Positions 1 through 64,000 of a stretch of DNA of 64,000 bases are shown piece after piece. The DNA is taken from positions 151,292 to 215,291 of IMG/VR virus record IMGVR_UViG_3300029908_000004, one strand, 5' to 3'. Positions within the stretch are counted from its first letter, which is position 1. The number at the start of each line of letters is the position of its first letter. The translations under genes and the position numbers were made by a program. Under the pieces are notes generated by a model, which made no database searches, was not told where the DNA came from, and saw only the letters and a list, made by a program, of their open reading frames with translations.

Positions 1-3000
1 GAAGCATCTTCTATAAAAGAAGTAACAGAAGTTATCGGTGACATAAGACCACTAAATGGGTTTGCTTTACTAGCAGGAGCCGCCGCTGCAATAGCAGCGG
101 GCTTAGCATTCAGTACCAGATCCTCTAGACAGACTACTATTGTTGGTTTATCAGATAATGGTAAAGCCAAGGATTCCAGACACAAACACACCTCGTTTGG
201 TTCTGGATGGCACGGACTAGGAGAAGATAATAGTAGCTTAAATTATAAAGCTCTTGGCGCAGCTGGCTTTGCTGCAGCAGGGTATTCCTATTTCCGTAAG
301 GTTATCGTTCCAGGAAAAGGACCTTTCTCTGTAGATAAACTACACAGCTTTGTAAGTACATTAGAAGATTACAGCCCATTTAAAATTGGTAGAACTTTTG
401 GTATTAGTCAATACATAAGTTCTTATACTACTCCTAGTAAATTACACGTTGGTTATAGTGAATTAGTAGGACAGGGTGGTAAATATACTGAGTTAGGTGA
501 ACATTTTGATCGCCTATTTACTGGTTCTAATGTAGATTTACGTTCCCAAAAAGGGTTGAATTTTATAAGGACTGATTATGGTCCTTATATGGAACTTGAG
601 GGATACGGAGGAGACGTCCGTGCCCGTTTTACAAAGCGTGGAAGTCTATCTAGTTCTAGTTATAGATACAACAAACCTCTTGAAAATGTTCCTGTAACTT
701 TCCTAAAAGAGAGTACTCCTTGGGAAACTATTACAAAGAACTTTGGTCGCCTTCGTCATTCACAAGAACCAACTGGTTATAAAGGTGCTATCAGTGTTGG
801 CGAAGAAGTAGAAGGTGTCTTCCAACCATATCTAGTTAATATAAAGAGTAGAGGCAAATTATTTAATTTCGCCGAAACTGCTAATAGAACAGCTCTTAGT
901 CAAGCCGAACGTGTACAGAGATTATTATCTGATATAGGGTTAGGATTAAAAGAAGGTACGTGGAATAAAGCTTTTCACGTCCCTATAATAGGTGAGGGTG
1001 GTTTAGTTAACCAGCTTCTTACTAAGAGATTCGCTCCAGCAGCTCTATTAGTTGGATTAGCCCTTCCTTACATAGATTATAAAACTGGCCATTCTTTAAG
1101 CGGTATAGCATTAGATACGTTCCAGCGCTTTAGATTAGCCCATGCTTCCCTTACTGATCATTTTCTGCGTGGTGTAACAGATAAATATGAACAGATTGTA
1201 CCCGGTCCACAGTACGGTCCATTAGCCTTACCAGTATCTGGAGCCTTTGTTGGTGGGGTACTTCAATACTCTAATGTATTAAGAACTAGATACACAAAGG
1301 GAGAAAAAGCAGCAGAGTTACTTCGTTCAGGAAGTAAATTCTTCTCCGCCCCCGGACAAAAGTCAATCTTAGGTATCCTAAACCGTGAGAATAAGGGTGC
1401 TGTTGGTGTAGCTATTGGACTAGCGCTAATGCTTCCCTTCATTCCGGGGATGATTGGGTCTAGGAAAACAAAGGAAGAACTACAACGGACATACTCTGGT
1501 GAGGATCCAGTAGAAATAAAAGCTGGTCGCTGGTGGGATATGGGAACCACAGCGTTAGAAGGTGGTCGTGTAAAGGAGTATCGCCCACACTGGTCTGTTC
1601 TATGGCGCGCACAAGCAGAGAAGAAGGCTTTATATGGATCAGAGAAAGAGTACTGGAGACATAACCCGATACTTCATCCATTACGCTGGTTAAGAGATCC
1701 TTATTTCCTAGAAGAAAAGCATTATGAGGATAGGCCATACCCAGAGACTTCACCTGCGTTTACTAATGTTCCATTAGTAGGACCACTATTAGCTTCTACT
1801 ATTGGTCAAATTGTAAAACCAATCAGGAAGATGCATCCAGAGTGGGATACAACTGACTATACATTAGGGTCAACTCGTCTAGAACCGAGAGGTCCTAAAG
1901 CATTACCAGCAGCAGAACCAACATCAGAATTCTCTTTAGGTGACACAGCTCAAAGATCAATTAAAGCTGCTACTGAATTCGTTGGATTGCCGGGCTTTAT
2001 CGGGCGTAGCTTATGGAATAAAACTTTCCCTGGATATGGATCTATGGGTGAGAATGTAAAGTTCCAAGGTTCCCGACAAATGACTAATTATAGTCGTAAA
2101 TACTACGAGCTAGAACTAGGTGCTGTATCTGGTGTAAGTCCTGACTTTGAATTATTTGGATATTCTGAACCTTTCCGTCGTTTCGTACAGAACGAAGGAA
2201 AGTTACTTCAGGCTAATAGTATTAAGAATAAAATGCCTTCTTGGCTTCCTGGAGAGGATTATTTTATTAACTTCAGAACAGGTGACCCTTATGTAAAGAT
2301 TTCAACTGGATTCGCTCGTCTGCCGGGTGAGGGTTATGCAGCTCTACACCCAGAACTAGAAGGTGTCAGTCCAGAGGATTACCCAGATATGGAGAAATTA
2401 CGTATCTTAGGGGATGTAGCACCATATTCTAGAGAGTTTGCTATCTTCAAAGGAAAGGTTAGGAAGGACATCAGAGGAGATACAGAAAGTTTAGCTGAGT
2501 ATGAGAGTATTATGGCTCGCGCTAATAAGATGCGCAAATCAGTTATTCGGACAGAGGAGCAGAGGTTCTCAAAGGATGTAGAAGAAACCACTGGAACAGT
2601 AAAAGCTCTAGGCTCAGCTGGTGTAGAGTTAAATGAATATCCGGGTCGTATATTTAGAATGAGCGGCGTTTCTACTACTGCTGCAGATATGTCTGCCGTT
2701 GTATTATCACAATATAATGATATGACGAAGGAGGATGCTGCTAAGGAAATAGATGTAAGAAGAGCTGAGCTAGATAAATTCTTATCAGATACTTTCACTG
2801 CTGGCACAAAAGTAACGGCTACTTTCCAGAAAGGGGCTTTAGATAAAGAAACTAATATACGATCTGTATTAGAAATAGATGGATTAAACATCAATAAAGC
2901 TATAGTTGGTGAGGGTTACGGTACCTACGATAAAGCTTCTGCTGGGGCTGAATGGCAAGCTATGTTCAATCCAGCAGAAAGATTACTAGGAAGGTACGCA

Positions 3001-4074
3001 GAAGAAGCCTCATTCGCTGAAGAAGCACCTTGGTGGAACCCCCTTAGATGGTTACCTACACCTTATCATACCAAGCTGTGGCAAGAACGTTCAGCGCTAG
3101 CTCAGTACGTAGATCAAGAAACTGTCGGAACTCGTATGCGTAGGTGGGATAAGCCGATTAAAGACTTCTTGGCTCCGTATTACCATGGGCTATTACATAG
3201 GGTAAGCGGAGAAGTATTTATTCCAGAGGCAACAGTAGAAAAGCGGAATTTAAATACTATGGTAGATATGTTAGATTATCTACGAGATTTGAATTTAGCT
3301 TCTACCGACTCTGAGAGTCGTGGCAGGTATACTAGTAAGGCTAGTAGGACAGCTATAGGTGCAAATCTTACTGGGTCCACCACTTTCCTAGGCTCCACAC
3401 TGCCTGATCGTGATACTAGATACTTCAAAGAATTTGTAAATTCTACTGACGATGAGGAAAGACAGAAGATACTAGATGTGGTGCCAGATGAAATGGCTAG
3501 AGCTTTAGAAGCTCAGTGGGCTGGTAAAGAGGCACAGATAGCAGAGTCTGAAGGCAAGGAGACTAATATACAGTTCTCTGGTGGTCGCCTTGTGAATAAA
3601 GAAGGTCTTGATCGTTTCAAGAAAGCAACAACAAAGCTCGATTATGGTGATTATGAAAGGTCCTTAGAGATATCTGATTTCTTCGCGAAGACTGGATTAT
3701 CAGTTCCTGAATCAGATTCAGCGTTATGGGACCCAAACATTGATTATGAAGACGTAAAGCTAAAGATTATAGAGATGGAAGGTCGTGATTACCATGACTT
3801 CAATATATTTGATGATAGAGCTTCATTACTTTGGCGTAAACCTTATGTAGATGGTGCAGTACAAGAGTTAACGTCTGGAAACGATCGTTCGGAAGAACAG
3901 ATTAGAAGACAAGTTGAGCGACTTATGCTAGCAGCTAAGAATCCTAATGCTAACCCTTTCACTAGTGGTCACCCATCTCAAGATAGTAGGGGTAGCGCTA
4001 CCATTAATGTAAACGTGGATCAGACTGAAGAGTTGCTAAAAGATATGCGACGTAATCCGGAGAATTATGATTAG
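1..4074 (+). CDS. Large putative internal virion/ejection protein (5'-partial) with hydrophobic segments and a degenerate thermonuclease(SNase)-like domain
   Basis: Frame 1 is open from base 1 (EASSIKEV...), so the gene starts before the window, not at 556. Gly/Ala-rich hydrophobic stretches (GFALLAGAAAAIAAGLAF, GVAIGLALMLPFIPG). SNase-like segments RIFRMSGVST and LEIDGLNINKAIVGEGYG at about 2640-2925. Lies in the virion module. Confidence 0.6.
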   Translation, partial: EASSIKEVTEVIGDIRPLNGFALLAGAAAAIAAGLAFSTRSSRQTTIVGLSDNGKAKDSRHKHTSFGSGWHGLGEDNSSLNYKALGAAGFAAAGYSYFRKVIVPGKGPFSVDKLHSFVSTLEDYSPFKIGRTFGISQYISSYTTPSKLHVGYSELVGQGGKYTELGEHFDRLFTGSNVDLRSQKGLNFIRTDYGPYMELEGYGGDVRARFTKRGSLSSSSYRYNKPLENVPVTFLKESTPWETITKNFGRLRHSQEPTGYKGAISVGEEVEGVFQPYLVNIKSRGKLFNFAETANRTALSQAERVQRLLSDIGLGLKEGTWNKAFHVPIIGEGGLVNQLLTKRFAPAALLVGLALPYIDYKTGHSLSGIALDTFQRFRLAHASLTDHFLRGVTDKYEQIVPGPQYGPLALPVSGAFVGGVLQYSNVLRTRYTKGEKAAELLRSGSKFFSAPGQKSILGILNRENKGAVGVAIGLALMLPFIPGMIGSRKTKEELQRTYSGEDPVEIKAGRWWDMGTTALEGGRVKEYRPHWSVLWRAQAEKKALYGSEKEYWRHNPILHPLRWLRDPYFLEEKHYEDRPYPETSPAFTNVPLVGPLLASTIGQIVKPIRKMHPEWDTTDYTLGSTRLEPRGPKALPAAEPTSEFSLGDTAQRSIKAATEFVGLPGFIGRSLWNKTFPGYGSMGENVKFQGSRQMTNYSRKYYELELGAVSGVSPDFELFGYSEPFRRFVQNEGKLLQANSIKNKMPSWLPGEDYFINFRTGDPYVKISTGFARLPGEGYAALHPELEGVSPEDYPDMEKLRILGDVAPYSREFAIFKGKVRKDIRGDTESLAEYESIMARANKMRKSVIRTEEQRFSKDVEETTGTVKALGSAGVELNEYPGRIFRMSGVSTTAADMSAVVLSQYNDMTKEDAAKEIDVRRAELDKFLSDTFTAGTKVTATFQKGALDKETNIRSVLEIDGLNINKAIVGEGYGTYDKASAGAEWQAMFNPAERLLGRYAEEASFAEEAPWWNPLRWLPTPYHTKLWQERSALAQYVDQETVGTRMRRWDKPIKDFLAPYYHGLLHRVSGEVFIPEATVEKRNLNTMVDMLDYLRDLNLASTDSESRGRYTSKASRTAIGANLTGSTTFLGSTLPDRDTRYFKEFVNSTDDEERQKILDVVPDEMARALEAQWAGKEAQIAESEGKETNIQFSGGRLVNKEGLDRFKKATTKLDYGDYERSLEISDFFAKTGLSVPESDSALWDPNIDYEDVKLKIIEMEGRDYHDFNIFDDRASLLWRKPYVDGAVQELTSGNDRSEEQIRRQVERLMLAAKNPNANPFTSGHPSQDSRGSATINVNVDQTEELLKDMRRNPENYD

Positions 4075-4088
4075 TCCCGGGAGGGTAA

Positions 4089-5153
4089 ATGAAACCAGCC
4101 AAAGCGGTAACGCTGGATCCTGATCTACGATGTGGAGATGCTATCGAATTTGAGAACAATCTTCTAAAGAATGTAATTGGACAAGAAGACGCTATTAAGA
4201 AAGTAACTGAGGTAATTGGTACTTATATGGCCGGCTTACAAGCCCCCAACAAACCAATTGCTAATGTATTATTTCTAGGACCCACCGGCGTTGGAAAGAC
4301 AAGATTGGTGGAAGTAGTAACAGAAGTTCTTCTAGATAGTGACTCGTCTTGTATTAAAATTAACTGTGCCGAGTTTCAGCAATCACACGATATCGCTAAA
4401 CTCACTGGGTCTCCTCCCGGATATGTGGGACATAAAGAATCAATTCCATTTATAACTCAAGAACGATTAAATAAATGTCATACCAAAGATGTAAAGTTAT
4501 CAGTTGTTTTATTCGATGAGCTTGAGAAAGCACACCAGTCTTTTAGAGAGCTTTTACTAGGAGTAATGGATAAAGGCATACTACGTATAAGTAGTGGAAT
4601 AGACGTAGATTTTACCAGTAGTATAATATTTATGACATCTAACGTAGGTGCTAGATCAATGAGAAATTTGATTAAACCTATGGGGTTTGATACTGGTAAG
4701 GAAGATACAAAGTTAGATATAAAGCTTTGTGATGTTGCTGTAAACGCCATGCGTAAGGACTTTTCACCAGAATTCATTAATCGTCTAGATAAAGTTATCG
4801 TTTTTAAGAGCCTAAAAGAAGAACAGATTAGACAGATTCTTCGCATAGAAGTAGATCATATACAGAGACGAATATTAAATTCTAATAATCTTCGGAAGTT
4901 TGTCATAATCTTGGATAAACAGGCTGAAGACTACTTACTAGGATTAGGTATAAGCACAGAGTACGGCGCTAGAGAATTAAGACGAGTATTAGAAAAGAAC
5001 ATTGTGGTTCCTATTAGTAGTATGCTTCTTAGCTCACAGATTAATCTTGGTGATGTTGTAAGAGTTTCAGTTAGAAACGGTTCCCTATACTTTGATAAAA
5101 TTCCTTGTGAAATAATAGATAAGCTACCAGAATGTCTTGAAATAGAGGCTTAG
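4089..5153 (+). CDS. Stand-alone ClpA/ClpB D2-type AAA+ ATPase
   Basis: VIGQEDAI, Walker A GPTGVGKT, pore loop GSPPGYVG, Walker B VVLFDELEKAH, sensor 1 IIFMTSNVG, FSPEFINRLD, sensor 2 GARELRR. No N-domain or D1. RBS GAGGG upstream. Confidence 0.92.
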   Translation: MKPAKAVTLDPDLRCGDAIEFENNLLKNVIGQEDAIKKVTEVIGTYMAGLQAPNKPIANVLFLGPTGVGKTRLVEVVTEVLLDSDSSCIKINCAEFQQSHDIAKLTGSPPGYVGHKESIPFITQERLNKCHTKDVKLSVVLFDELEKAHQSFRELLLGVMDKGILRISSGIDVDFTSSIIFMTSNVGARSMRNLIKPMGFDTGKEDTKLDIKLCDVAVNAMRKDFSPEFINRLDKVIVFKSLKEEQIRQILRIEVDHIQRRILNSNNLRKFVIILDKQAEDYLLGLGISTEYGARELRRVLEKNIVVPISSMLLSSQINLGDVVRVSVRNGSLYFDKIPCEIIDKLPECLEIEA

Positions 5154-5555
5154 ATGGAAGAACAAATAATATCAGTTACCTCCACTGACAATGCTATAAC
5201 TCATCTAAAACGATTTCGCAAGAATTGGGATGGCCATAATTGCCCAGCCATCAAAATTAAGGCGATGAAAACGTTAGAAGTTATATTGAGAGATATAGAG
5301 GATAGTAAGTTAACATTTCCTAAAATACTCCCTCTACACGACGGGGGAGTTGGTTTAATGTGGGCTTCTCACACCAGAGATGTCGGATTAGAAATAGCCC
5401 CTAATGGTGCACTATCATTTGAGTTTAGCCTTAAAAAATATGACGTAACCGGTGAGTTATCTGGTGAAGAAACCTCAGTAGGAACTCTTTCTTGTACAGC
5501 AAGCGTGGATTATGTCCTAGCTTGGTATTCTAGTGATAAAGCGGGTTCTGTTTAA
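5154..5555 (+). CDS. Hypothetical protein
   Basis: 133-aa ORF starting directly after the ATPase stop (TAG-ATG). WDG...P..DGGVGLMW pattern, no function assignable. Confidence 0.75.
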   Translation: MEEQIISVTSTDNAITHLKRFRKNWDGHNCPAIKIKAMKTLEVILRDIEDSKLTFPKILPLHDGGVGLMWASHTRDVGLEIAPNGALSFEFSLKKYDVTGELSGEETSVGTLSCTASVDYVLAWYSSDKAGSV

Positions 5556-5561
5556 TTTCAT

Positions 5562-5607
5562 GGTGGCTTGAATCCTGTAATTACAGGCCCAGCCAAATTA
5601 AGCCACC
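5562..5607 (+). other. Structured intergenic element (stem with nested perfect palindrome), possible terminator or regulatory hairpin
   Basis: GGTGGCTT(5562) pairs with AAGCCACC(5600-5607). Internal perfect palindrome CCTGTAATTACAGG (5574-5587). Followed by TAATTTT. Confidence 0.55.
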
Positions 5608-5622
5608 TAATTTTGGATCGTA

Positions 5623-8600
5623 ATGACTATAATCAGTTCTACAGTACTGTCTGTTGCAAACTTAATAAAACGTCATCATGGCGTATTAGCAGCTTCTGCT
5701 ATCGTCCCATTCTTCTATGACAGCGAAGATCGTGGCTATTTCAGGACAGCGATGATTACTACCCCAATACTGTTCGCTGGGGCAGAGATGTTACCAAAGC
5801 TATTCAGCACGGCTAAGACAGAAGCTGAGTCTGTTTTCCATGCTACTATGAGTACTGCTAAGAATCCTATATTTAATACAGCACATAATATTGTTGGTTC
5901 TGATTTATCTAAGCTTGCAGAGGATGGTACTGTTGGTATACGAACTGTTGAAGAAGCTCAAGCTAGATATTCTATGGGATTAGCAAAGGCTCGACCAATA
6001 GAAGACATAAATAACTTATACAGTAGAGCCACAGGTCTTCTTAAGGCAACTGATCAGAACAGAAGAATGATGTCACAAGCAGTTGTGTCTTCAGCACAGG
6101 ATGCTATGACGCCTTATGATTGGATTAGTACACCAAAAGTTCTAGAAGGGTTGCTTGATAAAGATAATAGAACCAACGTATCTATGTCAGACGACAAAAT
6201 GTTAGAGATTGCTGAGTTCTTCAAGGGCAGAGGAGATACCAGATTCCCAAGAAGATTACAAAGTAATATGGATAGAATAGAAGGGTTAGTAGATCAAGGT
6301 GCTTTTGTACCAGCAGGGGCCACCTTCTTTCCACCAGATGTAGTCACTAACTTACAAGTTGGCTCGTGGTCAGAGGCTATTGAAGAGAAATTGAGTAATG
6401 CCGGAGCAGGTGGAGTTAGCAATATCCTAAAGAATAGGTCTAACCTTGATAAGTTAAACCTTCAGGTAAAATTAGTTTCTCAAGGAGTTATAGACGGCAG
6501 CACCGCTGATGCTTCCTATATTGATTTTGTCAGAACAATGAAAGATGTAGAACAGAGTATACGTATACCTATTCCAGATGCTAATGGGGCTGTTCGTATT
6601 GGTCCATACATAGGAACAGCTCGCTCTGTTATGGATTATGATGGAAAGATATATCGTATTGATGAGTGGGTAGCTAAGATGGTTACCGAAGGTAATGACT
6701 ATACTGAAAAACAATTGATGGGGGATATTAATCGTGCTGTATTCTTCACAGCTCACGACCCAGCAGATACAGAGGCGATATACTCTCAAGCTGGATCTAG
6801 ATTTGGCAAGAATTTCGCCGGAGAAAATCAGGTTAGATTAAAATCACAAGCTGCTGTATTAACTTCTCTACCTAGATTCAAAATGGGTGATGAGGCTGTA
6901 AGCTTTGAAAAGTTAGACCCACTATTTCAGTCAGATTTCGAGAGGAAATTAATCAATAGTGGAACTGTGTCTATGATGGGGCCGGAGTCTGCTTGGGGTA
7001 ATAGAGTTTATCAATTGCGTAAGATGGAAGATTTTGCTATGGGCGGAGTGGCAGACGTAACAAAGCAGGATTGGAACTATCGTTCTCTATCTAAAGGTGT
7101 ATCGTACGAATTCGTACAGAATAAGAATGGACTAGATCTTAAACCAAAGGTCTCGACTACAGCTTATGAAGAGTTCCTTGGTACCAAGGAAGTACCAGAA
7201 TTCAATATGAGACTTGCTGGTATTTCTCCTCAAGAGAAGACACTCCTTGGTGATTTTGGTATGTATAAGACTTGGGAGGAAGCACAAGCTTATAAGCCAT
7301 TGTTTATAGAACGAGCTATGGAAATGAATATCTCTCCAGCAAAAGCTGAAAAAGCTTTTAATGACATAGAACATTTCTATAGAAGTAAGACAAAGCTTGA
7401 TAAATTTGGTAAGCCCAAACTAGGGTATGGTGCTACTATATTCGAACAAATTGGTAGCCTTGGTGAGACCGATATCATCATATCAGACGCGCTAGCGAAG
7501 ACTGGTAGACTAAAGTATACGACCACTTATGAAGTAGATCAGATGCATTTCAATCCTGAGGATTGGGTTGGTAAAGATGTCGAAGATGATTTCAAATTTG
7601 GTACTAGACAAAATAAAGTTGTGAGCCCTGATTCTGGTGGAAAGATACTTTCTACCAAGGCTGCAGATGAGTCTACTTATCATATAATAATGGAACATTA
7701 TCAAGGTATGGACGCAGCGAAACATGATACTTTCGGTGTAAAGGGAGAATTCCATACAGGTACCTATCAAGGTAATTTCCAGACTATGCTTTCAGCAATA
7801 AATGATTTCAGAAAAACAACAAGAACGGGAGATGTAATAGATAAATATACCGTTAACGGTATTGCTGATTGGACTTATGCTCAAAATAAGATGGACCCAA
7901 TGTTGCTTCGTATGTCTATAGCAGAGGATACCCTACATAATATAAGTTCACGAAATAAAGCTGTTGGAGAAGAATTAATAAGTTCTGCTACAGAACAACT
8001 AGCTAAAGTTGGTGTAGACTATACTGATGGACAAATGATCTTCCAGCACGAGTTTATTCGTAAGCAATTTGCCTCTAGAGAAGCTAAGATCGCTAATATG
8101 GAGGAACTTAACAGCGTTATAGATAAGATTATGGCTGATGCTACAGCTTCTATAAGAAGCAAGAAGGGTCTTGGGTATAAAGTCTATCAAGGGTGGTATA
8201 ATAAAACAGGTAGTGGTATAACAGATGACGTACAAGCAGGTAAGAGTCTTGAAGCTTATATGCTACGTAATGGTGTAAATGTAAACGTTAGAACTTGGGC
8301 TCATGCTAATATTAATCTTCCAGAACATGCCACAGTAACTCATGATTACGATACTTTCTCAAACCTAGGGGATAAGAGAGTTATGGCTGCTGAGCTTCGG
8401 AATCGCCTACAAACTGTTGGCGAAGGCGACCCAGAAATGAGTATGCTATACGGTCAATATCTTCAAGATAATGATTACACCAAACCTATGCGTGAAAGTG
8501 AAGATGTAGTAGTAGATTTAGATAAAGCTTTCTTAGGTAGCGCAAAGCTATCAAGACCTGAGGGGCGTCATGGAACTATATTTGATCCATCCGATTCAAG

Positions 8601-10548
8601 ATATAAGGAAAACTTTAGAGTAAAATACCTAGACAAAGAGGGTAAACCACAGTTCATACCTGTCCCGGGGACTGATGCTTATATGTCTATAAGCCCAGAA
8701 TATAATAAAGAGAAAGGCGTAGGTTACCAAACTCATGACTGGCAAAATCAATTACATAATATTTATAACGAGGAAAAAGCTGGTAATATCGAAGCTAGAG
8801 ACGCGTTAATAGAGGGTATTAAACGAAAAGGCGGTTCAACCCAAGGAATAATAGATGCTATTCACGATGACCTATTAACAGGGAAGAATAGTGCTTGGAG
8901 ACCACGTAGCTATGATCCATTAGGTAGATCTGGATACATCACGACCCGTGGAGGAACCGCTGAACCTTTCATAGTAGGTATCTCCTCAGAAGAATTAAAA
9001 GCGCTACCCGCCAGTATACAACAAGGTATAGAAAAGCAAGGATTTGGCACTGCTTTACTCGGACGCCAGCCTTATGGAGATGCGGTTGCAGTTAAAGTAA
9101 TAGAAGATAAACATTTAAAAGGAACCAAGTTCTTTAGTATCAATGAAATAGTTCGTATGTTAATAGGTGCTGATGATGACCTTGATCCAGCCAACCTACA
9201 TTATTATGCTGCTGGTTCAACAGGTGAAGCAGAAGCTCTAAGGGTAATGGCACCCGGTGGTAGACAAGCTAGAAGAGTAGAAAACTTCCGTGCGTTAATG
9301 GGCTCAGCTGACGAAAGTGCCTCAGTAAGAAATCCGGTACAAAAAGACTTAGCTGAGAGACTAGCTAAGAAACTTGCGCTAATGTCTAATCTAGAAGCCG
9401 CTGTAGCTAATAGGTCTGCAGCAGAGGCTACTGGTACGTTATCCCTTGCTTCTGGTAGAATGTTAGCTCACATAGAGAGATCTCCAGCATTTAAGAATAA
9501 TGAGGTAGTGCGTGATTATTTAACAGATATAGCAAAAAGATTACGTCAAGCGCCTATTGATGCTCGTAAGACTCAGACTTTGTTCAATAAACAAATGGCT
9601 ATGAATATAGCAAATGAAGTTAAGGAATCATTTAAACTTGGCACGAGTGGCGCTGAAGGTAGTATAAAACAAGGTGCTGAAATGTTAAGGCGGGCTGTAT
9701 TAAAGGAAGGTATTCTAGTTCCAGTTGATTGGAATCCTGTAATGGGAAAGAGATTTAATATTCCACAACCCCTTCCTGAAGAAATAGCAAAAGGTGGTGG
9801 TAAAGTTAATGCAGCTGCTAGATGGTTAGAAACGCCCGAAGGAATAACAGCCAGTGAAGACTTAATGAAAGGTGCCACTAGAGAAACTGAGAATTGGGTA
9901 GATATAACAAGTGGTGTTCTTACTGGTGGAAAGAAAGTTACTAGAGAGATATACAATAAGTTAGAAGCTAGTGTTCCACCAACATTCCGTAAAGCATTTA
10001 TGGCTATGAGTAGCGCAGCCGATTTAGGAACTATCAATACAAAAGCTGCGGCTGGTGCTTCTATGAGATCTATCGCTTCAACTGTTACCGAACTCTTCCG
10101 TGGAGATTCAGGTAAAGTTCTTGGTGTAGGTTTAGCTATTGCTGCTGGGGCTGGTTTACTATTTAATAGACCTAGGAATCCAAAGCAATTAGCAACAGCT
10201 AAGATGTCTAGACCAAGTGGGCATAGACCGGAAGAACGTATAGGAACTGACGGAGCAATACCCGGAGAGCCAATTACGGGGTCTATGGCACCAACTAATC
10301 CTCCTAAATCAGTTAGATATGTAGAAAAAGGAGTGAGAACTACAATGGTGGCTCCAATGAATAGAACCTCAAACGTAGAAGCTACGATTGTAACTGACAG
10401 TGCTAGACAAGGTGCTGACTATTCTAGAGCTGCTGCTATGATGTCTAGTAATGGTGATGTAAACGCCACGATTAATTATAAAGTAAATAATAAGTTAGGA
10501 AGTCTCAGAAATAGAGAACGCATCAGAGAGATAAGAGACGAACAATAA
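5623..10548 (+). CDS. Putative single-chain two-barrel (double-psi beta-barrel) DNA-directed RNA polymerase, likely virion-packaged
   Basis: Collinear motifs: GETDIIISD (aa ~614) and KHDTFGVKG (aa ~700) resemble beta EDSILVS and KMAGRHGNKG. LTGKNSAWR..GRSGYIT..VGISSE, LLGRQP and INEIVRMLIGADDDLD (aa 1182-1188) resemble beta-prime IKGKQGRFR..GRSVIT..CGLP, LLNRAP and LHPLVCAAYNADFDGD. Confidence 0.75.
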   Translation: MTIISSTVLSVANLIKRHHGVLAASAIVPFFYDSEDRGYFRTAMITTPILFAGAEMLPKLFSTAKTEAESVFHATMSTAKNPIFNTAHNIVGSDLSKLAEDGTVGIRTVEEAQARYSMGLAKARPIEDINNLYSRATGLLKATDQNRRMMSQAVVSSAQDAMTPYDWISTPKVLEGLLDKDNRTNVSMSDDKMLEIAEFFKGRGDTRFPRRLQSNMDRIEGLVDQGAFVPAGATFFPPDVVTNLQVGSWSEAIEEKLSNAGAGGVSNILKNRSNLDKLNLQVKLVSQGVIDGSTADASYIDFVRTMKDVEQSIRIPIPDANGAVRIGPYIGTARSVMDYDGKIYRIDEWVAKMVTEGNDYTEKQLMGDINRAVFFTAHDPADTEAIYSQAGSRFGKNFAGENQVRLKSQAAVLTSLPRFKMGDEAVSFEKLDPLFQSDFERKLINSGTVSMMGPESAWGNRVYQLRKMEDFAMGGVADVTKQDWNYRSLSKGVSYEFVQNKNGLDLKPKVSTTAYEEFLGTKEVPEFNMRLAGISPQEKTLLGDFGMYKTWEEAQAYKPLFIERAMEMNISPAKAEKAFNDIEHFYRSKTKLDKFGKPKLGYGATIFEQIGSLGETDIIISDALAKTGRLKYTTTYEVDQMHFNPEDWVGKDVEDDFKFGTRQNKVVSPDSGGKILSTKAADESTYHIIMEHYQGMDAAKHDTFGVKGEFHTGTYQGNFQTMLSAINDFRKTTRTGDVIDKYTVNGIADWTYAQNKMDPMLLRMSIAEDTLHNISSRNKAVGEELISSATEQLAKVGVDYTDGQMIFQHEFIRKQFASREAKIANMEELNSVIDKIMADATASIRSKKGLGYKVYQGWYNKTGSGITDDVQAGKSLEAYMLRNGVNVNVRTWAHANINLPEHATVTHDYDTFSNLGDKRVMAAELRNRLQTVGEGDPEMSMLYGQYLQDNDYTKPMRESEDVVVDLDKAFLGSAKLSRPEGRHGTIFDPSDSRYKENFRVKYLDKEGKPQFIPVPGTDAYMSISPEYNKEKGVGYQTHDWQNQLHNIYNEEKAGNIEARDALIEGIKRKGGSTQGIIDAIHDDLLTGKNSAWRPRSYDPLGRSGYITTRGGTAEPFIVGISSEELKALPASIQQGIEKQGFGTALLGRQPYGDAVAVKVIEDKHLKGTKFFSINEIVRMLIGADDDLDPANLHYYAAGSTGEAEALRVMAPGGRQARRVENFRALMGSADESASVRNPVQKDLAERLAKKLALMSNLEAAVANRSAAEATGTLSLASGRMLAHIERSPAFKNNEVVRDYLTDIAKRLRQAPIDARKTQTLFNKQMAMNIANEVKESFKLGTSGAEGSIKQGAEMLRRAVLKEGILVPVDWNPVMGKRFNIPQPLPEEIAKGGGKVNAAARWLETPEGITASEDLMKGATRETENWVDITSGVLTGGKKVTREIYNKLEASVPPTFRKAFMAMSSAADLGTINTKAAAGASMRSIASTVTELFRGDSGKVLGVGLAIAAGAGLLFNRPRNPKQLATAKMSRPSGHRPEERIGTDGAIPGEPITGSMAPTNPPKSVRYVEKGVRTTMVAPMNRTSNVEATIVTDSARQGADYSRAAAMMSSNGDVNATINYKVNNKLGSLRNRERIREIRDEQ

Positions 10549-13500
10549 TGAGTATAACAATTAGTAACCCACAACTAGACGATCCAGAAAGTGGTTATTT
10601 TCGTATTGGAAATGTGATATTAAAGATTCCACCAGAGGATATTAATATCCATAAGACCTCTAATGTAGACGAACTTACTGCTTTAAGAGCTAAGTTCCCA
10701 TACATAAACGAAAGTGGATTCGCTCGTTGGGATGTGACGGTATCTTGGACAGCAGTATATGAGGAAAACCCTCAGAATTATTCTGATTCCCCAAGTTTCT
10801 CAGAGAATGATGACCCACATTGGGCTCAATGGGAGGATGTACGCACCATTGTAGCTATGATGAAAGCTGCTCCATTTGTAGAAGTGGAGAATGATCTTGT
10901 ACGTTCAGTTATTTCATCGAGGAATGACGAATCTTCATATTCAGGAATAGCTGTTACTGATAGTACTAAATATGTTCGTTTAGCTTTTGCTCTCCGTCAA
11001 TTTAAGGTATCAACTTCAGAGGATATAGTAGATGGATTAAAGTGTCAACTAGTTATGACATTATTTAATTATCTTCCATTTACCAAAGACTTCGCTTATG
11101 TAGGCACTGGTGGTTTGCCGGTAGACGCCACTCAATCAGATGCTTTTAAGAAGTATTTGAATGAATGGAAAGAAAATAATTTAGATGCTCCACAAGAAGG
11201 GGAATACAGCCCATGGCAGGAGCAAGACCCGGAAGATACGAGTTTTATTTGGCGGACTTATATGCCACAACCAGGGCTCCCTGTTGCTGCTCCAAGCGAT
11301 TTAGATGTTGATGAATGGAAGTGTGACCATTTCACAGATGATATGACTTATAGATATAAGGAGAATAGATTACATCTAGATTCTTCAGATGGCTCAAGCT
11401 CTGAGGAAGGCTTATTTCCTACCAATCTCTCCGTTGTATTTGTAAATCAGTTTGCTCAATTACCATTAGCTAATTATCAATATCCTACATATCAACATAT
11501 AGGCCCAGCAACTACCGTTATCTCTATGGGTATGGAATCTGATAGCGCTGAATCCCTAGGGGTAACTGGTTTAACTGGAATGATAAATGAGTTGAAGAAA
11601 CAATTCTTACAATTCCGTTCTTGGAAATCTGCTGCTAGTATTTATAATAGGCAGGCTATCCTAGTTCGTAATCAGTTCCTTAATATGCTAGGAGTATGGG
11701 GGCTTAACGTAGCAGAATTTGATGTATCTACTATACAGAATTCTGCTGGTAGATTATCTTGTACCCTCATGGCTAGACAATATGAAAACTACTATGAGTT
11801 ATTAGATCCATTTACTGTATATGGTAGTGACCATTATACACAACAATTGAGTAGTTATATTAGGTCCCCAGCCTTAACTGCTGGGCTAACTCAAGCTGAG
11901 CAATCAGGAATGCAAAAGCTTGTAGCTTTTCGTAACGCTTGGAATGGCTACGACGATAAATATTTAGCGAATCTTTTATTATCTACAGACCCAACAACAG
12001 CGTCTACTTTAAAGACATTGCCTAGTATACCAATGCCTAGTGGGGTATCGTTGACCCCTACTGAGCAGGCTAATCTATTCTTAACACTTAAGGAAGAAAG
12101 CCCATTAAGTGCTACTGTAAGTAGGCTGCCCGGAACGGCTGGTTATGGTAGTACACCCTTCGATAGCAGTTATTGGCCTTGGTTAGCCGCTAAGAACAGC
12201 CCTGGATACGTAATGTCTTATACAGACTATTGGGTGTTAACACGACTAAATACTTTGTCTAGTCAGAATGATCCAACTAGGTATCAAGCAGATTTAGCTA
12301 TCCAACAGAAATATGACCCACAAGTAACCCAAGCCATGAAAGATCAGATATGGCAGAAGGCATTTGAACTATTGGCAGCAAATGACCGAGTAATGTCGAA
12401 TAACTTGGATCAAATAGCTCGTTCGAAATCTTTCAAAGACTCTCTTGATTCATCGACACAAGCACAAGGTTTATATAGTCCCGGGTCTGACCCATCTAAT
12501 GGTAAACATGGATGTTATAGGGACTTAGGGATTTATGATGGGGACCCGGCTGAATATTTCATTGATTATTCCAATGTGCTATTAACAACAGCTGCCCAGC
12601 AAATGGAACAGAATTTATCTGTAATGTTAACTGGATTCAAAGCTTTTAATACAAAAAATCAGCAGGGTCAGGGAACAACAATACCAACTGATCTTTCAGA
12701 TTTTGGTATACAAGAAGGTAATGTTTCTGGTATGCTCCTACGTTCTAATATACCAAAATATAGTATGAGGGGATGTTTCCCAACATTCAAATTATTTCTT
12801 ATGGAGGATAAGAACACTAGTATTTTCTATTGTTATGATAATTTCTATTCTTATGCCTCTGTAATTGATATGGAAATGATTAAGTATAGGGACAAGCCTG
12901 ATACTGCTGTGATAAGAATTACAAACCTATCTGGTATGTTGTCATATAGATTATTCGATAACTCTGTACAAGGTAAGAGAGAATGGGAATTAAGCAATGA
13001 TGTTAAGGTCCCTACTTCCCTTGACGGGTCACCAACGGTTAACCCAGGAGGTATGCCGGGTGCTGTAATGGCTGGTAGAATGGGCAATCATAACTATCAA
13101 GAGGGTCAAGGTAGTTTAAACTCCCCCGGAGAAACGTTCGTTACAAACCAACCTAAGGTGCCATTGCGGTATTACCCATTACAAACTGGATCAAAGATAC
13201 AAGTACGTCTTGGTTATTCTAATAATCCAGACGGGTTATACCCAGTATTTGTTGGACAAGTCACACAAATAGATGAAGAAGACGGGATTATAACTCTTGT
13301 AGCTCAAAGCTATTTGACTGAGTTGGATACCTCTATGTCAGACGAAGTTAGCAGCGATGGTTTTTCTGTGCCCGGTCTTGTTGGTAACATAATTAATAGT
13401 GTTACTGACGCTGCTATACGGCTAGTTAAATTCCAGCCAATGATGGCATTTCGTGATTTATGGGCGGGATTAACTTACGTTAGAGCTCCAGCTTACGGCG

Positions 13501-15743
13501 GATGGCTGAATTTATCTGGGGATGGTGACGCTTCCAATGTAATAAAAGCGATTCTTAAGATAAGTCAGGCAAGACATTTTGGAAAATGGCAGATTGGTGG
13601 TTTACCTGATCGTTATGTAAAAGGGTTTACATGGAGTGACACGCTTGCTGCCTTAGGAGGCACTGGACCAATTGCTTCGACACTTAATAATAGTTATGAT
13701 AGGTCTGGAGCTAACATATTAGTTAATCATTTGGTTAATTATAGTGGAACAGAAGTTGTTGGTAAGTTCCCAGTTACTAGAAGTTGGACATTCGAACAGC
13801 CCGGTTGTACAAAGCCTGTTTATCATATTAAAGGGGGAACAGCACGCACACCTTGGTTCTATATCAAAGATGTAGGACGTAGGTACCCAGATTACGTTCT
13901 AGCAGTTAGACAATATGGGTTCCCATATCAGGCAAATGCTACTTGTATATTTGGACATCCTAATGATTTCTATTATTCTAGAGATTTAATCTTAGGGGAA
14001 CTTACTGCAATGAAGCTACAGCCTGCTGTAGCTAAACCTATCTTTGCAGATTGGTGGGATCACCAACAAGGTAGGTCTCAAACAGCAGCCATGCTATATA
14101 ACTATCTCATACCAGTGTTACCCGGCGTGCAGCCTGGGGACACTTATGTAAACACATTTATGAACAAGATAGATAGTACAAAAGACCCTAATGTTTATTT
14201 CCAACAATTAGACTCTCTAAATACTATGATAAACAGAACTGGAAACGATTTATTATCATGGTGGCCAGGGGTACAAAACTATCAGATGCAGTCTTTTAGA
14301 ACAGAGGTGAATTATCTTCGTAACTCACTTGAATATTATTTAACTCTAAAGATAAACGGGACTATCGGTAAAGTTAATGAGGCGTTACGTATTCAACCAG
14401 TTCGTAGATGGAATTACATAGACCACGAATCCATAATCCACAACGGTATAAAATTATCTGATAAATTCTTCAATACAATAAAGTTATCTGATGACACTCT
14501 ATGTATAAATGAGATGATACCAAGTCATCACCAACGGGTATTAGACGCTGACGAGCTTGTGGAGTCTGTGGATAAGAATTTAAAAAGTGGTGGTAATGAG
14601 CCAATGCGTCTAGCAACTATCCAGAGCTTCTTAAGAGAAGAATGTGGAAAGATGTATTATGGTGAATTAATTATTAAAGGCACACCAGAAATTGAGCCTT
14701 GGGATGTTGTAGTTATAACAGACCCAGCAACTGGTATGATGGGTCCCGTAGAAGTAGACTCCGTAATTCACACATTCAATCAGGAAATGGGGTTTATTAC
14801 TATTATTAAGCCTAGAGCGTTGATAATAGTTAATGATGCTGCTTCCATGGGGTTATTGAATGGATATCGTTGGGCTTGGGCTAACGCGACCCAGATAATA
14901 AATGGGTATAGTCAAGCTTATGGAGACGCTACAACGGCCATTGGTGTAACTACACCAACATTACTGGGAGTAGTAGCTGGTGGAACGGCAGCAGCCATCT
15001 TTGGCGGTCCTATAGGGGATGTTGTAGCAGTAATGGTTGCTGGTAGGGCATTTGCTACAGCTATAAATATCTCTACAAGAATGAATCTATGTATGGTGTT
15101 TCCACTTATGAGATTTGGTAACCCTTGGGTGGGTGGTTTACAAGGATATCGAGCAGGTGATATAGTATATTGGTTAAAGGATCATTGGATACAATTTTAT
15201 ACTGATGAAATAGCTCCATTAATGAGCACTTGGCAGGAAATAAAACAAAGCATAACACCATCTTTGCAGGACCCAACTATGACACCAAATCCTGTTCCCC
15301 CTATTTCACCTAGACCACGATCTAAAATATCTAGTGATAAACAAGCAATCATAGCATTAATTCGTAAAGTAGCTGCTAGACCCGAAAACCAAGCGATGCC
15401 TGTAGACTTAGCCATAGCTCAGGCACAGCAAGAATCTACTCTTAACCCAAATGCTATAGGTCCAATGACTAAATGGGGGAAAGCTATAGGGTTATTTCAA
15501 TTACTACCAAGTACAGCTGCTGGTTTACATGTAGACCCTTATGTTCCTGAACAGAATATACAGGGTGGTATAACGTATATGTTGCAATTATATGATAAGT
15601 TTCATACTTGGCCATTAGCACTAGCCGCTTACAATATGGGGCCGGGAGCTCTCCAGCACCATCTAGATAAGGGCACGCAATGGCCAACACAGACACAAAC
15701 TTACGTATCTAATATTATGGGGCATTGGAATCAGAACTCATAA
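10548..15743 (+). CDS. Giant baseplate hub-like protein with C-terminal lytic transglycosylase (SLT) domain
   Basis: Hub-like segments IQVRLGYSNNP...VFVGQVTQI...LVAQSY and GELIIKGTPEIEPWDVVVI...VDSVIHTF...GFITIIKP. SLT motifs QQES, GLFQL, NIQGG..YM, LAAYNMG, TQTYV in the last ~125 aa. Confidence 0.85.
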   Translation: MSITISNPQLDDPESGYFRIGNVILKIPPEDINIHKTSNVDELTALRAKFPYINESGFARWDVTVSWTAVYEENPQNYSDSPSFSENDDPHWAQWEDVRTIVAMMKAAPFVEVENDLVRSVISSRNDESSYSGIAVTDSTKYVRLAFALRQFKVSTSEDIVDGLKCQLVMTLFNYLPFTKDFAYVGTGGLPVDATQSDAFKKYLNEWKENNLDAPQEGEYSPWQEQDPEDTSFIWRTYMPQPGLPVAAPSDLDVDEWKCDHFTDDMTYRYKENRLHLDSSDGSSSEEGLFPTNLSVVFVNQFAQLPLANYQYPTYQHIGPATTVISMGMESDSAESLGVTGLTGMINELKKQFLQFRSWKSAASIYNRQAILVRNQFLNMLGVWGLNVAEFDVSTIQNSAGRLSCTLMARQYENYYELLDPFTVYGSDHYTQQLSSYIRSPALTAGLTQAEQSGMQKLVAFRNAWNGYDDKYLANLLLSTDPTTASTLKTLPSIPMPSGVSLTPTEQANLFLTLKEESPLSATVSRLPGTAGYGSTPFDSSYWPWLAAKNSPGYVMSYTDYWVLTRLNTLSSQNDPTRYQADLAIQQKYDPQVTQAMKDQIWQKAFELLAANDRVMSNNLDQIARSKSFKDSLDSSTQAQGLYSPGSDPSNGKHGCYRDLGIYDGDPAEYFIDYSNVLLTTAAQQMEQNLSVMLTGFKAFNTKNQQGQGTTIPTDLSDFGIQEGNVSGMLLRSNIPKYSMRGCFPTFKLFLMEDKNTSIFYCYDNFYSYASVIDMEMIKYRDKPDTAVIRITNLSGMLSYRLFDNSVQGKREWELSNDVKVPTSLDGSPTVNPGGMPGAVMAGRMGNHNYQEGQGSLNSPGETFVTNQPKVPLRYYPLQTGSKIQVRLGYSNNPDGLYPVFVGQVTQIDEEDGIITLVAQSYLTELDTSMSDEVSSDGFSVPGLVGNIINSVTDAAIRLVKFQPMMAFRDLWAGLTYVRAPAYGGWLNLSGDGDASNVIKAILKISQARHFGKWQIGGLPDRYVKGFTWSDTLAALGGTGPIASTLNNSYDRSGANILVNHLVNYSGTEVVGKFPVTRSWTFEQPGCTKPVYHIKGGTARTPWFYIKDVGRRYPDYVLAVRQYGFPYQANATCIFGHPNDFYYSRDLILGELTAMKLQPAVAKPIFADWWDHQQGRSQTAAMLYNYLIPVLPGVQPGDTYVNTFMNKIDSTKDPNVYFQQLDSLNTMINRTGNDLLSWWPGVQNYQMQSFRTEVNYLRNSLEYYLTLKINGTIGKVNEALRIQPVRRWNYIDHESIIHNGIKLSDKFFNTIKLSDDTLCINEMIPSHHQRVLDADELVESVDKNLKSGGNEPMRLATIQSFLREECGKMYYGELIIKGTPEIEPWDVVVITDPATGMMGPVEVDSVIHTFNQEMGFITIIKPRALIIVNDAASMGLLNGYRWAWANATQIINGYSQAYGDATTAIGVTTPTLLGVVAGGTAAAIFGGPIGDVVAVMVAGRAFATAINISTRMNLCMVFPLMRFGNPWVGGLQGYRAGDIVYWLKDHWIQFYTDEIAPLMSTWQEIKQSITPSLQDPTMTPNPVPPISPRPRSKISSDKQAIIALIRKVAARPENQAMPVDLAIAQAQQESTLNPNAIGPMTKWGKAIGLFQLLPSTAAGLHVDPYVPEQNIQGGITYMLQLYDKFHTWPLALAAYNMGPGALQHHLDKGTQWPTQTQTYVSNIMGHWNQNS

Positions 15744-15748
15744 ATCTA

Positions 15749-15777
15749 TTGTTGTTCTTAGTCTTTTAAGCTATACT
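15749..15777 (+). promoter_or_regulatory. sigma70-like promoter
   Basis: TTGTTG-N17-TATACT in a 50-bp gap, followed by RBS GAGGTG before ATG 15794. Confidence 0.5.
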
Positions 15778-15793
15778 AAATAGAGGTGTAATA

Positions 15794-16396
15794 ATGGGAT
15801 CAGCGTTGGCTATAGTTAGCCCCTGTTCAACTTGTAAAAATCAGAATGTAGCAGCAGGAACTGATGGGAAACCACAGTGCCCACGTAGGTATTGGCAGAG
15901 TCTAAATAAGAACGTACCACCCGATTTGTCGCTTGCCACAGGACCGGTCCCAGATACTGGGGCTGAATCCTACCCATTACTTGCGTTAACTGGTAACGAA
16001 CGGGATGGCGATACCACAAGCACCTCTCTCGTAAATCCAGTATATTGGAATGATGGAAACTCTATATTAGTTTGGGTAGCCAAATTAAAAGATAACTCAC
16101 CTATTGTTAATAACGGGCAGGTAGTAAACAATGATATATTATCTGATTCCTTTGATACTAGTTATATAAATTGTTGTGAATACCCTTATGTACCAGTTGG
16201 AAACGAGAATGAATATTTCCAACGTGGTGCACTAAAGGAAAGTGATCAAATAGTAGTGACAGATATCCCTTGTGAACAATTGTTTGGTGATACCTTTCAA
16301 GGAACTCCTTTTGGTGGCACCTTACAAAGAGCGAACTTCTTCTTCAATGTCCCAAGAGTACCAACTGATGACCATCAATGTCCGGAAGGTGTGTAA
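15794..16396 (+). CDS. Hypothetical virion/baseplate-region protein, Cys-containing
   Basis: 200 aa with good RBS, N-terminal CxxC, located between hub and wedge genes. Confidence 0.75.
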   Translation: MGSALAIVSPCSTCKNQNVAAGTDGKPQCPRRYWQSLNKNVPPDLSLATGPVPDTGAESYPLLALTGNERDGDTTSTSLVNPVYWNDGNSILVWVAKLKDNSPIVNNGQVVNNDILSDSFDTSYINCCEYPYVPVGNENEYFQRGALKESDQIVVTDIPCEQLFGDTFQGTPFGGTLQRANFFFNVPRVPTDDHQCPEGV

Positions 16397-16818
16397 TGTC
16401 AGATTCAATACAAAAGACCTTTGCTGTAAACCTAGAAACACAACCAACTAGTACTTCTACTAATAAAACACCAGCCCTATCGCCACAAAAGATGATGGCT
16501 GGTAATAGTTATACTGGACAGCCATATATCATTGCTCAGCAGAATGGTTTGGCTATGGTTGGGGATCAGAAGCATGTTATAACTGTTAGCCCAGAGCTAG
16601 GAGTTACTATTTCTGGTCCAATGAGCTTATCAGCTATGCCTCAACAGATATCATTTGGTGGTGGATACTGGACACTTAATCCACTCAATCTATCAATGTT
16701 ACCCTCTAGTGCTGTTACACCAGTGCCAATGTTTAAATCCGCCACTCCGAAGCTAATTAGAGCTTCTAGTGGGTTATCAGGTATTGTTGGTGCTGCAGAA
16801 GGGGCTGTAGGACTATAA
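16396..16818 (+). CDS. Hypothetical baseplate protein (possible short spike by position)
   Basis: TAATG coupling places the start at 16396 (MSDSIQK). Immediately upstream of the gp25-like gene. Confidence 0.6.
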   Translation: MSDSIQKTFAVNLETQPTSTSTNKTPALSPQKMMAGNSYTGQPYIIAQQNGLAMVGDQKHVITVSPELGVTISGPMSLSAMPQQISFGGGYWTLNPLNLSMLPSSAVTPVPMFKSATPKLIRASSGLSGIVGAAEGAVGL

Positions 16819-17270
16819 TGGCTACTACTATAACAACGTTAATACCCCCATCTCCTAATAACCCAAACTCTACGACTGAGATAATAGCTGATTATCGATG
16901 GATGTCCGGGGGAGGTGGAGTATTAATGGATGCCACTGGTGACATCTCTCTAACAACAACCAATATGGAAAGTATAAAGGATATCATCCAGTCTAGACTT
17001 AAGGCTGATTATAGAGGATGGGCTTTATACAATATTGGAGCAGATTTACAGAGTTTTATGGGACAAGTTATTAGTTCAGAACTAACAACATCCTTAAGTC
17101 GTAGAATAATTAGTTCTCTAACTTCTTCATTTCTACCAGCAGGGGCTATATCAATTAGAACGTTAGTTACTGGTGATATGGTACAGGCATTTGTATATGT
17201 AGCTGGTACAATGGTGGCAACAGCAACAACAGATAAAAGTGGGTCTACACTAACGGTGGTAATACTCTAA
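16818..17270 (+). CDS. Baseplate wedge gp25/gpW-like protein
   Basis: GDISLT...IKDIIQSRLK...GW....IGADLQSFMG pattern. Size and position just before baseplate J. Confidence 0.8.
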   Translation: MATTITTLIPPSPNNPNSTTEIIADYRWMSGGGGVLMDATGDISLTTTNMESIKDIIQSRLKADYRGWALYNIGADLQSFMGQVISSELTTSLSRRIISSLTSSFLPAGAISIRTLVTGDMVQAFVYVAGTMVATATTDKSGSTLTVVIL

Positions 17271-18475
17271 TGTCTATTCAAGTTCCATACACTTCCACTC
17301 AAATTTCACAGACTATTCTGAATGGATTATCGAATAGTGGGGTGAGACAAACTACTGCTGGTGGCAAAGCAAGAGCTTGGGCTGACGCTGTGGCGTCAAT
17401 CTCGTCTTCATCTGAACTTCGAGTATTTAATATGATCACCCAGAGCTTCTTAACCACGGCTACTGGTAAGAATCTAGATTTTATAGGTTCTATTTACGGC
17501 GTAATTAGAATCCCTGCACAAGACGCTTCTTCAGACATGACAGATGACAACTTCCAGTTCTATGTGGCTAGTGGAACTTTTGGGGATATTAATAATGGTA
17601 ATGATATAATCATACCTACTGGCACTGCTATTAGTGATGGTAACCCATCTGATCCTTTTTACACAGTTGATTACGAAACCGCTCTCTCAGCCACGTCATC
17701 TTTACAAAACATAAGCGTTACCTGTAGTGTGTCAGGTTCTGGTGGGAACTCTGCTGCTAATACATATATTTATAGTAATTTTACTAACTATGTTAATTCC
17801 ATATATGGATCTTTGTTAGTAACAAATAACTATGGGGTCGTCTCTGGTAGAGATGTTGAAGATGACGATAGTTATAGATATAGAATAAATCTTAAGCTGC
17901 AAGGAACTGGTGGGGCGGCACGAGCTGATTTAACTTTTTCATTACTGCAGGTAACAGGGGTTCAAGATATTGTATTTGAATCATTAGCAGGAACCTTTAA
18001 TGTATATGTGTACGGGATATCACCAAACGTATCTATTGCATTACTTCAACAGGTTCAAGCAATTATTAATGCCAATACAGCGTTCCCATTGACTGGGTTA
18101 GCACTAGCACCAGATTTGATTGGTATAAGTTTGGAGACAACAGTTACCCCAATAAAAGGGCTCTCGTTAGCAGAGCAGAACGCCGCTATGGCAGCAGCGG
18201 CAACAGCGGCAGCAAGCTATATAAATAACTTAGGAGTTGGTAACACGTTAGTTATAAATGAGATATCAGATGTTATGATGAACGCCAGTCAAAACATATT
18301 AGACATAGGTAGTCCTAATAAACCATTACAAAATATATTTATCTGGAGAGATAGAACAGATAACACACGATACAGTAGATTCTTAGTTACAGATTATACC
18401 CCAGCTCTTGGTGAGCGCGTTGTTGTGGAACAATCTATACCAAATCCAATAGCTCTATCTATTAGTAATTCATAA
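17270..18475 (+). CDS. Baseplate J/gp47-like protein
   Basis: FLTTATGKNLDFIGSIYGVIR, IPTGT, GSGGN, GRDVEDDDSYRYRI, VTGVQD, GTFNVYV motifs. Confidence 0.9.
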   Translation: MSIQVPYTSTQISQTILNGLSNSGVRQTTAGGKARAWADAVASISSSSELRVFNMITQSFLTTATGKNLDFIGSIYGVIRIPAQDASSDMTDDNFQFYVASGTFGDINNGNDIIIPTGTAISDGNPSDPFYTVDYETALSATSSLQNISVTCSVSGSGGNSAANTYIYSNFTNYVNSIYGSLLVTNNYGVVSGRDVEDDDSYRYRINLKLQGTGGAARADLTFSLLQVTGVQDIVFESLAGTFNVYVYGISPNVSIALLQQVQAIINANTAFPLTGLALAPDLIGISLETTVTPIKGLSLAEQNAAMAAAATAAASYINNLGVGNTLVINEISDVMMNASQNILDIGSPNKPLQNIFIWRDRTDNTRYSRFLVTDYTPALGERVVVEQSIPNPIALSISNS

Positions 18476-18476
18476 A

Positions 18477-20027
18477 ATGCCTAATTATAAATCCCATCTT
18501 ACTCAAGTGCTTCTCAATTGTTTTGATCCAAAGGATGTTCGTGTAGCACAACAACCTTACACAATTGATTCACAAATGCTGAATCTTGCTGCTTGCGCAA
18601 GAGAGAGTACAAACATGCGCGTATCAAGGGAAATTAACGCAGCCAACCCAATGAAGGTTCCATTAAATATAGACAATATGGGTAGATATTTTATGGCTGC
18701 TTTGCCACCATCTCTTGATTTAACTAATACTGTGTCTGCATCTACTATCCTACCAGTTTTACATAGTGTAACCGGGACATTAGGGTCTCAGACTATAACT
18801 CTAACCCCTTTTGATGACACATTACCCATTCCAACAGGAATTTTGGTTGATACCACTAGGTCTTCTGTGCCTTTATCAAACGCAGTTATGATAAGGATGA
18901 CAGGATCTTTAGATTCCTATAATAACCCGCTGACACAACAATCTGGACCACTGGTTATGCCTATACCAAATAACATAACATTCTGGTTAGATAATATGGG
19001 GGTAAACACTGGATCAATAGAGATTCTTATAACTGGAGAATTGTATCCTAGACCGGTATGGACACAGCAAAGAAGTACATATCAAGAATCCCTTGTAACT
19101 ACAGTCTCACAAGGGGCTTTCACTTCTGATCTACGTTGGGAAGTTATAGATAACATTACTGTTAGGGGTATGCCTAATGGTGCCACATTAACTTGTTGGT
19201 GTTTCCCATTTAATCTACCCGCATGTCCAGATCCAGATAGACCATACGTGAATCACGCCTATAGGGATGAAAATATTCCTAGATATTGGAAGATTCAGGG
19301 AAACTTATTAAGTGAAGTGTATATCAGAGGGCTAGATACAGGGTTAGAAATATGTAATACATATTCAACTGATTTAGATTTGGTAGATGTGGTTGTAGAA
19401 CCAAATACATATGGTTTATTCGCGGTCACCGAATCTTCAATAATCTATATTGATAGAAGGGAACCCCTACCAACTAATTTAACAGCCACGGCTATACAGG
19501 TTCAGCCAGTCTGTGGAATAAACGCACACTTAGATACTTCAAAAGATCCTTCACAGCAGAGATGGGTGAACCTTCTTCCTGTTTTATATACAGGTGCACA
19601 GATTCTCAAATATAGATGGTCTGTGTTGGATCCAAACGGAACACAATATAGCATAACGAATAGTGGTGCTTTTACATCGTTTAAAGTATCTTTTGGTTGG
19701 CGTAGTGGTTACCCAACCAAACATACCTTCCCATTAATTAATACTGGAACTTATACAATTACTTTGGAATGTCAAGATATTACTGGGGCTATAACAAAGG
19801 AGTCCGTCTTATATAATAATTTGGCTCTAGCGCCACAAGTGTCGTTACCAGTCCCATTCGTTCCTCAGGTCGCTGGTATTTGTTTTGATAGTTTTGATCA
19901 AGCTTGGATATGGACAGGATCTTATGCGATACCGGTGATGTTTACTTATGATTCTTACATATTAGATATAGCTAATCAAGCCATCTATGTTACAAAGAAT
20001 TATGACAGTATAGAGGTAACCAATTAA
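18477..20027 (+). CDS. Putative baseplate/structural protein
   Basis: 516 aa, coupled to neighbours, beta-rich Thr/Pro composition. Confidence 0.65.
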   Translation: MPNYKSHLTQVLLNCFDPKDVRVAQQPYTIDSQMLNLAACARESTNMRVSREINAANPMKVPLNIDNMGRYFMAALPPSLDLTNTVSASTILPVLHSVTGTLGSQTITLTPFDDTLPIPTGILVDTTRSSVPLSNAVMIRMTGSLDSYNNPLTQQSGPLVMPIPNNITFWLDNMGVNTGSIEILITGELYPRPVWTQQRSTYQESLVTTVSQGAFTSDLRWEVIDNITVRGMPNGATLTCWCFPFNLPACPDPDRPYVNHAYRDENIPRYWKIQGNLLSEVYIRGLDTGLEICNTYSTDLDLVDVVVEPNTYGLFAVTESSIIYIDRREPLPTNLTATAIQVQPVCGINAHLDTSKDPSQQRWVNLLPVLYTGAQILKYRWSVLDPNGTQYSITNSGAFTSFKVSFGWRSGYPTKHTFPLINTGTYTITLECQDITGAITKESVLYNNLALAPQVSLPVPFVPQVAGICFDSFDQAWIWTGSYAIPVMFTYDSYILDIANQAIYVTKNYDSIEVTN

Positions 20028-20827
20028 TGTCAACATTTTATCTTGGCCCAGAGACCATAACGCCAGTAAATAGTACTACTTATGTTGATATGCTGGGTGT
20101 AAACGTTGGGCTGACACGATTGCCGGGTGAGTCAGCATCAGAGTTTATGAAGCGGGTAACTGTCATGGGGAATATCCCACAGAACTACGCGTATGCCTCT
20201 ATGTTACAACGTATAGCCACAGAGCTAGGATTGAGCACTTATGTTGGGATACAATTGACAGCAACAACACCCGTTGTTGTAACTTGCTCAATATCTGGGT
20301 TAGTAATTACAAGTCTGAACGGAAGTATACAGTATGTCTCTTCTCCATTACTAACTATAGCCCAAGATAATGTTTGGTCTTGGAGGATGTTATCCAATAT
20401 AGTGTCTGATATAAATATAACAACGACAACTAGCGGGGTTACAGCAACACTTATTCAAGATAGATTGGCTCTATGTTTATCAAAACAAACAAATTATTTA
20501 TGGACACAGGAATCAGTAGATGGTTGGTCTCATACATTCCAGCAGAAAAACCCTCAAATTAGCACCATAACATTTAATATGGCTGTGCCTTCATACACAA
20601 TACATGGTAGTACCATACTATTCTCATCAGAAGTTCCTGTAGAAGCTACTATAACTTATGTGTACGTAGCGATGCCTTTTGATGTAGTTGTAAGTGATGT
20701 GGGTATGTTTGGTCTTACTGACCCAGCTTTTGCTACTATAGCTACAAACGGTTCGATACTAACACAACAAGCTATGGAAATATTGAATGACGTAATGACG
20801 AGAGATAGGTCGTACTGGACTAAATAA
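20027..20827 (+). CDS. Putative baseplate wedge (gpI-like N-terminus)
   Basis: YVDMLGVNVGLTRLPGESASEFMKRV resembles the LD.lG...GL.R..GE.D..yR.R wedge motif. Confidence 0.6.
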   Translation: MSTFYLGPETITPVNSTTYVDMLGVNVGLTRLPGESASEFMKRVTVMGNIPQNYAYASMLQRIATELGLSTYVGIQLTATTPVVVTCSISGLVITSLNGSIQYVSSPLLTIAQDNVWSWRMLSNIVSDINITTTTSGVTATLIQDRLALCLSKQTNYLWTQESVDGWSHTFQQKNPQISTITFNMAVPSYTIHGSTILFSSEVPVEATITYVYVAMPFDVVVSDVGMFGLTDPAFATIATNGSILTQQAMEILNDVMTRDRSYWTK

Positions 20828-23269
20828 ATGATCGGATTCTATAAAAGCTATGACGCTATAAATAACACTCTATCTCTTCCTATTGGTGGTGGGATACCAA
20901 AGAAGTTCCTTGTTCCAGAATATGGTTATACCAAGACAACTACTATATATCTTGGTGATACAGATAATGTTACTTGGGTAAGCTCGAATACAACTTCTAG
21001 CGGTGGTGTGGTTACACCCGGATCAAACATAATTATTTATCCATTCGGGCCAAACTTAGCAAACGGGATAATTGTATCTTTGTCTGTTGGTGATAACCCA
21101 TTCGGTGTGTCAGGAATGCCAGTAATTCTAAGTTCCAATCACATATCCAGTGGGACTGTTGTACCAGTAAATATACAAGTTACTGTGGCAGCTGGAGCCG
21201 AACAAGATTTTAATAGTTGGGGTATACAGGCGTCATCTCTAATAATGCTTAATGGAACCACATTAGGAGCTAGTCAGACCTCACCCACAGCTCCTTGCTA
21301 TGTTTTCAGATGCGATGCAGGATTATCAATTTCTACTAGGTTGTTGGCAACTAATAGACAGATCCCATCAACTATGCCGGGGTTTATAGTTGGTCAATAT
21401 AGGTGGAGAGGTGAAGACACAAGGAATGCAACATCTTTTATTCCAACAAGTTGGGACCAAAACACTTCTGCGATAATGGATGATTTTATAGCTGGAATTG
21501 GCTGTAACGACGATCTAGAGCCATTAGACCTTATCCAAACTTCAGACGATAACATTCACTTGGAAGTTAATCATGGTTGCTATTTCACTGGCGTTAACGG
21601 TTATTATTTGCCTGCTGAACCAGATTTGAGGTTTTATCCGTCCTATGGTCCAAATCTAACATTTACTTTACCTTATGCCCCAACTCCACAAACACCAATA
21701 TTTGTTGGGACTTGGGCGTTAGATAGACAGAACTTCTATGAAAAGAACTTAGAGTATAGGTATGCTTGTACTCTAGTTAACCCAGACAACACCCCTAGGA
21801 CGGATCTACCAACCCTATACTATACACTAAATAGAAGTACTAATTCTATTACGTTAAATACACCACAACCTACAACACAAACTTTGTTATTGGGGACAAT
21901 AAGTGGTAATCCAGTAGATTATTTCAATATACCAGTATATCCAATATACAACATCTCCTTGGTATATGCTGATCCCGGTGTAGACTCAGTTTCTGGGGAG
22001 CCTTTACTCCCATTATATGCTGATAAATTTGTATTTAATCAATCTTCTGGGACAATAACTATAACTTCTACCACTGGTTCAGGTTCATCTATTAAGAATG
22101 CCAACGTTGGACAAGGTGTATACGCAAAATGTAGCCCTGCTATAGCAGTATCCTATGAAAAGAATACTGGGGTTACTACAACAGAAATTGGTATAGATTT
22201 GAATCCAGCGTTTAGTGGTGTATCCTCTGGATATGTTTATTTACAGCACCGTAGACAACAAGTTGCTTCACTACAGTTAGCTTGTGATAAACCTAGGATA
22301 GGAATCCCAGAGACACTAAGCAGTATTATAGGTCTAATAGCGTATGGTCCTATATATTACGGTTTTGATTACACTTTATTGACAGTTACCGCATATAGCA
22401 ATGATAATATAACACCAGTACCCAACGCAACATTGAACGTTATAGTTGACCCAGATAATTGGAAGGGCACACTTAATTATATAGATCCGACTATCGAACC
22501 GGTTACTGTAGTAACTGGAGCAGATGGCTCAGCCAATCTTATATATACGCCGGCTACTAATCCGGGCATTTGGATACCAAATATAGCTGCTCCAACACCA
22601 ATTAGTGTTGGTTCTCTTGGTGGTACGTTTACTATCACTAATACAAATGATACTTTAGTCCTTCCAGAGGTGGTACAGGTGGGACAAGTCTGGAACTCTT
22701 TGAACGCTCCCAACTATTGGACAATAACTACTTATACAGTTTTAGATAATCAGCCTCAATTAGGTATGGTAGGAGCAAATCCTTTATTAGGACAGGTCCC
22801 TTGGGCAACTACAGGGACTCCCGGTGCAATAGGATACGCTACTAACGGCATGAGAGTGACGTGGTTAGACACAACTACCCATTTCCCATCACCTGATATA
22901 TCAATACTAAACCCATTACCTTCTGTACCAACTTATCCTATTAATGTTTATGATATAAACGGGCATAACCAATCTTCTGAAGATTTTAATGGAGAGGTTA
23001 AGTACATACAATATGCTACATCTTTACCTACTCCAACTGGGTTAGGGGCTTATTTTGTAGTATTTACCCAACGCCCAACCATTCAGCTTCAATTGAGTGG
23101 GTCTAATGTAGTTTCTAATACCATCATGTTACAGTGTGTATGCCAGGACGAATCCAATCAGGTAACTCCTTGGTTGACCCTTAACGACACAATACAAGGT
23201 GTCCTTAATCAATATCGTTTGGGATGGACCAAAAATGGACCTCCAAATGTTAGATTTCCGGGAGTATAA
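20828..23269 (+). CDS. Structural protein with Ig-like (Big_1-type) segment
   Basis: LTVTAYSNDNITPVPNATLNV...VVTGADGSANLIYT pattern. Ser/Thr/Pro-rich 813 aa. Confidence 0.6.
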   Translation: MIGFYKSYDAINNTLSLPIGGGIPKKFLVPEYGYTKTTTIYLGDTDNVTWVSSNTTSSGGVVTPGSNIIIYPFGPNLANGIIVSLSVGDNPFGVSGMPVILSSNHISSGTVVPVNIQVTVAAGAEQDFNSWGIQASSLIMLNGTTLGASQTSPTAPCYVFRCDAGLSISTRLLATNRQIPSTMPGFIVGQYRWRGEDTRNATSFIPTSWDQNTSAIMDDFIAGIGCNDDLEPLDLIQTSDDNIHLEVNHGCYFTGVNGYYLPAEPDLRFYPSYGPNLTFTLPYAPTPQTPIFVGTWALDRQNFYEKNLEYRYACTLVNPDNTPRTDLPTLYYTLNRSTNSITLNTPQPTTQTLLLGTISGNPVDYFNIPVYPIYNISLVYADPGVDSVSGEPLLPLYADKFVFNQSSGTITITSTTGSGSSIKNANVGQGVYAKCSPAIAVSYEKNTGVTTTEIGIDLNPAFSGVSSGYVYLQHRRQQVASLQLACDKPRIGIPETLSSIIGLIAYGPIYYGFDYTLLTVTAYSNDNITPVPNATLNVIVDPDNWKGTLNYIDPTIEPVTVVTGADGSANLIYTPATNPGIWIPNIAAPTPISVGSLGGTFTITNTNDTLVLPEVVQVGQVWNSLNAPNYWTITTYTVLDNQPQLGMVGANPLLGQVPWATTGTPGAIGYATNGMRVTWLDTTTHFPSPDISILNPLPSVPTYPINVYDINGHNQSSEDFNGEVKYIQYATSLPTPTGLGAYFVVFTQRPTIQLQLSGSNVVSNTIMLQCVCQDESNQVTPWLTLNDTIQGVLNQYRLGWTKNGPPNVRFPGV

Positions 23270-23272
23270 TTA

Positions 23273-24991
23273 ATGTCTACTTATGACCCAACTAGATACA
23301 GGTCGATAACGTTCCAACCAGAATATATTCTAGATGCTAGTGAATTGAATGAATTACAAGTTATAGGGAACAACGCAAATTCTAATGCATTAAGTGCTAT
23401 ATATAAGCAAGGAGCTTTATTAAATGCTGTCTGTAGTATAAGCGGGTATACCGTAACTTATACTTCTGCTGATGGTGTTAACCCAATGCGTGTATTTGTA
23501 CGCGATAGGTTTGAGAATATCAAAACTGTCACGACAGATATAGGTCCAGAATTTCCACCTATTTCATTGAATCTATCTTTATCACAGACGAATATTTATC
23601 TAAATTGGGTAATAGTCTCTGTACCGAATACTCTTGACACTTCCTTAGTATCCCCAGCTGGGGAACTACAGTTATCATTCTCTGCTATTGATACCTCTTC
23701 GGCTTCTATAGTTGGCACTCAGATAGCAAAGAATACTTCTCCAATTATAGTGGCTACCTTTGCGGCTAATGGTAGTACCTTAGTAAGTGTGCCAGTTGAT
23801 AATGTCATACCACAAGCTCTAGCTTCTAATACCACTTCTGGGCTGGTATCTTTATCTACTTATGAAACTAATGGAGTTGCTGTAGCAAATAGCGACCCAC
23901 GCAATTCGGACGCTCGCGTACCATTACCTCTATCAGTTACTAATTCTACTGTTTACGCTCCTACAGCTTCTAGTGATTCTAATACGGATGGAACAACGGT
24001 ATACACAGATACCCAAGGGGTCAGTGCCACCAAAATTCTACTTCAAGTGGCCACACAATGCCTTGAAGATGGATGGAACTGGCTTAAGAATCAGTTCTTG
24101 ATCCTACAAGCGGCTTACGGCGCTCACCAAGGGGCTACCCTTGGTCCAACAAACGTCCATCCTATCCCAACCCCTAGTATGGTTGGGGCGGCACCACTCC
24201 AACACGTAGGAACCCAGTTAGGTCTAGGTACTGACGCTGGTATATACCAATCTCATCAACCATTAGTCACTGCTAGCACTGGAGGGTTCCAATTAGCAAG
24301 AGGAACTGCTGGGGCTGGAGCTCCAGATGACCCAGCATTTGGTGTTCAAAACACCACTGAAAACCTTGTTAGCTTGAATCATGATGGTGATGTGTGGTCT
24401 TCTTTGGCTAATGTAAACGTAGCAACAGCGGCAAATGGAACTGAGGCTCTTACTGTGGTTACATTACCGAGTCAATCCCTTGGTCATATGTCTAGCGTAG
24501 CTTCAGTATTAGCCACTCATGTAAATCAGATTAGTCACTGTAATCCACACGGGCTGGTAGCTCACGATATAGACGCTCCAAATATAGAACAGATCCCAAG
24601 TCTTGTAGAACCAATGTTCCCTTGGTTACAGTCTGCTAATGGTTATATAAATATTCCAACATCTACTCCTGGAGTAAATTTGCTTGTTCAGTGGGGCACT
24701 GTGACGATTACACCCCCTGTGGAGTTCAACATCAACGGTTCTGTGAGTTTCTCTGCACCGAATATTCCTTTTCCCATGGCAAGAGTTTATACAGGAATTC
24801 AGCTTGTGAATCCTTATCCAACAGGAGTCGGATTCGGTGATCATACAAATGAGGCAACAGGGGCGCTTGCCCCCGATGCCAGTCCTGCAGCTGCTCTTTC
24901 TGGGTTTAACTACGCATTCAGTTGCAATGGTGGAGAATCTGGTTTTGGTGCATGGCCTCTTACTTTCTTCTGGCTTGCTATAGGTTACTAG
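23273..24991 (+). CDS. Tail fibre/baseplate-attached protein with DUF4815-like N-terminus and fibre-tip C-terminus
   Basis: N-terminal YRSITFQPEYILDASELNELQ, NPHG fibre motif, C-terminal NGYINIP...LLVQWG...FFWLAIGY typical of fibre tips. Confidence 0.75.
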   Translation: MSTYDPTRYRSITFQPEYILDASELNELQVIGNNANSNALSAIYKQGALLNAVCSISGYTVTYTSADGVNPMRVFVRDRFENIKTVTTDIGPEFPPISLNLSLSQTNIYLNWVIVSVPNTLDTSLVSPAGELQLSFSAIDTSSASIVGTQIAKNTSPIIVATFAANGSTLVSVPVDNVIPQALASNTTSGLVSLSTYETNGVAVANSDPRNSDARVPLPLSVTNSTVYAPTASSDSNTDGTTVYTDTQGVSATKILLQVATQCLEDGWNWLKNQFLILQAAYGAHQGATLGPTNVHPIPTPSMVGAAPLQHVGTQLGLGTDAGIYQSHQPLVTASTGGFQLARGTAGAGAPDDPAFGVQNTTENLVSLNHDGDVWSSLANVNVATAANGTEALTVVTLPSQSLGHMSSVASVLATHVNQISHCNPHGLVAHDIDAPNIEQIPSLVEPMFPWLQSANGYINIPTSTPGVNLLVQWGTVTITPPVEFNINGSVSFSAPNIPFPMARVYTGIQLVNPYPTGVGFGDHTNEATGALAPDASPAAALSGFNYAFSCNGGESGFGAWPLTFFWLAIGY

Positions 24992-24998
24992 AAGAGTC

Positions 24999-26675
24999 AT
25001 GACAAATATATCAAGACCCCCTGTTCCTCCACGAGCTGTAATGAATGAAGGAATAGTAAATTTCTACTATAGTCAGATACTACCACCTACAAAGTCGGTA
25101 GCGATAGCCTACGTGTCTACGCCTATAAACACACCAGCACAGATTACTAATATAGATAATATTCCTTTATCTTCTACAGCTCCTACGTTAGGGCCGGGCC
25201 AATTAGGGGTGTGGGTGCCGTCTGTACAAGATATTACGGATCCCGTTCCTCATTTCCCGATTACAGCAGGGGCAATAGACTATGGGGTATCTGTAATTAT
25301 CTCTGATTATACTGATTATGTCGTTAAGAATCAATACTTTGAACTGACTACTCAATTTGCTATTAGCACAAATATCGCTGGGACTCCACTTTATTACTTT
25401 CACCAGTTGCCTTCAGGCGTAACTAATGCTACACTATTAGATATCTCTGGTAATATAGTCACTAATCAACCATTCGAGATAGTTGATTCCTGCTTATACC
25501 ACAGCTGTGATGGAAAACCATATAGGATTAGATACGTTAATCCAGCAGGTAACTACGTATCGACTACGTTACTAAAGTATACCCCAGTATTGACACCGGG
25601 TAGCGCTACATCAGCTACTCAGTATGATTATAATAATGCTCAAACCATAACAATGTACTTACCGTCTACAGCAGCTATTAGATTCTTACAACCGTCAGGA
25701 TATCAAGTATTTCCTCCCTATAACTCCTCACCAAATACACCTTGGTATTTGAGAATAGGGTATTCGGTGTCAGCTTTCCCTGCTGAGTGGGCAAAGATGC
25801 CTTTCCAACCATATAAACCATATATGTTGGGAACTTGGGTAAGCGGTAAAGTATTAGATACTACATTAGTTGAGTTCGAGCGCCCGGGGATGAACCCAGA
25901 TTATTTACCTGATATATTAGTGTTTAATGCTGATAACTCATTCAAATATGCTTTAGAAGGAATGGCCAGCGCGCAAACTACAGGAACAACAGAGATACAA
26001 ACTAAAGGATCAATGTACAACTGGACTCGTGGTATGCTTTCTGCCTCAACAACAGACTTTTATAAGGCTAGAGTAGACTTGTCTGTAACGTTAGACCCAA
26101 CTGATATCGTATTTGGTTTCTATACGTATATGGAACCAAACTACCTAATGATAGATTTGGATGTAAACCCATACACAAATCCATTGGTAAAGAATAATGT
26201 AATAAATATTTATTATAAGAATGACCCGGCGATACCGACTAAGAATATCTTTTATGCGGTATACCCATTCGATGCTCAAGAAGGCAGCATCCCGTTGTTG
26301 ACTAACGACACTAACCCGTCAGTCACTGGGACTTTATTTGGAGTAGTTGTTTCTGGAACTGCAGTTGGTATAGATCAGTTCACAGTAGAGGATGTAAGAG
26401 TAAGAGGTGGTGGGTTAGCCATTATACACCAAGATGTACCACAAGCTGTGAACTTCTGGGACTTGGGTTATTGGGACGGGAAGCCATGGCCAATAGGTGG
26501 TGTTGTAGTTCTTTACCTACCGCTATCACCAGATGGAACAGGCGTACAAAGTAATGGAACAGATACTATTTCAGCAGCAGATGTATCAAGTGTGGTATCC
26601 TCTATATTACCAATGGGAACTATGGCAAGTATAAGGTACTATGACCAAAAGGGTAATGAAACTATATTCCCATAG
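24999..26675 (+). CDS. Putative virion structural protein
   Basis: 558 aa in structural operon. C-terminal DVRVRGGGL...FWDLGYWDGKPWP.GG segment. Confidence 0.65.
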   Translation: MTNISRPPVPPRAVMNEGIVNFYYSQILPPTKSVAIAYVSTPINTPAQITNIDNIPLSSTAPTLGPGQLGVWVPSVQDITDPVPHFPITAGAIDYGVSVIISDYTDYVVKNQYFELTTQFAISTNIAGTPLYYFHQLPSGVTNATLLDISGNIVTNQPFEIVDSCLYHSCDGKPYRIRYVNPAGNYVSTTLLKYTPVLTPGSATSATQYDYNNAQTITMYLPSTAAIRFLQPSGYQVFPPYNSSPNTPWYLRIGYSVSAFPAEWAKMPFQPYKPYMLGTWVSGKVLDTTLVEFERPGMNPDYLPDILVFNADNSFKYALEGMASAQTTGTTEIQTKGSMYNWTRGMLSASTTDFYKARVDLSVTLDPTDIVFGFYTYMEPNYLMIDLDVNPYTNPLVKNNVINIYYKNDPAIPTKNIFYAVYPFDAQEGSIPLLTNDTNPSVTGTLFGVVVSGTAVGIDQFTVEDVRVRGGGLAIIHQDVPQAVNFWDLGYWDGKPWPIGGVVVLYLPLSPDGTGVQSNGTDTISAADVSSVVSSILPMGTMASIRYYDQKGNETIFP

Positions 26676-26683
26676 GCGATAAT

Positions 26684-27235
26684 ATGCTAATAATAACACA
26701 TGTACCACAAGTATATATAAATTGGTGGATAAATGGGACTCAAGTAGTGGGGTTTAATTCATCAGGTACAAAAGTATTGACAGGTCTTTCTCTACCAGTA
26801 AGCTTTCCTGGAACAACGACACAAGGAACAGCCATAACAATGACTTCATCTTCCGTTGATTTACATACATTAGAGACTTTTACTAACGTAAGATTTTATT
26901 TAGGAGGTGACACAGATCAATTAGCATTTATACAAGGACCAAGTAATAACTCGGAGGTTATTCCATGGACAGAAAATATTACATCTCCGGGTGGAGTTCA
27001 AATTAGTTTTGATGGTGGTAAGACTTTCACATTATTTGATCAAACACATGGTTATATCGGGGATCCGTCAACTTGGATAATATTACCAGAGATAGCTGTT
27101 GGCACAGGTGGTGCTGATGGGGTTCTAGGACCTTATGATATGGCTTCTATGATTGTCCAAGTTACCATTCCTGAGTTAGCAGATCAGTTACAAATGATTA
27201 GTGTCAACTTAAATGTTGATTTTGATGTTATATAG
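26684..27235 (+). CDS. Putative structural protein
   Basis: 183 aa containing an Asp-box-like SFDGGKTF. Confidence 0.65.
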   Translation: MLIITHVPQVYINWWINGTQVVGFNSSGTKVLTGLSLPVSFPGTTTQGTAITMTSSSVDLHTLETFTNVRFYLGGDTDQLAFIQGPSNNSEVIPWTENITSPGGVQISFDGGKTFTLFDQTHGYIGDPSTWIILPEIAVGTGGADGVLGPYDMASMIVQVTIPELADQLQMISVNLNVDFDVI

Positions 27236-27243
27236 GAGTAAGA

Positions 27244-27396
27244 ATGGAATCAAAAGAGATTCTGAAGAAATATAAAGATATAGCTGAGGCAGCAAAACTG
27301 CTAAGGCAAGCAGAAAGAGACTATCCTAAGAATAGACCTCAACACTCAGTATATAAAAACCAACTAGATCGGGCTTTAGAGGCACTGGAACTTTAG
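27244..27396 (+). CDS. Small helical hypothetical protein (50 aa, absent from the ORF track)
   Basis: AGGAG RBS, then MESKEILKKYKDIAEAAKLLRQAERDYPKNRPQHSVYKNQLDRALEALEL*. Exactly fills the gap. Confidence 0.75.
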   Translation: MESKEILKKYKDIAEAAKLLRQAERDYPKNRPQHSVYKNQLDRALEALEL

Positions 27397-27397
27397 A

Positions 27398-29431
27398 ATG
27401 CAATTATTAGGGGCATACGAATCACAATTAGCTACTTGGTATTACCAAGGTCTATTGAACTTGCTATCACAAGCGGTTCAAGCAGGCGATTATTCTGGTA
27501 ATGCAACATTTGACACAGCTACTATACAACAATTAATAGCTGAAGCACAGTCGTTTGCAGCATTACCTACAGATTCTGCCGGACAGCGGGTAACTGATGA
27601 TTACCTAAATCGGCCATTACAGCTATTAGCTATTAGATACGCATCCCTAGCACAAGAAGTTTCTTCATTTACAACAACCGCGAATGCACTTATCAGCGTT
27701 ATCAAGAAGGATACCTCCCTACTAGACCAATTAATTAGTGCTGGTTCTATTGATGCTTGGTGTAAATCTATGCCACAGCTTGGCGGTGCTCAAACCGCCC
27801 AATGGGATTTCACTATGGGATTAGGGAAGATATCTAATGATATACCATTAAAAGATCCAAATACAGGAATTATATATACCCCCTCTCCAGAGATAAATAC
27901 ATATTTATCAACATCTACTGGGTTAATAGGTGGTGGATTAATACCGAGCTCCCCAGTCACTAAAATAAGTATAAACGATATGACTTGGGGGTACAACGCT
28001 GGAAATGCGCAGGTAGAACAATTAGATGGGGACGATTGGACAGAGCTATCATTGTTAGAACCATATCCATTGGTTACGTATAATAAAATAAATGCTACTA
28101 TCCAATTCCCCATCAATTTGCCCGGTGGTTCAATAAACATTAGTAATTATATACAGCTCTCTGGATCTACTATAGGTGGGATGATCCCTACTTATGTAAG
28201 AATATTATTTACACCTAGACAGGTACAAAGATCTTTTAGCAATGTTGCATCTAGTAGTAGCGTTACATTATCAGCTAATTCTTATCCGTTCTCATTAAAT
28301 AACGTTAATGTTTTCAGTGATACCACTTTCTATTCAGAAGGCACAGATTATACATTACAAGGATGGATTGGTCCATTAGGTGGTGACTCAGAACAGGGAG
28401 GGGCAAGTGTATTGGCAGGAACTTTAACCTCTATAGACTTACCTAGTTCTTTCACGGTAATGTTCACAGAGATGTACCCATCGTATCAATGCTCAGTAAA
28501 TCAAGTAGATTGGAGTGAACCAATCATGCTGGATATTGATAGGCCATATCCTGATACAGAAACTCTATTTCCTCCAATTCCTTGGGGACCCAACTATTCT
28601 TTCCCAATAACAGATGAAGAGGGGAATGCTACTGGGGTTTATATGTCCCTAGTAAAGCCACTACCCTACGAGCTATATCTACTAGTAAATAATCAAGCGG
28701 ATACAAATGTAGGTGCTACAGCTACTTTAACAGTACAATTTGAGCAACCTACTTACATGACTGGTGTACACCTATCAACGTATACTGAGTACCCAACAAT
28801 ATTAACAAACGTATCTATAGTAGATTTTGAGAACACAACGACTATATTCCAAGGAAACACTATATTAGATAGAGAATTGACTATAAACTTTCCAAGGCAA
28901 ATAGTAAAACAAGCTATATTAACCTTCTATCAGCAGAATTACACTTTCGAGATTTACTCCGTCAACCCAAATGATCAATTAAGACGTTCTATTATGGCGC
29001 AGGTACAACCACTTTTACCTTATGCTGTGCAGAGGAGTCTGCCACCGTCTCCTGTACAATATGACGGGGTATTATATGAATTTGGATTTGAAAACATATA
29101 TGGAGAGGATAGAAGCAGTACAGTTCCCACTGTATTCTCTTCTGGTCCTTATAGTTTTAATGGTGCACCTGAAATAATGAGGTTTGATTGTTTAGGTTCA
29201 GGAACCTATAGTTGTTACTTATATTATAAGGCTTATAATGGTAATGGTGTTATAGTAGATGAAAACTTATCAGGGATACTTATAGCTACTCCTAGTTGTT
29301 TCTGTTTTCCACTAGCATCAACTGTGCCACACGCTGATATTAATAATGTAGATGTATGGATATCTTTTATCCACAGATCTACGGATGCTTTAATACAGAA
29401 ATTCTTGATTCAGGTGACCTCAAATGTTTAA
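27398..29431 (+). CDS. Putative virion structural protein
   Basis: 677 aa, helical N-terminus followed by beta-rich domains. Confidence 0.65.
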   Translation: MQLLGAYESQLATWYYQGLLNLLSQAVQAGDYSGNATFDTATIQQLIAEAQSFAALPTDSAGQRVTDDYLNRPLQLLAIRYASLAQEVSSFTTTANALISVIKKDTSLLDQLISAGSIDAWCKSMPQLGGAQTAQWDFTMGLGKISNDIPLKDPNTGIIYTPSPEINTYLSTSTGLIGGGLIPSSPVTKISINDMTWGYNAGNAQVEQLDGDDWTELSLLEPYPLVTYNKINATIQFPINLPGGSINISNYIQLSGSTIGGMIPTYVRILFTPRQVQRSFSNVASSSSVTLSANSYPFSLNNVNVFSDTTFYSEGTDYTLQGWIGPLGGDSEQGGASVLAGTLTSIDLPSSFTVMFTEMYPSYQCSVNQVDWSEPIMLDIDRPYPDTETLFPPIPWGPNYSFPITDEEGNATGVYMSLVKPLPYELYLLVNNQADTNVGATATLTVQFEQPTYMTGVHLSTYTEYPTILTNVSIVDFENTTTIFQGNTILDRELTINFPRQIVKQAILTFYQQNYTFEIYSVNPNDQLRRSIMAQVQPLLPYAVQRSLPPSPVQYDGVLYEFGFENIYGEDRSSTVPTVFSSGPYSFNGAPEIMRFDCLGSGTYSCYLYYKAYNGNGVIVDENLSGILIATPSCFCFPLASTVPHADINNVDVWISFIHRSTDALIQKFLIQVTSNV

Positions 29432-30908
29432 TAGCAGCGATTCAACTCAAACACTATTAATGAATAGATTGAATAGGATAGCCCCAATTCTTAGGGCGTT
29501 AGATTATTCGACTAAGGAGGACTATCAAGCAGCAGTTTACAGCTTGGTAAATAATGTCATAGCCCTGGGCAATAATATGCAACCTATAAAAGCTATGACA
29601 GCCGGTCCAGCTATAGTGGGGGATACTTCTACTAATCTCATTCAATTGAATCAAGACGCACAAGATATATTAAGTGAAATACTAGTGGTAGAGAGTGCAG
29701 CAGCTAGGGTATGTAATTTAGCTGCGGCGAGCCAGAATCAATTACGGCAGTTCATTAGAGAAAAGATATATCAGAGTACAACAGTCAAGTATGTAGAAGA
29801 CTTTGTTAATGCTGATAATACAAACACAACGGCTACAACAGCCAATGTAGATTTCTCTGCTGGAGTTGCTACCTTACCAGTTCTGAATACCACTACAATA
29901 TCTCCAACTATAACAATAGGTTCAAATTCTGTTGGAGTATTAGATTCGTCCTCATCATTAACTAATTTGACAGATGGTAAAGTACAAACATCTATGGTTT
30001 GGAATGGCACAGAATTGGAATTGTTATTAAACTTTCCAAGCTCACAGGTAATAAATAGACTTATATTGACGCTGGATGAATACAATGGAATGAACATAAC
30101 CACGTTAGCTACATCTCCAGACGGTACTTTATATGAGGACGTTCTACTAGATATCAATCAAGACTCTATTCTATTAGACGGAATAACGGGAAAGTATTTA
30201 GGAGAGCTAATATTAGATTTCCCACCAAGACACGCCTCTACATTGCGTATGGTAATAGAGGATACCTCTGGGATGGGGGTTATTGGGTTAAGAAACCTAT
30301 CGATATACCAATTACAATATGGTCCTTCTGCAACATTTGTGGGTAATCGCATGCTTGGACCTGTAGGAACTGTAGAATTTACTACGAATCAACTGACGTG
30401 GTCCCCGATGGTTTCTGTGAGTCATCAAATAAGTTACAATAGTTCTACTTATATCCCAGTTATTCCGGGGGATATTATAACGATTCCAACAGGATACCTA
30501 TGGTATAGAGCTATACTAAATAGGAATACACAAGCATTTAATATGTCTGCTCAGACTGTTAATAGCAATGTTCTAGATCCAGCAAGTTCCGCTAATTATA
30601 CCTTAAGTAACACTACGTATATCCCGTTAGGTAACGGAACTAGTCAGAGAGTATTGACGTTTAGTTCTATTGTCGGACCAGTGCCACTCAGAGAGATACC
30701 ACTACCGAGCACATTACAAGTCAAAATGGGAAATGTGTATCTAACTACCGTACAGTATAATTTTGCAAATCAAATTCTATCTTTTTCTGGACCACAGACT
30801 AATATAGTAGTTAGCTATGTTACAAGTGCTCTTGGAGCCGCTTCTATCTCTGATCTTCAGAGCTATTATACACCTTTGCTATACGAAGCAAGGTTTGAAA
30901 AGGTTTAA
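29424..30908 (+). CDS. Putative virion structural protein (discoidin-like domain possible)
   Basis: NLTDG...W...INRL...TSPDG..Y pattern reminiscent of F5/8-type beta-sandwiches. Confidence 0.6.
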   Translation: MFNSSDSTQTLLMNRLNRIAPILRALDYSTKEDYQAAVYSLVNNVIALGNNMQPIKAMTAGPAIVGDTSTNLIQLNQDAQDILSEILVVESAAARVCNLAAASQNQLRQFIREKIYQSTTVKYVEDFVNADNTNTTATTANVDFSAGVATLPVLNTTTISPTITIGSNSVGVLDSSSSLTNLTDGKVQTSMVWNGTELELLLNFPSSQVINRLILTLDEYNGMNITTLATSPDGTLYEDVLLDINQDSILLDGITGKYLGELILDFPPRHASTLRMVIEDTSGMGVIGLRNLSIYQLQYGPSATFVGNRMLGPVGTVEFTTNQLTWSPMVSVSHQISYNSSTYIPVIPGDIITIPTGYLWYRAILNRNTQAFNMSAQTVNSNVLDPASSANYTLSNTTYIPLGNGTSQRVLTFSSIVGPVPLREIPLPSTLQVKMGNVYLTTVQYNFANQILSFSGPQTNIVVSYVTSALGAASISDLQSYYTPLLYEARFEKV

Positions 30909-30910
30909 AT

Positions 30911-32584
30911 ATGTCAACCCCATCTATAACCCCGATAAGTTTACCAACGTTTGTATTAGGAGAACAAGCAAGTGCTTCTACTTATCTAGAAGCTCTGCAA
31001 TCGCTGGTAAACCAAGGTACGTTAACACTTAGTGAGTTAGGTAATACTAATACAACCACTTTGATAGATTTAAATCGTAGGATGTCGGCTATAGATGCTC
31101 ATAGACAGCGGGCAAATAGGTTGGATACCTATGGTATTTATGCTAACTTCAGTGTTGGTGACATGTTTTCTGTGGATCAAACACAATCTAGTGCCACAGT
31201 TCGTATAGATTCACAAAGCTCCACACTTAAGCAGAGACCAAACTTCGTAACTGCATCCGTAGCCTCAACAGTATTTTCATCTAATATAGGAACGGTACAA
31301 ACCTTAGATGACACTAATACTTTATGGACTGTAACTACAAGTGGGGCTATACCAACTGGATCTTTTAGCATAACATTAGATAATCCAGTTAATCTTAATG
31401 TAATTGTTGTAGATATATCAGCAATATCTTCTACACCGGTTATGACTGCTAGTGCTTCCTCAGATGGAGTAAATTATACACAGGCTACATCAATAGATTT
31501 AAGTGGTTATACTGTTAGTGCTTGGTTTCCCTCAATGGACGTAAAGTATTTCACCCTCCAGATAACACCAGTAATGGCAGATACCCCAAATGGGTATAGT
31601 TTTACGTTTGGACTGACTAACTTCAATGCTACTGGTATAGAATATTCTTTACAGTCCTTCTTGATGATGAATTCATTGACTTTTATTCCAGAATCATCTC
31701 AAGCAATGCTTATAACAGATACTACCCCTAGAATTTCTTATTATTTGTCATTAACGCCAGAGGGGTCGGCACAAGCACCATTTGTAGAAGTTACTCCGAA
31801 TACCCCTATTCCATTACCGGGGACAAGCGTTATTTCTATACAGAATGTTTCAGATGTATCATTAGAGTACTCTACATTTTTAAATGGGTTATCATTAACA
31901 CCCGGACAGTTTGTCGTCCCAACTATACCTAACGGATTCGCTTATCAAGCTCCTTATGGTGGTGTATTACAAGCTACTGGAGAGCCTAGATGGCCAACTA
32001 CACCCGGTCTTATGATAGTTTCTGGTACAGCAGAATTAACATCATACCCGAATGGGACCTTTATGTCGCGTACTTTATATCCATTAGGAATGATTGTTAG
32101 ACCCTCTGTTGATAATGGATTCGTTTACCAAGTCACATCAGCGGGTACAACAGGTAGCGAGGAACCAAGCTGGCCTACCACTATTGGGGCTACGGTTTCC
32201 TCTTTCGGGGAAGGGCGCCCAGCTATATTCACTTGTGAATACGCTGGCATACTGTGTACAGAACTACCATTAAATACTTATTTAAATACTGTTCACGTAG
32301 TATCTGATGCTACTGGAGAAACTATAGATTTAGCTCCAGGATTAGTTCCTTCTTATGGGGCGCAGCAGAACCTATTAGGAACTTATATTGGCTTAGTCGA
32401 GGGTTCCAGCGGGTGGCAACCTTATATAATTTCTAGTAATCCATTCGCGAACTTCGGTTCCTCTTATACAATAACTTATACTTGTGGCCCAGCAACGATA
32501 ACTGCTGCTCTACAGGTCAAATTTGACACGGAAGACATAGCTTCCAGCCCAGTGTTCTATGGGGCGACTCTCCAAGAGTATTAA
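30911..32584 (+). CDS. Putative structural protein with two short carbohydrate-binding-like repeats
   Basis: Repeated NGF.YQ....G.....EP.WPTT.G modules (about 31930-32010 and 32110-32195). Confidence 0.6.
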   Translation: MSTPSITPISLPTFVLGEQASASTYLEALQSLVNQGTLTLSELGNTNTTTLIDLNRRMSAIDAHRQRANRLDTYGIYANFSVGDMFSVDQTQSSATVRIDSQSSTLKQRPNFVTASVASTVFSSNIGTVQTLDDTNTLWTVTTSGAIPTGSFSITLDNPVNLNVIVVDISAISSTPVMTASASSDGVNYTQATSIDLSGYTVSAWFPSMDVKYFTLQITPVMADTPNGYSFTFGLTNFNATGIEYSLQSFLMMNSLTFIPESSQAMLITDTTPRISYYLSLTPEGSAQAPFVEVTPNTPIPLPGTSVISIQNVSDVSLEYSTFLNGLSLTPGQFVVPTIPNGFAYQAPYGGVLQATGEPRWPTTPGLMIVSGTAELTSYPNGTFMSRTLYPLGMIVRPSVDNGFVYQVTSAGTTGSEEPSWPTTIGATVSSFGEGRPAIFTCEYAGILCTELPLNTYLNTVHVVSDATGETIDLAPGLVPSYGAQQNLLGTYIGLVEGSSGWQPYIISSNPFANFGSSYTITYTCGPATITAALQVKFDTEDIASSPVFYGATLQEY

Positions 32585-32588
32585 ATCT

Positions 32589-32597
32589 TGGTATACT
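32589..32597 (+). promoter_or_regulatory. Extended -10 promoter
   Basis: TGgTATACT in the gap before ATG 32613, with AGGA RBS. Confidence 0.45.
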
Positions 32598-32612
32598 ATT
32601 TAGGAATAGATA

Positions 32613-33776
32613 ATGTCTACATCACCACTAAATCTTGAAACAATTGAGCTTGTGTCCACTCTAAGAACGGCTCCCTTAAATGGGTCTCCCTCTTCACAAG
32701 ATTATAATGATTGTGAAAGAGAGCAATTAACCGATCTGGCGGCGGTAGTATCGTTCTTAAATGATACCGTCCGTGTTTTACTCAATTCTCTACCTAATAC
32801 CGCGATGTTGCCAATTTCGGATCCAGTTGGGGTAGAAGGTAGAACTATCTATTGCGATACTAGTGATACAAGTTCACTATTCTTTTCCAATGGTTCCCCA
32901 CTAAGTATAGCAGACTCATTAAGAGTATTAAATGGTATGTTACAAACGTTTAAGACTACCCTTAGTAATCAAACGGTTCAGTTAGCAGCGCTACAATCTA
33001 GATTGGCTACCACCAACCAGAATGATGTTTCAGCGGTATTAAATAACTTTTCTGGGCAGATAACCTCTATATTAAATACCATACAGAATTTGGAAGCAGA
33101 GATTAATGCCATAGAAGTAGTAGCAGGATTAGGGGCCGGAGGATCAAACGTATTACCAAGAGCCTTAACAGAAGTGCCGTATTCTGCCACCCCAACCTTT
33201 GATTGTTCTCCTTCTAGTGGATTACTCACCTTCCAAATGGCACTAAGTGGTGATGTAACAGCGCCAGTAGTAATTAATCAATCAAGCGCGCAAGTAGTTA
33301 CATTTTTAATAACACAACAAGGTGTAGGAGGACACGCTTTTACTTGGCCCAGTAATGTACATAACGCAGCCGCGATAAGTACAACGCCTGGTTCTACTAC
33401 ATCACAGAGTTTTACTGTAGATGCCACTGGTAATATGTATCCAATATCGCCAAATACACCAGCACCTATTGTACCTACTACAGGTGCTACTACGGTCCCG
33501 TTAAATTCTAATCGTAATATTACTTCTGCAACGAACAGTGTTTTCCTTTGTACTTCTGGTTCAGGTGGGATAACCTTAACACTACCTAGCGCAGTTCCAT
33601 ACGCTTCGTATGTATACTACATTAAAAAGGTTGATACTGGTGTTGGATCAGTAAATATTATTACAACTAGCAGTCAAACGATTGATTCTAATATAGGATA
33701 CAATTTGGTTAACAAAGGTCAGTTTGTACAAGTCGTGAGTGACGGTAGCAACTGGCAAGTAATCGGAGCTAATTAA
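32613..33776 (+). CDS. Tail fibre-like protein
   Basis: Coiled-coil region, then ITQQGVGGHAFTWPSNV fibre module and C-terminal TLTLP...YIKKVD...SQTID...QVVSDGSNWQVIG domain. Confidence 0.75.
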   Translation: MSTSPLNLETIELVSTLRTAPLNGSPSSQDYNDCEREQLTDLAAVVSFLNDTVRVLLNSLPNTAMLPISDPVGVEGRTIYCDTSDTSSLFFSNGSPLSIADSLRVLNGMLQTFKTTLSNQTVQLAALQSRLATTNQNDVSAVLNNFSGQITSILNTIQNLEAEINAIEVVAGLGAGGSNVLPRALTEVPYSATPTFDCSPSSGLLTFQMALSGDVTAPVVINQSSAQVVTFLITQQGVGGHAFTWPSNVHNAAAISTTPGSTTSQSFTVDATGNMYPISPNTPAPIVPTTGATTVPLNSNRNITSATNSVFLCTSGSGGITLTLPSAVPYASYVYYIKKVDTGVGSVNIITTSSQTIDSNIGYNLVNKGQFVQVVSDGSNWQVIGAN

Positions 33777-36700
33777 TGAAAAATCTACTACGCATCGCGA
33801 TATTTACTATATTTGCTAGCCTTACTCTATTAGGTCAGCAAGGTGGTGTGTCTACCCCTATTCGTTATGGCAGCAGTCTACCCACAGGAGCTGCTCAGGG
33901 ATCGTTGTTTAATGTTTCTGGGACTGGGTTATATAAGTGTAATGCTAGTCCTTGTACTACTTCGGCAAACTGGACAAAGTTAGCTGAACTCGATGCAACC
34001 GGTAATTTTAATTCATCGAATATTTCAGGATGGCAACCTTCCGGGCTACTTGCAATGGGCGACTCAACAGCCAAGGGAGCTTACGGCGGGAACAATATCG
34101 ACGATGGAAACGGATTCAATTACTTTCTTGGTTTGCAGACACCCGGCGTAACGAACATCGTTGCTTGGGACGGTTCTATGATGCCCGATGTGGCTCAGTT
34201 ACAACTGTACCCACTAGGTCCATTCGCCTATGGAGCAGCACCACGAATGACCTTGCAAGACGGTTTAAATGATGGTGCTAACTATGGTTCATCAGTGAAC
34301 CAAAAAGCTATCTTTGTAAAATCACATCTTGCCGTTCTATCGCGTGCTTTAATCCCGTTGAGTAATACAGTCCAAGCCACAAATGGAGCGATTGTACAGA
34401 GTGGGACTTGGGTACTGAATACATCTCGCATTGGCACACTAGCTCCGACGCTTGAGTCGAACGCGAACGGGTCCACGCTCACTGTTCCGATCACGACAAC
34501 TGGCGGACCAATATATGTTCAGTATGAACAATTGGATGGAAATAGTGGTCAGGCGACTCTCGCCATAGATGGTATAACAGTTGATACATTAAACAGTGGT
34601 AACCCCGGAACCGCTGGAAATTGTATATGCACACACAACAATGTCTTCGCCCCACCTATTGGAACGAGTGGAGGACCACAATCAGCACCATTGGCAGGGC
34701 GATACCCAGTGTCCGCTGGTTTTCATATTCTTACCTTCACAGTTACTGGAGCGACCGGCTCTGGCATGGGATTCAGTTTTATCGCTGCAGCAACACCCGG
34801 AACAGGTATCGCAGCATCTACCCCAGTTGCAGGCGGGCCACCTAGCCTTTGGGAAGGCGGAGTAACGAGAACAGAGACATATCCATCAGACCCCACCAAT
34901 GTTTATGACGGAATGATTCAGACTGACCTTTCCTTAGTACAGAACGATGGATTGAATGCCTATTATGTATGCGGCCTTGCGGGAGATTACGCGAGCTTCC
35001 CGGCAAGTCCGATCCAGCCGCTTGGGTGTAGCGACGTAGCCAGTTTCTATCTCGACAACGCGTATGTCCCGATCAGCACTACGGCCTACGATGGCGTATC
35101 GGTTCTGACGGTGGTTTCGACGTTGCCGATCCCCGCTGGGGTGTATGTCGGTGACTATCACACGATCTGGGGAACCACGACGCACACAGAACTTTCAAAC
35201 ACCCACTTCTGGAGCGTTAATAGTATCTCTGGTAACACTATAACATTTAGCCAGCCGGGGTTTAACTCAGTCGCGTGGACTACCACAGCAGATGTAGGGT
35301 CTACGTCGAAGCAACACCACGACGACTTCCATCCAAATGGGAACGACCCAACAACGGGCATTACAGGCGGTTACTGGCAGATGTCCTTGGCTTATAACCA
35401 TATGATGAAGTTGCCAGGAGGCAGTGGGTCCGCGAACTCGTCTTCATCTACAACCAGCTCATTAAACTTGAGTCAAGTCACGCCAAGCGCTACGTTTACT
35501 CTGACTCCGACTTCTGGGGTTGTGCTGTCAAACGGCCAACCTCTTATATTTCCGGCGATGACTGGAAATGTTGGACCATTCTGGGTCTTTAATAACGGTT
35601 TAGTAAGTAGTGCGGTTTCCTTTACAGGTGGGGCAGTAGCCAATCCACATCTTTCAGCGTTATTTCCAATCGCACCGGGTACTGGAGTTTCTTTTGTAGT
35701 CAATTCGGGTATTTACTACAACCCAATTGGTGCTTTCAGTGGAACTAGTGGTTCTTCTGCACCGACTTCTCTTGCTCTGAACCAAGTCTCTGATGCAGGC
35801 ACTGTCACTCTATCGTCCACTTCTGGTGCAGTCCTAACGAATGGGAACGCTGTCGTGCTTCCTGCGTTGACTGGCAATCTCGGCCCATTCTGGATTTACA
35901 ACAACAGCTCAACAGGTAGCTCGATCACTGCATCAGGAGGGGCTATACTTGATGCCCACATACCCTCCACACTCTCAGCCCACTCTGGTATCTCGTTGAT
36001 TGTAAACGGAGGCATTTATTGGAATCCAGTTGGGCAATTTAGTCCAATAGCTTCGCCAACCCTTGCAGATTACACAATAAGCAACCCGTGGAGTGCTAAT
36101 CAAACTTTCCAGAGCATCTACGCTGGGCCTGCCGGCGTGGCTACCAGCGGAGCAAATATAAACAGTTACTACCTGGGCCTGTGCGGATCGGGCTGGAATG
36201 GGTCGGCGGCGGCAAATTTCTGTGGCTACCTCCAAGGCGCAATGGGCACCGGAACGAATCCGGCATTTACCTATAACTTCATGTCCGTGCCGGGTGCTGC
36301 GGCATCTTACATGAACATGTCCAGCTTAACGTCGAAGGGGTTGACACTTCCGCCCAGTACCTTTACGACAAACGGAAGCGCCAACGCTGCGCAAAACACA
36401 CTAGGCCTGAATAACGGCGCTGGAATCACAGTGGCTAACAATCCCAGTTATCCATACGGTACTAGCTTTGCTTGTAACACAGCGACAAGTAGTGCAGTAG
36501 GATGTTCGATGCTTGGTGCATCGGGTGGCTCGGAAGGGTACTTAGGTCTTCCGGCTGCGAATAATTATTATCTTTCGTCTACTACTGCCGGTGTGAGATC
36601 ATGGGTCGCGCCTGCGGTTTATACACTTCCAACACAATATACTATAGAACCATGCTCAGTAGGATTATGGAATGGTGGGGCTGCGATTACAGCCGGCACA

Positions 36701-36979
36701 TATAATTTACCAGCGCGATGTCTTAATGTCTACGGGGTAACGTACACAGCTACAGCCGTTAAATGCTACTCGGATAACAACGGTTCTTCGACTGGAAACG
36801 TAGCGGACAATAGCGCTAATGCCTTATTGACTGGGGCAGTCACAGCAACAAATTCATGGGCAAGTGGTACGGTGAGCGGAACTCATTACACCATTGCATC
36901 GAACGCTTGGACAAACTGGACCTTTGTGGCAGATGGAATTAGTACGGTACTCCGTTGCACAATGACAACAACGAGATAG
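33776..36979 (+). CDS. Signal-peptide-bearing SGNH/GDSL esterase-domain protein (tailspike- or adhesin-like)
   Basis: N-terminus MKNLLRIAIFTIFASLTLLG. SGNH blocks GDS (34058), GLND (34262), DDFHPN (35321). Many Cys residues, tandem ~95-aa repeat, higher GC than flanks. Confidence 0.75.
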   Translation: MKNLLRIAIFTIFASLTLLGQQGGVSTPIRYGSSLPTGAAQGSLFNVSGTGLYKCNASPCTTSANWTKLAELDATGNFNSSNISGWQPSGLLAMGDSTAKGAYGGNNIDDGNGFNYFLGLQTPGVTNIVAWDGSMMPDVAQLQLYPLGPFAYGAAPRMTLQDGLNDGANYGSSVNQKAIFVKSHLAVLSRALIPLSNTVQATNGAIVQSGTWVLNTSRIGTLAPTLESNANGSTLTVPITTTGGPIYVQYEQLDGNSGQATLAIDGITVDTLNSGNPGTAGNCICTHNNVFAPPIGTSGGPQSAPLAGRYPVSAGFHILTFTVTGATGSGMGFSFIAAATPGTGIAASTPVAGGPPSLWEGGVTRTETYPSDPTNVYDGMIQTDLSLVQNDGLNAYYVCGLAGDYASFPASPIQPLGCSDVASFYLDNAYVPISTTAYDGVSVLTVVSTLPIPAGVYVGDYHTIWGTTTHTELSNTHFWSVNSISGNTITFSQPGFNSVAWTTTADVGSTSKQHHDDFHPNGNDPTTGITGGYWQMSLAYNHMMKLPGGSGSANSSSSTTSSLNLSQVTPSATFTLTPTSGVVLSNGQPLIFPAMTGNVGPFWVFNNGLVSSAVSFTGGAVANPHLSALFPIAPGTGVSFVVNSGIYYNPIGAFSGTSGSSAPTSLALNQVSDAGTVTLSSTSGAVLTNGNAVVLPALTGNLGPFWIYNNSSTGSSITASGGAILDAHIPSTLSAHSGISLIVNGGIYWNPVGQFSPIASPTLADYTISNPWSANQTFQSIYAGPAGVATSGANINSYYLGLCGSGWNGSAAANFCGYLQGAMGTGTNPAFTYNFMSVPGAAASYMNMSSLTSKGLTLPPSTFTTNGSANAAQNTLGLNNGAGITVANNPSYPYGTSFACNTATSSAVGCSMLGASGGSEGYLGLPAANNYYLSSTTAGVRSWVAPAVYTLPTQYTIEPCSVGLWNGGAAITAGTYNLPARCLNVYGVTYTATAVKCYSDNNGSSTGNVADNSANALLTGAVTATNSWASGTVSGTHYTIASNAWTNWTFVADGISTVLRCTMTTTR
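35455..36042 (+). repeat. Tandem ~95-aa domain duplication inside the SGNH protein
   Basis: SLNLSQV..TLTPTSGVVLSNG..PAMTGNVGPFWVFNN..GIYYNPIGAFS versus SLALNQV..TLSSTSGAVLTNG..PALTGNLGPFWIYNN..GIYWNPVGQFS. Confidence 0.9.
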
Positions 36980-36986
36980 GAGATTT

Positions 36987-37958
36987 ATGAAACAACTACT
37001 CTTAATTTGTATAATACTATGTGCTGGAGCTCTTCATGCGGCGACTTGGTATGCGGATAGTGGGACAGCCAATGCTAGCGCAATTACGTGGCACGCCACT
37101 TCCGGAGGAAACTGCGTCACTGGGAGTGGAGCAACGCTGGCTTGGGGCAGTGGTACGAGCACGGATGTCTTCGACTCCAACGGCTGTTCTGCTATCGCCA
37201 TCACCACCGAACCGGGGTCAGGCTGGAGCGGAGCCAGCGCTGGAGTATGTGGCACTGGGGGCACTACTCCAACCATTCAGACGAACACGACGAATGGTGG
37301 TGGATTCACTTATGCAACTGCAACCAATATCATTACACATATGAACGTCACAGCCACTAAATCACCAGCGCTAGTTGTGTCAGGAACCAGTGGTGGTGGA
37401 ACTATATGCGGTTATATCACTGGAGGCAGTGTAGCTTCCGCTTATGGTGTATCTACCACTCATGGAACGGTGGCTCTATATATTATTGGTGGTATAACAG
37501 GTGGGACAACATCGTCAACTTATGGGTATTACAGTGTGTCTGGAAATGGTCTTACAACCATAATTGGCAACGTGACCGCAGGTAGCGGAAGTGGATCATC
37601 CTATGGTATGAATCTTGTGGGGACCGGGGCAACTACTATTATTGGCAACTGCATAGGTTCAAATACAACTGCAGCTACAGGATGTAATACTGGTACTTCC
37701 ACTATTACACTCACAGGCTCATTGATTAATGGATTAAAAGGACTGGGTGCACTGACTCCAGTTCTATTTACCCCTTCAGCTACTAGTTACATTCTCTATC
37801 CGAAGGATGCTAGTTATACGCTTGGGGTTGTAAATAGCCATGCTACGGTGGTGCCAGCTGATCCGGGTGCTGCTAACGTTCGAAGTGGAACCGTTTATGG
37901 ACCGTTCACTGGTACAATGAGTAGTACTGGTGCTGTTAGTTCCGAGAGTAGTTGGTAA
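36987..37958 (+). CDS. Signal-peptide-bearing Gly/Thr-rich protein (beta-helix-like)
   Basis: MKQLLLICIILCAGALHA signal with probable A|A cleavage. Repeating IIG.ITGG....YG units, six Cys in the mature part, AGGAG RBS. Confidence 0.75.
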   Translation: MKQLLLICIILCAGALHAATWYADSGTANASAITWHATSGGNCVTGSGATLAWGSGTSTDVFDSNGCSAIAITTEPGSGWSGASAGVCGTGGTTPTIQTNTTNGGGFTYATATNIITHMNVTATKSPALVVSGTSGGGTICGYITGGSVASAYGVSTTHGTVALYIIGGITGGTTSSTYGYYSVSGNGLTTIIGNVTAGSGSGSSYGMNLVGTGATTIIGNCIGSNTTAATGCNTGTSTITLTGSLINGLKGLGALTPVLFTPSATSYILYPKDASYTLGVVNSHATVVPADPGAANVRSGTVYGPFTGTMSSTGAVSSESSW

Positions 37959-37986
37959 TTAATGTATAAATTATATAAAGAGGGCT

Positions 37987-38403
37987 ATGGGAAGAATTAG
38001 AAAGCCGAAGATAAGACGTCCTCCACGCAAATCTATACCATATAGCGCGATACGTAAAGCTAATCGGCGAAGACCTAGAAGTAGTTTAGAAATCACAGTA
38101 GGTGGGTGGTTAAAAGAGGAAGAAATCCCATTTGTGCGAGAGAAAGCAATAGGAAGATGCCACGTAGATGTTTTCCTACCTCCACGCACTATAGTAGAAT
38201 TAAATGGTTGTTATTGGCACGGCTGTATGATTTGTAATAAGGAGCCAACCCAAAATCAGAAAATAGCACAGATAAAAGATGGTCGACGATACGCCTATTT
38301 CAGGAATCGTGGCTATGATCTAATAGTTATTTGGGAATGTGAAGTAAAGAAAGAGCCTAATAGAGTAAGAGCTATGCTAAAAACTCTAGCTAATCAAGGA
38401 TAA
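37987..38403 (+). CDS. Vsr/DUF559-like endonuclease
   Basis: SSLE, HVDVFLP, IVELNGCYWHG, KD..R, GYDLIVIWECE. Confidence 0.88.
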   Translation: MGRIRKPKIRRPPRKSIPYSAIRKANRRRPRSSLEITVGGWLKEEEIPFVREKAIGRCHVDVFLPPRTIVELNGCYWHGCMICNKEPTQNQKIAQIKDGRRYAYFRNRGYDLIVIWECEVKKEPNRVRAMLKTLANQG

Positions 38404-38405
38404 AT

Positions 38406-38936
38406 ATGTTCACACCAATAGGTAGCTATACATTAGGACAAGTTGGAGATGTAGGCGAAGGCGCACTGCAAATATTTGCTCAGCATGATAAGTTTGGGGC
38501 ATTTGCTAAAAGAGTTTTCCCCTTTATAGCTTTAACAGATATAGCTGCGTCTACGATATATGGTAAAAGAGGCAACAAAGTCGCCTCTGGTCTTGGTGCT
38601 GCTGCTACAGCAGTAACAGGTTATGCCACAGTAACAGCATTTGCAACTTTAGGACAGGCGATAATCCCAATTCCGGGTTTAGGAGCAGTAATTGGTGGTG
38701 TAGTGGGTGCAGCGGTTAATATTGGTATGGACAAGAGCATTAGAAGAAATGTAGAATCTGCTGTCACTGAGTTCAAAGACGTTGGTGAATACCAAAAACG
38801 AATGCATTTCGGTGGTAACTACGAAGATAATGAAATAGCATATACAATGCGGCAGAAGGCAGCTCAAGAGATGGGCTCTAGTCTTTTAAATAGTAGGCAA
38901 TATTTAGGTAAGGAAGGAGCTCTACTCCATCAGTAG
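38406..38936 (+). CDS. Hypothetical virion protein with Gly-rich hydrophobic segment
   Basis: IIPIPGLGAVIGGVVGAAV hydrophobic segment. C-terminal AYTMRQKAAQEM...SRQYLGKEG. Confidence 0.7.
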   Translation: MFTPIGSYTLGQVGDVGEGALQIFAQHDKFGAFAKRVFPFIALTDIAASTIYGKRGNKVASGLGAAATAVTGYATVTAFATLGQAIIPIPGLGAVIGGVVGAAVNIGMDKSIRRNVESAVTEFKDVGEYQKRMHFGGNYEDNEIAYTMRQKAAQEMGSSLLNSRQYLGKEGALLHQ

Positions 38937-38945
38937 AGAAAACTA

Positions 38946-39848
38946 ATGAGTGACTATACAACACAACAGCTATCACAGATGGTAGACGCTTTAACACAGC
39001 AGGTGGCTGCTTTAGACGGGCAAGGTTTGCCCACTGGAGCGTATGGGGTCACCCAGACTTTGTCTCGTGAAGTAAGAGGGATGACAACTACCCTAAGCCA
39101 ATATGCTTTAGTGGTACAGAGCCAGATAGATGACTTAAAGTCTGCACTTGCTGTCGTGCAAACTGCTCTAAGCAGTATAACAACCTCCAAAGGAAGTAAT
39201 GCCGGTGTAGTTCTTCAGGTTAACAACGCAAATGGTTCTTCACAAACATTACTGAATCTACAAAATAGTGCTAGCGTTAATTTTACTGATGTTGGTAATG
39301 GAAACATCGTAGCCACTATTAACCCACAAGCGACTACCGCAGGTGGCAACAACGGTCAACTGCAGTGGAATAATCAAGGAGCTTTCGCTGGTGTGTTAAA
39401 CAGTGGGATTGATGTTAATGGTGTTTTATCCATTGAAGATCTAGTCGTTCCTAATGTTTCAATTACTAGCACACTTAAAGATTCAGAAGCTTCAGTAGGG
39501 GTCAATGGTCAAATTCTTACCTCTACAGGTAGTGCTGTGGTTTGGGTCACACCTCCAAGTCTTTCTATAGCCTCAACAAATGTGGACCGCCCACTCCTTA
39601 TCACAGATGGGCTGCTATTGTGTACACCGGGTTCAGGAGAGGTTACCATTACGTTGCCGGACGCTACCACCCTTCTAAGTAAAGTGTATTACATCAAGAA
39701 GGCAGATACGGATGTTGGAATTGTGAACATTATAACTATTAATAGCCAAACTATAGATATATTACCAAACTATCAACTTCTTAACAAGAATCAGTTTGTA
39801 CAGGTAGTTTCAGACGGTAGTAATTGGCAGGTCATCGGGGCAAATTAG
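38946..39848 (+). CDS. Tail fibre-like protein
   Basis: Coiled-coil N-terminus, GGNNGQLQWNNQGAFAG and GVNGQILTSTG..VVW fibre motifs. C-terminal domain paralogous to that of 32613-33776. Confidence 0.75.
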   Translation: MSDYTTQQLSQMVDALTQQVAALDGQGLPTGAYGVTQTLSREVRGMTTTLSQYALVVQSQIDDLKSALAVVQTALSSITTSKGSNAGVVLQVNNANGSSQTLLNLQNSASVNFTDVGNGNIVATINPQATTAGGNNGQLQWNNQGAFAGVLNSGIDVNGVLSIEDLVVPNVSITSTLKDSEASVGVNGQILTSTGSAVVWVTPPSLSIASTNVDRPLLITDGLLLCTPGSGEVTITLPDATTLLSKVYYIKKADTDVGIVNIITINSQTIDILPNYQLLNKNQFVQVVSDGSNWQVIGAN

Positions 39849-39882
39849 GGTTCAATCTTATCCGGTTAAAAAAAAGGTCGAA

Positions 39883-40009
39883 GAAACTTCAAGTAGCATT
39901 TTTTGATATCACTTGTTAACAATAGAAACAATAAACAAATAAAACTATAACAATATACAATAGATATCAAATCTGTAAGAGATATAACCAAGGATTATAA
40001 AGAAGTTTC
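39883..40009. repeat. AT-rich nested inverted repeats enclosing ACAATA direct repeats at the strand-convergence point
   Basis: GAAACTTC(39883)/GAAGTTTC(40002) and TTTGATATC(39902)/GATATCAAA(39963). ACAATA at 39919, 39928, 39950, 39957 plus two variants. Confidence 0.6.
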
Positions 40010-40020
40010 CTATAAATAGC

Positions 40021-40057
40021 AACGAAGAACAAATTAATGATTTATTTGTTCTTCGTT
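40021..40057. terminator. Probable bidirectional terminator hairpin
   Basis: 14-bp perfect stem AACGAAGAACAAAT / ATTTGTTCTTCGTT with 9-nt loop between convergent operons, T-rich tail on + strand. Confidence 0.65.
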
Positions 40058-40086
40058 ATTTGTTTTTACTGGATAAGTAAAGCCCT

Positions 40087-41238
40087 CTAAACAGAGGGCT
40101 TTTTTCTAAGGCGTACTGCGTGTCCTTTAAGATATAGCATGACTTCAGAATATCTTTTCTTAGCCGTTTGGCTATCACAGCCAAGAACGGCACCAACATC
40201 CTTCCAACTATATTCAAGAACCCACACCATTCGAAGGATATTCCTTTCCATAGGTGTTAGGTTCCTGAATAACTTGTCATTAGTTTCCTGAACCCAACCT
40301 AAAGACATTTCACTTATGTCTAATGGTTGTCTTATTAAGACTGTATCCGCTGACCAAGATTGCCCATCGGAATCAGTGAAGTCACCGTCTGCGTTAGGCA
40401 TCCCGAACTCTTTAGAAGAGAAGACATCATTGTCAGGGGCTCTTCCACTTCTATAATCGAGTTGCAACATGCCTGCTTGGGACTCGATGGATGACATTTC
40501 TGCTGAGATGTATTCATGTAAGTAGTATCTGAAGTACATCTGGATGAAATAGGTGAGACCAACCGGCCCAGACTCGAAAAAGGACTTGGGGGGTGGCCAT
40601 GAAAGCCTTTTATATCCTGTGATTTTCTTCTTCGGCCCAGCAACACTGGAGAGAAAACCTTTGCGCACCAGCAAGCGAATACAGCCAGTACTATCAAAAC
40701 CGAGTCTGGAGGTAATTTCCGCTGCTGTAAATTCGATTGTTGATTTGCCCCTACGTTTTGGAAACGATTCGTTGATTGTTTCGTGTACCCTTCGTACCTT
40801 GTCTGTATACGTTGGGTCATACTTATCCACAGCTCTCATTAAACATAGGACAAGTATATCATATATATCATCACAAGTCATCTGTTTAAATGCTAGGTGT
40901 AGTGTTTTACATACGTTCTGAAGGACGGGCCTAGAGATGGTTTGTTTATCCATCGTCTTTGGTACTAAAGTTTTGAGGAAGACTACAGTATCCCTACCAG
41001 CAGCAGACTTTATAGGAGGCATATTACCACGAACGATCATATGTAAATATTTCATCAGATAACCATGAAAATACTCCATCAATCGTAATAGGATAGCTTC
41101 CCTATCCGCTTCTGGGGGTAGAGAAGCATAGGTAACCCCTAGAAGATTAACTTCTTCACGGTTATTGAAATCCTCCTCAACTGGAACCCTCCATTTAGAG
41201 GCATAGTGAGAAGAACTTAAGTTTGAATTTCTATACAA
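40087..41238 (-). CDS. sigma70-family-like transcription factor with insertions in region 2
   Basis: Region 2.2-like DDIYDILVLCLMRAVDKYDP, 2.3-like LTYFIQMYFRYYL, region 4 HTH LTPMERNILRM...SWKDVGAVLGCDSQTAKKRY. Start reassigned to TTG 41238, which has AGGAG 7 nt upstream. Confidence 0.75.
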   Translation of the reverse strand: MYRNSNLSSSHYASKWRVPVEEDFNNREEVNLLGVTYASLPPEADREAILLRLMEYFHGYLMKYLHMIVRGNMPPIKSAAGRDTVVFLKTLVPKTMDKQTISRPVLQNVCKTLHLAFKQMTCDDIYDILVLCLMRAVDKYDPTYTDKVRRVHETINESFPKRRGKSTIEFTAAEITSRLGFDSTGCIRLLVRKGFLSSVAGPKKKITGYKRLSWPPPKSFFESGPVGLTYFIQMYFRYYLHEYISAEMSSIESQAGMLQLDYRSGRAPDNDVFSSKEFGMPNADGDFTDSDGQSWSADTVLIRQPLDISEMSLGWVQETNDKLFRNLTPMERNILRMVWVLEYSWKDVGAVLGCDSQTAKKRYSEVMLYLKGHAVRLRKKPSV

Positions 41239-41288
41239 TGACTTGCTCCTAGTCCCCACCAGAAGCAATTGTACCCAGTAACATCTTT

Positions 41289-41318
41289 ATTATACACTAA
41301 TACAACTCATTGAGTCAA
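41289..41318 (-). promoter_or_regulatory. Near-consensus sigma70 promoter with overlapping palindrome
   Basis: Minus strand TTGACT-N18-TATAAT. ACTCA-T-TGAGT palindrome at 41305-41315. Confidence 0.7.
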
Positions 41319-41334
41319 AAGAAGTTATTATAAT

Positions 41335-41790
41335 TTACTTATATTTATTATTGCTTCCAGTTACTTCTAGATTTTCATACCCTTTTATAACAAAATCTTT
41401 TATAATTATATCTTCTATCATTGCTAGATAGCTTTCCAAGGATAACGTAACAAGAACAGGGATTTTCTTGCTAGAAGTGCTATTCCTAGTATGGATAAGC
41501 AGCTTCTCCCCTTCGATATCTTTGTATCTATTAGCATGTGTCATATAAGTTTCTATTACATTTAACTTCTCTACTTTTTTACATTCAATTTGTAGATTAC
41601 CAAGTTCACGTTGGGCCGCTGGAGATAAAATTATATCAACCCCCGGCTGTCCCATGCCTCGGCTTTCAATATCTTCATTAACTAAGTTTACTATCTTTCC
41701 AACTTCCCTTAACTTATCTCTTACTAGTTGCTGGAAAACTCTTCCCTTAGCTTTACAACTTCGAGGTTTAATCCCTGCCATTATTCCCAT
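41335..41790 (-). CDS. Holliday junction resolvase-like PD-(D/E)XK nuclease
   Basis: SCKAKGRVFQ, MGQPGVDIILS, IECK motifs. Confidence 0.8.
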   Translation of the reverse strand: MGIMAGIKPRSCKAKGRVFQQLVRDKLREVGKIVNLVNEDIESRGMGQPGVDIILSPAAQRELGNLQIECKKVEKLNVIETYMTHANRYKDIEGEKLLIHTRNSTSSKKIPVLVTLSLESYLAMIEDIIIKDFVIKGYENLEVTGSNNKYK

Positions 41791-41962
41791 CTTCCATGTC
41801 TTCTACCTATGTGCCAATGGTTTGGATCTACTGTACAACGATAAACATGTAACCCAGATTCCGCCATCTGCTCCTTAGCCCAATTTGCTGTCTTCTTACT
41901 AGGGAAGGCAGTCTTTCTAGCGCAGGTTCTACTCTCAAATTCTCTCGTAACTTTGTGTTCAT
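41781..41962 (-). pseudogene. Small Cys/His protein, apparently frameshifted by one missing base
   Basis: Coupled ATG at 41962 with GAGGTG RBS is out of frame with C..K..F....A...YRC....HWH motif. Adding one A to the run at 41952-41954 gives MNTKVTREFESRTCARK... Confidence 0.5.
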
Positions 41963-42490
41963 TTACACCTCGAATAGATCTTTTCCCTTGGAAGATTGTT
42001 GATTCTTTATCTGTGCTATCCCCCGATTTACTACTCCATTCTTTGCTTCCATTAATATGTTTATCAGACTTTTTATTGCCCCCTGATAAAATGGTAACGC
42101 CAGAACTTTGTAGCCCCCGGACAATAGAGTTCCATTTGGATTTGTCCATAAGTCCCTCATCTTCAATACTATTTCTTCTTCGGTGGATTTAGGACGCAAA
42201 GTAGTTACAATCCTGACTAAATGATCAAGTTCTATTAAAGTCCATGGAATAGAATGAATATAAGCGGTAGGTTTATCCACTACTTGCGTACCTTCCATAA
42301 ACTTACGTGTACTAATAACTTCTACTTTAACATTATAATACATACTCCGCTTTTGTCTTATAATAGGTAGTGTTAATTTGTAACCATGGACACTATCATA
42401 ATAAGCGTCCCATGCTTGCAAACGAGCTAATACTAAATTACATATAGGACTAAACCAAATGACGGCTGTTTCCGCTGTTGTCTTTGGCAC
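41963..42490 (-). CDS. Hypothetical protein
   Basis: 175-aa ORF, GTG start overlapping the upstream stop. Confidence 0.7.
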   Translation of the reverse strand: MPKTTAETAVIWFSPICNLVLARLQAWDAYYDSVHGYKLTLPIIRQKRSMYYNVKVEVISTRKFMEGTQVVDKPTAYIHSIPWTLIELDHLVRIVTTLRPKSTEEEIVLKMRDLWTNPNGTLLSGGYKVLALPFYQGAIKSLINILMEAKNGVVNRGIAQIKNQQSSKGKDLFEV

Positions 42491-42711
42491 TACTTGCCTT
42501 TCTTTCGATCATTAGACAACCACCCACGCATAATCCCAGCGCCAGTGCCGGGGTTAGGAGTGGTTCCTTGACCACTTCTAGGGGCAACTACAGAAGGAAC
42601 TAATCCACCAGTGGTTATTCCTTGTTTACCTATCCCTTTGATGTTGCTTTGTGGTGCTTTTATGGGTGCAGAAGGCATTTTACGCTGCTTCTTTTTCTTC
42701 TTATCTTCCAT
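42490..42711 (-). CDS. Small basic low-complexity protein
   Basis: 73 aa, Lys/Gly/Pro-rich, coupled to neighbours. Confidence 0.65.
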   Translation of the reverse strand: MEDKKKKKQRKMPSAPIKAPQSNIKGIGKQGITTGGLVPSVVAPRSGQGTTPNPGTGAGIMRGWLSNDRKKGK

Positions 42712-42713
42712 TA

Positions 42714-43040
42714 TTAAGACAACCTCTCGTATGTTAATGAATCGATCATGTCGGGCTGTTGCTGGTTGTCAGATGTAGGCAAGTTATCATAAGTAACTAT
42801 ATTTTCAGCTTGCTTAGTCTTAGGCTCTTCTTGCTTAATCTTAAGATCTTCAACTTCTACACACAAGACAGCAACATCTAGAATAGTGTCTCTAATATCA
42901 TCTATACTTGATGATAATCTCACATTAGTCTCGTTTAAATCGTGTAAAAGCATGTTTATAACAACAACTACTACACTCAAGGCAAAGAAGTCCACCATTA
43001 TATGGATTGCTATAACTACTAGTAACCAATGGGGAATCAC
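42714..43040 (-). CDS. Membrane protein with coiled coil
   Basis: Hydrophobic N-terminal ~30 aa, GTG start with GAGG RBS. Confidence 0.65.
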   Translation of the reverse strand: MIPHWLLVVIAIHIMVDFFALSVVVVVINMLLHDLNETNVRLSSSIDDIRDTILDVAVLCVEVEDLKIKQEEPKTKQAENIVTYDNLPTSDNQQQPDMIDSLTYERLS

Positions 43041-43600
43041 TATTCCTCTCGTTCTTCGAATAAAGAATCAAAGCTTTCCTCTGCACCGTATAAGGCACGC
43101 ATTGCCATTCGATCTCTCAGAATTTGTGGGTCTTCAATAAAGTTTATAAGCTCTTTCTGCAAATCAACATAAGAACTATGTTTATTTGTTTCAGACTTTC
43201 TAGCATGAGTTAAAACTATTTCTGTTCCCTTACCTTCTACTACTTGTGAGGTACCGTCTGGATAATTAATCCTGCCTATCCATTCTGTGGTGTCTCCTAC
43301 AACGCGGAATCCATAAGAATTCCCTTCTGGGAATGCTATTTGTAAAGTTTTATATATATCTTGGTCTGCTTTATATAAAGACAAAAGTTCTTCCAGATCT
43401 GCGCCCATCCCAGTAGACATAGACGTAACCGCACTCTCTGGTAAATAAATCATTTGTGTGTGCCCAGACAAGAAAAATAAGGTTACATGATAAACCCTAC
43501 TACTGTTATCATAATCTACTTTGTATGAGGACGCTTCGGAAAACGTATTTTTAACTCGCTTCCATAGATCACCGTCAACACGTTCTGTTAATACTGCCAT
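43040..43600 (-). CDS. Hypothetical protein with internal duplication
   Basis: DLWKRVKNTFSEASSY...FLSGHTQMI versus DIYKTLQIAFPEGNSY...YPDGTSQVV. AGGAG RBS. Confidence 0.75.
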   Translation of the reverse strand: MAVLTERVDGDLWKRVKNTFSEASSYKVDYDNSSRVYHVTLFFLSGHTQMIYLPESAVTSMSTGMGADLEELLSLYKADQDIYKTLQIAFPEGNSYGFRVVGDTTEWIGRINYPDGTSQVVEGKGTEIVLTHARKSETNKHSSYVDLQKELINFIEDPQILRDRMAMRALYGAEESFDSLFEEREE

Positions 43601-43608
43601 ACGTTCTC

Positions 43609-44145
43609 CTATCTTGCAATTGAATGATACATACTATCGTCAAGCACTTTAGCACATTTTAGTAAGAAATAACTTACAGTGTCAAATACCCAATCTGGAC
43701 CATCTCCTATATGAACCAACCAGTCCTCATGAGTAGATAATGTAGGTAATTTAGACGGGATTATAGGTACACCGGGAGAGGATTCCCTCACCATATAAAT
43801 ATAAATCTTTAGCTCTGACTTCTTCCGCTCGCTATCCATTAACCATGCCGGATACTTATTCATATCCGTTTGCCTAGCATACAAAGCATCCATAGTTTCA
43901 CGGAAAGCTACAAAGTATTTCTTGGAGGGACGGTGATACACAGTAGCAATGTGTTCAAAGTATGTTACTTTATTATTCTGCTGGATATTAGAAGGGGACA
44001 GTTGTAAACGCTTATCAGGTTCACCAACACGATCGAAAGTTGCTCCCGGTAATGGATAAACCTTATTAGAAACGATCTCTAGGTTTGCTAGATATTCTTG
44101 ATTAACATTTCGAACTGGGTCTCTGTACGAGATCGATTGTTCCAT
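43609..44145 (-). CDS. Hypothetical protein
   Basis: 178-aa ORF within the operon. Confidence 0.75.
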   Translation of the reverse strand: MEQSISYRDPVRNVNQEYLANLEIVSNKVYPLPGATFDRVGEPDKRLQLSPSNIQQNNKVTYFEHIATVYHRPSKKYFVAFRETMDALYARQTDMNKYPAWLMDSERKKSELKIYIYMVRESSPGVPIIPSKLPTLSTHEDWLVHIGDGPDWVFDTVSYFLLKCAKVLDDSMYHSIAR

Positions 44146-44149
44146 GGGG

Positions 44150-44707
44150 TTATTTTCCTGATTTCTTTGTGATCCTAGGTGCTTCAGGTGTAGTTTCTAA
44201 AACTTGTTCAGCCTTAGTTTTCGTTTCTACCATTTTTAGTTTATCTTCTAATTCCTCTATACGCCCTAGTATCTTTATCTGAGTGTCAGACATTGAACTT
44301 CTCAATGATTCAAAGTCCGCTTGACTAGCCACTACCTTCAATAAATTATCTGGGCGTAGCTTTTTACGACGGTCAACAGCTGCAGAAGCGGAATTAAAGA
44401 AAGCTTGTCTATTAGATAAAGTGACTTGCGAGCCACCTTGGGCAGTTTGCTTTGGTACTAATGGGTGACCGCATAAACAGATTCTAATAGGCATAGGACT
44501 AGGACTAAGTGAACGAAATTCTACTGAACCATATCCAGAACCTGCAAACTGTTCTGCATAGGTTGTATAGAAATAAGTACCACCACACTCTTCACATTCA
44601 ATCGGAGTGTTCATAGGGTTTACCGCTCGTGATATACGATCGGTGGGGTTCTGTTGGACACCCCTCTTTTGATTTTCATTATTCTCTTGGTGCTCGTACG
44701 TGGGCAT
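44150..44707 (-). CDS. Zn-ribbon and coiled-coil protein
   Basis: CEECGG...CLCGH, GAGGAG RBS. Confidence 0.75.
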   Translation of the reverse strand: MPTYEHQENNENQKRGVQQNPTDRISRAVNPMNTPIECEECGGTYFYTTYAEQFAGSGYGSVEFRSLSPSPMPIRICLCGHPLVPKQTAQGGSQVTLSNRQAFFNSASAAVDRRKKLRPDNLLKVVASQADFESLRSSMSDTQIKILGRIEELEDKLKMVETKTKAEQVLETTPEAPRITKKSGK

Positions 44708-44800
44708 CAGATAGCTCCTCTTTGATTAATTTGTTATGCTTTACATCATCTAGTGATTTCTGCGTTAATTTACCCTCTTCTTATAAGATTTCTTCGCGTT

Positions 44801-44974
44801 CTATAACATGTACATAGCATCATTTACCTCTTCCTCAGATAGTTCACGCTTACAGATCAAGCACACAGGATGCTGCTCGTAATCTATAACATGTACATGT
44901 AAACGATTGAGTTCTGTAACGTCTGTTCCTATGATTACAGTCTTTATCTGACCATCTTTACCAATGATCTTCAT
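44801..44974 (-). CDS. Small hypothetical protein (HxH...CxxC)
   Basis: MKIIGKDG...LHVH...CLICKREL. Start reassigned to avoid overlap with the upstream gene. Confidence 0.55.
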   Translation of the reverse strand: MKIIGKDGQIKTVIIGTDVTELNRLHVHVIDYEQHPVCLICKRELSEEEVNDAMYML

Positions 44975-44984
44975 TGGCTCTGGG

Positions 44985-45746
44985 TCAAATGATTCCGAAG
45001 AATTGGTTTTTTTCACGTAGTACCTCCAAACAAGGTTTAGTTGAGCAATGTTCACAATGTGAGCCCGGGATAGCATAAAAAGGTTTAACCTTTATTACAT
45101 TAACTATAGATCTTAACATGTTTGTTGCCAAACGTTCTTCTACATACTTGTTAATCCAAGGTGTCCCATGTATCAAAGGAAGATGATAAATACCCACTTC
45201 CTTATATTCATGATAAGTATTCTTAACGTGGATATACCTAGCTAAAGAACTTGCTTGAGGTAGTGTGCTCTCCGGTTTTGAATGATGGTTACGCTCAACT
45301 GCTTCGTACACCAATATCATAACAATGCTATTCTTACCACGTTTACGAACAAGACTGTATCTTCCCTGAATAGTATACCCTTCTAAAGGCAACTCATAAG
45401 GTTGTTCTGGCATTAAGATATAGCACAGCTTAAGAAAATCATATATTTTCTTAGATGTTTTAATAGCCTGTCTAGGACCTTTCCAATAAGGCCCGCTTAA
45501 TGGTATATCATCTTTACTTACTATCTGATGAGTTTTAAACCATAGAGCGTCCCAAAATAACATATACTTATCACGTATCTCCTTTAGGGAAAGGTTATAA
45601 CAATCAAAGGTCTTACGTATGGCCCAGCGTAACGTATCACACGCACACTCATAAGCCCACATATTATTATCAATACCGGGTACCATCATAGGACATAACA
45701 GTACCCGGTCTAATTCAATTTCATTAACTACAGGATTCAGACTCAT
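44985..45746 (-). CDS. Cas4/AddB-like PD-(D/E)XK-fold protein, probably catalytically inactive
   Basis: N-terminal LLCP and C-terminal PGSHCEHCSTKPC Cys ligands. EQPY..IQGRYSLV..ILVYE replaces the usual GRIDL..DYK. Confidence 0.6.
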   Translation of the reverse strand: MSLNPVVNEIELDRVLLCPMMVPGIDNNMWAYECACDTLRWAIRKTFDCYNLSLKEIRDKYMLFWDALWFKTHQIVSKDDIPLSGPYWKGPRQAIKTSKKIYDFLKLCYILMPEQPYELPLEGYTIQGRYSLVRKRGKNSIVMILVYEAVERNHHSKPESTLPQASSLARYIHVKNTYHEYKEVGIYHLPLIHGTPWINKYVEERLATNMLRSIVNVIKVKPFYAIPGSHCEHCSTKPCLEVLREKNQFFGII

Positions 45747-46233
45747 GATCAGCTTGTGTTACTAAACACCCAGCCCCTTCAGGTAGTAACACATGTTTAA
45801 CTAAGTGCACCCCTTCATCTAGAGTTGTTACCATCCAACCTACTGACTCTGTAATCATCGGATGATTATGTATATTAGAAGGTTCCATTACTAATACCAC
45901 TGGTATCCGAGCCTGATAAGCCCAAGCTAACTCCATACAAGTTCCTATAGATACCCTCTTTGCACCTAGTAAATTTACTAGTACCATATCTGCCCTAACA
46001 CAGTCGAAATAGTCCCTAGTCATAATTGCTCTACTAGCAGTCAATAAGCCAGCTTCTTTGGTAGTAGACCCCAATACCCCTGTGTAGCTACGATATTCTT
46101 GATCTCGTAATGGAGAAGCACATCGAATATTAAAAGGGGACAGCTGGCTAGCTACATAAGTCCTCCAGCCAGTTGCCTCTGAAAATGTTAGACCATTAAT
46201 TGGGCTTGAAGTATACACAATAAAATCCCGCAC
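45724..46233 (-). CDS. Nucleoside 2-deoxyribosyltransferase/nucleotide N-hydrolase-like protein
   Basis: VYTSSPI, W R, SPLR, RDYFDCVRADMVLVNL, SIGTCMELAWAY..RIPVV. Confidence 0.85.
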   Translation of the reverse strand: MRDFIVYTSSPINGLTFSEATGWRTYVASQLSPFNIRCASPLRDQEYRSYTGVLGSTTKEAGLLTASRAIMTRDYFDCVRADMVLVNLLGAKRVSIGTCMELAWAYQARIPVVLVMEPSNIHNHPMITESVGWMVTTLDEGVHLVKHVLLPEGAGCLVTQADHESESCS

Positions 46234-48887
46234 TACATTCTCCTATTTGTCGCATACGATGAAGACATCTCAGAGCCATTGTATTCTGCTGCTCTGCTTC
46301 TGAATAAGGATTGTTCTTCATCTGATACTTCTTCCATCCTACCAGTTTCTGGCCACAGTTTATAATAAATAGTTCCATCAAAACTAGATAACTTAGATTT
46401 ATCTATAACTATTTCAATTATTGGTTTTCTCTTTGGGACATGATTACATATCCCACCATTACCAATTACAGTATCTAAATCTTTGTCATCTGTCCAGAAT
46501 ATAGTAGCTTTACTCTCCAAATCCTTAAGGTCATTGTAGACTCCAAGATTCGCATTTGCGTCATAGGCTACACCTGATGTGCCTTTAATTCTAGACACTC
46601 TAGGTCTAACGCCCGGTCTCAATGATTCCTTAGGTAGTTCACAGGAGAATATACAAGTACAACGTTGTTGATTGGCTAATCTTTTGATAAACATAGACAT
46701 TTCACGCGTCTTGCCCTCCCCTATATCATATCCGGGGAGATCAAACAGGTGGAAGTTATCACCTATGACTATCAATGGTTTATCAGGAAACTTCTGTCTC
46801 AGATTTTTAACCCAAGTTTCTAACGCTGGTAGAGACCCGGGCAGCCCAACCACGTCTGCTAATACTAGACGTTCTGATTCAATCTGTTTCCTTATCCATT
46901 GATTTGCTATGCCATGGAGCTCTTCGAATGTCATAGTAATATCATGTTGTTGTAACCACTCTTGAGTTTGCTTTATACCAACAGGGTCATTCATATAATA
47001 ACCTGAACGTTTGAACCACACGCTAGGTAGGTTATATCTACCACCCAACATCCTTGGCACAAAAGCACTCAATGCATCATCAACTGTATGGAAGAGTACA
47101 ATAACATTTGGATTATTATCCAACAACCTCCAAGTTAAATTCTGAAGAAATGTCGTCTTGGCCTGATTTGGCTTTCCTGGCACAGAGAGGAAACTTTCTG
47201 CTTTTGGCATGCCACCCAAGGCTTCATCCAAATGTTTGAACCCAGTTATGAGTTCAATTCCACTAATATTAGCTTCAGATTGTTCAAATACATACTCAAC
47301 CGACTTCATTACATTAGAAGGATCATATCCTAATCTTCTACGCTCAATCAGTTCTACTTGAATTTGAGCAGAAGATAGGATACTTTGTATGTCTTTGGAA
47401 TTCCTAGCCAATTCACTAGAGGTCCGCTTGGCAATTAGAACCTTCTCTTCTTCCAAGCGCATAGCGTCGTCATCTACCCTACGCATTACTTCACGCCACA
47501 CACCTTGCTTGTCTAGACCAGTCTGACTGGCTAACTGCTCGGACATGCGCATACGTTGTAGATAATTCTGCTCGTTAACTATCATTGGAATTATACGTTC
47601 CGACAATGTTAACGGGTCTTCGCCATCTTTAATAGCCTTCCTAAGTCGCCAAGAGAACATATCTAAGTGCTCAAGATTACGGAGGGCCGCTCCGCCGTTC
47701 GCTAGCCCATGCATGCGAATGAACGCGTCCGGGTCATCGGTTCCCTCTGGCATAGATATAATCTCCACGCGCAGTCCGATATGCCCAGCCATTGTCTCTT
47801 CAAGCATAGCTACGAATCGTCTTGTTCCTTCTTCACCAGCATCATCCGCGTCTAACACGAAGATGATATGCTTTATGGACTCCCCGTTTTTATCACCAAC
47901 ATTAAGTACTAAGTTCAAATGTTCCTTAGTGAAACTAATTGAACCTATAGCACACACATTGTGGATACCTGCGGCGTCCATTGTTACTGCATCGGAATAA
48001 CCCTCTACTACATAAAGTGGTGGGGTCCGCTTACGAGCACGATCGAAGTTATATAATCTTTTTGATTTCTGATAGATGTGATTCTTCATACCAGTCTCAG
48101 CAGTATTAATATACTTTGTTGGGTGCCAGAGTTCCTTCAACTGTGGAGCATCCTCTCCATTCAGATTGATGATGTCTTGCTTCTGCTTATCGTAGTTTGC
48201 TTTCTCTTCCTCATACTTGAGGTTACGGGCAGCAAATCCTACTGGTGCGCCATGCTCATCCTTGATCGTGAAAATCAAGTTATCGGGGTTAAACAATGCT
48301 TTACGGGTGAGGTCTACCTCTCTTAGGAAGTCTAACTTATGGCCAAACCCACCTTCAGATGTGGGTTTAGTCATACGAGACATGTAGTCTTCATAGCTAG
48401 TTACAGACCCAGTACCAGTTTTTAACATTACATCCGCTGACCACCCTAATGTAGCTACCTTAGTTTTAACCCTATCAGATAGTGTACATGACCGCACGTA
48501 CATAGCAGCATGACTATATGCGGAATAGATTTCCATTTCATATATTTCTTCTGGTGTTGGGTTAAACTCAGGTACCTCTACCCCAAATCGAGTAGCTAGA
48601 TAAATTAAGTTATCATGTAAAAATCCTACTCCAGACAGAGGCTTCCCTTCAAGGAAAGCAGCCGCATGGAAGATATTTCCCACGGAACGACAGGCAAAAC
48701 AATGGAATACCTTGTTGTCTGATTCTGGTACTATTCCACAGGAAGGATTGTTATCACTGTGGCTTGGATTAATACACTTAAAGAGACCTCTCCCATTAAC
48801 ATGTACACCCATCTGAATGAGGTACTGAGGTAGATACTCTTTAACTCTTTCCTTAACCTGATCTAGGTTATGTCTTACATTACTCAT
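46233..48887 (-). CDS. DnaG-type primase / DnaB-type helicase fusion
   Basis: CHC2 Zn finger C..P.H.D.NPSC...FHCFAC, GFAAR, KYINT.E, TOPRIM VVEGYSD and DADDAG, DPD. Helicase TGFKHLD..LGG, GKPNQAKT, IGDNFH, IKGTSGVAYDAN. Confidence 0.92.
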   Translation of the reverse strand: MSNVRHNLDQVKERVKEYLPQYLIQMGVHVNGRGLFKCINPSHSDNNPSCGIVPESDNKVFHCFACRSVGNIFHAAAFLEGKPLSGVGFLHDNLIYLATRFGVEVPEFNPTPEEIYEMEIYSAYSHAAMYVRSCTLSDRVKTKVATLGWSADVMLKTGTGSVTSYEDYMSRMTKPTSEGGFGHKLDFLREVDLTRKALFNPDNLIFTIKDEHGAPVGFAARNLKYEEEKANYDKQKQDIINLNGEDAPQLKELWHPTKYINTAETGMKNHIYQKSKRLYNFDRARKRTPPLYVVEGYSDAVTMDAAGIHNVCAIGSISFTKEHLNLVLNVGDKNGESIKHIIFVLDADDAGEEGTRRFVAMLEETMAGHIGLRVEIISMPEGTDDPDAFIRMHGLANGGAALRNLEHLDMFSWRLRKAIKDGEDPLTLSERIIPMIVNEQNYLQRMRMSEQLASQTGLDKQGVWREVMRRVDDDAMRLEEEKVLIAKRTSSELARNSKDIQSILSSAQIQVELIERRRLGYDPSNVMKSVEYVFEQSEANISGIELITGFKHLDEALGGMPKAESFLSVPGKPNQAKTTFLQNLTWRLLDNNPNVIVLFHTVDDALSAFVPRMLGGRYNLPSVWFKRSGYYMNDPVGIKQTQEWLQQHDITMTFEELHGIANQWIRKQIESERLVLADVVGLPGSLPALETWVKNLRQKFPDKPLIVIGDNFHLFDLPGYDIGEGKTREMSMFIKRLANQQRCTCIFSCELPKESLRPGVRPRVSRIKGTSGVAYDANANLGVYNDLKDLESKATIFWTDDKDLDTVIGNGGICNHVPKRKPIIEIVIDKSKLSSFDGTIYYKLWPETGRMEEVSDEEQSLFRSRAAEYNGSEMSSSYATNRRM

Positions 48888-49443
48888 TATTCCCCTTGGG
48901 ATTCAGACACTTTATTAACCTAGCAAAATCAGATTCGGCTAATACAACAGTTCCTACATTAAATTTGTTTCTTATCACTAACGCTCCAAATAAAGTACTA
49001 GCTCGTTTGGAATCTTCTCCTACTTTAGCTAGTTCTGATAACCATATCACAGGATTCTCTCGTCCTGATTGGTGTTTAGTATCTAAAGTAATACAGCCTT
49101 GTGCTACATGATCTCCGTCTTTATTTACTCTACCAGAGTTACGTGTGCTGCGGATGATATTCTTTTCAGTTGTTTTTTCAGCAAGAGCAGCTTGGGCAGC
49201 CACCCTTTTGCGTATTGGGTCCGAGTTTTGCTTATCTCGTACCTTCTTCCAGTGGTCATCTCGTTTCTTCTGTAATCTTTCTTTCTCTAACACTGGATGC
49301 TTACGATTATTAGTCTTACGCGCTTGAGTAGTGGGCTCCCAACAATTAACAGTTAAATCTGATCCTTCTGGAGACAATTTACAAATAGAACACAACTGAT
49401 TGTCTCCAGCATTGGAGGGGGAATTAACACAATATTCTGCCAT
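48880..49443 (-). CDS. Resolvase-like PD-(D/E)XK nuclease with N-terminal Cys cluster
   Basis: TRNSGRVNKDGDHV...LDTK. N-terminal C...CSIC...C. Start taken as ATG 49443 just after the recA stop. Confidence 0.6.
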   Translation of the reverse strand: MAEYCVNSPSNAGDNQLCSICKLSPEGSDLTVNCWEPTTQARKTNNRKHPVLEKERLQKKRDDHWKKVRDKQNSDPIRKRVAAQAALAEKTTEKNIIRSTRNSGRVNKDGDHVAQGCITLDTKHQSGRENPVIWLSELAKVGEDSKRASTLFGALVIRNKFNVGTVVLAESDFARLIKCLNPKGNNE

Positions 49444-49444
49444 G

Positions 49445-50548
49445 TTACACGGCATTTTCTACAGGTACCTCGTTAACAATTTCTTCTTGGTCGTTTTCAA
49501 CTACTTCCTTAGGAGCCATAGCTGTTTTAATGGTTTCTAGGAAGTCTGGGTCTTCACACATAAGTTTGTAAAATTCAAGATCCCCTTGCAATTTTACATT
49601 TCCGAAGGAGAGCCAAGAACCACTCTTCTCTATGATTTTAGATTGCTTAGCGGTCTCAAATACATCCCAAATAGGACAGAATCCACGACCATTTATATAA
49701 GAAAGTAGTACATGCTTATAAGGAGCAGAGATCTTATTCTTTGCTGTGTATACGTCTATCTTTACACCGATGATCTCATCGTTCTTACCTTTTATCTTTT
49801 CGACCAATCGTAACTCTAACCTTATAGTAGCAAAGAATGGCATAGCGTTACCACCAGAGGTCTTATACCGTACTCCCTGAGGACTATACCCACCTATCTG
49901 TGGCAATGCTTGATTAATCCATAGGGCAGTAGCCCTTACATGAGTAAACTTACGAACGTGATCATACATAAGTTTACCTATACCACCCGGTTGTGCTGGG
50001 TCTGACGGGTCTCGTTCTAAATCTACTCTCTTTGCTAAAGCAGCCATTGAATCCACAATTACCAAATCACAAATTCTGGAGACAAGACCTACATAATTAA
50101 CTATCTTTTCTCCATTCATTGTTTCACCAGTTTCTGGGTCGTACCCCTTAGCTAGGTATACAGGATGTATACCTGACTCAAGAGTAGGATTCATAATATA
50201 ACCTAGCTCCTCTAAATATTCCTCTGTAATAGTGTCTTCTATATCTACAATAGTAACTAGTTTACCTAGTTTCTGCCACATAACTCCTATCTGTAGGGCT
50301 ATTGAAGTCTTACCTACTTCTGGGTCTTTAGAATAAATTTCTACACGTCTACTTAGTGGACACCCAGGCTTTGCACTATGTAGATTTTTATCTAGACGTG
50401 GGAGACCTGTTGTCAAGGTTTCCACAGTCATATCTACGCGGTCACATATCTTACGGAAGAACCCAGCTAAACCATTCTCAGCCAGTTCCTTTTCAAAATG
50501 GGAGTCTAGTTCAGGGTTTTCAATCTTCTTTTTACTTGTCTTTGACAT
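49445..50548 (-). CDS. recA: RecA/UvsX recombinase
   Basis: TTG...LD, RRVEIYS..EVGKTS, VDIE, IVDSMAAL, INQ, TSGGNAMPFFATIRLEL, KNKISAPYK, IIEKSGSWLSF. Confidence 0.95.
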   Translation of the reverse strand: MSKTSKKKIENPELDSHFEKELAENGLAGFFRKICDRVDMTVETLTTGLPRLDKNLHSAKPGCPLSRRVEIYSKDPEVGKTSIALQIGVMWQKLGKLVTIVDIEDTITEEYLEELGYIMNPTLESGIHPVYLAKGYDPETGETMNGEKIVNYVGLVSRICDLVIVDSMAALAKRVDLERDPSDPAQPGGIGKLMYDHVRKFTHVRATALWINQALPQIGGYSPQGVRYKTSGGNAMPFFATIRLELRLVEKIKGKNDEIIGVKIDVYTAKNKISAPYKHVLLSYINGRGFCPIWDVFETAKQSKIIEKSGSWLSFGNVKLQGDLEFYKLMCEDPDFLETIKTAMAPKEVVENDQEEIVNEVPVENAV

Positions 50549-50554
50549 TATATC

Positions 50555-50998
50555 CTAATTAAACTTTGTGCGACCGTTGAAACCATCGCCTTCAATACCT
50601 AATATCTTCTTACATAGATTCACACGGGAGTCTAATGATCTGATTAGCTCTTCCAAATATAACTTGATAGGAATGAAACCACTAGTCATCTTTCTCATGT
50701 ATGCTTCTTTATCAGCAGCCCCTACACCCTTACTTGAGGGCAATAGGAAGTCTGACGACTTCCCATGCTCAACAAATGCAGAGGATAATGACAAATACTG
50801 AGATACTCTATCTCTCCAAGATTCTACATAAGTCATATGTAGTTCGAGCTGTGGAACATCTTGGGTAAGAACCTGCATTTTCAGTTTATCTTGTAAAGGC
50901 TTTAACGTTGCCTTATATTCTGTCTCGAATTCTCCAAGAGCTTTGAACAAATCCTCTTCTTTGTTAATCTTTAATACATCTAAAATCGAATACAACAT
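50555..50998 (-). CDS. Helical hypothetical protein (possible UvsY-like mediator by position)
   Basis: 147 aa, predicted all-helical, adjacent to recA. Confidence 0.55.
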   Translation of the reverse strand: MLYSILDVLKINKEEDLFKALGEFETEYKATLKPLQDKLKMQVLTQDVPQLELHMTYVESWRDRVSQYLSLSSAFVEHGKSSDFLLPSSKGVGAADKEAYMRKMTSGFIPIKLYLEELIRSLDSRVNLCKKILGIEGDGFNGRTKFN

Positions 50999-51005
50999 TA
51001 TATTC

Positions 51006-51356
51006 TTATTCCGTTTCTATATCCATCTGAGAAATATCGTAAAGCTGGTATCCCCAATTAGGGTTCTGTTTTGGTACACAGATAGACTTATAAGCACAAT
51101 ATAAACATTGCCAATCACCTATTCTATCTTTACCTAGTTTCTTCTTCTTCCAGTCTTGATATCTAGTCTTCCCTATTTCTCCACTGGCAGCTAAAGTCTC
51201 TACCTTAGTAGGAGAATAAGCCCATTCATACTCAGCCGGTGGAAGGAAACTGTCTGGTAGCAAACGAACTTCTGCTGCTAGCAGTTCTAAATAAGCAGCA
51301 TTCGCTGCTTTCTCTGTGTCATTTAGTTCCAAAGGTATGTTATTTTGATTATCCAT
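51006..51356 (-). CDS. C-terminal part of Cas4-like exonuclease
   Basis: WQCLYCAYKSIC provides three Fe-S ligands. Separated from the N-terminal part by a one-base frameshift. Confidence 0.7.
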   Translation of the reverse strand: MDNQNNIPLELNDTEKAANAAYLELLAAEVRLLPDSFLPPAEYEWAYSPTKVETLAASGEIGKTRYQDWKKKKLGKDRIGDWQCLYCAYKSICVPKQNPNWGYQLYDISQMDIETE

Positions 51357-51370
51357 AGATACAATTTTCT

Positions 51371-52261
51371 CTATTGTTGATCTCCTCTACCTCTAACTAG
51401 GTTCAAACTAGGAGGCGGTAGGATACCTTTTTCTGCTAGACGTCGCTCTGCTTCTTCTCTAGCCCTAAACCAGTAGTTCTGGAGAGTTCTATACCGTTCA
51501 TAAATATTTTCAACTGTGAATATCTTCCACATCTGTCCATCTATTACTGGGTAATGAGCACCATCAAAGTCTTCAGCGATACTGATAGTAAACTCAGTTC
51601 GGGCGCAATCATCTCTAGATATATAAATTAGTTTAGCACCTATCTCGCCGTCATTCATCTGTTCAACTATGTCTAAATTAGCTTCTATACGATTTCTAGA
51701 TCTTGCGCTTGAAGCTCTATCCTCTAAGCCCTCTTTAATAAGTGCTTTTAATCGTGCGCCGTTCTTGACTTCGTTTAGATACATGACAAGCTGCATTACA
51801 TTCTCTATCTTAGGCTTGCCATTCTTTATATCCTTACCAGCCATCCAGCCATAGTACGTTTTACATTCACAAATCCAACCTGTCTTAGTGATTGGGTCTA
51901 CAACTACCAAGTCTAATTCTAATGGCATATAGAACTCTTCTACGAAGGTTCTTACCCCGTTAGCAGCGAATATTGTAGGTGAAGTGGCTCTAGACAGGTC
52001 TACTAACGTACCTTCTATAAGACGTCCAGTAACCCAACGCCATGCACCAATAGGATCAACTTGGTTTGTAATTGGGGCACCTGTCATACGTAAGTAAGCT
52101 TTACGTCTACAGGTACCATAAATATTTGATACAGTTTTATCGATACGGTCTGCTGAGGCTTCGGAAGGCCAGATAGCAGGGGTATTAGAACTCCTTGCAT
52201 CGTGGGATTCTTGAACTACTAGAGCTGTATCGATGTATGGAAACAAACGAAATTCTGCCAT
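51371..52261 (-). CDS. N-terminal part of Cas4-like PD-(D/E)XK exonuclease
   Basis: WPSEAS...TCRRKAY, G..IE, ELDLVV, ICECKT, Q...Y motif (MQLVMY), LIYISRD. Confidence 0.8.
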   Translation of the reverse strand: MAEFRLFPYIDTALVVQESHDARSSNTPAIWPSEASADRIDKTVSNIYGTCRRKAYLRMTGAPITNQVDPIGAWRWVTGRLIEGTLVDLSRATSPTIFAANGVRTFVEEFYMPLELDLVVVDPITKTGWICECKTYYGWMAGKDIKNGKPKIENVMQLVMYLNEVKNGARLKALIKEGLEDRASSARSRNRIEANLDIVEQMNDGEIGAKLIYISRDDCARTEFTISIAEDFDGAHYPVIDGQMWKIFTVENIYERYRTLQNYWFRAREEAERRLAEKGILPPPSLNLVRGRGDQQ

Positions 52262-52295
52262 TATTTAGTTGGGCTTCTTTCAATGAGATATATTA

Positions 52296-52304
52296 ATTAT
52301 ACCA
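52296..52304 (-). promoter_or_regulatory. Extended -10 promoter for the nuclease-recA-primase operon
   Basis: Minus strand TGgTATAAT in the intergenic gap. Perfect palindrome ATCCTAGGAT at 52308-52317. Confidence 0.55.
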
Positions 52305-52325
52305 GATATCCTAGGATTCTAGATA

Positions 52326-52898
52326 TTAAATTTGATATTTGGTTATGTCTCTGGAAGCAAAGAAGTTAATCCAATAATCAACAGCTTTATTAGTATCCGG
52401 AGAGGTAATAATGGTTTGTATGTCTTGTCTACACACAAGTCTACAAGTCTCCCTCAGATTGAACAATTTGTTTTCCAAGTCACGACTGTAAGGTAACACA
52501 GCAATATCTTTTGTATGATACGGTGGATCTTCTGATATCGGCATCTCATGGAAAGGTATCATATAATTAGCACGGGCCATCTCATTATCTGGTGTATATT
52601 GACAACGATACCATTGATTATTAAATCTAGTTATGTGTGAAAAATTGGTATCTATTGCACAAGACCTATCGTGATATGGTTCTGTTTTGGATAATATTAA
52701 TACATCAACCCATTGTAGTACATTAGGCCATTTTGCTAATTCTGTGCTAAGCGCCTTTTTAATTCCTGCCAAGGAAGTAGCTTCATAACGATGATTTCCT
52801 ATTGTTGCATAAAACATACACTTTTTGTCCAAATATATGTTTATCGTAGCATTTAATGCTTGCGAAGTATAATTTGATACTAATGTTTCTTCTGACAT
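52326..52898 (-). CDS. Hypothetical protein
   Basis: 190 aa, AAGGA RBS. Confidence 0.7.
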   Translation of the reverse strand: MSEETLVSNYTSQALNATINIYLDKKCMFYATIGNHRYEATSLAGIKKALSTELAKWPNVLQWVDVLILSKTEPYHDRSCAIDTNFSHITRFNNQWYRCQYTPDNEMARANYMIPFHEMPISEDPPYHTKDIAVLPYSRDLENKLFNLRETCRLVCRQDIQTIITSPDTNKAVDYWINFFASRDITKYQI

Positions 52899-52915
52899 CT
52901 GTTCCTTAAATCAAT

Positions 52916-52941
52916 ATGGCAGTGGAACTAACCACTGCCAT
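52916..52941 (-). terminator. Terminator-like hairpin after the AAA ATPase gene
   Basis: 10-bp perfect stem ATGGCAGTGG/CCACTGCCAT with 6-nt loop. Confidence 0.65.
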
Positions 52942-52947
52942 CTTTAG

Positions 52948-54963
52948 TTAATCATCGTCTCCGAACTCACCACCCTTGCTACGTATCCCAAGTTCTCTAC
53001 GCAAGGCAGCTTTGTCGGCGGCTAGTGCCCTCCATTCAGGTGGGCAATAACCTAGGTGGTCAACGTAGATAAGCGATAGCTTCGTCATACGTTCAACTTC
53101 TTCAGTGTTAGGTAGGATATCGTCCATAGCCTGATTCCAGTCTGCTATTGACATGGAATAGTCTGGTTTACCATCTGACTTTACTCTACCAGCAAACGCT
53201 GCATTGTCTAACGCTTCTTTCAGAACAACTTCAATCTCAGCACCAGTCCAAACACGTTTGCTATCATACAACAGACGACCTAAACCATTATCAGCTGTCT
53301 TCTCTGTAGCTGCTACTTCCTTAGCAAACTTTACACCATGCTTACGAAGTAACGCAGCCAAGATGTCAAGCCTTCCCTTACTATCACCCTTCTGAGGGGG
53401 TAGCGCTGGCACCTTGGCATCAAAACGACCAGACCTAATCAGAGCACCGTCAAGTAAATCTGGACGGTTAGAAGCACCGATTACTACAACCCTACCAGTT
53501 CTAGATTCATCTGACAACCAAGTCATGATAGAGTTAAATACTCTAGCGGAAGTTCCAGAATCTCCAGCAGAGGTCCTACCAGAACTTAGTACTGAATCCA
53601 TTTCATCTAGGAATACAATACAAGGAGCAGCAGAGTCTACAGCTTCCAAGAACTTACGTGTCTTCTGTTCGGTTTCACCTACAATTCCACCGAATAGACG
53701 ATCCAAGTGTCCAATCATAAAGTTCATCTTGGCTTCCTTGGCTAGAGCTTTGGCAATGACAGTTTTACCTGTACCCGGGGGTCCAGTCATCAACATACCA
53801 CGGGTACATAGACGAGCATTACCTTGTTGTAGTGGAATGATAACTTTACGCTGGAAATATCTCTTCAAGTGTTCGTGCCCACCAATTTGTTCAAAGCCAT
53901 ACTCAGGCTCAAAGAACTCAACCAAGCCTTGATATTCATCTTCCAAAGCTCTCTGCTTCTGTTCACGAACCAAACGGAAGTCGATAGCTTCTCCAGTGAG
54001 CCAAGATTTCATGATTACAAATTCCATCTGTCTTCTTGACATACCAGCAGATTGAACAGCAAATTGATGGAGATCAAATCCAGTAGCCAAGTTCACCTTG
54101 GAGACTTCATTACTACCTATAACCATAGGTTTGCCCTTAGCAGCTACACTATTTTCAATGGTTCTGCTGAAGTTGGTTAGCCACTCCTCACGTTCTGTGA
54201 TTGTTGGCTTTCCAATAAGAATAGTGGAGATACCAACACCGCCTCCACGAAGGGACTCGTGGATTTCAGATAAGTGACGTGTCATAATAATGATTCTATT
54301 ACGGTTACCTAACTGTTCATCCCTCGCCCAGTTACGGATATGAACAATCTGTGGGCGATCGGCATATAATTGTGCTATATCCCCCTGAGGAAACAAAGAA
54401 TCACCATCGGTAAACAACACAGTCAACAACAACTCTGGTTGAGTAGCCTGATTATTCATTATCTTCATCTCGTTAGAACGATGAATTTCTTTATTAGCTA
54501 TGAACCAGCGTTGTAAAACTAAACAACAATTTTCTATCTGGGTAGGTTTATCCCAACCAGCCGGCCAGTTCTCTACCGTTTCCCCATAGAAGGACTTCAT
54601 AGTGTCTACCCAAGCAGTGTGACTATTCTTGTTAGCAAACTCTAGTCCAGAGGACAGGTTAAAAGAAGCTAATATCCTAGTGGTATTACGATTTGTTTTT
54701 ACTTCCTGCTCATCTTGTATACCACGACCCACTTTGTCAGACACACTGCCTCTAATTTCACGAGCCACATTATCGTCCATAGCGATCGCTATAGTACGAT
54801 CAATTGGTTGTCTGGCTCCTGTGTTGTCACAATAATCGTTGATGTTACCATGAACGATGAATACGTGGGCAATCTTGGATCTATAATCACTTTTGATCGT
54901 CTTGATGAACTCCGGGATTGGTTGCTGTTCCGGTTGCTGCTTCTTCACTGTCGCAAATGCCAT
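52948..54963 (-). CDS. Classical-clade AAA+ ATPase (Ycf46/Cdc48-like) with degenerate N-terminal ATPase domain
   Basis: FEQIGGHEHLK, GPPGTGKT, pore loop GIVGETE, VFLDEMD, ASNRPDLLDGALIRSGRFD, WTGAEIE. N-terminal HVFIVHGNIND...LFTDGDSLFP degenerate domain. Confidence 0.9.
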   Translation of the reverse strand: MAFATVKKQQPEQQPIPEFIKTIKSDYRSKIAHVFIVHGNINDYCDNTGARQPIDRTIAIAMDDNVAREIRGSVSDKVGRGIQDEQEVKTNRNTTRILASFNLSSGLEFANKNSHTAWVDTMKSFYGETVENWPAGWDKPTQIENCCLVLQRWFIANKEIHRSNEMKIMNNQATQPELLLTVLFTDGDSLFPQGDIAQLYADRPQIVHIRNWARDEQLGNRNRIIIMTRHLSEIHESLRGGGVGISTILIGKPTITEREEWLTNFSRTIENSVAAKGKPMVIGSNEVSKVNLATGFDLHQFAVQSAGMSRRQMEFVIMKSWLTGEAIDFRLVREQKQRALEDEYQGLVEFFEPEYGFEQIGGHEHLKRYFQRKVIIPLQQGNARLCTRGMLMTGPPGTGKTVIAKALAKEAKMNFMIGHLDRLFGGIVGETEQKTRKFLEAVDSAAPCIVFLDEMDSVLSSGRTSAGDSGTSARVFNSIMTWLSDESRTGRVVVIGASNRPDLLDGALIRSGRFDAKVPALPPQKGDSKGRLDILAALLRKHGVKFAKEVAATEKTADNGLGRLLYDSKRVWTGAEIEVVLKEALDNAAFAGRVKSDGKPDYSMSIADWNQAMDDILPNTEEVERMTKLSLIYVDHLGYCPPEWRALAADKAALRRELGIRSKGGEFGDDD

Positions 54964-55225
54964 ACTTTATTATCTCCATTTCTATAGGCCATGTTTCTCC
55001 AGGACCATTTGTTGAGGGACACCCTGTTAGTAGTAGTTCTCTTGCTATGTATAAGCCTAAATAACGAAAGACAGCTTGTTTCTTCTGATCCGGGTCTGTT
55101 AGATCCATATCAGCAGAAGCTTGCTGCCAAACTAAAGAGTCATCTTCCTCTATGCGTTGCATATCAAGACTAATAGAAGCTGCAAGAGTCATCCTAACTT
55201 GTATAATATCTTCATCTGAACGCAT
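54887..55225 (-). CDS. Hypothetical protein
   Basis: 112-aa acidic ORF with AGGTGG RBS, overlapping the ATPase start. Confidence 0.55.
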   Translation of the reverse strand: MRSDEDIIQVRMTLAASISLDMQRIEEDDSLVWQQASADMDLTDPDQKKQAVFRYLGLYIARELLLTGCPSTNGPGETWPIEMEIIKYGICDSEEAATGTATNPGVHQDDQK

Positions 55226-55243
55226 ACCGCCACCTAACTTATA

Positions 55244-55450
55244 TTATTTCTTCACTGGTTTCATTTTACTAAGCATCTTTAATAGCCTATTACGGCCAAT
55301 TTTGGTATGGTAAAGATTACCATGTTCTGGTTGGACATATAAATCAATGCTATTCTTTTCTATGTAATACCACCCTTTACCAGTAGTTATAACTGTACCT
55401 TTTGGTGTTGGTAAGTCATGTGGAAGTCCATCTTTAACATATTTCTTCAT
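55244..55450 (-). CDS. Small hypothetical protein
   Basis: 68 aa in operon. Confidence 0.6.
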   Translation of the reverse strand: MKKYVKDGLPHDLPTPKGTVITTGKGWYYIEKNSIDLYVQPEHGNLYHTKIGRNRLLKMLSKMKPVKK

Positions 55451-55649
55451 CTTCTGTTTCCTTATCTTTCTCTAATTCTAAATAATGCATTATCCAAAGC
55501 AAAAATAAAGCCAAGTAGAAACATCCTACACTGAGGAAGAACTCCCAAAGATGACCACCTAGTCTTGTGAAGTCCGCTCCAGCGATACCAGCAATCATAC
55601 TACATATTAAAATAATTATAATTACTAACTGTTCTGTGTATATATTCAT
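55434..55649 (-). CDS. Small two-TM membrane protein
   Basis: Two hydrophobic helices and a charged tail. Confidence 0.65.
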   Translation of the reverse strand: MNIYTEQLVIIIILICSMIAGIAGADFTRLGGHLWEFFLSVGCFYLALFLLWIMHYLELEKDKETEDEEIC

Positions 55650-55676
55650 ATTGTACCTACATTTAACAATTAATAT

Positions 55677-55970
55677 TTATAGCTGTGTCATACCGTGTAA
55701 TGCTTCTTCTACGCGTGCTCGCCATTCTTTTTGTGGGAATGAATGAGCATATAGGAAAGCTATCAGTTCACCAGCACTAAAGCCACCACGGCATTCTCCT
55801 GTAACGAGGGCTGCTTGTTCTCCATACACTGCGCAATATACTTCATAAGCTCGTATAGTTACCGTTTGTGGGCAGCGAGCAGACTGATGTACCACTCTTC
55901 GCGTTTGTACCGGGTGTACTGGTACATCCAATTTCATACAACATTGCCCATGACACTCATAATCACTCAT
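55677..55970 (-). CDS. Hypothetical phage protein
   Basis: AYEVY...YGEQ...RGGFSAGEL motif. Confidence 0.65.
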   Translation of the reverse strand: MSDYECHGQCCMKLDVPVHPVQTRRVVHQSARCPQTVTIRAYEVYCAVYGEQAALVTGECRGGFSAGELIAFLYAHSFPQKEWRARVEEALHGMTQL

Positions 55971-55981
55971 TATATTTCCCT

Positions 55982-56215
55982 TTACAAGAAGTTTGGGTCA
56001 ATTGGGTCGAATTTGTCATAGTTATTATCATCATCTGAGTCTTTTCGTCCGTCAGGCTTTGTAGGTTTAGCTACTCGTGGCTTAGCGATTGGAGTTGAGC
56101 AATATTTCAGACCATTCTCATGAACCCAAATTCCCCACATACCTTTCTCTTTAGAAATAAGACTCTTACAAAAGTCGCATAAGCCATAATTTTTGTTTTT
56201 AACTACTGATGCCAT
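55982..56215 (-). CDS. Small Zn-finger-like protein
   Basis: CDFC...WVH.....C. GTG start in the track, or ATG at 56209. Confidence 0.6.
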   Translation of the reverse strand: MASVVKNKNYGLCDFCKSLISKEKGMWGIWVHENGLKYCSTPIAKPRVAKPTKPDGRKDSDDDNNYDKFDPIDPNFL

Positions 56216-56241
56216 AGTTTATCCCTTCACGTCCTCGTGCT

Positions 56242-56655
56242 TCACTTCGTCCCTCCATTGGCTTTCCCGGCAAGCGCCGCCCGCGCAATCTCGTTTCCCC
56301 TGCTATTTCCGAAGTCCGGTTCGTTGCCAAGACGCGCCAGCTTATCTAATGCCGCCTCCAACTCTACGACGCGGGCCTTGAGCGCGGTATTCTCCTCCCT
56401 CACTCCTGCGAGTGCCGTTGCATTGCGAACCTTCTCTAAATCTCGCCACTGTTCCCATGCCGCCACGCGGGCCTTGAGCGTGGTGTTCTCGGCCTCCAGC
56501 GGGGCGGCGATATGGGCAGCGTAGGCGGCGTGGTCATGATAGAGTACGAAAGAACCTTCGGGATGCTCGTAAGCTTGTATTTCATCGCCGCCTTTGAATA
56601 CCAGAACACGGTATCGTTTGATCGGCTCCGCTGGCGTTACCTTCGGGGCAGTCAT
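56242..56655 (-). CDS. Coiled-coil hypothetical protein
   Basis: HPEGSFVLYHDH motif. ENTTLKARV/ENTALKARV duplication (DNA 56465-56490 and 56369-56394). Confidence 0.7.
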   Translation of the reverse strand: MTAPKVTPAEPIKRYRVLVFKGGDEIQAYEHPEGSFVLYHDHAAYAAHIAAPLEAENTTLKARVAAWEQWRDLEKVRNATALAGVREENTALKARVVELEAALDKLARLGNEPDFGNSRGNEIARAALAGKANGGTK

Positions 56656-57677
56656 CTTGTTTCCTCTTTTCCAATATGCATACCCAGCGCAATCCGTGAT
56701 CCTCTATGTCGTTCGTTGGCATATGTCCTCGGTTGAATCTGGAAGTCAATCGGAAGTCCTGTAATCTTTGACAGCCGTTCCGAAATAGCAACAGTCAGCA
56801 GCAGCCACTTCGCATCCTGTTCCCAGCATCTACCAGCGCCGGGAAACTCTGTGGCAAACTGTTCGTCCGACATGATGAACCGCACATCTACATCACGCCA
56901 GTCAGGACGATCAAGGGATGATCCGACAAGGTAGCACCCCCAACCGCCGAATGCCTCGGTGAGCTGGCGGCACGCCGTTTCGAGTGCAAAGATGGCCGGA
57001 GCACCAACGTAGTTACATTTCTTGCGCGGTGCTACTTCGGGGTCAGTCGTCTCCGGTGCGGGACTGCCATGTGCAGCACACGGCAACTTTCCGTGGCAGC
57101 AATCGCAAGTCATTGGCGGCGTTACCTTCGGGTCAGGCTGCACGATCGGCTCCGGCGCGGGCTGGTTGGCCTCTGCCGGATCATGTTCGACAATACGTTT
57201 CAGGATGTTAGATGCATCGAGGTGCGCGTAAGCGTGCTTTGGGCTGGCCTCCGACTTCTTTATTCCACGCGCTGGGTCAGGCATGTTCTCTTCTGCGAAC
57301 CGCTTGTCGTGCTCCGGATTATTTCCTCCGAAGATGTCTTCGTAAGGCGCGTCCGGTATCTTCGTCGCAATCTCATATTCCGCAAGGCATTCCGGTGAGT
57401 GACTGCGCCCATCCGTGCAGCCACAATTCTTTCCTTTGCAGGGCGGTAGTGTTTGATGTATGGCCTCCGCTGTTATAAACCGATCACCCTTGCTGCGTAC
57501 AGGTTCGGCGGAATCCCATACAAACCCGAGTTCCAGTGCAACGGACTGCCACGCTCTGTTAGCGTTCTCCTGCGGACTAGATGGCTCCCCGCACTGGACA
57601 GCGATGTACGGAACAGGTTTACTCGCGCCAAGGATGCGATCCAATTGCTGCTGTGATAGCTCAAATTCCTGTCTCAT
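56652..57677 (-). CDS. Mosaic protein with C-terminal Pol-beta-like nucleotidyltransferase motif
   Basis: CYLVGSSLDRPDWRDVDVRFIM (GS...DxD), later PIDFQIQ. Start at ATG 57677 (ATGA overlap, GAGG RBS). Confidence 0.65.
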   Translation of the reverse strand: MRQEFELSQQQLDRILGASKPVPYIAVQCGEPSSPQENANRAWQSVALELGFVWDSAEPVRSKGDRFITAEAIHQTLPPCKGKNCGCTDGRSHSPECLAEYEIATKIPDAPYEDIFGGNNPEHDKRFAEENMPDPARGIKKSEASPKHAYAHLDASNILKRIVEHDPAEANQPAPEPIVQPDPKVTPPMTCDCCHGKLPCAAHGSPAPETTDPEVAPRKKCNYVGAPAIFALETACRQLTEAFGGWGCYLVGSSLDRPDWRDVDVRFIMSDEQFATEFPGAGRCWEQDAKWLLLTVAISERLSKITGLPIDFQIQPRTYANERHRGSRIALGMHIGKEETR

Positions 57678-57982
57678 GAATTCCTCTTTCCTGCCGCGTC
57701 CGGTAGCTTCGGCAGAAACTTTGAGCACAACATCCCGCTAGGATGATGCACCGGAAGCCCCGGCCCAAGAATCGAACTGAATGGAGGCGTGATCGTTTTC
57801 TCCCCACGGTCGCACGCTTCACACGATACGTCGGGCGCGTCCGGTATCTTCGGGATACTGCCGCCAAGCTTGCTGGTGGTAACCGATGGTTCAGGTACGC
57901 ACCCACATAGAAAATTCCCGTTGATCGCGGCTTGCCCGCACATCGGACAATGAGAAAAGCTCGTGTAATGTTCGACGTTCAT
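57674..57982 (-). CDS. Cys-rich small protein
   Basis: CPMCG..CGC and CEAC..H....C. Confidence 0.6.
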   Translation of the reverse strand: MNVEHYTSFSHCPMCGQAAINGNFLCGCVPEPSVTTSKLGGSIPKIPDAPDVSCEACDRGEKTITPPFSSILGPGLPVHHPSGMLCSKFLPKLPDAAGKRNS

Positions 57983-58149
57983 AATTTCCCTTCCCTTATC
58001 CGTTGGATCAAACTCGGCTTAGGCTCTGGAGGTTTCTCGTTCTCGTTAATCCAGAATCCACAACGGGCGCACATCAGCTTGCAATCTCCCCCATACTTCA
58101 GGATTCGCTTCTTTGGTGGGCATGAACACCAAATTGGATCGTAACTCAT
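57979..58149 (-). CDS. 56-aa Zn-finger-like protein (absent from the ORF track)
   Basis: MSYDPIWCSCPPKKRILKYGGDCKLMCARCGFWINE...GKL*, with ATGA overlaps at both ends. Confidence 0.7.
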   Translation of the reverse strand: MSYDPIWCSCPPKKRILKYGGDCKLMCARCGFWINENEKPPEPKPSLIQRIREGKL

Positions 58150-58553
58150 CCCTTCTTCCCTTCTGCCGCGTCAAGGGCGGCGAGGATTGCGTCAGCGGCT
58201 TCCTTTTTCAAGCTCCTACTACCTTGGAAAAAATACTGCAACTTATTAAGCAATATCTCCTGCCTCTTATTGACTGGCACAAGGGAATCATTGCGGCAGG
58301 CAACAAAATCACGAAGAATCGTGGTGGCCAAGCCTCCATACTGCTTACCTGTTGTGGCTTCTATCGTTTCGACAGCGTCGCCTATTTCCTCCGGTGTTGG
58401 TGGCTCCAGTAGCTTGCCGGGTAGGTGGTCGGCTGCGGTTTTAATAACGATACGCCAGCCTGACCACTCAGGACTGTATGAGTATCCCGCTTCGTTCAGT
58501 GCTTTGATACTCGCTTGTTTAGCTGCTTGAAATACCTCTTCTGGTAGATTCAT
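58146..58553 (-). CDS. Hypothetical protein
   Basis: 135 aa, ATGA coupling, GGGGAG RBS. Confidence 0.7.
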   Translation of the reverse strand: MNLPEEVFQAAKQASIKALNEAGYSYSPEWSGWRIVIKTAADHLPGKLLEPPTPEEIGDAVETIEATTGKQYGGLATTILRDFVACRNDSLVPVNKRQEILLNKLQYFFQGSRSLKKEAADAILAALDAAEGKKG

Positions 58554-59014
58554 TTAGTCTTCTTCTCCCCTTCGTGGGCAGCGGGCAAGCGCTGTAGTCT
58601 ATCAATCTCTGCTGCGATGAGTGCACCCGCTTTCACGAGATTGCGGATAGGGTCAGGCGACGGCTTCCACCACTCATCACTCCATTTTGGGGGCCAGAAA
58701 ATCTCGTTTAATGGAGCGCGCTCTGGGTGCAGACAACCGTTCGCGCACAAATAACACTTGGCAACAGCGGTCAATTCGCAATCACTGTGTTCATCGTCAT
58801 GTTCTGGCGTCCAACCCTCCACTGTGATCTGCCGTTGCCGCTCCGCCGCGATTAGAGCCGCTCCGTTTGGAGTTGATAATGTTTGCCCAACTCTACTAGG
58901 GTGAGGAGCTTGACATTCACAATAATTATTTTGACAGCCTAATGCCCATACACTTTCATCGTGTGCTGAATGATCACCATTCTTACAACTATCACAGATT
59001 GTTGGGTTACTCAT
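58550..59014 (-). CDS. Chimeric hypothetical phage protein
   Basis: AT-rich Cys/His N-terminus fused to a GC-rich IAAERQRQITVEGWTPEHDDEH...NLVKAGALIAAEIDR domain common in phages. Confidence 0.75.
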   Translation of the reverse strand: MSNPTICDSCKNGDHSAHDESVWALGCQNNYCECQAPHPSRVGQTLSTPNGAALIAAERQRQITVEGWTPEHDDEHSDCELTAVAKCYLCANGCLHPERAPLNEIFWPPKWSDEWWKPSPDPIRNLVKAGALIAAEIDRLQRLPAAHEGEKKTK

Positions 59015-59721
59015 TATACAGGTACCAAGTTATCGCCCGGATCGTCTGAATTCTTAGCATTGGTGTGCTGTGCTAATAATTGATCCATTGTAGTTGGCTT
59101 ACTTGGGGCGAACTCTTCCAAGAACTTCTCCGGTGGGAAGCCAGTTATCTGTGTTAATGCATCCTCATCAATGATAACTTCCATGATTTGAGGCTGAAGG
59201 TCCTTCTCTGAATACTTATCAGTGAAGAACACTACTTCTTGGTTCAACGAACCACGAAGTGGGTCAGAGGTAGCTCTAACTAACTGGTTGTACCTGCCAA
59301 ATACACCCCAATCCAATAAGCTCTTGATAGCACACCATAATTCTGGGCTACCAGCCTTCCAATCCCCAGTTTCTGCTGACTTCCACTTGAATTTACCAGT
59401 CTCTAATTCTTTTATGGTGTAACCACTGAATGAACCTATAGTTAGATCTGGTCGCTCTCTTCTAATAGCATCACATAACAAGTACAAGAACTGTGCTTGC
59501 TGGAAAGGTTCGCCGCCAGAGAAGGTAATACCTTCTACGTCTTTAAGACCCTTTACCCAGTCAATAATCTCTGATAGATAAGTTTCTTTCTTGTTATCGA
59601 AAGCATGAGTGTCAGGATTCCAACATCCCGGACACCCAAGTGAACAACCAGCGAACCAAAGAACGGCCCGATTCCCTGGGCCGTTGGCAGTTGACGAATC
59701 AATTTTACTGTAGACTAACAT
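59014..59721 (-). CDS. NrdG-like radical SAM (4Fe-4S) protein
   Basis: NGPGNRAVLWFAGCSLGCPGCWNP (CX3CX2C), GITFSGGEPFQQ, FSGYT, LRGSLNQ. Start at ATG 59721 coupled to the upstream stop. Confidence 0.88.
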   Translation of the reverse strand: MLVYSKIDSSTANGPGNRAVLWFAGCSLGCPGCWNPDTHAFDNKKETYLSEIIDWVKGLKDVEGITFSGGEPFQQAQFLYLLCDAIRRERPDLTIGSFSGYTIKELETGKFKWKSAETGDWKAGSPELWCAIKSLLDWGVFGRYNQLVRATSDPLRGSLNQEVVFFTDKYSEKDLQPQIMEVIIDEDALTQITGFPPEKFLEEFAPSKPTTMDQLLAQHTNAKNSDDPGDNLVPV

Positions 59722-60035
59722 GGTTTGCCCTTCCCTGTATGTTTCGATAGCTCTTCTGCTAGCTCGGCTATTTTGAGATGTAGTTCCCACTGATCCATCG
59801 AAGTTATCAGGAAGTTGATATTGCAATTGTGACATTCTATAGCCCCCAAGGTTATTTCTACTTCCTCTGAGATTGTTTTACTAATACTTTTGCCATCAAC
59901 AACTTCCTGTTGGATATCTCTGCGTATTTCGCCTCGCAAAGTAAGAGTGTGCCCCTTACATTTTGGACATTCTATTGGGTCCGTCAGGACTGTTGGAGGA
60001 ACTAATTCTTCGCGAACTAATACGACTTTATCCAT
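59715..60035 (-). CDS. Zn-ribbon protein
   Basis: CPKC...CHNC. Confidence 0.7.
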   Translation of the reverse strand: MDKVVLVREELVPPTVLTDPIECPKCKGHTLTLRGEIRRDIQQEVVDGKSISKTISEEVEITLGAIECHNCNINFLITSMDQWELHLKIAELAEELSKHTGKGKPC

Positions 60036-60038
60036 TGT

Positions 60039-60233
60039 CTACTTTCCTACATTCAACTTGTTTACGTTGGGTTGTTCCTTGTGATAATCTGATTTGATAG
60101 TCTCAGATTTCACCTTACCCATAGCTTCGAAAGCCTTCGCGACGTCCTTACAGCCCTTACCCTTAAAGCCCTCTAAATCCAGACTGAAGTTACCATCACC
60201 ATCTATTTCAACTGTCACAATTTTATCCGCCAT
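60039..60233 (-). CDS. DUF2997-like small protein
   Basis: VTVEIDGDGNFSLDLEGFKGKGCKDVAKAFEAMG...KSDYH. AAGGAG RBS. Confidence 0.8.
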   Translation of the reverse strand: MADKIVTVEIDGDGNFSLDLEGFKGKGCKDVAKAFEAMGKVKSETIKSDYHKEQPNVNKLNVGK

Positions 60234-60264
60234 GTCTTTTCTCCTTATTATAGGGTATCCTAGA

Positions 60265-60696
60265 TTAGATACCCACCTTGAATGTTAGTTTTATAGCACC
60301 TTGTGGGGTTACAGTTCTCCCCTGAAAGCTAAGATTAGAACCATTAGCTATCTTTCTAGCATGTTTCTCAGCGTACTTCTGTTTCAACTGTTTCATCCAA
60401 GCTTCGTTGTGAAAACTTGAATCAAACTGAGAGATGATAGCTTTGAAGTTGCCATCAGGACCCCTCTTAAAACCAATATCATTAGACGCATTACCAACTT
60501 CCTTACGTCTAATTATTATCTCTGCCGTATCTTTCCTCTTCTCACCGTGGTAGCCCTCTAAATTCTGAGCCTCTGCGTGTGATTCTGGATTAGCTTGTTC
60601 ACCTTCTTTAATTCCCCTGAATTTCATTTCCTTTAAGGAATCAACAAGGCATTCTTGATTTGACATATTTGTATCTAGTGTTCTGTAAGCAGACAT
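60265..60696 (-). CDS. DUF1257 (Ycf35-like) protein
   Basis: MSAYRTLDT..SNQECLVDSLKEM...LEGYHG...AEIIIRR...SNDIGFKR..DG.F...LKQKYA. Confidence 0.82.
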   Translation of the reverse strand: MSAYRTLDTNMSNQECLVDSLKEMKFRGIKEGEQANPESHAEAQNLEGYHGEKRKDTAEIIIRRKEVGNASNDIGFKRGPDGNFKAIISQFDSSFHNEAWMKQLKQKYAEKHARKIANGSNLSFQGRTVTPQGAIKLTFKVGI

Positions 60697-60725
60697 TTTA
60701 TCCTTCTACTATCTATTATAAAATA

Positions 60726-60754
60726 GTGGGGCTATACATTGCATATAGCCCCAC
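60726..60754 (-). terminator. Terminator-like hairpin between the DUF1257 paralogues
   Basis: 11-bp perfect stem GTGGGGCTATA/TATAGCCCCAC, followed by TATTTT on the minus strand. Confidence 0.65.
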
Positions 60755-60760
60755 AACTGA

Positions 60761-61171
60761 TTATACGTGGCGGAATTGTAGTTGCTGAACGGGCTTTCCG
60801 TTCTTAGTTACCTGGCGATAACCAATGAATTCCATGCCAGCGTTCTTGGCAATTTTCTTTGCCTTAGCTACAGCATAGGCTGGAACTACCTGCTTGGTGA
60901 TAGCAGATAGCTTGTGATCTGACTTACGTAGAACGTACTCATCACCAACTACATTGTACTTGCCGTCCTTGCCCATCGAGAATCCGATATCCCCACCATC
61001 GCCGATATCTTCCTTCTTCAGGATGATCTCAGCCTTGTAGGTCTCAGAACCGTGACCACGAACGCTTTCCTTCTTGTCATTAACCTCTGGCTTGTATCCC
61101 AAAGACTTCAAGGCGTCACAAAGAGTCACCTTGTCATTCATTTCTGTGTTTTGCGTGCGGAAGCAACTCAA
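60761..61171 (-). CDS. DUF1257 (Ycf35-like) protein, second copy
   Basis: Start reassigned to TTG 61171 (AGGAG RBS): MSCFRTQNTEMNDKVTLCDALKSLG...VRGHG...AEIIL...DIGF...DG.Y. Confidence 0.82.
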   Translation of the reverse strand: MSCFRTQNTEMNDKVTLCDALKSLGYKPEVNDKKESVRGHGSETYKAEIILKKEDIGDGGDIGFSMGKDGKYNVVGDEYVLRKSDHKLSAITKQVVPAYAVAKAKKIAKNAGMEFIGYRQVTKNGKPVQQLQFRHV

Positions 61172-61339
61172 GATATTTCTCCTATATTTCTTGATATATT
61201 CATACACCCTTGGTATCAATTCTTGCGAAGTCCTTATGAGACCTAAGATAGTACTACATTTTGATGAACTAAACCACAGCTCCATTTCCTGAACAGCAGT
61301 TGTAATTGTAAGATGTCCTCATATATTTGAGGAGTTCTG

Positions 61340-62020
61340 CTACTTACCAGTAGCTTTTTTCTTATATTGCTCTAATCTGGGTTCAACATAGAAGTTAAAC
61401 CCAGCTACTAGCCTACCACGGTCAAGGATAATAACTGGTGGAGCTTCACCTATCGCTGGGACTAGTCGACCTATCGTATCATCGTCTCCCTTTATAATCT
61501 GATCGATGTTTGGTAGATTGTATAAATTCAGTTTAGCAGATTGCACCATAGAAAACAAGCAGAAATCCTTTATTAAGAGAGATTGTTTAACACTGAAGAT
61601 ACCAGTCTTTGGACAACACCTCTCTCCAACTTCGAACAATCCCTCTCCAGTGAGTTGTCTTTCTGCTAATGCTCTAACTCGCATAATATGGTTCTTCAGA
61701 CGAATTTTCTGTGACCCACCACCTGCTGGGTGAAAGCTGACTTCATAGCAGCTTTCCCCATAATCAGATTTGTTATTAGGCAAGGTTTTTAACAACTCTC
61801 CTGCATTCTTTGCTCCCTGAGATAAGACGTCTGTCTCTTCGTAAGGCCAAAGATTTATCGGGGTAGGGGTTTTGAATAGAGCTTGCATCACATTTTTACA
61901 TACAGGACAAGTATGCCCGTATACTAATGGGAATTCTAAGTTCTTTACCTCTCCCTTAAAACTATTTCTTTTCGTAAGAATTAGTTTTGGAGTAGTTTGG
62001 TTATTAGTTAGTTGTATCAT
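61340..62020 (-). CDS. Hypothetical protein with Cys motifs
   Basis: 226 aa, CPVC and CCP, TAATG-coupled to the helicase. Confidence 0.7.
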   Translation of the reverse strand: MIQLTNNQTTPKLILTKRNSFKGEVKNLEFPLVYGHTCPVCKNVMQALFKTPTPINLWPYEETDVLSQGAKNAGELLKTLPNNKSDYGESCYEVSFHPAGGGSQKIRLKNHIMRVRALAERQLTGEGLFEVGERCCPKTGIFSVKQSLLIKDFCLFSMVQSAKLNLYNLPNIDQIIKGDDDTIGRLVPAIGEAPPVIILDRGRLVAGFNFYVEPRLEQYKKKATGK

Positions 62021-63999
62021 TAATCCATCCTATCTTCAAAGTCAGATAAGTTTAGTTCTGGTACGAACATTGTGTCACCACCAGCTTCACGCATATAGGT
62101 TTGAATAGATAGTTCCTCTTCTAGAATTCTCTCTACGAACCAGTGGATATCTACTTCTCTTGCGCGTCGACTACCAACTTTACGATCTAACGCTTGTTCA
62201 GCAGCAACCATCTTACTATAAAACACATTGAAGATATGTTCGTCTAAAGAGTTCTTTGACAACATGATATAAATTTCACAAGTTCTCTCCCTAGTCTGTG
62301 GAGCCATTACACGGCTCCAAGCTTGGGTTTGGAACGCTGGACTCCATAGCAAATCACAGCAAATAACTGTGTCTGCGGCGGACAAGTCTACACCCTCACG
62401 GATTGCTCTTGTACCAGCGATAAAGACCTTTACGTTTTTATCACTTTGGAATTTATCAAAGTTCTCTTTTCTTGCTTCATCATCCCAAGATGTTTGGAAT
62501 TTGATTATTTGCTCTGGTTTCAACAGAGGGGTTTTACCAGAGGATAGATTTTTGTACACTGATTCATGCATAGCACGGAAATCACTAAGGATAAGGACCT
62601 TACCTTCTTCCTCAATTTTATCACTTACTATTTGACGAATCTGCGACATCTTTCCACCGCCAGCGACTCCTTTATATATCTCCCTACCAAGCTTCTCGTT
62701 CAACATCTCTGGGCAAGTAGAAGCAATTTTCATAGTAGTCATTTGACTTATGACTAAGGTAGAATTGATCTGTTGATTCTTCTTATCCGCCTCACTAGCC
62801 ATCTTCTCAAAGGTTTTCTTAAAATCTTTGATAGAAGACAGCATTAGTGCCGCCTGATATGGATCCATTGGACAGACTACCTTCTGTACATCTGCTTTTG
62901 GCATCATTCTACCATTAGCTACGAGAGTTTTCTTAAATAGAGGATCTTCGTAGTTACGACGAATGATTTTACTAGCCATGAAGGTCCAGAATTCTGGTGG
63001 ATTCTTCAGGAATGGAACACGTTTTCTAACAAGCTTCGTTAGTTGAACTTGTTTACCATTCTTATCGGTTTCCACACCTGCTGAACGTTCTAATGTAACA
63101 GAATCACAATACTTATAGTCGAACTCTTTTTCACCTTCTCCCCTAAAGTAAGGGAATTGTGAGCTTGGTCCGTTCTGTGTATAATGCAATGGCCAATAAG
63201 CGTCCATTGGTGAATTAGAGATTAAAGTTCCAGTTAATCCTATTTTCCTACGAGATCTTAGATTAAATGTAGCTTTAGAACTTTGTGTAAGATCGTCCTT
63301 ACAGTTATGTATTTCATCTGGTATAACTAATGTATACTTCTTCATTAGTCTCTTGTATCTACCGGGTGTCCAATTACCATCAGCTACATGACACTTAGGA
63401 CAATAACGTCCTTTTATCCTCCAGTCATAACAGTTTGCATGAGCAGCTAATTCATAATCTACATACCCACCAGTATGTTTGATCAACTTATCAGATTGCC
63501 ATGCACTACCAATATTTTCCCTATTGTCTGTAACATAGGAACATTTCTTGTTAAGACATCTATAGCCTCTAGACTTAGTCCATTCCATCTTTTCAGAAGA
63601 TTCTGATTTAACAAACCTTTGTAATGGTTGCTTACAGTGTGGACATAGATTCTCTAGTTTTATAGCAGTCCATAGCTTAGTAATTTTATCCTTCACATCA
63701 CGAGTGGATGGCTTTAGCTTACCAGCCCAATCTTGACGTGCTTTCCAACAAGGGTCGTCTTCCTGTCTTAACCACGTATAAGAATATAAATGGTACTTAG
63801 CTTTACTCTTTGTATCTGCCCAATTACGAATGGATATGAAATCTTTACCTTCTTTAAAACCTAATCGTTCGAATTCCTTCTCCCAGAAGATTCTGGCATT
63901 GCCCGGGGCTACAATAGCTACTTTCTTGCTACCAACTAATTCAGCATAAGCAATAGCAAAAGATGTCTTAGCCATACGCATAAGATAAGCATTGATAAC
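62020..63999 (-). CDS. SNF2-like SF2 helicase with inserted Zn-finger region (5'-partial)
   Basis: Frame open to the window end (VINAYLMRMAKT, motif I). IVAP, IPDEIH, LTGTLISN, KVLILSDF, EGVDLSAAD, WSP...QAWSRV. CPHC/C...C/CPKC insertion. Confidence 0.88.
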   Translation of the reverse strand, partial: VINAYLMRMAKTSFAIAYAELVGSKKVAIVAPGNARIFWEKEFERLGFKEGKDFISIRNWADTKSKAKYHLYSYTWLRQEDDPCWKARQDWAGKLKPSTRDVKDKITKLWTAIKLENLCPHCKQPLQRFVKSESSEKMEWTKSRGYRCLNKKCSYVTDNRENIGSAWQSDKLIKHTGGYVDYELAAHANCYDWRIKGRYCPKCHVADGNWTPGRYKRLMKKYTLVIPDEIHNCKDDLTQSSKATFNLRSRRKIGLTGTLISNSPMDAYWPLHYTQNGPSSQFPYFRGEGEKEFDYKYCDSVTLERSAGVETDKNGKQVQLTKLVRKRVPFLKNPPEFWTFMASKIIRRNYEDPLFKKTLVANGRMMPKADVQKVVCPMDPYQAALMLSSIKDFKKTFEKMASEADKKNQQINSTLVISQMTTMKIASTCPEMLNEKLGREIYKGVAGGGKMSQIRQIVSDKIEEEGKVLILSDFRAMHESVYKNLSSGKTPLLKPEQIIKFQTSWDDEARKENFDKFQSDKNVKVFIAGTRAIREGVDLSAADTVICCDLLWSPAFQTQAWSRVMAPQTRERTCEIYIMLSKNSLDEHIFNVFYSKMVAAEQALDRKVGSRRAREVDIHWFVERILEEELSIQTYMREAGGDTMFVPELNLSDFEDRMD

Positions 64000-64000
64000 A

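Follow-up and report, generated by a model that had tools for sequence, protein, structure and literature searches.

How could two proteins that appear to carry bacterial export signals come to be encoded in the middle of the tail fibre genes of a phage, when phage tails are thought to be built wholly inside the cytoplasm? This question is raised by two neighboring genes of an uncultured 215-kb jumbo phage from peat metagenomes (IMG/VR record IMGVR_UViG_3300029908_000004), which we examined in a 64,000-nucleotide stretch of that record (positions 151,292 to 215,291, here termed the window; all coordinates below are those of the window and all features are on the plus strand). An earlier note, based on the sequence alone, had described the two products as adjacent, Cys-rich proteins with Sec signals that lie between fibre genes and are GC-richer than their flanks, and had proposed that they are either receptor-binding parts that are exported, disulfide-folded in the periplasm and joined to the virion at lysis, or host-surface modifiers for superinfection exclusion.

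The observation was confirmed. The first gene, P1 (33776..36979), encodes 1067 aa and the second, P2 (36987..37958), encodes 323 aa, and both contain the Cys motifs that had been noted (CNASPC, CIC, LCG...FCG and ACN...GCS). They lie between two fibre paralogs, fibre A (32613..33776, 387 aa, without a signal peptide) and fibre B (38946..39848, 300 aa), which share a 68%-identical C-terminal 81 aa, and fibre B closes the module. The N-terminal ~205 aa of fibre A are conserved in related jumbo phages, whereas its C-terminal ~80 aa (33540-33773), ending ...SDGSNWQVIGAN, are the domain that we propose below to be a docking site. The GC content of P1 and P2 is 0.48-0.51 against 0.37-0.42 in the flanks, and this does not reflect amino acid composition alone, as GC3 is 0.44 in P1 and 0.36 in P2 against 0.27-0.30 in every neighboring structural gene. 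The one part of the description that was overstated is "Cys-rich": P1 has 14 Cys (1.3%) and P2 has 8, two of them in the signal peptide, while neighboring genes range from 0 to 1.7%. What stands out instead is that both mature proteins have an even number of Cys, arranged in close, conserved pairs.

Both N-termini follow the organization of Sec-type signal peptides, having a Lys/Arg n-region, a 13-residue hydrophobic core that is too short for a membrane span, and small residues at -1 and -3, with predicted cleavage at G20|Q21 in P1 (signal peptide aa 1-20, 33776..33835) and A18|A19 in P2 (aa 1-18, 36987..37040). In a crude heuristic screen of the genome only 15 of 316 ORFs had this appearance, and P1 and P2 were the only ones in the structural module. 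Retention of the signal among homologs had been named beforehand as a check, and it proved to be high in both families: 99 of 130 P1 relatives are signal peptide-like, 83 of them with Gln at +1 against a 3.5% Gln background, and 26 of 30 P2 relatives are signal peptide-like, 25 of them with the site before a conserved (A/T)TWYA. In addition, one relative that had been called without a signal peptide gains one from an upstream GTG start. A different possibility is that these segments are not cleaved but are retained as structural or membrane-anchoring helices, for example as trimerization plugs or as anchors that hold fibres at the inner membrane until lysis. AlphaFold does model them as helices (residues 2-18 in P1, followed by a low-confidence linker), and cleavage is inferred from sequence alone; however, we consider this explanation very unlikely given the ~13-residue cores, the preceding Lys/Arg and following small-x-small sites, the prevalence of Gln as the next residue in the P1 relatives, which is a signature reported for signal peptidase I substrates (PMC5837995), and the fact that in P2 the conserved mature sequence starts exactly after AxA.

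In order to determine what the two proteins are, we examined the domains of P1 in turn. The signal peptide is followed by an N-terminal module (N-module; aa 21-85, 33836..34030), a small beta domain with a C55/C60 hairpin that is 56-68% identical to modules in the proteins P0064, P0086 and P0088, each of which has different cargo. The next region (aa 85-548, 34028..35419) is an SGNH carbohydrate O-acetylesterase interrupted by CBM6/35/36-like beta-sandwich inserts, which the earlier note had not recognized. A complete catalytic set is present: block I is AMGDSTAKG with the nucleophile S97, block II has G133, block III is GLND with N165, and block V is D516-D-F-H519. In a 24-sequence family alignment G95 and S97 are invariant, and N165, D166 and H519 are invariant or nearly so. 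P1 itself gave no Pfam hit at E<=0.1, although 17 of the 24 N-domain relatives hit Lipase_GDSL_2 (best 3.6e-12). Structural alignment of model residues 85-548 with VIA-align showed the three-layer alpha/beta/alpha SGNH fold, with Z 13-18 against SGNH esterases (rmsd 2.4-3.3 A over 168-187 residues), including phage G7C gp63.1 at Z 13.1. Foldseek returned SGNH+CBM esterases and hemagglutinin-esterases, and the best viral folds were phage minor tail and tail spike proteins.

The remainder of P1 consists of two tandem ~100-aa repeats (aa 556-660 and 660-756, 35441..36043) that are 45% identical and poorly modelled, a Ser/Gly/Ala/Thr-rich region (aa 757-954, 36044..36637) that was modelled only at pLDDT 24-40 and has Cys pairs 803/816 and 900/910, and a C-terminal domain (CTD; aa 955-1067, 36638..36979). 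The CTD is a confidently modelled beta-sandwich that defines a large unannotated family, in which C960 and C982 are invariant; P1 also has C997 and C1061. Cys at positions 1024 and 1061 are mutually exclusive (20:20), as would be expected of alternative disulfide partners, although disulfides could also form after release. The CTD is not a recognizable type IX secretion sorting domain, as no Por_Secre_tail or CHU_C hit was found in P1 or in 40 CTD relatives, the only Pfam match being a weak BIg21 hit in five of them. P1 and P2 are also not supported as targets of a diversity-generating retroelement (Mtd-like), since no second copy of any part of the segment and no RVT_1 match was found.

Mature P2 (37041..37958) is a right-handed parallel beta-helix, also not recognized in the earlier note, with conserved Cys pairs 43/67 and 222/233 and an aromatic C-terminus. 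Its model has a pLDDT of 87.6 and aligns at Z 11-14 with tailspikes, pectate lyases, AlgE/AlgG and autotransporter passengers, although Foldseek alone was not significant. No Pfam or PHROG hit was obtained for P2; conserved D60, N65 and D75 lie near the N-terminal cap, but they do not assign P2 to a lyase or hydrolase family.

Evidence that could not have been seen in the sequence alone came from comparison with other phages, in which three gene linkages recur in unrelated genomes. First, a gene for a CTD-bearing protein is followed directly by a P2-like gene in 7 of 8 contexts, in sipho-, myo- and jumbo-phage backgrounds and in an Acidobacteriota MAG. Second, all five N-module proteins that were looked up, plus that of locus L020, lie directly after a non-exported protein ending in the fibre A C-terminal domain, and the cargo differs each time; the loci with this arrangement are L017, L018, L178, L179, L020 and L008. 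Third, a divergent but syntenic relative, L016, has an unrelated pair of signal peptide proteins (2247 aa and 249 aa) at the same slot. It is important to note that the fibre C-terminal domain in general is not tied to signal peptide genes (12 of 34 downstream genes are signal peptide-like against 29 of 128 control ORFs), and that adjacency could reflect the boundary of a recombination cassette rather than docking. The genes are translationally coupled to the fibre gene: the P1 ATG overlaps the fibre A stop (TAATG) with GGAG 8 nt upstream, and P2 has GGAG 4 nt upstream. Exact-match contigs occur in three peat metatranscriptomes, one of them spanning the P1/P2 junction, although contigs from RNA libraries may derive from DNA.

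The segment is a horizontally acquired mosaic cassette, a further point that the earlier note did not recognize. The first 90 codons of P1 (signal peptide plus N-module) have native GC3 (0.30), whereas the cargo is foreign (0.46-0.47), as expected if the anchor is kept and the distal part is swapped. Directly after P2 is a Vsr/DUF559-like homing endonuclease gene (37987..38403) with native codon usage, a possible vehicle for cassette mobility. These features raise the possibility that the pair is simply a recently acquired secreted carbohydrate-active moron or auxiliary gene cassette, perhaps carried in by the endonuclease, that benefits host or phage by degrading environmental or matrix polysaccharide and has no specific link to the fibre. 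In its favor are the foreign codon usage, the location of all relatives in high-GC loci, including one in an Acidobacteriota MAG, and the fact that secreted prophage CAZymes are a known category. However, this explanation appears improbable, as the slot also holds an exported pair in the divergent relative, the N-module has native codon usage and a conserved partner domain upstream, and no separate promoter or terminator signal above chance was found.

The interpretation that we tentatively favor, although the evidence leaves it somewhat short of even odds, is that P1 and P2 are late-operon products that are exported by the host Sec pathway, fold with disulfides in the periplasm, and together form the exchangeable distal part of a three-part host-recognition module. 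In this view a non-exported fibre has a C-terminal domain that acts as a socket, an exported protein plugs into it via its mature N-module and carries variable cargo plus a conserved CTD, and a second exported protein is tied to that CTD. Signal peptide cleavage and oxidative folding would be followed by docking of the N-module onto fibre A when holin and endolysin action merges cytoplasm and periplasm. On the virion, P1 would then bind and deacetylate a surface polysaccharide in the way that esterase fibres such as G7C gp63.1 do, with P2 as a glycan-binding or glycan-cutting partner. Our analyses established the gene structure, the domain identities, the intact catalytic residues, the conservation of the signal peptides, the Cys covariation, the three gene linkages and the foreign mosaic codon usage, whereas actual export and cleavage, docking, presence in the virion, the timing of assembly, and catalysis on and identity of the substrate are inferred. 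Weighing against this interpretation, no tailed phage is known to add Sec-exported parts to its virion and literature searches found no precedent, the phage encodes no export or folding helpers of its own, and one P1 relative sits in a bacterial chromosome beside a transposase with no phage genes nearby.

The main rival, which we consider less likely but which is not excluded, is that P1 and P2 are exported but never join the virion, and instead act in the periplasm or on the surface of the infected cell, deacetylating or otherwise altering the polysaccharide that the phage uses as receptor. The infected cell and its debris would then stop adsorbing phage, giving superinfection exclusion and protecting the progeny in the way a receptor-destroying enzyme does. 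Supporting this are the conserved signal peptides, an SGNH-plus-inserted-lectin layout that is that of viral receptor-destroying hemagglutinin-esterases, the lack of a recognized virion-attachment domain in P1, and the existence of a stand-alone bacterial homolog. Moreover, the pairing of an SGNH protein with a periplasmic beta-helix recalls periplasmic polysaccharide-modifying proteins such as AlgG and VexL, which are among the fold matches of P2, phages of P. gingivalis are reported to encode Q-rule exported proteins proposed to modify the host surface (PMC10367356), and about 5% of prophage CAZymes carry signal peptides (PMC13507307). Conversely, this rival does not explain why the mature N-module is always paired with the fibre C-terminal domain of the preceding non-exported gene across very different genomes, why such proteins can be up to ~2500 aa long with tail fibre-type repeats and depolymerase domains, or why they are translationally coupled inside fibre operons. 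The interpretation offered in the earlier note is thus partly supported: export is well supported by the conserved signal peptides and the disulfide-type Cys covariation, and the consistent position of the N-module after the fibre A C-terminal domain, as for docking partners in branched fibres, together with the resemblance of the enzyme core to virion-borne esterase fibres, favors the first of its two alternatives.

Tail fibre assembly is a textbook cytoplasmic process, and if a widespread set of receptor-binding modules is exported first, host-range determinants could no longer be predicted in the usual way, as signal peptide proteins are usually filtered out as non-structural or counted as auxiliary CAZymes. 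It would also explain how phages can borrow disulfide-dependent secreted bacterial enzymes without re-engineering them, and would make a testable link between lysis timing and virion completion. If instead the pair acts only in the envelope, it would be a phage analog of the receptor-destroying hemagglutinin-esterases of animal viruses. In either case, the proposed socket-and-plug pair and the CTD-plus-beta-helix pair are two unannotated conserved modules with hundreds of members. More speculatively, and again as a possibility that we hold to be less likely than not, a whole class of tailed phages from peat and soil, with relatives in Acidobacteriota-type high-GC genomes, may route the distal parts of their fibres (esterases, beta-helix depolymerase-like proteins and giant multi-Cys proteins) through the host Sec pathway, to fold oxidatively in the periplasm and snap onto cytoplasm-built virions through a dedicated socket-and-plug pair (fibre C-terminal domain and exported N-module) only when lysis merges the compartments, which would be a two-compartment assembly line for a tailed phage.

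Among known systems, the closest are the branched esterase tail fibres of N4-like and related phages, such as G7C gp63.1 docked on gp66 and those of Pectobacterium phage Possum (PDB 4qnl, PMC9569702, PMC10743462). Both these and P1 have an SGNH polysaccharide-deacetylase domain inside a tail fibre module protein, and both are modular, with an N-terminal part matched to the preceding fibre or adaptor gene and exchangeable distal cargo, the match in P1 being inferred only from comparative genomics. Those fibres are not known to have a signal peptide and are assembled in the cytoplasm, whereas P1 has a Sec signal, paired cysteines, a different N-module, a CBM-like insert and a distinct CTD, and there is no detectable sequence similarity outside the SGNH core. 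The viral hemagglutinin-esterases (torovirus and coronavirus HE, influenza C/D HEF and ISAV HE) are likewise SGNH O-acetylesterases interrupted by a beta-sandwich lectin-type insert (Foldseek E 3e-6 to 7e-5) and mature in the secretory pathway with disulfides, as is inferred for P1, and HE proteins have a receptor-destroying function; however, they are glycoproteins of enveloped eukaryotic viruses, and with ~10% identity the resemblance is at fold level only, an analogy in layout and not family membership. Pairs of a tail fibre and a downstream tip partner or chaperone (T4/T2 gp37-gp38, lambda Stf-Tfa and P2 H-G) resemble the CTD and P2-like pair in the conserved pairing of a fibre C-terminal domain with the product of the next gene, but our P2 is a 300-aa beta-helix with its own signal peptide, is unrelated to Tfa or gp38, and is linked to the CTD by gene order rather than by demonstrated binding. 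Exported envelope modifiers encoded by phages, including the T5 Llp and Cor-type exclusion lipoproteins and the Q-rule proteins of P. gingivalis phages, also have host-type signal peptides, with Gln at +1 shared by the P. gingivalis phage proteins and P1 relatives. Those proteins are small, of unknown or blocking function, and are not enzymes embedded in fibre operons with a conserved partner domain on a fibre; furthermore, neither P1 nor P2 has a lipobox ([LVI][ASTVI][GAS]C), and the Cys residues in the P2 signal peptide are not conserved in its family. Lastly, secreted bacterial carbohydrate esterases with CBM (CE2, CE3, CE20 and CEX 6hfz) and prophage CAZymes with signal peptides (PMC13507307) share with P1 the signal peptide plus SGNH plus CBM35-like architecture, to which P1 adds a fibre-linked N-module, repeats and a phage-type CTD, as well as its location in a tail fibre operon.

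The window closes a 215,291-bp IMG/VR virus record that CheckV estimates as complete and that has a GC content of about 39%. A baseplate-wedge gene is located at 17270-18475 and is followed by a long run of + strand structural genes, and a protein with a Lon-like ATP-dependent protease domain (4089-5153, +; phrog_4871, 1.7e-85) lies among the large structural genes. The two ORFs of interest were found exactly where an earlier note, made from the sequence alone, had placed them, with P1 at 33776..36979 (1067 aa) and P2 at 36987..37958 (323 aa). The ATG of P1 overlaps the stop codon of the preceding fibre gene (TAATG), both genes have a GGAG a few bases upstream, and scans for promoters and terminators gave no signal that exceeded chance. 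The two genes are therefore read as part of the late fibre operon. The flanking genes, fibre A (32613..33776) and fibre B (38946..39848), share a 68%-identical C-terminal 81 residues. Between P2 and fibre B are a Vsr/DUF559-like homing endonuclease (37987-38403, +; phrog_13076, 6e-9), which directly follows P2 and has a native GC3 (0.27), and a 176-aa Gly/Ala-rich ORF (38406-38936, +) with two hydrophobic glycine-zipper-like stretches and only a weak hit to phrog_33148, which could be a membrane protein sitting beside the pair. Right after the fibre module, a sigma-factor-like gene (40087-41268, -; phrog_351/1740) opens the divergent minus-strand block.

The observation in the earlier note, of two neighbouring, GC-richer genes with signal peptides and closely spaced cysteines in the tail-fibre module, held in all but one respect, the description of the proteins as "Cys-rich". 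Both N-termini have a Lys/Arg n-region, a 13-residue hydrophobic core and small residues at -1/-3, features that a crude screen of the whole genome identified in 15 of 316 ORFs, the other 13 being small genes elsewhere in the genome. Several small minus-strand genes outside the window (genome coordinates C1:49261-49746, 54236-54895, 87053-87649 and 39856-40167) also start with predicted signal peptides, three of them with Gln after the predicted site, which implies that the phage would export more proteins than these two. Conservation is the stronger argument. All aligned P2 relatives start with such a peptide, ending in AxA just before a conserved (A/T)TWYA, and 26 of 30 full-length members passed the screen. 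Of 130 full-length P1 relatives, 99 passed, and 83 of those have Gln right after a candidate site against a 3.5% Gln background. One relative that had been called without a signal peptide gains a classic one from an upstream GTG start, and alignment of P1 with proteins that share its N-terminus places the predicted site at G20|Q21. An alternative in which these segments are uncleaved structural helices remains as a lesser rival. With regard to the cysteines, P1 has 14 in seven close pairs and mature P2 has six in three pairs, a density of 1.3-2.5% that barely exceeds that of neighbouring genes, and the label "Cys-rich" is therefore overstated. The pattern is still telling, as in 40 C-terminal domains (CTDs) of the P1 type C960 and C982 are invariant and Cys at positions 1024 and 1061 are mutually exclusive 20:20, as alternative partners of one disulfide would be. 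GC content is 0.48-0.51 against 0.37-0.42 in the flanks, and GC3 is 0.44 in P1 and 0.36 in P2 against 0.27-0.30 in every neighbouring structural gene, although the first 90 codons of P1 have the native value of 0.30.

Direct Pfam and PHROG scans of P1 and P2 were blank, and megablast and tblastn against 50,697 deposited phages gave no match. An exhaustive protein search with P1 returned 386 relatives, which form one family for residues ~80-560 and a much larger one for the last ~110 residues. The first family keeps all four SGNH blocks, and 17 of 24 members hit Pfam Lipase_GDSL_2; P1 itself has S97, G133, N165 and D516-x-x-H519. The AlphaFold model is confident for residues 30-545 and 955-1067, and residues 85-548 match SGNH esterases at Z 13-18, including CE2 and CE3 esterases, a sialate esterase and the phage G7C fibre gp63.1 (Z 13.1). 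Foldseek added SGNH+CBM35 esterases, CBM6/35/36 modules and the viral hemagglutinin-esterases, which share the layout of an esterase split by a lectin-like insert, while among predicted viral structures the best matches were phage minor tail and tail spike proteins. Residues 556-756 are two repeats, 45% identical; our visual impression that these resemble the fibre C-terminal domain was not supported by BLAST and was dropped. Residues 757-954 lie outside the confidently modelled regions.

The CTD is a predicted beta-sandwich with no Pfam or PDB sequence match, the profile search against PDB having returned nothing below E 0.9. A T9SS-type sorting domain was considered for it, but no family match was found. 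A weak Mtd_N look-alike for the CTD had also prompted the idea of a DGR target, which was rejected because there is no template repeat and no reverse transcriptase. P2 folds in the model with pLDDT 87.6 into a regular solenoid that matches right-handed parallel beta-helices at Z 11-14, among them tailspikes, pectate lyases, AlgE/AlgG and autotransporter passengers. Nearly all P2 relatives end in an aromatic residue (W, GYAY, WGF or WAF; window 37941-37955), which is reminiscent of the C-termini of outer-membrane proteins, although the predicted fold is a beta-helix and not a barrel.

Comparative genomics provided new evidence in the form of three linkages. Firstly, the CTD is paired with P2: in the window and in the loci L003, L006, L008, L009, L011 and L013, a signal-peptide protein ending in the CTD is followed directly by a P2 homologue, that is, in 7 of 8 contexts examined. 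The backgrounds are a lambda-like siphovirus, other phage contigs, a prophage edge and an Acidobacteriota MAG, and in several of these loci the adjacent large fibre-like genes (NHL, K1-lyase_C and Big_2 types) carry signal peptides too. In the smaller phage contigs L003 and L007 every large fibre-like gene upstream of the lysis cassette (five in L003, four in L007) does so, and these phages may have no non-exported receptor-binding protein at all. A complex prediction of the CTD with mature P2 returned no verdict (score 0.00) and is counted neither for nor against binding. Secondly, the mature N-terminal ~65 residues of P1 form a module (the N-module) that is shared at 32-68% identity with proteins that carry other cargo, one of these cargoes being pectate-lyase-like. 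All five module-bearing proteins that could be looked up lie directly after a protein with no signal peptide that ends in the fibre-A-type C-terminal domain (45-66% identity), the locus L020 is a sixth case found from the other direction, and in L008 the 232-aa gene upstream of the trio with signal peptides carries the same domain. This tie is specific to the N-module, since the fibre C-terminal domain as such is widespread and followed by many kinds of genes, and its general link to downstream signal-peptide genes is weak (12/34 against 29/128 in the control, based on crude ORF calls). Thirdly, the slot is conserved: L016, a 188-kb relative with 37-46% identical structural genes and a fibre-A homologue, carries at the same position a 2247-aa and a 249-aa protein, unrelated in sequence to P1 and P2, both with signal peptides and many cysteines. 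As L016 has the same structural gene order but a GC content of 0.556, about 16 points higher, this jumbo-phage lineage spans hosts or genomes of very different base composition. A search for a relative with an empty site, using the flanking genes as anchors, found only the same phage from another sample.

All relatives of P1 and P2 lie in loci with 55-61% GC. The raised, patchy GC3 of the cargo, combined with native GC3 in the first 90 codons of P1 (signal peptide plus N-module) and a homing endonuclease next door that may have helped move the neighbouring cassette, indicates a mosaic, horizontally acquired cargo on a resident anchor. A generic secreted CAZyme moron is a lesser rival in this context, given that signal peptides are reported in 5% of prophage CAZymes (PMC13507307). 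A second GC-rich island (56000-59000, -; GC 0.50-0.56) contains a 358-aa ORF (56652-57728) with GC3 0.55 and no PHROG hit, and is probably another foreign insertion. The signals regarding the host disagree. Gln at +1 is described as a Bacteroidetes feature (PMC5837995), yet Shine-Dalgarno motifs precede 105 of 191 genes (55%), compared with 28 of 191 in a control window, and the only genome hit for P2, from a scan of genome contigs with a tight alignment, is an Acidobacteriota MAG. It may be that the Gln bias at +1 extends to the hosts of these peat phages. The phage DNA is present in at least 20 peat metagenome runs, and short exact-match contigs occur in three peat metatranscriptomes, one of them spanning the P1/P2 junction, which is compatible with expression but does not prove it.

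The interpretation in the earlier note, that the proteins are either exported receptor-binding parts that join the virion at lysis or host-surface modifiers, is partly supported, and between the two we tentatively favour the former without considering it more likely than not. In this view P1 and P2 would be exported by Sec, cleaved and folded with disulfides in the periplasm, and the N-module would then dock on the C-terminal domain of fibre A once holin and endolysin breach the inner membrane and wall. On the virion, P1 would act as a receptor-binding and deacetylating fibre tip, as in G7C-type branched fibres (PMC9569702, PMC10743462), with P2 associated through the CTD. The domain identities, the intact catalytic residues, the conservation of the signal peptides, the covariation of the cysteines and the three linkages come directly from our analyses, whereas export and cleavage, docking, timing and substrate are inferred from sequence and comparative evidence alone. 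The phage encodes no signal peptidase, DsbA, thioredoxin or glutaminyl cyclase of its own. The main rival, which we consider less likely, involves the same export but with action confined to the envelope of the infected cell as a receptor-destroying or exclusion system. This fits the hemagglutinin-esterase analogy and the reported Q-rule proteins of P. gingivalis phages (PMC10367356), but it leaves the pairing of the N-module and the fibre domain unexplained.

P1 shows the tested defining features of SGNH esterases and P2, in its model, those of the beta-helix fold, but neither can be filed in a known phage protein family by sequence. Literature searches found no description of Sec-exported fibre modules in tailed phages, and two-compartment assembly, if confirmed, would be categorically new. 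As proposed here, the system would work like a branched esterase fibre, but it differs from one in having predicted Sec signals on the distal parts, a new putative socket-and-plug pair (the fibre C-terminal domain and the N-module) and a new CTD-plus-beta-helix pair.

What the first reader, a model, noticed from the sequence alone, without database searches (positions are those of the whole stretch)
40087..41238. Phage sigma-like factor with a winged-helix-like domain inserted inside region 2
Seen: region 2.2-like LMRAVDKYDP (~40815) and 2.3-like LTYFIQMYFRYYL (~40520-40560) are ~85 aa apart, whereas they are nearly adjacent in sigma70. The insert FTAAEITSRLGFDSTGCIRLLVRKGFLSSV..KKITGY looks like a wHTH. 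A further ~45-aa insert lies between the 2.1- and 2.2-like segments. Inference: an extra DNA-binding module next to the -10 melting surface could define a new promoter-recognition mode, perhaps for late genes.
Basis: partly seen in the sequence, partly recalled or inferred. Interest (0 to 1): 0.66.

Follow-up and report, generated by a model that had tools for sequence, protein, structure and literature searches.

The report
Phage sigma factor with inserted winged helix
An uncultured 215-kb peat phage encodes a sigma factor (the protein that directs the host's RNA polymerase to promoters) with a basic winged-helix domain inserted exactly where sigma factors read the key promoter base. The phage and seven related phage records (at least four further lineages) also share a promoter-like motif with no -35 box, so this looks like a new variant of promoter recognition.

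Summary
Window 40087-41238 (-) encodes a 383-aa protein. A confident AlphaFold2 model (pLDDT 84.5) shows a sigma-2 domain, a linker and a sigma-4 domain, with no sigma-3. Residues 143-217 lie between the region 2.2 helix (LMRAVDKYDP) and the aromatic region 2.3/2.4 helix (LTYFIQMYFRYYL) and fold as a textbook winged helix. All top-50 Foldseek hits of the isolated insert are winged helices, though E is 0.085 or weaker. The insert sits at the entry to the "specificity loop" that reads the flipped -10 "master" base. It is strongly basic (mean +9.6) and is present in every full-length relative (173 clusters at E<=1e-30). A complex test places region 2.2 on the beta' clamp coiled-coil (0.63 against 0.01 for the best control). 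The phage has no other sigma and no detectable RNA polymerase. This phage and seven related records share TATACTAnnnAG, which is enriched, largely intergenic, co-oriented with downstream genes and lacks a -35 box. I infer a late or middle sigma that directs host polymerase to these promoters, with the winged helix adding DNA contacts. DNA binding and the sigma-motif link are inferred, not shown. Verdict: a new variant of a known kind.

The parts
40087..41238 (-). Gene for the 383-aa sigma70-family factor (TTG start; the stop codon is included in the range).
   Evidence: ORF. Start and RBS. 92 homologues. AF2 model pLDDT 84.5.
41289..41318 (-). The gene's own sigma70-type promoter: -35 TTGACT (41318-41313), an 18-nt spacer, -10 TATAAT (41294-41289).
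   Evidence: Sequence; consensus scan (G000 192609). This is a consensus match only and has not been shown to be active.
41233..41274 (-). Leader hairpin with a GGGG loop. Its 3' arm holds the Shine-Dalgarno AGGAG (41250-41246) and its outer stem covers the TTG start.
   Evidence: RNAfold gives -18.7 kcal/mol. Equivalent hairpins with changed stems occur in five other lineages.
40933..41238 (-). N-terminal region, aa 1-102: helices 27-39, 44-56, 58-70 and 79-89. This is family-specific extra material upstream of region 2.1. In the complex model aa 45-54 also touch beta'.
40888..40932 (-). Region 2.1-like helix, aa 103-117 (LQNVCKTLHLAFK; H114, L115 and A116 are invariant).
   Evidence: Pfam Sigma70_r2 positions 9-45 map to aa 106-144. 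hhalign. Conservation.
40813..40875 (-). Region 2.2, aa 122-142 (DDIYDILVLCLMRAVDKYDP). This is the predicted contact surface for the beta' clamp coiled-coil.
   Evidence: SigF alignment. PHROG 351 and TIGR02980 hits. Complex-test interface aa 119-138.
40588..40812 (-). Winged-helix insert, aa 143-217: H1 144-158, a basic loop, beta1 170, H2 172-179, H3 184-192, beta2 196-200, wing KKK 203-205, beta3 206-211, then the invariant W214-P215.
   Evidence: mean net charge +9.6.
40480..40587 (-). Putative specificity loop (FFESGPVG, aa 220-227) and the aromatic region 2.3/2.4 helix, aa 228-253 (LTYFIQMYFRYYLHEYI).
   Evidence: hhalign against FSTYA..WIR. Conservation. Role of the specificity loop from PMC6411747.
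40336..40479 (-). Low-confidence linker, aa 254-301, holding a conserved acidic beta-hairpin (ADGDFTDSDGQSWSAD; G285, G292 and D298 are invariant). It may be the equivalent of the sigma-finger (region 3.2). No sigma-3 domain is present.
   Evidence: The sigma-finger role is an inference.
40105..40335 (-). Sigma-4 domain, aa 302-378 (regions 4.1/4.2 helix-turn-helix).
   Evidence: Pfam r4_2 and r4 hits, below cut-off. PDB profile hits to SigF and FliA at E 2e-4. hhalign E 1.1e-5. VIA Z 7-8.
15772..15783 (+). Candidate phage promoter TATACTAAATAG, 22 nt upstream of the ORF at 15794.
32592..32603 (+). Candidate phage promoter TATACTATTTAG, 21 nt upstream of the ORF at 32613.
30512..30523 (+). Motif match TATACTAAATAG inside coding sequence, 399 nt upstream of the ORF at 30911. 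Two more intragenic matches lie at 3328-3339 (+) and 45366-45377 (-).

Best explanation
The gene encodes a genuine sigma70-family factor of an uncultured ~215-kb peat phage that has no detectable RNA polymerase of its own. Its layout resembles an ECF sigma: sigma-2, a linker and sigma-4, with no sigma-3. It carries a basic 75-residue winged-helix (wH) domain spliced between region 2.2 and the specificity loop plus region 2.3. The gene lies at the end of the replication (early/middle) module. It has a sigma70-type promoter and a leader hairpin that covers its ribosome-binding site. Once made, the protein would dock region 2.2 on the host beta' clamp coiled-coil. It would then direct host core polymerase to the clade-specific promoters TATACTAnnnAG, which lack a -35 box and sit in front of structural genes. 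The TATACT core would be melted and read by the aromatic 2.3 helix and the specificity loop. The wH domain sits at the base of that loop. I propose that it supplies the extra DNA contacts, on the flank of the core or on the upstream duplex, that sigma-3 or a -35/sigma-4 contact supplies in other sigmas. Shown by computation: the architecture, its conservation, the predicted beta' interface, and the existence, enrichment and orientation of the motif. Inferred: that this sigma reads the motif, that the wH binds DNA, and the timing.
For: Sigma identity. Sub-threshold but consistent hits: Sigma70_r4_2 and r4, PHROG 351/1740/3512 sigma factor, TIGR02937 over aa 119-370 and Sigma70_r2. Profile hits to SigF and FliA in the PDB. 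hhalign sigma-4 E 1.1e-5. Structural hits to sigma28, WhiG, SigB, sigmaS, sigma32, ECF sigmas and pro-sigmaK.

Insert. The wH topology appears in a high-confidence model. Net charge is +9.6, with conserved R188, R/K192-193, K203-205, K/R210 and R211. The insert is present in all full-length relatives.

Insertion site. With the insert removed, hhalign joins KYDP to GPVGFvYf..FRYYL as regions 2.2 and 2.3. The loop between them is the specificity loop that reads the flipped master nucleotide (PMC6411747).

Core binding. The complex test scored 0.63 against a best control of 0.01. That mark was reached by 51 of 78 solved complexes and 2 of 108 mismatched pairs. The runs agree in at least 76% of contacts and the partner's pLDDT is at least 70. 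The interface is the 2.2 helix against beta' 267-298, and the wH lies outside it.

Genome context. No other sigma and no RNAP genes were found in the genome.

Motif. TATACTAnnnAG occurs 20 times against 4.6 expected in this phage, 9 against 0.35 in a 59%-GC relative and 13 against 0.55 in a 51%-GC relative. It was found in all five further related records. Sites are enriched in intergenic DNA (p 4e-7 and 5e-5) and co-oriented with downstream genes. All 9 sites in the structural block are on the coding strand. There is no conserved -35. In relatives representing three further lineages (five loci) a motif lies just downstream of the sigma stop codon.
Against: No family model reaches its curated cut-off. 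All Foldseek E-values are 0.014 or weaker, and VIA Z values of 7-8 are in the range the tool calls middling. The link between this sigma and the motif rests only on co-occurrence and on the lack of another candidate. TATACT is itself a near-consensus sigma70 -10 hexamer, so host sigma could read it. The position of the wH relative to DNA could not be examined because no coordinates, PAE or protein-DNA modelling were available. Many wH domains bind proteins rather than DNA. The metatranscriptome contigs gave no information on transcription start sites. The beta' test used E. coli beta', because the host is unknown, and a pass may reflect the model's memory of solved sigma-beta' complexes.
Confidence: 0.6

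Rival explanations
1. The protein is a true sigma, but the winged helix is a protein-binding or structural module rather than a DNA reader. It could pre-organise the specificity loop as sigma region 1.2 does in primary sigmas. It could also dock an anti-sigma factor, a phage co-activator or another part of RNAP.
For: Li et al. (PMC6411747) report that region 1.2 packs on and orders the specificity loop in sigmaA, and that the loop is disordered in ECF sigmaH, which lacks 1.2. The pLDDT of the wH is higher in the full-length model (91-94) than in isolation (75.7), which suggests it packs against sigma-2. Many wH domains mediate protein contacts (general knowledge).
Against: The strong conserved positive charge on the recognition helix and the wing tip is typical of nucleic-acid binding. 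The promoter-like motif is about 12 nt long and lacks a -35 box, so extra DNA contacts are needed from somewhere.
Confidence: 0.25
2. TATACTAnnnAG is read by the host primary sigma, possibly helped by another phage factor, and the phage sigma recognises a different promoter class that I did not detect.
For: TATACT matches TATAAT at 5 of 6 positions, including A-11 and T-7. One site (G000 41473) has a perfect TTGACA 18 nt upstream. No experiment links the sigma to the motif.
Against: The motif, including positions outside the hexamer (A7, A11, G12), is conserved in phages with 41-59% GC and therefore probably different hosts. Canonical -35/-10 pairs are not enriched in the genome (43 against about 45 in shuffles). 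No second enriched upstream motif emerged. The sigma is the only conserved candidate specificity factor found.
Confidence: 0.2
3. The protein is not an initiation factor. It would be a sigma-like decoy that occupies the beta' coiled-coil to shut off host transcription.
For: Only the beta' contact has computational support. The family-model scores are sub-threshold.
Against: The protein keeps an aromatic 2.3 helix (Y230, F231, Y/W235, F236, R237, Y238, Y239), a specificity-loop-like segment, a conserved linker hairpin and a sigma-4 helix-turn-helix. These are all parts that only an initiating sigma needs. The phage has no RNAP of its own and no other sigma to express its late genes.
Confidence: 0.06
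4. The 'insert' is a displaced sigma-3 domain (a permuted order of sigma regions), not a foreign winged helix.
For: With the insert kept, hhalign aligns H1 plus the helix-turn-helix to FliA regions 3.0/3.1 (E 2.5e-4, probability 43%).
Against: The insert alone against the sigma alignment gives only 24 columns at probability 7%, which is generic helix-turn-helix similarity. Sigma-3 has no beta-hairpin wing. Every structural neighbour of the insert is a wH and none is a sigma-3 domain.
Confidence: 0.04

Closest known systems
ECF (group 4) sigma factors, e.g. E. coli sigmaE and M. tuberculosis sigmaH
   Same: Both have a two-domain sigma-2/linker/sigma-4 layout without sigma-3. Region 2.2 is used to bind the beta' coiled-coil. 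A specificity loop between 2.2 and 2.3 reads a flipped -10 nucleotide (PMC6411747).
   Different: In this protein a 75-aa winged helix is spliced in at the entry to that loop. There is also a ~100-aa N-terminal extension. TIGR02937 scores 26 bits against a cut-off of 42.9. The candidate promoters have no -35 box, whereas ECF promoters depend heavily on one.
Phage T4 late transcription (gp55 sigma with gp33 and the gp45 clamp; promoter TATAAATA)
   Same: A phage-encoded, highly divergent sigma redirects host RNAP to late genes through a single extended -10-like element with no -35 box (general knowledge; Iyer et al., PMC7824862).
   Different: gp55 is a minimal sigma-2-only protein that needs separate co-activators. 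This protein keeps sigma-4 and carries an extra domain within the same polypeptide. No sequence relationship to gp55 was tested or found.
Sigma70 non-conserved region (NCR) and sigma region 3.0 (extended -10 recognition)
   Same: These are precedents for lineage-specific insertions in sigma-2 (the NCR, between regions 1.2 and 2.1) and for an extra duplex-DNA reader just upstream of the -10 element that can make the -35 box dispensable (general knowledge).
   Different: The NCR sits at a different site and is not a DNA-binding fold. Region 3.0 is a helix of a separate downstream domain. I know of no described sigma with a folded DNA-binding-type domain between 2.2 and 2.3, and four full-text searches found none.
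Winged-helix DNA-binding domains (CAP/CRP C-terminal domain, IscR/Rrf2, LexA, Zalpha, MarR/IclR)
   Same: The H1-beta1-H2-T-H3-beta2-wing-beta3 topology is shared: rmsd 1.8-3 A over 59-74 residues, with a basic recognition helix and wing.
   Different: There is no significant sequence match to any wH family in Pfam. No stand-alone relative was found. Here the domain is nested inside another domain's loop instead of being a terminal module.

Membership tests
Sigma70 family | A sigma-2 domain (regions 2.1-2.4) recognised by the family model | tested here: inconclusive
   Pfam Sigma70_r2 scores 12.9 bits against a cut-off of 24 and covers only positions 9-45, up to the insert. TIGR02937 scores 26.3 against 42.9. 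With the insert removed, hhalign restores regions 2.2 plus 2.3 at E 0.0025-0.006. Structure matches to the sigma-2 of sigma28, WhiG and pro-sigmaK give Z 7.5-8.2.
Sigma70 family | A sigma-4 helix-turn-helix domain (regions 4.1/4.2) | tested here: met
   hhalign against E. coli sigmas gives E 1.1e-5 and probability 82%. PDB profile hits to SigF and FliA give E 2e-4 to 9e-4. VIA gives SigD4 Z 8.0 at 2.9 A over 66 aa. The Pfam r4 models fall just below cut-off, but they are over threshold in many homologues.
Sigma70 family | Region 2.2 binds the beta' clamp coiled-coil of core RNAP | tested here: met
   Tested by prediction only. The complex test scored 0.63 against a best control of 0.01, a mark reached by 51 of 78 solved and 2 of 108 mismatched pairs. 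Contacts are aa 119-138 with beta' 267-298. No biochemical test was done.
Sigma70 family | Confers promoter-specific initiation on core RNAP | not testable with these tools
   The evidence is indirect: it is the only sigma in a genome without RNAP genes, and the clade shares a promoter-like motif.
ECF (group 4) sigma | Only sigma-2 and sigma-4, joined by a linker, with no sigma-3 or region 1.1 | tested here: met
   In the AF2 model aa 254-301 are a low-confidence linker with one small hairpin, and no three-helix sigma-3 domain is present.
ECF (group 4) sigma | A compact ~170-200 aa protein that reaches the ECF family model threshold | tested here: not met
   The protein is 383 aa. TIGR02937 is below cut-off. 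PF07638 Sigma70_ECF gave no hit. I do not file it as an ECF sigma.
Winged-helix fold | A three-helix bundle with a helix-turn-helix, followed by a beta-hairpin wing (H1-b1-H2-H3-b2-W-b3) | tested here: met
   DSSP of both models shows it. All top-50 Foldseek hits of the insert model are wH domains. About 25 wH chains score Z 6.7-7.8. This is a predicted structure only, and Foldseek E is 0.085 or weaker.
Winged-helix fold | Binds nucleic acid through the recognition helix and wing | not testable with these tools
   The only supporting evidence is the conserved basic residues on H3 and the wing, and a net charge of +9.6.
T4 gp55-type late sigma | A minimal sigma-2-only protein that acts with gp33 and the sliding clamp | tested here: not met
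   A sigma-4 domain is present. A gp33 or gp45 partner was not searched for.

The most novel reading that the evidence does not exclude
The winged helix nested in the specificity loop is a third promoter-reading module of a sigma factor. It would contact DNA immediately flanking the melted TATACT core. A single polypeptide could then recognise a ~12-nt promoter with no -35 box and open it on host RNAP. That would be a promoter-recognition geometry not seen in any solved holoenzyme, carried by a large family of phage sigmas (at least 173 sequence clusters).
Probability: 0.35. Interest if true: 0.8.

Novelty: new variant of a known kind. Interest (0 to 1): 0.64.

Why it matters
Sigma factors are textbook modular proteins. 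Their known variation is the loss of domains (ECF sigmas, T4 gp55) or insertions in the non-conserved region. A folded, basic DNA-binding-type domain inserted at the specificity loop has not, to my knowledge, been described. That loop is the element that captures the flipped "master" nucleotide and sets -10 specificity.

If the insert contacts DNA, it would show a new way for a sigma to do without the -35/sigma-4 contact. It would also give synthetic biology a compact orthogonal sigma/promoter pair (TATACTAnnnAG).

The finding also gives a first regulatory map for a widespread, uncultured clade of ~215-kb phages. The map is a sigma gene at the end of the replication module, a leader hairpin over its ribosome-binding site, and a shared late-promoter candidate. 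The phage was found in more than 20 peat metagenome runs.

Tried and rejected
1. tblastn of the protein and megablast of 10 kb against 50,697 phage records found nothing. The primase-helicase has only hits of 25% identity or less. There is therefore no cultured relative to lean on.

2. Foldseek of the whole model and of the insert gave no hit at E<=0.001. I used only the unanimity of the hit classes plus VIA-align.

3. The idea that the insert is a displaced sigma-3 was rejected as generic helix-turn-helix similarity (probability 7%).

4. A word search with the insert profile for stand-alone relatives gave three hits. The two I aligned are fragments of the same sigma family, and the third was not checked. 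The donor of the wH remains unknown.

5. I looked for a -35 element upstream of the motif and found none in three genomes.

6. Canonical TTGACA-N16-18-TATAAT pairs are not enriched (43 against about 45 in shuffles).

7. Transcription-start evidence from reads: one peat metatranscriptome (X23) has four short contigs on window 32001-38000. The contig at 32478-32820 runs across the motif at 32592, so it shows neither a start nor proof of transcription.

8. The idea that the wH senses DNA methylation (DpnI-like wH, Z 6.8): the genome has no Dam or N6/N4 methyltransferase Pfam hit, so I did not pursue it.

9. The ESM Atlas feature and fold searches returned only generic viral and bacterial sigma clusters.

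10. I did not attempt to correlate motif variants with sigma residues, because there are too few lineages.
Full report
**Setting.** The window is the last 64 kb of a 215,291-bp IMG/VR virus record judged complete, with about 41% GC.

- A naive gene map shows one 80-kb block on the + strand. It spans G000 111412-191139, which corresponds to window positions up to 39848, and it contains baseplate-wedge and other structural genes.
- Almost everything else is on the - strand. This includes a primase-helicase, a UvsX-like recombinase, a RusA-like resolvase, an AAA ATPase and a SNF2 helicase.
- The target gene is the last gene of a - strand block and converges on the end of the structural block.
- The phage occurs in more than 20 peat metagenome runs.
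- It has no cultured relative: the sigma has no hit in 50,697 phage records, and the primase-helicase hits are at most 25% identical.

**Checking the observation.** The ORF at 40087-41268 (-) is real.

- The best start is TTG at 41238, 7 nt downstream of AGGAG. The N-termini of the homologues align to it.
- LMRAVDKYDP is aa 133-142 and LTYFIQMYFRYYL is aa 228-240, so they are 85 residues apart.
- In E. coli FliA, RpoS, RpoH and RpoD the corresponding motifs (..AVxKFD.. and FSTYA.WWIR) are separated by 5-8 residues.

**Is it a sigma factor?** No curated model reaches its cut-off, but every line of evidence points the same way.

- Family hits: Sigma70_r4_2 and r4 at aa 323-368; PHROG sigma families 351, 1740 and 3512; TIGR02937 spanning aa 119-370 as one stretch; Sigma70_r2 positions 9-45 on aa 106-144, ending exactly where the insert begins.
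- A profile of 47 homologues hits SigF and FliA in the PDB. The region 2.2 alignment with SigF runs up to "DLSYDVKFS". hhalign gives sigma-4 at E 1.1e-5.
- The AlphaFold2 model built with that alignment is confident (mean pLDDT 84.5, with 232 residues at 90 or above).
- Foldseek's top hits are almost all sigma chains of holoenzyme structures, although E is 0.014 or weaker because the domain orientations differ.
- Exhaustive VIA-align gives sigma28/FlgM Z 8.2, WhiG Z 8.1, pro-sigmaK Z 7.5 (103 residues at 3.2 A, spanning model residues 9-251, so it bridges the insert), SigB, sigmaS, sigma32, ECF sigmas and many sigma-4 domains.
- The nearest ESM Atlas clusters are sigma families.
- A complex test of aa 20-258 with E. 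coli beta' 250-320 scored 0.63 against a best control of 0.01. That mark was reached by 51 of 78 solved complexes and 2 of 108 mismatched pairs. The runs agree in at least 76% of contacts and the partner's pLDDT is at least 70. The confident contacts are aa 119-138 (the 2.2 helix) and aa 45-54 against beta' 267-298, the clamp coiled-coil. This is the canonical sigma anchor. It may partly reflect the model's memory of solved holoenzymes, and it shows likeness rather than measured binding.

**The insert.** In the model, aa 144-158 (H1), 170 (beta1), 172-179 (H2), 184-192 (H3), 196-200 (beta2) and 206-211 (beta3) form the classical winged-helix order.

- VIA-align matches aa 141-225 to the CAP C-terminal domain (Z 7.8, 72 aa, 2.8 A), IscR, Zalpha, CooA, IclR, MarR, Fur and the DpnI wH.
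- Folded alone (pLDDT 75.7), the insert gives 50 top Foldseek hits that are all winged helices: LexA, KAT6A WH, Zalpha, histone H1, IscR, MntR, AraR and ScpB. E-values are 0.085 or weaker.
- The fold class is therefore well supported on predicted structures, but homology to a particular wH family is not. Pfam finds nothing. A profile word search for stand-alone relatives returned three hits. The two I aligned are fragments of this same family, and the third was not checked.
- The insert is strongly basic, with a mean net charge of +9.6 over aa 142-216 in 47 sequences. Conserved basic residues sit where wH domains touch DNA: R188 and R/K192-193 on H3, K203-K205 at the wing tip, and K/R210 and R211 on beta3. 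W214 and P215, at the return to sigma-2, are invariant.

**Where exactly it is inserted.**

- With the insert computationally removed, hhalign joins "...LMRAVDKYDP" to "GPVGFvYf..FRYYL" against "...AVERYD...FTTYA..RIR" of the E. coli sigmas (E 0.0025-0.006). That places R237 opposite the conserved Arg of region 2.3 and Y/W235 opposite W434.
- The segment between 2.2 and 2.3 is the "specificity loop". In both primary and ECF sigmas it forms the pocket for the flipped master nucleotide: A-11 for sigma70 and T-9 for sigmaH (Li et al. 2019, PMC6411747).
- Here the conserved FFxSGPVG (aa 220-227) is left as a loop immediately before the aromatic helix, and the wH hangs from its N-terminal end.
- After the 2.3/2.4 helix comes a low-confidence linker with a conserved acidic hairpin (aa 284-298), then sigma-4. 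There is no sigma-3 domain.

There is indeed extra sequence (aa ~71-102). However, Pfam and hhalign place region 2.1 at aa 98-117, directly before 2.2. The extra material then lies upstream of 2.1, at the position of the sigma70 non-conserved region. This is not fully settled, because helix 44-56 also touches beta' in the complex model.

**Conservation.**

- The word search found 92 homologues at 36-76% identity, 360-400 aa long, on contigs up to 226 kb.
- The exhaustive profile search found 817 clusters at E<=1e-3, 495 at E<=1e-10 and 173 at E<=1e-30. All full-length members are colinear over profile positions 1-370. I saw no member without the insert.
- The gene order primase-helicase, orf185, orf178..., sigma is kept in the IMG/VR relatives.

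**What it probably does.**

- The genome has no other sigma-like ORF and no Pfam-detectable beta, beta' or T7-type RNAP. Late transcription must therefore use host core polymerase. Very divergent phiKZ-like polymerases cannot be excluded entirely.
- The most enriched 7-mer in upstream regions of this phage is TATACTA (13 upstream regions against about 2 expected).
- Aligning the sites gives cTATACTAwaTAg, with no conserved -35.
- I fetched two complete relatives with sigmas 46% and 39% identical and GC of 59% and 51%. The same core emerged on its own. In the 51%-GC phage the top upstream 7-mers spell TATACTAATCAG. In the 59%-GC phage all ten TATACTA occurrences read tccTATACTAGAyAG.
- Counts of TATACTAnnnAG are 20, 9 and 13, against 4.6, 0.35 and 0.55 in Markov shuffles.
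- The five further related records all carry it, with lineage-specific middles: ATC, ACA or ACC.
- Sites are enriched in intergenic DNA (11 of 20, p 4e-7; 7 of 13, p 5e-5) and co-oriented with the genes downstream (17 of 20 and 11 of 13).
- In the structural block of this phage all nine sites are on the coding strand. Two in the window lie 21-22 nt upstream of ORFs (15772 and 32592).
- In relatives representing three further lineages (five loci), a site follows the sigma stop codon by 39-490 nt on the same strand. There the sigma gene ends one transcription unit and the motif opens the next.
- The sigma gene of this phage has a sigma70-type promoter instead: TTGACT, 18 nt, TATAAT.
- I therefore infer a cascade. 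Host sigma expresses the phage sigma together with the replication genes, and the phage sigma then drives TATACTAnnnAG promoters.
- A 12-nt single-block promoter without a -35 box resembles T4 late promoters. It needs more contacts near the -10 region than a bare sigma-2 gives. The basic wH at the specificity loop is the obvious candidate to provide them, but this last step is inference.

**Rivals.**

- The wH could order the specificity loop or bind a partner protein (confidence 0.25).
- The motif could be read by host sigma, since TATACT is near-consensus (0.2). Its conservation beyond the hexamer across phages of very different GC argues against this.
- A decoy role (0.06) and a displaced sigma-3 (0.04; hhalign probability 7%) are unlikely.

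**What is known.** Four full-text searches found no description of a domain inserted between regions 2.2 and 2.3, or of a wH inside a sigma. The comparative survey of jumbo phages describes only "minimal" and "RpoD-like" phage sigmas (PMC7824862). I therefore rate this a new variant of a known kind: a sigma70-family member with an unprecedented nested domain and a matching candidate promoter class.

**Limits.**

- All structures are predictions.
- I could not read coordinates or PAE, and no protein-DNA modelling was available.
- The host is unknown, so E. coli beta' served as a proxy.
- Gene calls in the relatives are naive ORF calls.
- The one metatranscriptome gave only contigs, and one of them runs across a motif site, so it says nothing about start sites.

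Noticed in passing
window 41233-41274 (-); also L011-L017 around locus positions 9940-10010: The sigma mRNA leader folds into a hairpin with a GGGG(A) loop. Its 3' arm contains the Shine-Dalgarno sequence, and in this phage the outer stem GTACAAT/ATTGTAT also covers the TTG start. Equivalent hairpins with different, compensating stem sequences occur in six lineages (-15 to -23 kcal/mol), preceded by a conserved GGTACA. This suggests translational control of sigma synthesis.
   Followed up: partly
L011 11296, L012/L014 11104, L015 9917, L016 11586 (locus coordinates): In several relatives a TATACTAnnnAG site lies 39-490 nt downstream of the sigma stop codon on the same strand. There the sigma gene sits directly at the boundary with a motif-driven unit. 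In the window phage the gene instead converges on the structural block.
   Followed up: partly
G000 3598, 41473, 44534, 66982, 104076 (outside the window): Several motif sites of the form CTATACTAtATAATAG lie in front of small + strand ORFs embedded in - strand early regions. They could drive small late genes or antisense transcripts across early genes.
   Followed up: no
window 34000-38000 and 56000-60000: Two stretches have markedly higher GC (0.47-0.54 against about 0.40). The first covers a 1067-aa ORF (33776-36979) and a 323-aa ORF with no family hits, and it is followed by a Vsr/HNH-like endonuclease ORF (37987-38403; PHROG 13076 and 3339). The second covers ORFs 56242-57728, which have no Pfam hits. 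These may be recently acquired or mosaic segments.
   Followed up: partly
window 1-15743: Three very large + strand ORFs are present: over 1172 aa (open at the window's start), 1641 aa and 1731 aa. They sit beside an ORF that matches the C-terminal part of PHROG 4871, 'ATP-dependent protease' (4089-5153, E 1.7e-85). I did not examine them further.
   Followed up: no
whole genome G000, upstream-region k-mers: tRNA T-arm-like words (GGTTCGA, AGTTCGA) are enriched in intergenic regions outside the window, so the phage probably carries a tRNA cluster. No tRNA gene lies in the window itself.
   Followed up: no
window 41259 (-): The identical database protein (P0002) is 390 aa long, which implies that gene callers chose GTG at 41259. 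That start lies inside the 5' arm of the leader hairpin and lacks an RBS. The homologue alignment favours TTG at 41238.
   Followed up: yes

What the first reader, a model, noticed from the sequence alone, without database searches (positions are those of the whole stretch)
52948..61171. Dispersed AAA+ / 2x DUF1257 / DUF2997 / radical SAM module of unknown function on a phage
Seen: co-oriented DUF1257-like paralogues (60761-61171, 60265-60696), a DUF2997-like gene (60039-60233), a Zn-ribbon gene, an NrdG-like radical SAM gene (59014-59721) and, about 4 kb downstream beyond small ORFs and a GC-rich island, an AAA+ ATPase with a degenerate N-terminal ATPase domain. Known: DUF1257 (Ycf35), DUF2997 and Ycf46-type AAA+ genes co-occur as a conserved, functionally unresolved neighbourhood. 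No anaerobic RNR (NrdD) is in the window. Inference: an ancestral operon split by insertions, encoding an ATP-driven remodelling machine with small adaptor or substrate proteins and a radical-SAM modifier, possibly for host takeover or anti-defence. The DUF1257 duplication suggests specialisation.
Basis: partly seen in the sequence, partly recalled or inferred. Interest (0 to 1): 0.72.

Follow-up and report, generated by a model that had tools for sequence, protein, structure and literature searches.

The report
Phage Ycf46/Ycf35-type AAA–radical SAM cassette
An uncultured 215-kb peat phage carries a real, widely conserved but uncharacterised gene cassette (an AAA+ unfoldase, two Ycf35-like proteins, a DUF2997 protein and an orphan glycyl-radical-activase-like enzyme) that also sits on plasmids and other phages and could help explain the old 'ycf35/ycf46' mystery genes of cyanobacteria and plastids.

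Summary
The whole 215-kb genome has no NrdD and no glycyl-radical domain.

In relatives whose AAA is 46-60% identical, the order is CxxC protein, DUF1257 (one or two), DUF2997, (Zn-ribbon), radical SAM, small protein, AAA, without a break. The 3.8-kb stretch in this window is a lineage-specific insertion, found only here and in an identical twin contig.

The new point is that the radical SAM enzyme is not a stray NrdG. It belongs to a separate 200-235 aa subfamily. Outside this phage clade that subfamily sits in AAA-DUF1257-DUF2997-rSAM operons on unrelated mobile elements, including Paenibacillus polymyxa plasmid pPPM1a, an Arthrobacter plasmid and ParB-flanked metagenomic elements.

The AAAs of those cassettes are true Ycf46 relatives. 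The phage AAA is a longer variant whose model has a degenerate first AAA fold.

DUF1257 and DUF2997 are fused in one bacterium, so they probably work as a pair. DUF1257 folds with high confidence but matches no solved structure.

The biochemistry is still inferred. My best guess is an ATP-driven protein remodeller whose small partners are modified by a radical enzyme. No paper in the searched library describes the cassette. Interest is moderately high.

The parts
61340..62020 (-). 226-aa conserved protein ('p226') with an invariant CxxC after a strand (YGHxCPxC). It lies directly upstream of the DUF1257 genes.
   Evidence: Present in all 15 of the first related loci with upstream DNA, and a similar 223-246 aa ORF sits there in L121-L123. 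C38 and C41 are invariant. No Pfam, PDB or Glutaredoxin-HMM support. The Atlas lead to thioredoxin-fold proteins scores only 0.82.
60761..61171 (-). DUF1257 (Ycf35-like) paralogue A, 136 aa, with a TTG start.
   Evidence: PF06868 E 1e-10. SD plus TTG. Groups with the 'A' copies of L002, L012, L004 and L017 (support 87/80). It has the highest depth in RNA-library contigs.
60726..60754 (-). 13-bp-stem hairpin followed by a T-run, lying between the two DUF1257 genes. It looks like a terminator or attenuator, and a promoter-like site follows it.
   Evidence: Depth in RNA-library contigs drops after it in one run. The total count of such sites in the region is not above chance.
60265..60696 (-). 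DUF1257 (Ycf35-like) paralogue B, 143 aa.
   Evidence: PF06868 E 1.9e-11. AF2 model pLDDT 95.5. S2 and G75 are invariant in 147 sequences. The family has 3034 representative clusters.
60039..60233 (-). DUF2997 protein, 64 aa, with an invariant Cys28 and Gly39.
   Evidence: PF11211 E 5.2e-8. Present in every related locus. Fused to DUF1257 in Bacillota locus L101. Alignment.
59715..60035 (-). 106-aa protein with two CxxC pairs (Zn-ribbon-like) and a C-terminal helix.
   Evidence: Sequence. Homologues in 10 of 15 loci. Similar 113-114 aa ORFs in L121 and L123. No family above threshold.
59014..59721 (-). Radical SAM enzyme, 235 aa, like a glycyl-radical-enzyme activase: NGPGNR motif, CX3CX2C, GGEP, and a conserved C-terminal extension.
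   Evidence: Subfamily and neighbourhoods.
55244..59014 (-). Lineage-specific insertion of ten ORFs. It has a GC-rich block (56242-59014; includes a 358-aa protein with a nucleotidyltransferase-like C-terminus) and an AT-rich block of four small ORFs (55244-56215).
   Evidence: GC profile. The ORFs are found only in the window and its twin L001. Absent at this junction in L002, L013 and L121. Atlas result.
54887..55225 (-). 112-aa conserved protein ('p112') that overlaps the AAA start by 77 nt.
   Evidence: Present just upstream of the AAA in all 15 loci. Conserved NGP/CGP motif. No family hit.
52948..54963 (-). AAA+ ATPase, 671 aa. It has a degenerate D1-like fold (about residues 15-340) and an active classic-clade AAA domain: Walker A GPPGTGKT at 394-401, Walker B D453/E454, sensor N499, and Arg 510/513.
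   Evidence: Ycf46 profile match. More than 4000 homologues, some with inteins.
52916..52941 (.). 10-bp-stem bidirectional hairpin just after the AAA stop codon. Probably the end of the transcription unit.

Best explanation
The region encodes one conserved functional cassette of mobile elements. In this phage a 3.8-kb insertion has split it.

Shown:
- The ancestral order is CxxC protein, DUF1257 (one or two copies), DUF2997, (Zn-ribbon), radical SAM, p112, AAA.
- DUF1257 and DUF2997 always occur together and are fused in one bacterium.
- Outside this phage clade, the AAAs of such cassettes are Ycf46-family proteins.
- The radical SAM belongs to a dedicated subfamily that travels with these AAA ATPases and has no glycyl-radical enzyme partner.

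Inferred mechanism:
- The AAA forms a hexameric, ATP-driven protein unfoldase or remodeller. One ring is active and a degenerate D1-like ring acts as scaffold.
- A DUF1257-DUF2997 heteromer is its dedicated cofactor or client.
- Where the radical SAM enzyme is present, it uses SAM and a [4Fe-4S] cluster to abstract a hydrogen atom from a protein backbone or side chain. That is the chemistry of PflA and NrdG.
- The most likely target is one of the small cassette proteins. DUF2997 is encoded directly upstream in most cassettes and has an invariant Cys and Gly. DUF1257 has an invariant Gly.
- The AAA would expose or reset that site.

The biological purpose is unknown. The module is syntenic in every sampled relative of this jumbo-phage lineage, lies inside the replication and nucleotide-metabolism gene block, and shows up in peat RNA libraries.
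For: Family calls.

Synteny:
- SNF2, p226, DUF1257, DUF2997, p112 and AAA are present in all 15 of the first loci with upstream DNA.
- L121-L123 carry DUF1257, DUF2997-like, rSAM and AAA genes in the same order, with ORFs of matching size at the p226 and p112 positions; the p226-like ones carry the CxxC.
- The genes are contiguous in L002, L013 and L121.

Independent cassettes outside the clade:
- AAA-DUF1257-(DUF1257)-DUF2997-rSAM-DUF3150 beside ParB in 3 of 3 distant contigs chosen only by rSAM similarity of 47-50%.
- pPPM1a carries AAA-DUF1257-DUF2997-'4Fe-4S single cluster' protein.
- Arthrobacter and B. cereus plasmids carry versions of it.
- The rSAM also sits beside an AAA gene in the PIN-type sets and within 2 kb of one in the Calothrix Hsp70/TPR set.

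Other evidence:
- A DUF1257::DUF2997 fusion exists.
- The cassette AAAs are 30-39% identical over their full length to the Prochlorococcus Ycf46-like AAA (488 aa). The phage AAA profile matches the Ycf46 profile with E 5e-45.
- All catalytic AAA residues are invariant.
- The AAA model aligns with tandem-AAA proteins.
- The rSAM has an invariant NGPGxR, CX3CX2C and GGEP and aligns to PFL-AE.
- The rSAM falls below the NrdG cut-off. True plasmid nrdG genes lie next to nrdD and align over only 79%.
- The genome has no NrdD or Gly_radical domain.
- ycf35 and ycf46 are lost together in red-algal plastids (PMC5940233).
- RNA-library contigs at 99% identity or more cover the cassette.
Against: - No biochemical or genetic data exist for any member. 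Literature searches found none.
- The predicted complex of rSAM with the three small proteins did not reach the mark, so it gave no verdict.
- DUF1257 and DUF2997 work without any radical SAM in cyanobacteria, in RHph_I4 and in 7 of 18 related phage loci, so radical chemistry cannot be their general role.
- The rSAM also occurs with AAA ATPases without DUF1257/DUF2997, so its target may be the AAA or an AAA client rather than the small proteins.
- Conserved synteny inside one phage clade is weak evidence on its own.
- The DUF1257 fold gave no functional clue.
- The N-domain of the phage AAA is not significantly similar to the Ycf46 N-domain when tested alone.
- Reads in RNA libraries may include DNA.
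Confidence: 0.42

Rival explanations
1. The radical SAM gene is an ordinary NrdG that the phage carries to activate the host's anaerobic ribonucleotide reductase in anoxic peat. Its position next to the DUF genes would then be only phage synteny.
For: The best NCBIfam and PHROG hits are NrdG. JGI annotates homologues as NrdG. The phage comes from peat and sits among nucleotide-metabolism genes. The genome has a class I/II RNR, so it does invest in dNTP supply.
Against: The score of 84.6 bits is below the 126.1 cut-off, and only the N-terminal half matches. The subfamily has a conserved extra C-terminal part. It is found in AAA-DUF1257-DUF2997 operons on unrelated plasmids, including plasmids of Arthrobacter, Paenarthrobacter and Polaromonas; by general knowledge those genera are aerobes. 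True nrdG on Bacillus plasmids is adjacent to nrdD and aligns over only 79%.
Confidence: 0.08
2. The cassette is an iron-sulfur or thiol-redox service module. The AAA with DUF1257/DUF2997 (invariant Cys) would load, repair or reduce a [4Fe-4S] client. That client would be the radical SAM enzyme on mobile elements and ferredoxin Fed7 in cyanobacteria. The radical enzyme's own product, a small molecule or a modified nucleotide, would be the real output.
For: Cyanobacteria have a duf2997-ycf35-fed7 cluster, and Prochlorococcus has DUF2997-DUF1257-4Fe-4S ferredoxin. ycf35 and ycf46 are co-lost with ycf34 and heme oxygenase in plastids. A CxxC protein is always upstream in the phage clade. DsbA or thioredoxin genes lie near two plasmid cassettes.
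Against: DUF2997 has only one invariant Cys and DUF1257 has none. Many cassettes have no Fe-S protein at all (RHph_I4, L102). p226 is not detectably a glutaredoxin. No flavodoxin is encoded.
Confidence: 0.15
3. The cassette is a conflict system: defence, superinfection exclusion or counter-defence. The AAA would unfold or sense a target, and the radical enzyme or an associated effector would do the damage.
For: It lives on plasmids, phages and a Streptococcus phage satellite. It lies near ArdA, orphan methylases and ParB-like genes. A PIN-domain variant exists. The AAA domain resembles IetA of a known defence system.
Against: No cassette protein matches a PADLOC model beyond generic AAA or radical-SAM similarity. 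The module is a syntenic core gene set in every sampled relative of the jumbo-phage clade, and its AAA hosts inteins. By general knowledge, inteins are more typical of conserved core replication-type genes than of accessory immunity genes. Homologues are housekeeping genes in cyanobacteria and plastids.
Confidence: 0.2
4. The genes are neighbours only by descent and do not work together.
For: Phage gene order is conserved for many unrelated genes. The rSAM and the Zn-ribbon come and go. A hairpin may split the genes into two transcripts.
Against: The same combination has been assembled in different gene orders and on unrelated replicons across phyla. A DUF1257::DUF2997 fusion exists.
Confidence: 0.05

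Closest known systems
Ycf35 (DUF1257), DUF2997 and Fed7 cluster, and the Ycf46 AAA ATPase, of cyanobacteria and red-lineage plastids
   Same: Both DUF1257 copies and the DUF2997 protein pass the Pfam thresholds. The MS N-terminus, the D-[IV]-G-F motif and the GxxC motif are shared with the Prochlorococcus proteins. The AAA domain and lid match the Ycf46 profile.
   Different: The phage AAA is 671 aa rather than about 490, and its larger D1-like N-region is not significantly similar on its own. The genes are clustered with the AAA, which they are not in Prochlorococcus. A radical SAM stands where cyanobacteria have a 4Fe-4S ferredoxin. DUF1257 is duplicated. Function is unknown on both sides.
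AAA-DUF1257-DUF2997-'4Fe-4S single cluster domain' operons of plasmids (e.g. Paenibacillus polymyxa M1 pPPM1a, Arthrobacter pZXY22) and AAA-DUF1257-DUF2997 of Rhizobium phage RHph_I4
   Same: The same four (or three) families occur in one co-oriented cluster. The rSAM belongs to the same long subfamily.
   Different: Those AAAs are 500-560 aa Ycf46-type proteins. The gene order puts the AAA first. There is no CxxC protein, p112 or Zn-ribbon. In the window the cluster is interrupted by 3.8 kb. These operons are annotated only as DUFs, and no study was found.
Glycyl-radical-enzyme activases (NrdG, PflA)
   Same: The (D/N)GPGxR motif, the CX3CX2C cluster motif and the GGE SAM motif are shared. 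The protein aligns to solved PFL-AE over its first ~80 residues (46-125 of the 273-aa ORF).
   Different: It scores below every NCBIfam activase cut-off. It has an extra conserved C-terminal region. There is no glycyl-radical enzyme in the genome. It is linked to AAA ATPases instead.
Type II AAA+ unfoldases (Cdc48/p97/VAT, Rix7, Drg1)
   Same: The active domain gives its best sequence matches to p97/VAT (E 1e-60). The whole model superposes on D1-D2 of Rix7 and p97.
   Different: The D1-like half has lost the Walker A and B motifs. There is no N-terminal cofactor-binding domain. The pore-loop aromatic residue is replaced by Ile or Leu (GIVGE). TM-scores are only about 0.5.
IetA (AAA ATPase of the Ietus/IetAS anti-phage system)
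   Same: The AAA domain is similar (NCBIfam E 6e-22, PADLOC E 4e-26).
   Different: The score is far below the family cut-off (78 against 510 bits). There is no IetS protease partner. The similarity is limited to the generic AAA core.

Membership tests
Pfam DUF1257 (Ycf35) | Score above the PF06868 gathering threshold (22.2 bits) | tested here: met
   44.6 and 42.2 bits for the two ORFs. The profile search finds 3034 family clusters.
Pfam DUF2997 | Score above the PF11211 gathering threshold (24.1 bits) | tested here: met
   33.1 bits. The invariant Cys and Gly are shared with cellular members.
NrdG (anaerobic RNR activase) | Radical SAM core: CX3CX2C, GGE and the activase (D/N)GPGxR motif | tested here: met
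   NGPGNR, C26/C30/C33 and GGEP are invariant in 63 homologues. Alignment to PFL-AE.
NrdG (anaerobic RNR activase) | Score above the equivalog cut-off of an NrdG model | tested here: not met
   TIGR02491 gives 84.6 bits against 126.1. NrdG2 gives 37 against 131. NrdG3 gives 34 against 152.
NrdG (anaerobic RNR activase) | A cognate NrdD (or another glycyl-radical enzyme) in the same genome or next to the gene | tested here: not met
   PF13597 and PF01228 are absent from the 215-kb record, which CheckV rates 100% complete. None was called in any of the related loci or the distant rSAM-carrying contigs whose genes were listed. A host NrdD cannot be excluded.
Ycf46-family AAA ATPase | Classic-clade AAA domain with intact Walker A/B, sensor 1 and arginine fingers, plus a lid similar to Ycf46 | tested here: met
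   Invariant G394-K400, D453/E454, N499 and R510/R513. hhalign against the Ycf46 profile gives E 5e-45.
Ycf46-family AAA ATPase | Full-length collinearity with Ycf46, including its N-terminal domain (about 490-560 aa) | tested here: inconclusive
   The alignment extends over 95-666 against 38-514. The N-region alone gives E 0.14. The protein is 671 aa. No cellular genome gave an N-domain match.
Type II AAA+ (Cdc48/p97/Rix7) | Two tandem AAA folds | tested here: met
   Foldseek alignments of 650-680 columns to D1-D2 of Rix7, p97 and Drg1, with E about 1e-19 and TM about 0.5.
Type II AAA+ (Cdc48/p97/Rix7) | Nucleotide-binding motifs in D1 and an N-terminal cofactor-binding domain | tested here: not met
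   There is no P-loop in residues 1-340 (sequence; the only Pfam AAA hit is at 390-518). The model starts directly with the D1-like fold.
AAA-DUF1257-DUF2997-rSAM cassette of mobile elements | All four families co-oriented in one uninterrupted cluster | tested here: not met
   All four are present and co-oriented, but the AAA start lies 4.05 kb downstream of the rSAM stop. The cluster is uninterrupted in relatives L002, L013 and L121. I therefore file it as a disrupted or variant member.
Known anti-phage defence systems (PADLOC-DB v2) | A specific model match for at least the signature proteins | tested here: not met
   There are only generic AAA hits (IetA, TRIP13) and nothing for rSAM, DUF1257, DUF2997, Znr or p226. 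The plasmid versions give the same result.

The most novel reading that the evidence does not exclude
DUF1257 and DUF2997 together could form a minimal, two-subunit radical protein. The cassette's activase-like enzyme would abstract the alpha-hydrogen of the invariant DUF1257 glycine (G75). The resulting radical would then either pair with the invariant DUF2997 cysteine (C28), as in the Gly/Cys dyad of glycyl-radical enzymes, or form a Cys-to-C-alpha crosslink. The AAA ring would open or recycle the complex. That would be a new class of radical enzyme or radical-crosslinked protein. It would also give the first biochemical handle on plastid Ycf35 and Ycf46.
Probability: 0.08. Interest if true: 0.9.

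Novelty: new variant of a known kind. Interest (0 to 1): 0.62.

Why it matters
ycf35 and ycf46 are among the conserved cyanobacterial and plastid genes that still have no biochemical function.

This work shows that their relatives form a compact, mobile operon that repeatedly recruits one dedicated radical SAM subfamily. It also names tractable carriers: a Paenibacillus plasmid and a cultured Rhizobium phage.

That turns a vague co-occurrence into an experiment: does the radical enzyme modify the small proteins, and does the AAA act on them?

It also removes a common mis-annotation. 'NrdG' in these phages and plasmids is not evidence of anaerobic ribonucleotide reduction.

If the cassette proves to be a new radical-protein system, or a takeover or conflict module kept by a whole jumbo-phage lineage, it would matter to phage biology, radical enzymology and plastid biology.

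Tried and rejected
- Complex prediction of DUF1257-A, DUF1257-B and DUF2997 against the rSAM: median score 0.26, mark 0.32. No verdict, so it is not used as evidence either way.
- Near-identity and protein searches against cultured phages with the region and with DUF1257-B: no match. The window AAA found only partial AAA-domain hits.
- Scan of 185,579 species genomes with the phage AAA profile: only generic Cdc48/FtsH-type AAA domains. None had DUF1257 or DUF2997 nearby.
- Fold searches for DUF1257: Foldseek E > 0.03 and VIA Z <= 6.5, with KA1/IntS9-like alpha+beta arrangements at noise level.
- Glycyl-radical motif scan (R[VIL]xG[FYW]) of all genome ORFs: five scattered chance hits, none conserved.
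- The idea that a C-terminal 'HLGYCP' motif of the AAA is a radical site: rejected, because the Gly is not conserved.
- The idea that p226, p112 or p296 are homologues of DUF3150 or DUF6744, which follow the cassette elsewhere: hhalign probabilities are below 1%.
- The idea that p226 is a glutaredoxin: only a 0.82 Atlas feature lead. There is no Pfam, PDB-profile or Glutaredoxin-HMM hit.
- Strict coupling of DUF1257 paralogue A to the rSAM: weakened, because L016, L121 and L122 have the rSAM with only a B-type copy.
- PADLOC searches: nothing specific.
- Literature searches on the DUF and Pfam names, Ycf35/Ycf46 and Fer4_12: no functional study of the cassette.

Full report
**What is there**

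The window is the last 64 kb of a 215,291-bp IMG/VR virus record that CheckV rates complete. All genes between 49 and 64 kb run on the minus strand.

- An AAA ATPase of 671 aa (52948-54963), whose only PF00004 match is at residues 390-518.
- A Fer4_12/Radical_SAM protein (59014-59721).
- DUF2997 (60039-60233).
- Two DUF1257 genes (60265-60696 and 60761-61171).

The TTG start at 61171 follows an AGGAGA site and yields the family's invariant 'MS' N-terminus. The 106-aa ORF between DUF2997 and the radical SAM gene has two CxxC pairs but belongs to no family. A block with GC of 0.50-0.60 lies at about 56.2-59.0 kb in a genome of 0.41 GC.

**Is the radical SAM an NrdG?**

It has the activase hallmarks: NGPGNR, CX3CX2C and GGEP. 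It aligns to solved PFL-activase.

Several results argue against a true NrdG:
- It scores 84.6 bits against the NrdG equivalog cut-off of 126.1, and only over its N-terminal half.
- The genome has no NrdD and no glycyl-radical domain. It has one class I/II RNR and only this one radical SAM gene.
- Its 348 detected homologues are 200-250 aa proteins with a conserved C-terminal extension.
- True nrdG genes on Bacillus plasmids lie next to nrdD and align over only 79% of the length.

**Is the module real, and is it split?**

The AAA has more than 4000 homologues. Full-length relatives at 45-65% identity sit on contigs of about 100-230 kb. I collected 18 loci that carry upstream DNA and searched their ORFs with iterated profiles.

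- Among the 15 loci searched with profiles, all have SNF2 helicase, a 226-aa CxxC protein, DUF1257, DUF2997, a roughly 85-130 aa protein and the AAA, in that order. L121-L123 (gene calls only) show the same order, with ORFs of matching size at the p226 and small-protein positions.
- Ten of the first 15 have the Zn-ribbon ORF.
- Eleven of 18 have the radical SAM. The seven without it have closely similar cassette proteins and look like one lineage.
- In L002, L013 and L121 the radical SAM, the small ORF and the AAA are back to back.
- The ten ORFs at window 55244-59014 have homologues only in a 100%-identical twin contig.

This junction is a hot spot: other relatives carry an RNase T gene or a SpoU methylase there.

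**Evidence beyond phage synteny**

I picked three distant radical SAM homologues (47-50% identity) blind to their context. All three lie in the order AAA (514-525 aa), DUF1257, (second DUF1257), DUF2997, rSAM, DUF3150. They are flanked by ParB-like genes on plasmid- or megaphage-like contigs.

Other elements carrying the rSAM:
- Paenibacillus polymyxa M1 plasmid pPPM1a has AAA, DUF1257, DUF2997 and a '4Fe-4S single cluster domain protein'.
- Arthrobacter and B. cereus plasmids carry rearranged versions.
- The same rSAM type also sits directly after an AAA gene in PIN-domain gene sets (Moellerella, Polaromonas) and within 2 kb of one in an Hsp70/TPR set (Calothrix).

Elements with the cassette but no rSAM:
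- A Bacillota genome has AAA, DUF1257, DUF2997 and DUF6744.
- Another Bacillota genome has a DUF1257::DUF2997 fusion.
- Rhizobium phage RHph_I4 has AAA, a hypothetical gene, DUF1257 and DUF2997.
- Prochlorococcus has DUF2997, DUF1257 and a 4Fe-4S ferredoxin. This matches the published duf2997-ycf35-fed7 cluster (PMC4284462).

**The AAA**

The cassette AAAs of plasmids and cultured phages are 30-39% identical over their full length to a 488-aa Prochlorococcus AAA protein, that genome's only full-length match, which I take to be its Ycf46. They are therefore Ycf46-family proteins.

The phage AAA family matches that profile (E 5e-45) through the AAA domain and lid. Its first 320 residues are not significantly similar when tested alone.

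Its AF2 model (pLDDT 82) superposes on D1-D2 of Rix7, p97 and Drg1. The N-half lacks a P-loop.

The Walker A and B motifs, sensor 1 and both arginine fingers are invariant. Some homologues carry inteins.

**The small proteins**

- DUF1257-B folds with pLDDT 95.5 into a beta-sheet/helix domain that has no significant solved relative.
- Across 147 sequences S2 and G75 are invariant, and D73 and F76 nearly so.
- DUF2997 has an invariant Cys and Gly.
- The two window DUF1257 copies belong to two paralogue groups. Type A occurs only in loci that have the rSAM, but three rSAM loci have only type B. The link is therefore weak.

**Setting and expression**

The sequence recurs in at least 16 peat metagenome runs. 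Contigs from four peat RNA libraries match at 99% identity or more over 56.2-61.2 kb. Depth is highest over DUF1257-A, and there is none over 55.2-56.2 kb. DNA carry-over in those libraries cannot be excluded.

A 13-bp hairpin lies between the two DUF1257 genes, and a 10-bp hairpin follows the AAA gene.

**Interpretation**

Shown:
- This is a conserved cassette.
- In this phage it has been split by an insertion.
- Its radical SAM belongs to a dedicated, AAA-linked, NrdD-independent subfamily.
- Its other parts are Ycf35-like and DUF2997 family members, and its AAA is a long relative of the Ycf46 family.

Inferred (confidence about 0.4):
- The AAA is a protein remodeller.
- DUF1257-DUF2997 is its cofactor or client.
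- The activase-like enzyme performs hydrogen-atom abstraction on a protein, most likely one of the small partners.

Rivals are a host-NrdD activase, an Fe-S or thiol service module, a conflict system, and mere synteny. They are weighed in their own sections.

No paper in the searched library treats the cassette.

Noticed in passing
window 56242-59014: A GC-rich (0.50-0.60) six-ORF block sits inside the insertion. The 358-aa ORF (56652-57728) has a C-terminal nucleotidyltransferase-like domain (Atlas TM 0.87 by target to small viral NTase-like clusters). The 154-aa ORF (58550-59014) shares a C-terminal domain with nine PHROG families of unknown function. Its composition suggests recent acquisition from a higher-GC source.
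   Followed up: partly
window 55244-56215: Four small AT-rich ORFs (68-97 aa; one is hydrophobic, two are Cys-rich) are also specific to this lineage. No RNA-library contig covered them, while the flanking parts were covered.
   Followed up: partly
relatives of window 52948-54963 (P0031, P0047, P0074, P0076, P0080, P0088, P0101, P0114, P0117); L003:420-4553, L122:690-4847: Several AAA homologues are about 1000 aa and contain intein or homing-endonuclease domains. The neighbouring SNF2 helicase carries a LAGLIDADG insertion in two relatives. Intein traffic suggests these are conserved genes widely shared among co-infecting phages.
   Followed up: no
L106:5322-6866, L107:5696-7252, L108:5622-7199: The AAA of the ParB-flanked cassettes shows a Walker-B-like 'FLDEFEK' segment before the 'GPxGTxKS' P-loop in the hhalign alignment. 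This could be a permuted or two-lobed arrangement and deserves a structural look.
   Followed up: no
L110 (Moellerella pW18-2-a) and L112 (Polaromonas pPNAP02): A conserved set of an ~800-aa PIN-domain protein, a ~370-aa hypothetical protein, a ~620-aa AAA and the same rSAM subfamily lies next to ArdA on the Moellerella plasmid. The AAA resembles the PADLOC candidates PDC-M37B and DolB. It looks like a separate uncharacterised system that uses the same radical enzyme.
   Followed up: partly
L101:9591-10259 and L101/L102 downstream genes: There is a natural DUF1257::DUF2997 fusion protein (222 aa). In two Bacillota loci a DUF6744 protein follows the pair. In the ParB-flanked cassettes a DUF3150 protein follows the rSAM. 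These are further recurrent partners of unknown function.
   Followed up: partly
L111:5621-6076, L113:3582-4007 and L113:4222-4986: In Gram-positive plasmid cassettes the protein in the DUF1257 position starts with a hydrophobic, transmembrane-like segment (a weak DUF1257 match for the B. cereus one, none for the Arthrobacter one). A membrane protein with a ComEA-like helix-hairpin-helix domain is inserted in the cassette. This hints at a membrane- or DNA-associated role there.
   Followed up: no
window 62020-64000: The SNF2-family helicase ORF runs off the end of the record (653+ aa here, 917-960 aa in relatives). The linear record therefore starts and ends inside a gene, so its ends are assembly breaks in a probably circularly permuted or circular genome.
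   Followed up: no
window 54887-54963: The conserved 112-aa ORF overlaps the annotated AAA start by 77 nt, and by 44 nt in L002. The first 13 AAA residues are disordered in the model, so the true AAA start may lie further downstream, or the two genes are translationally coupled.
   Followed up: no
whole genome G000; window 49445-50548: There is no close cultured relative. RecA/UvsX is at most 30% identical to any phage in the collection. The replication block has a split family-A polymerase, SNF2 helicase, primase-helicase, RecA and nucleotide-salvage genes. This is an undescribed jumbo-phage lineage from peat and soil.
   Followed up: partly
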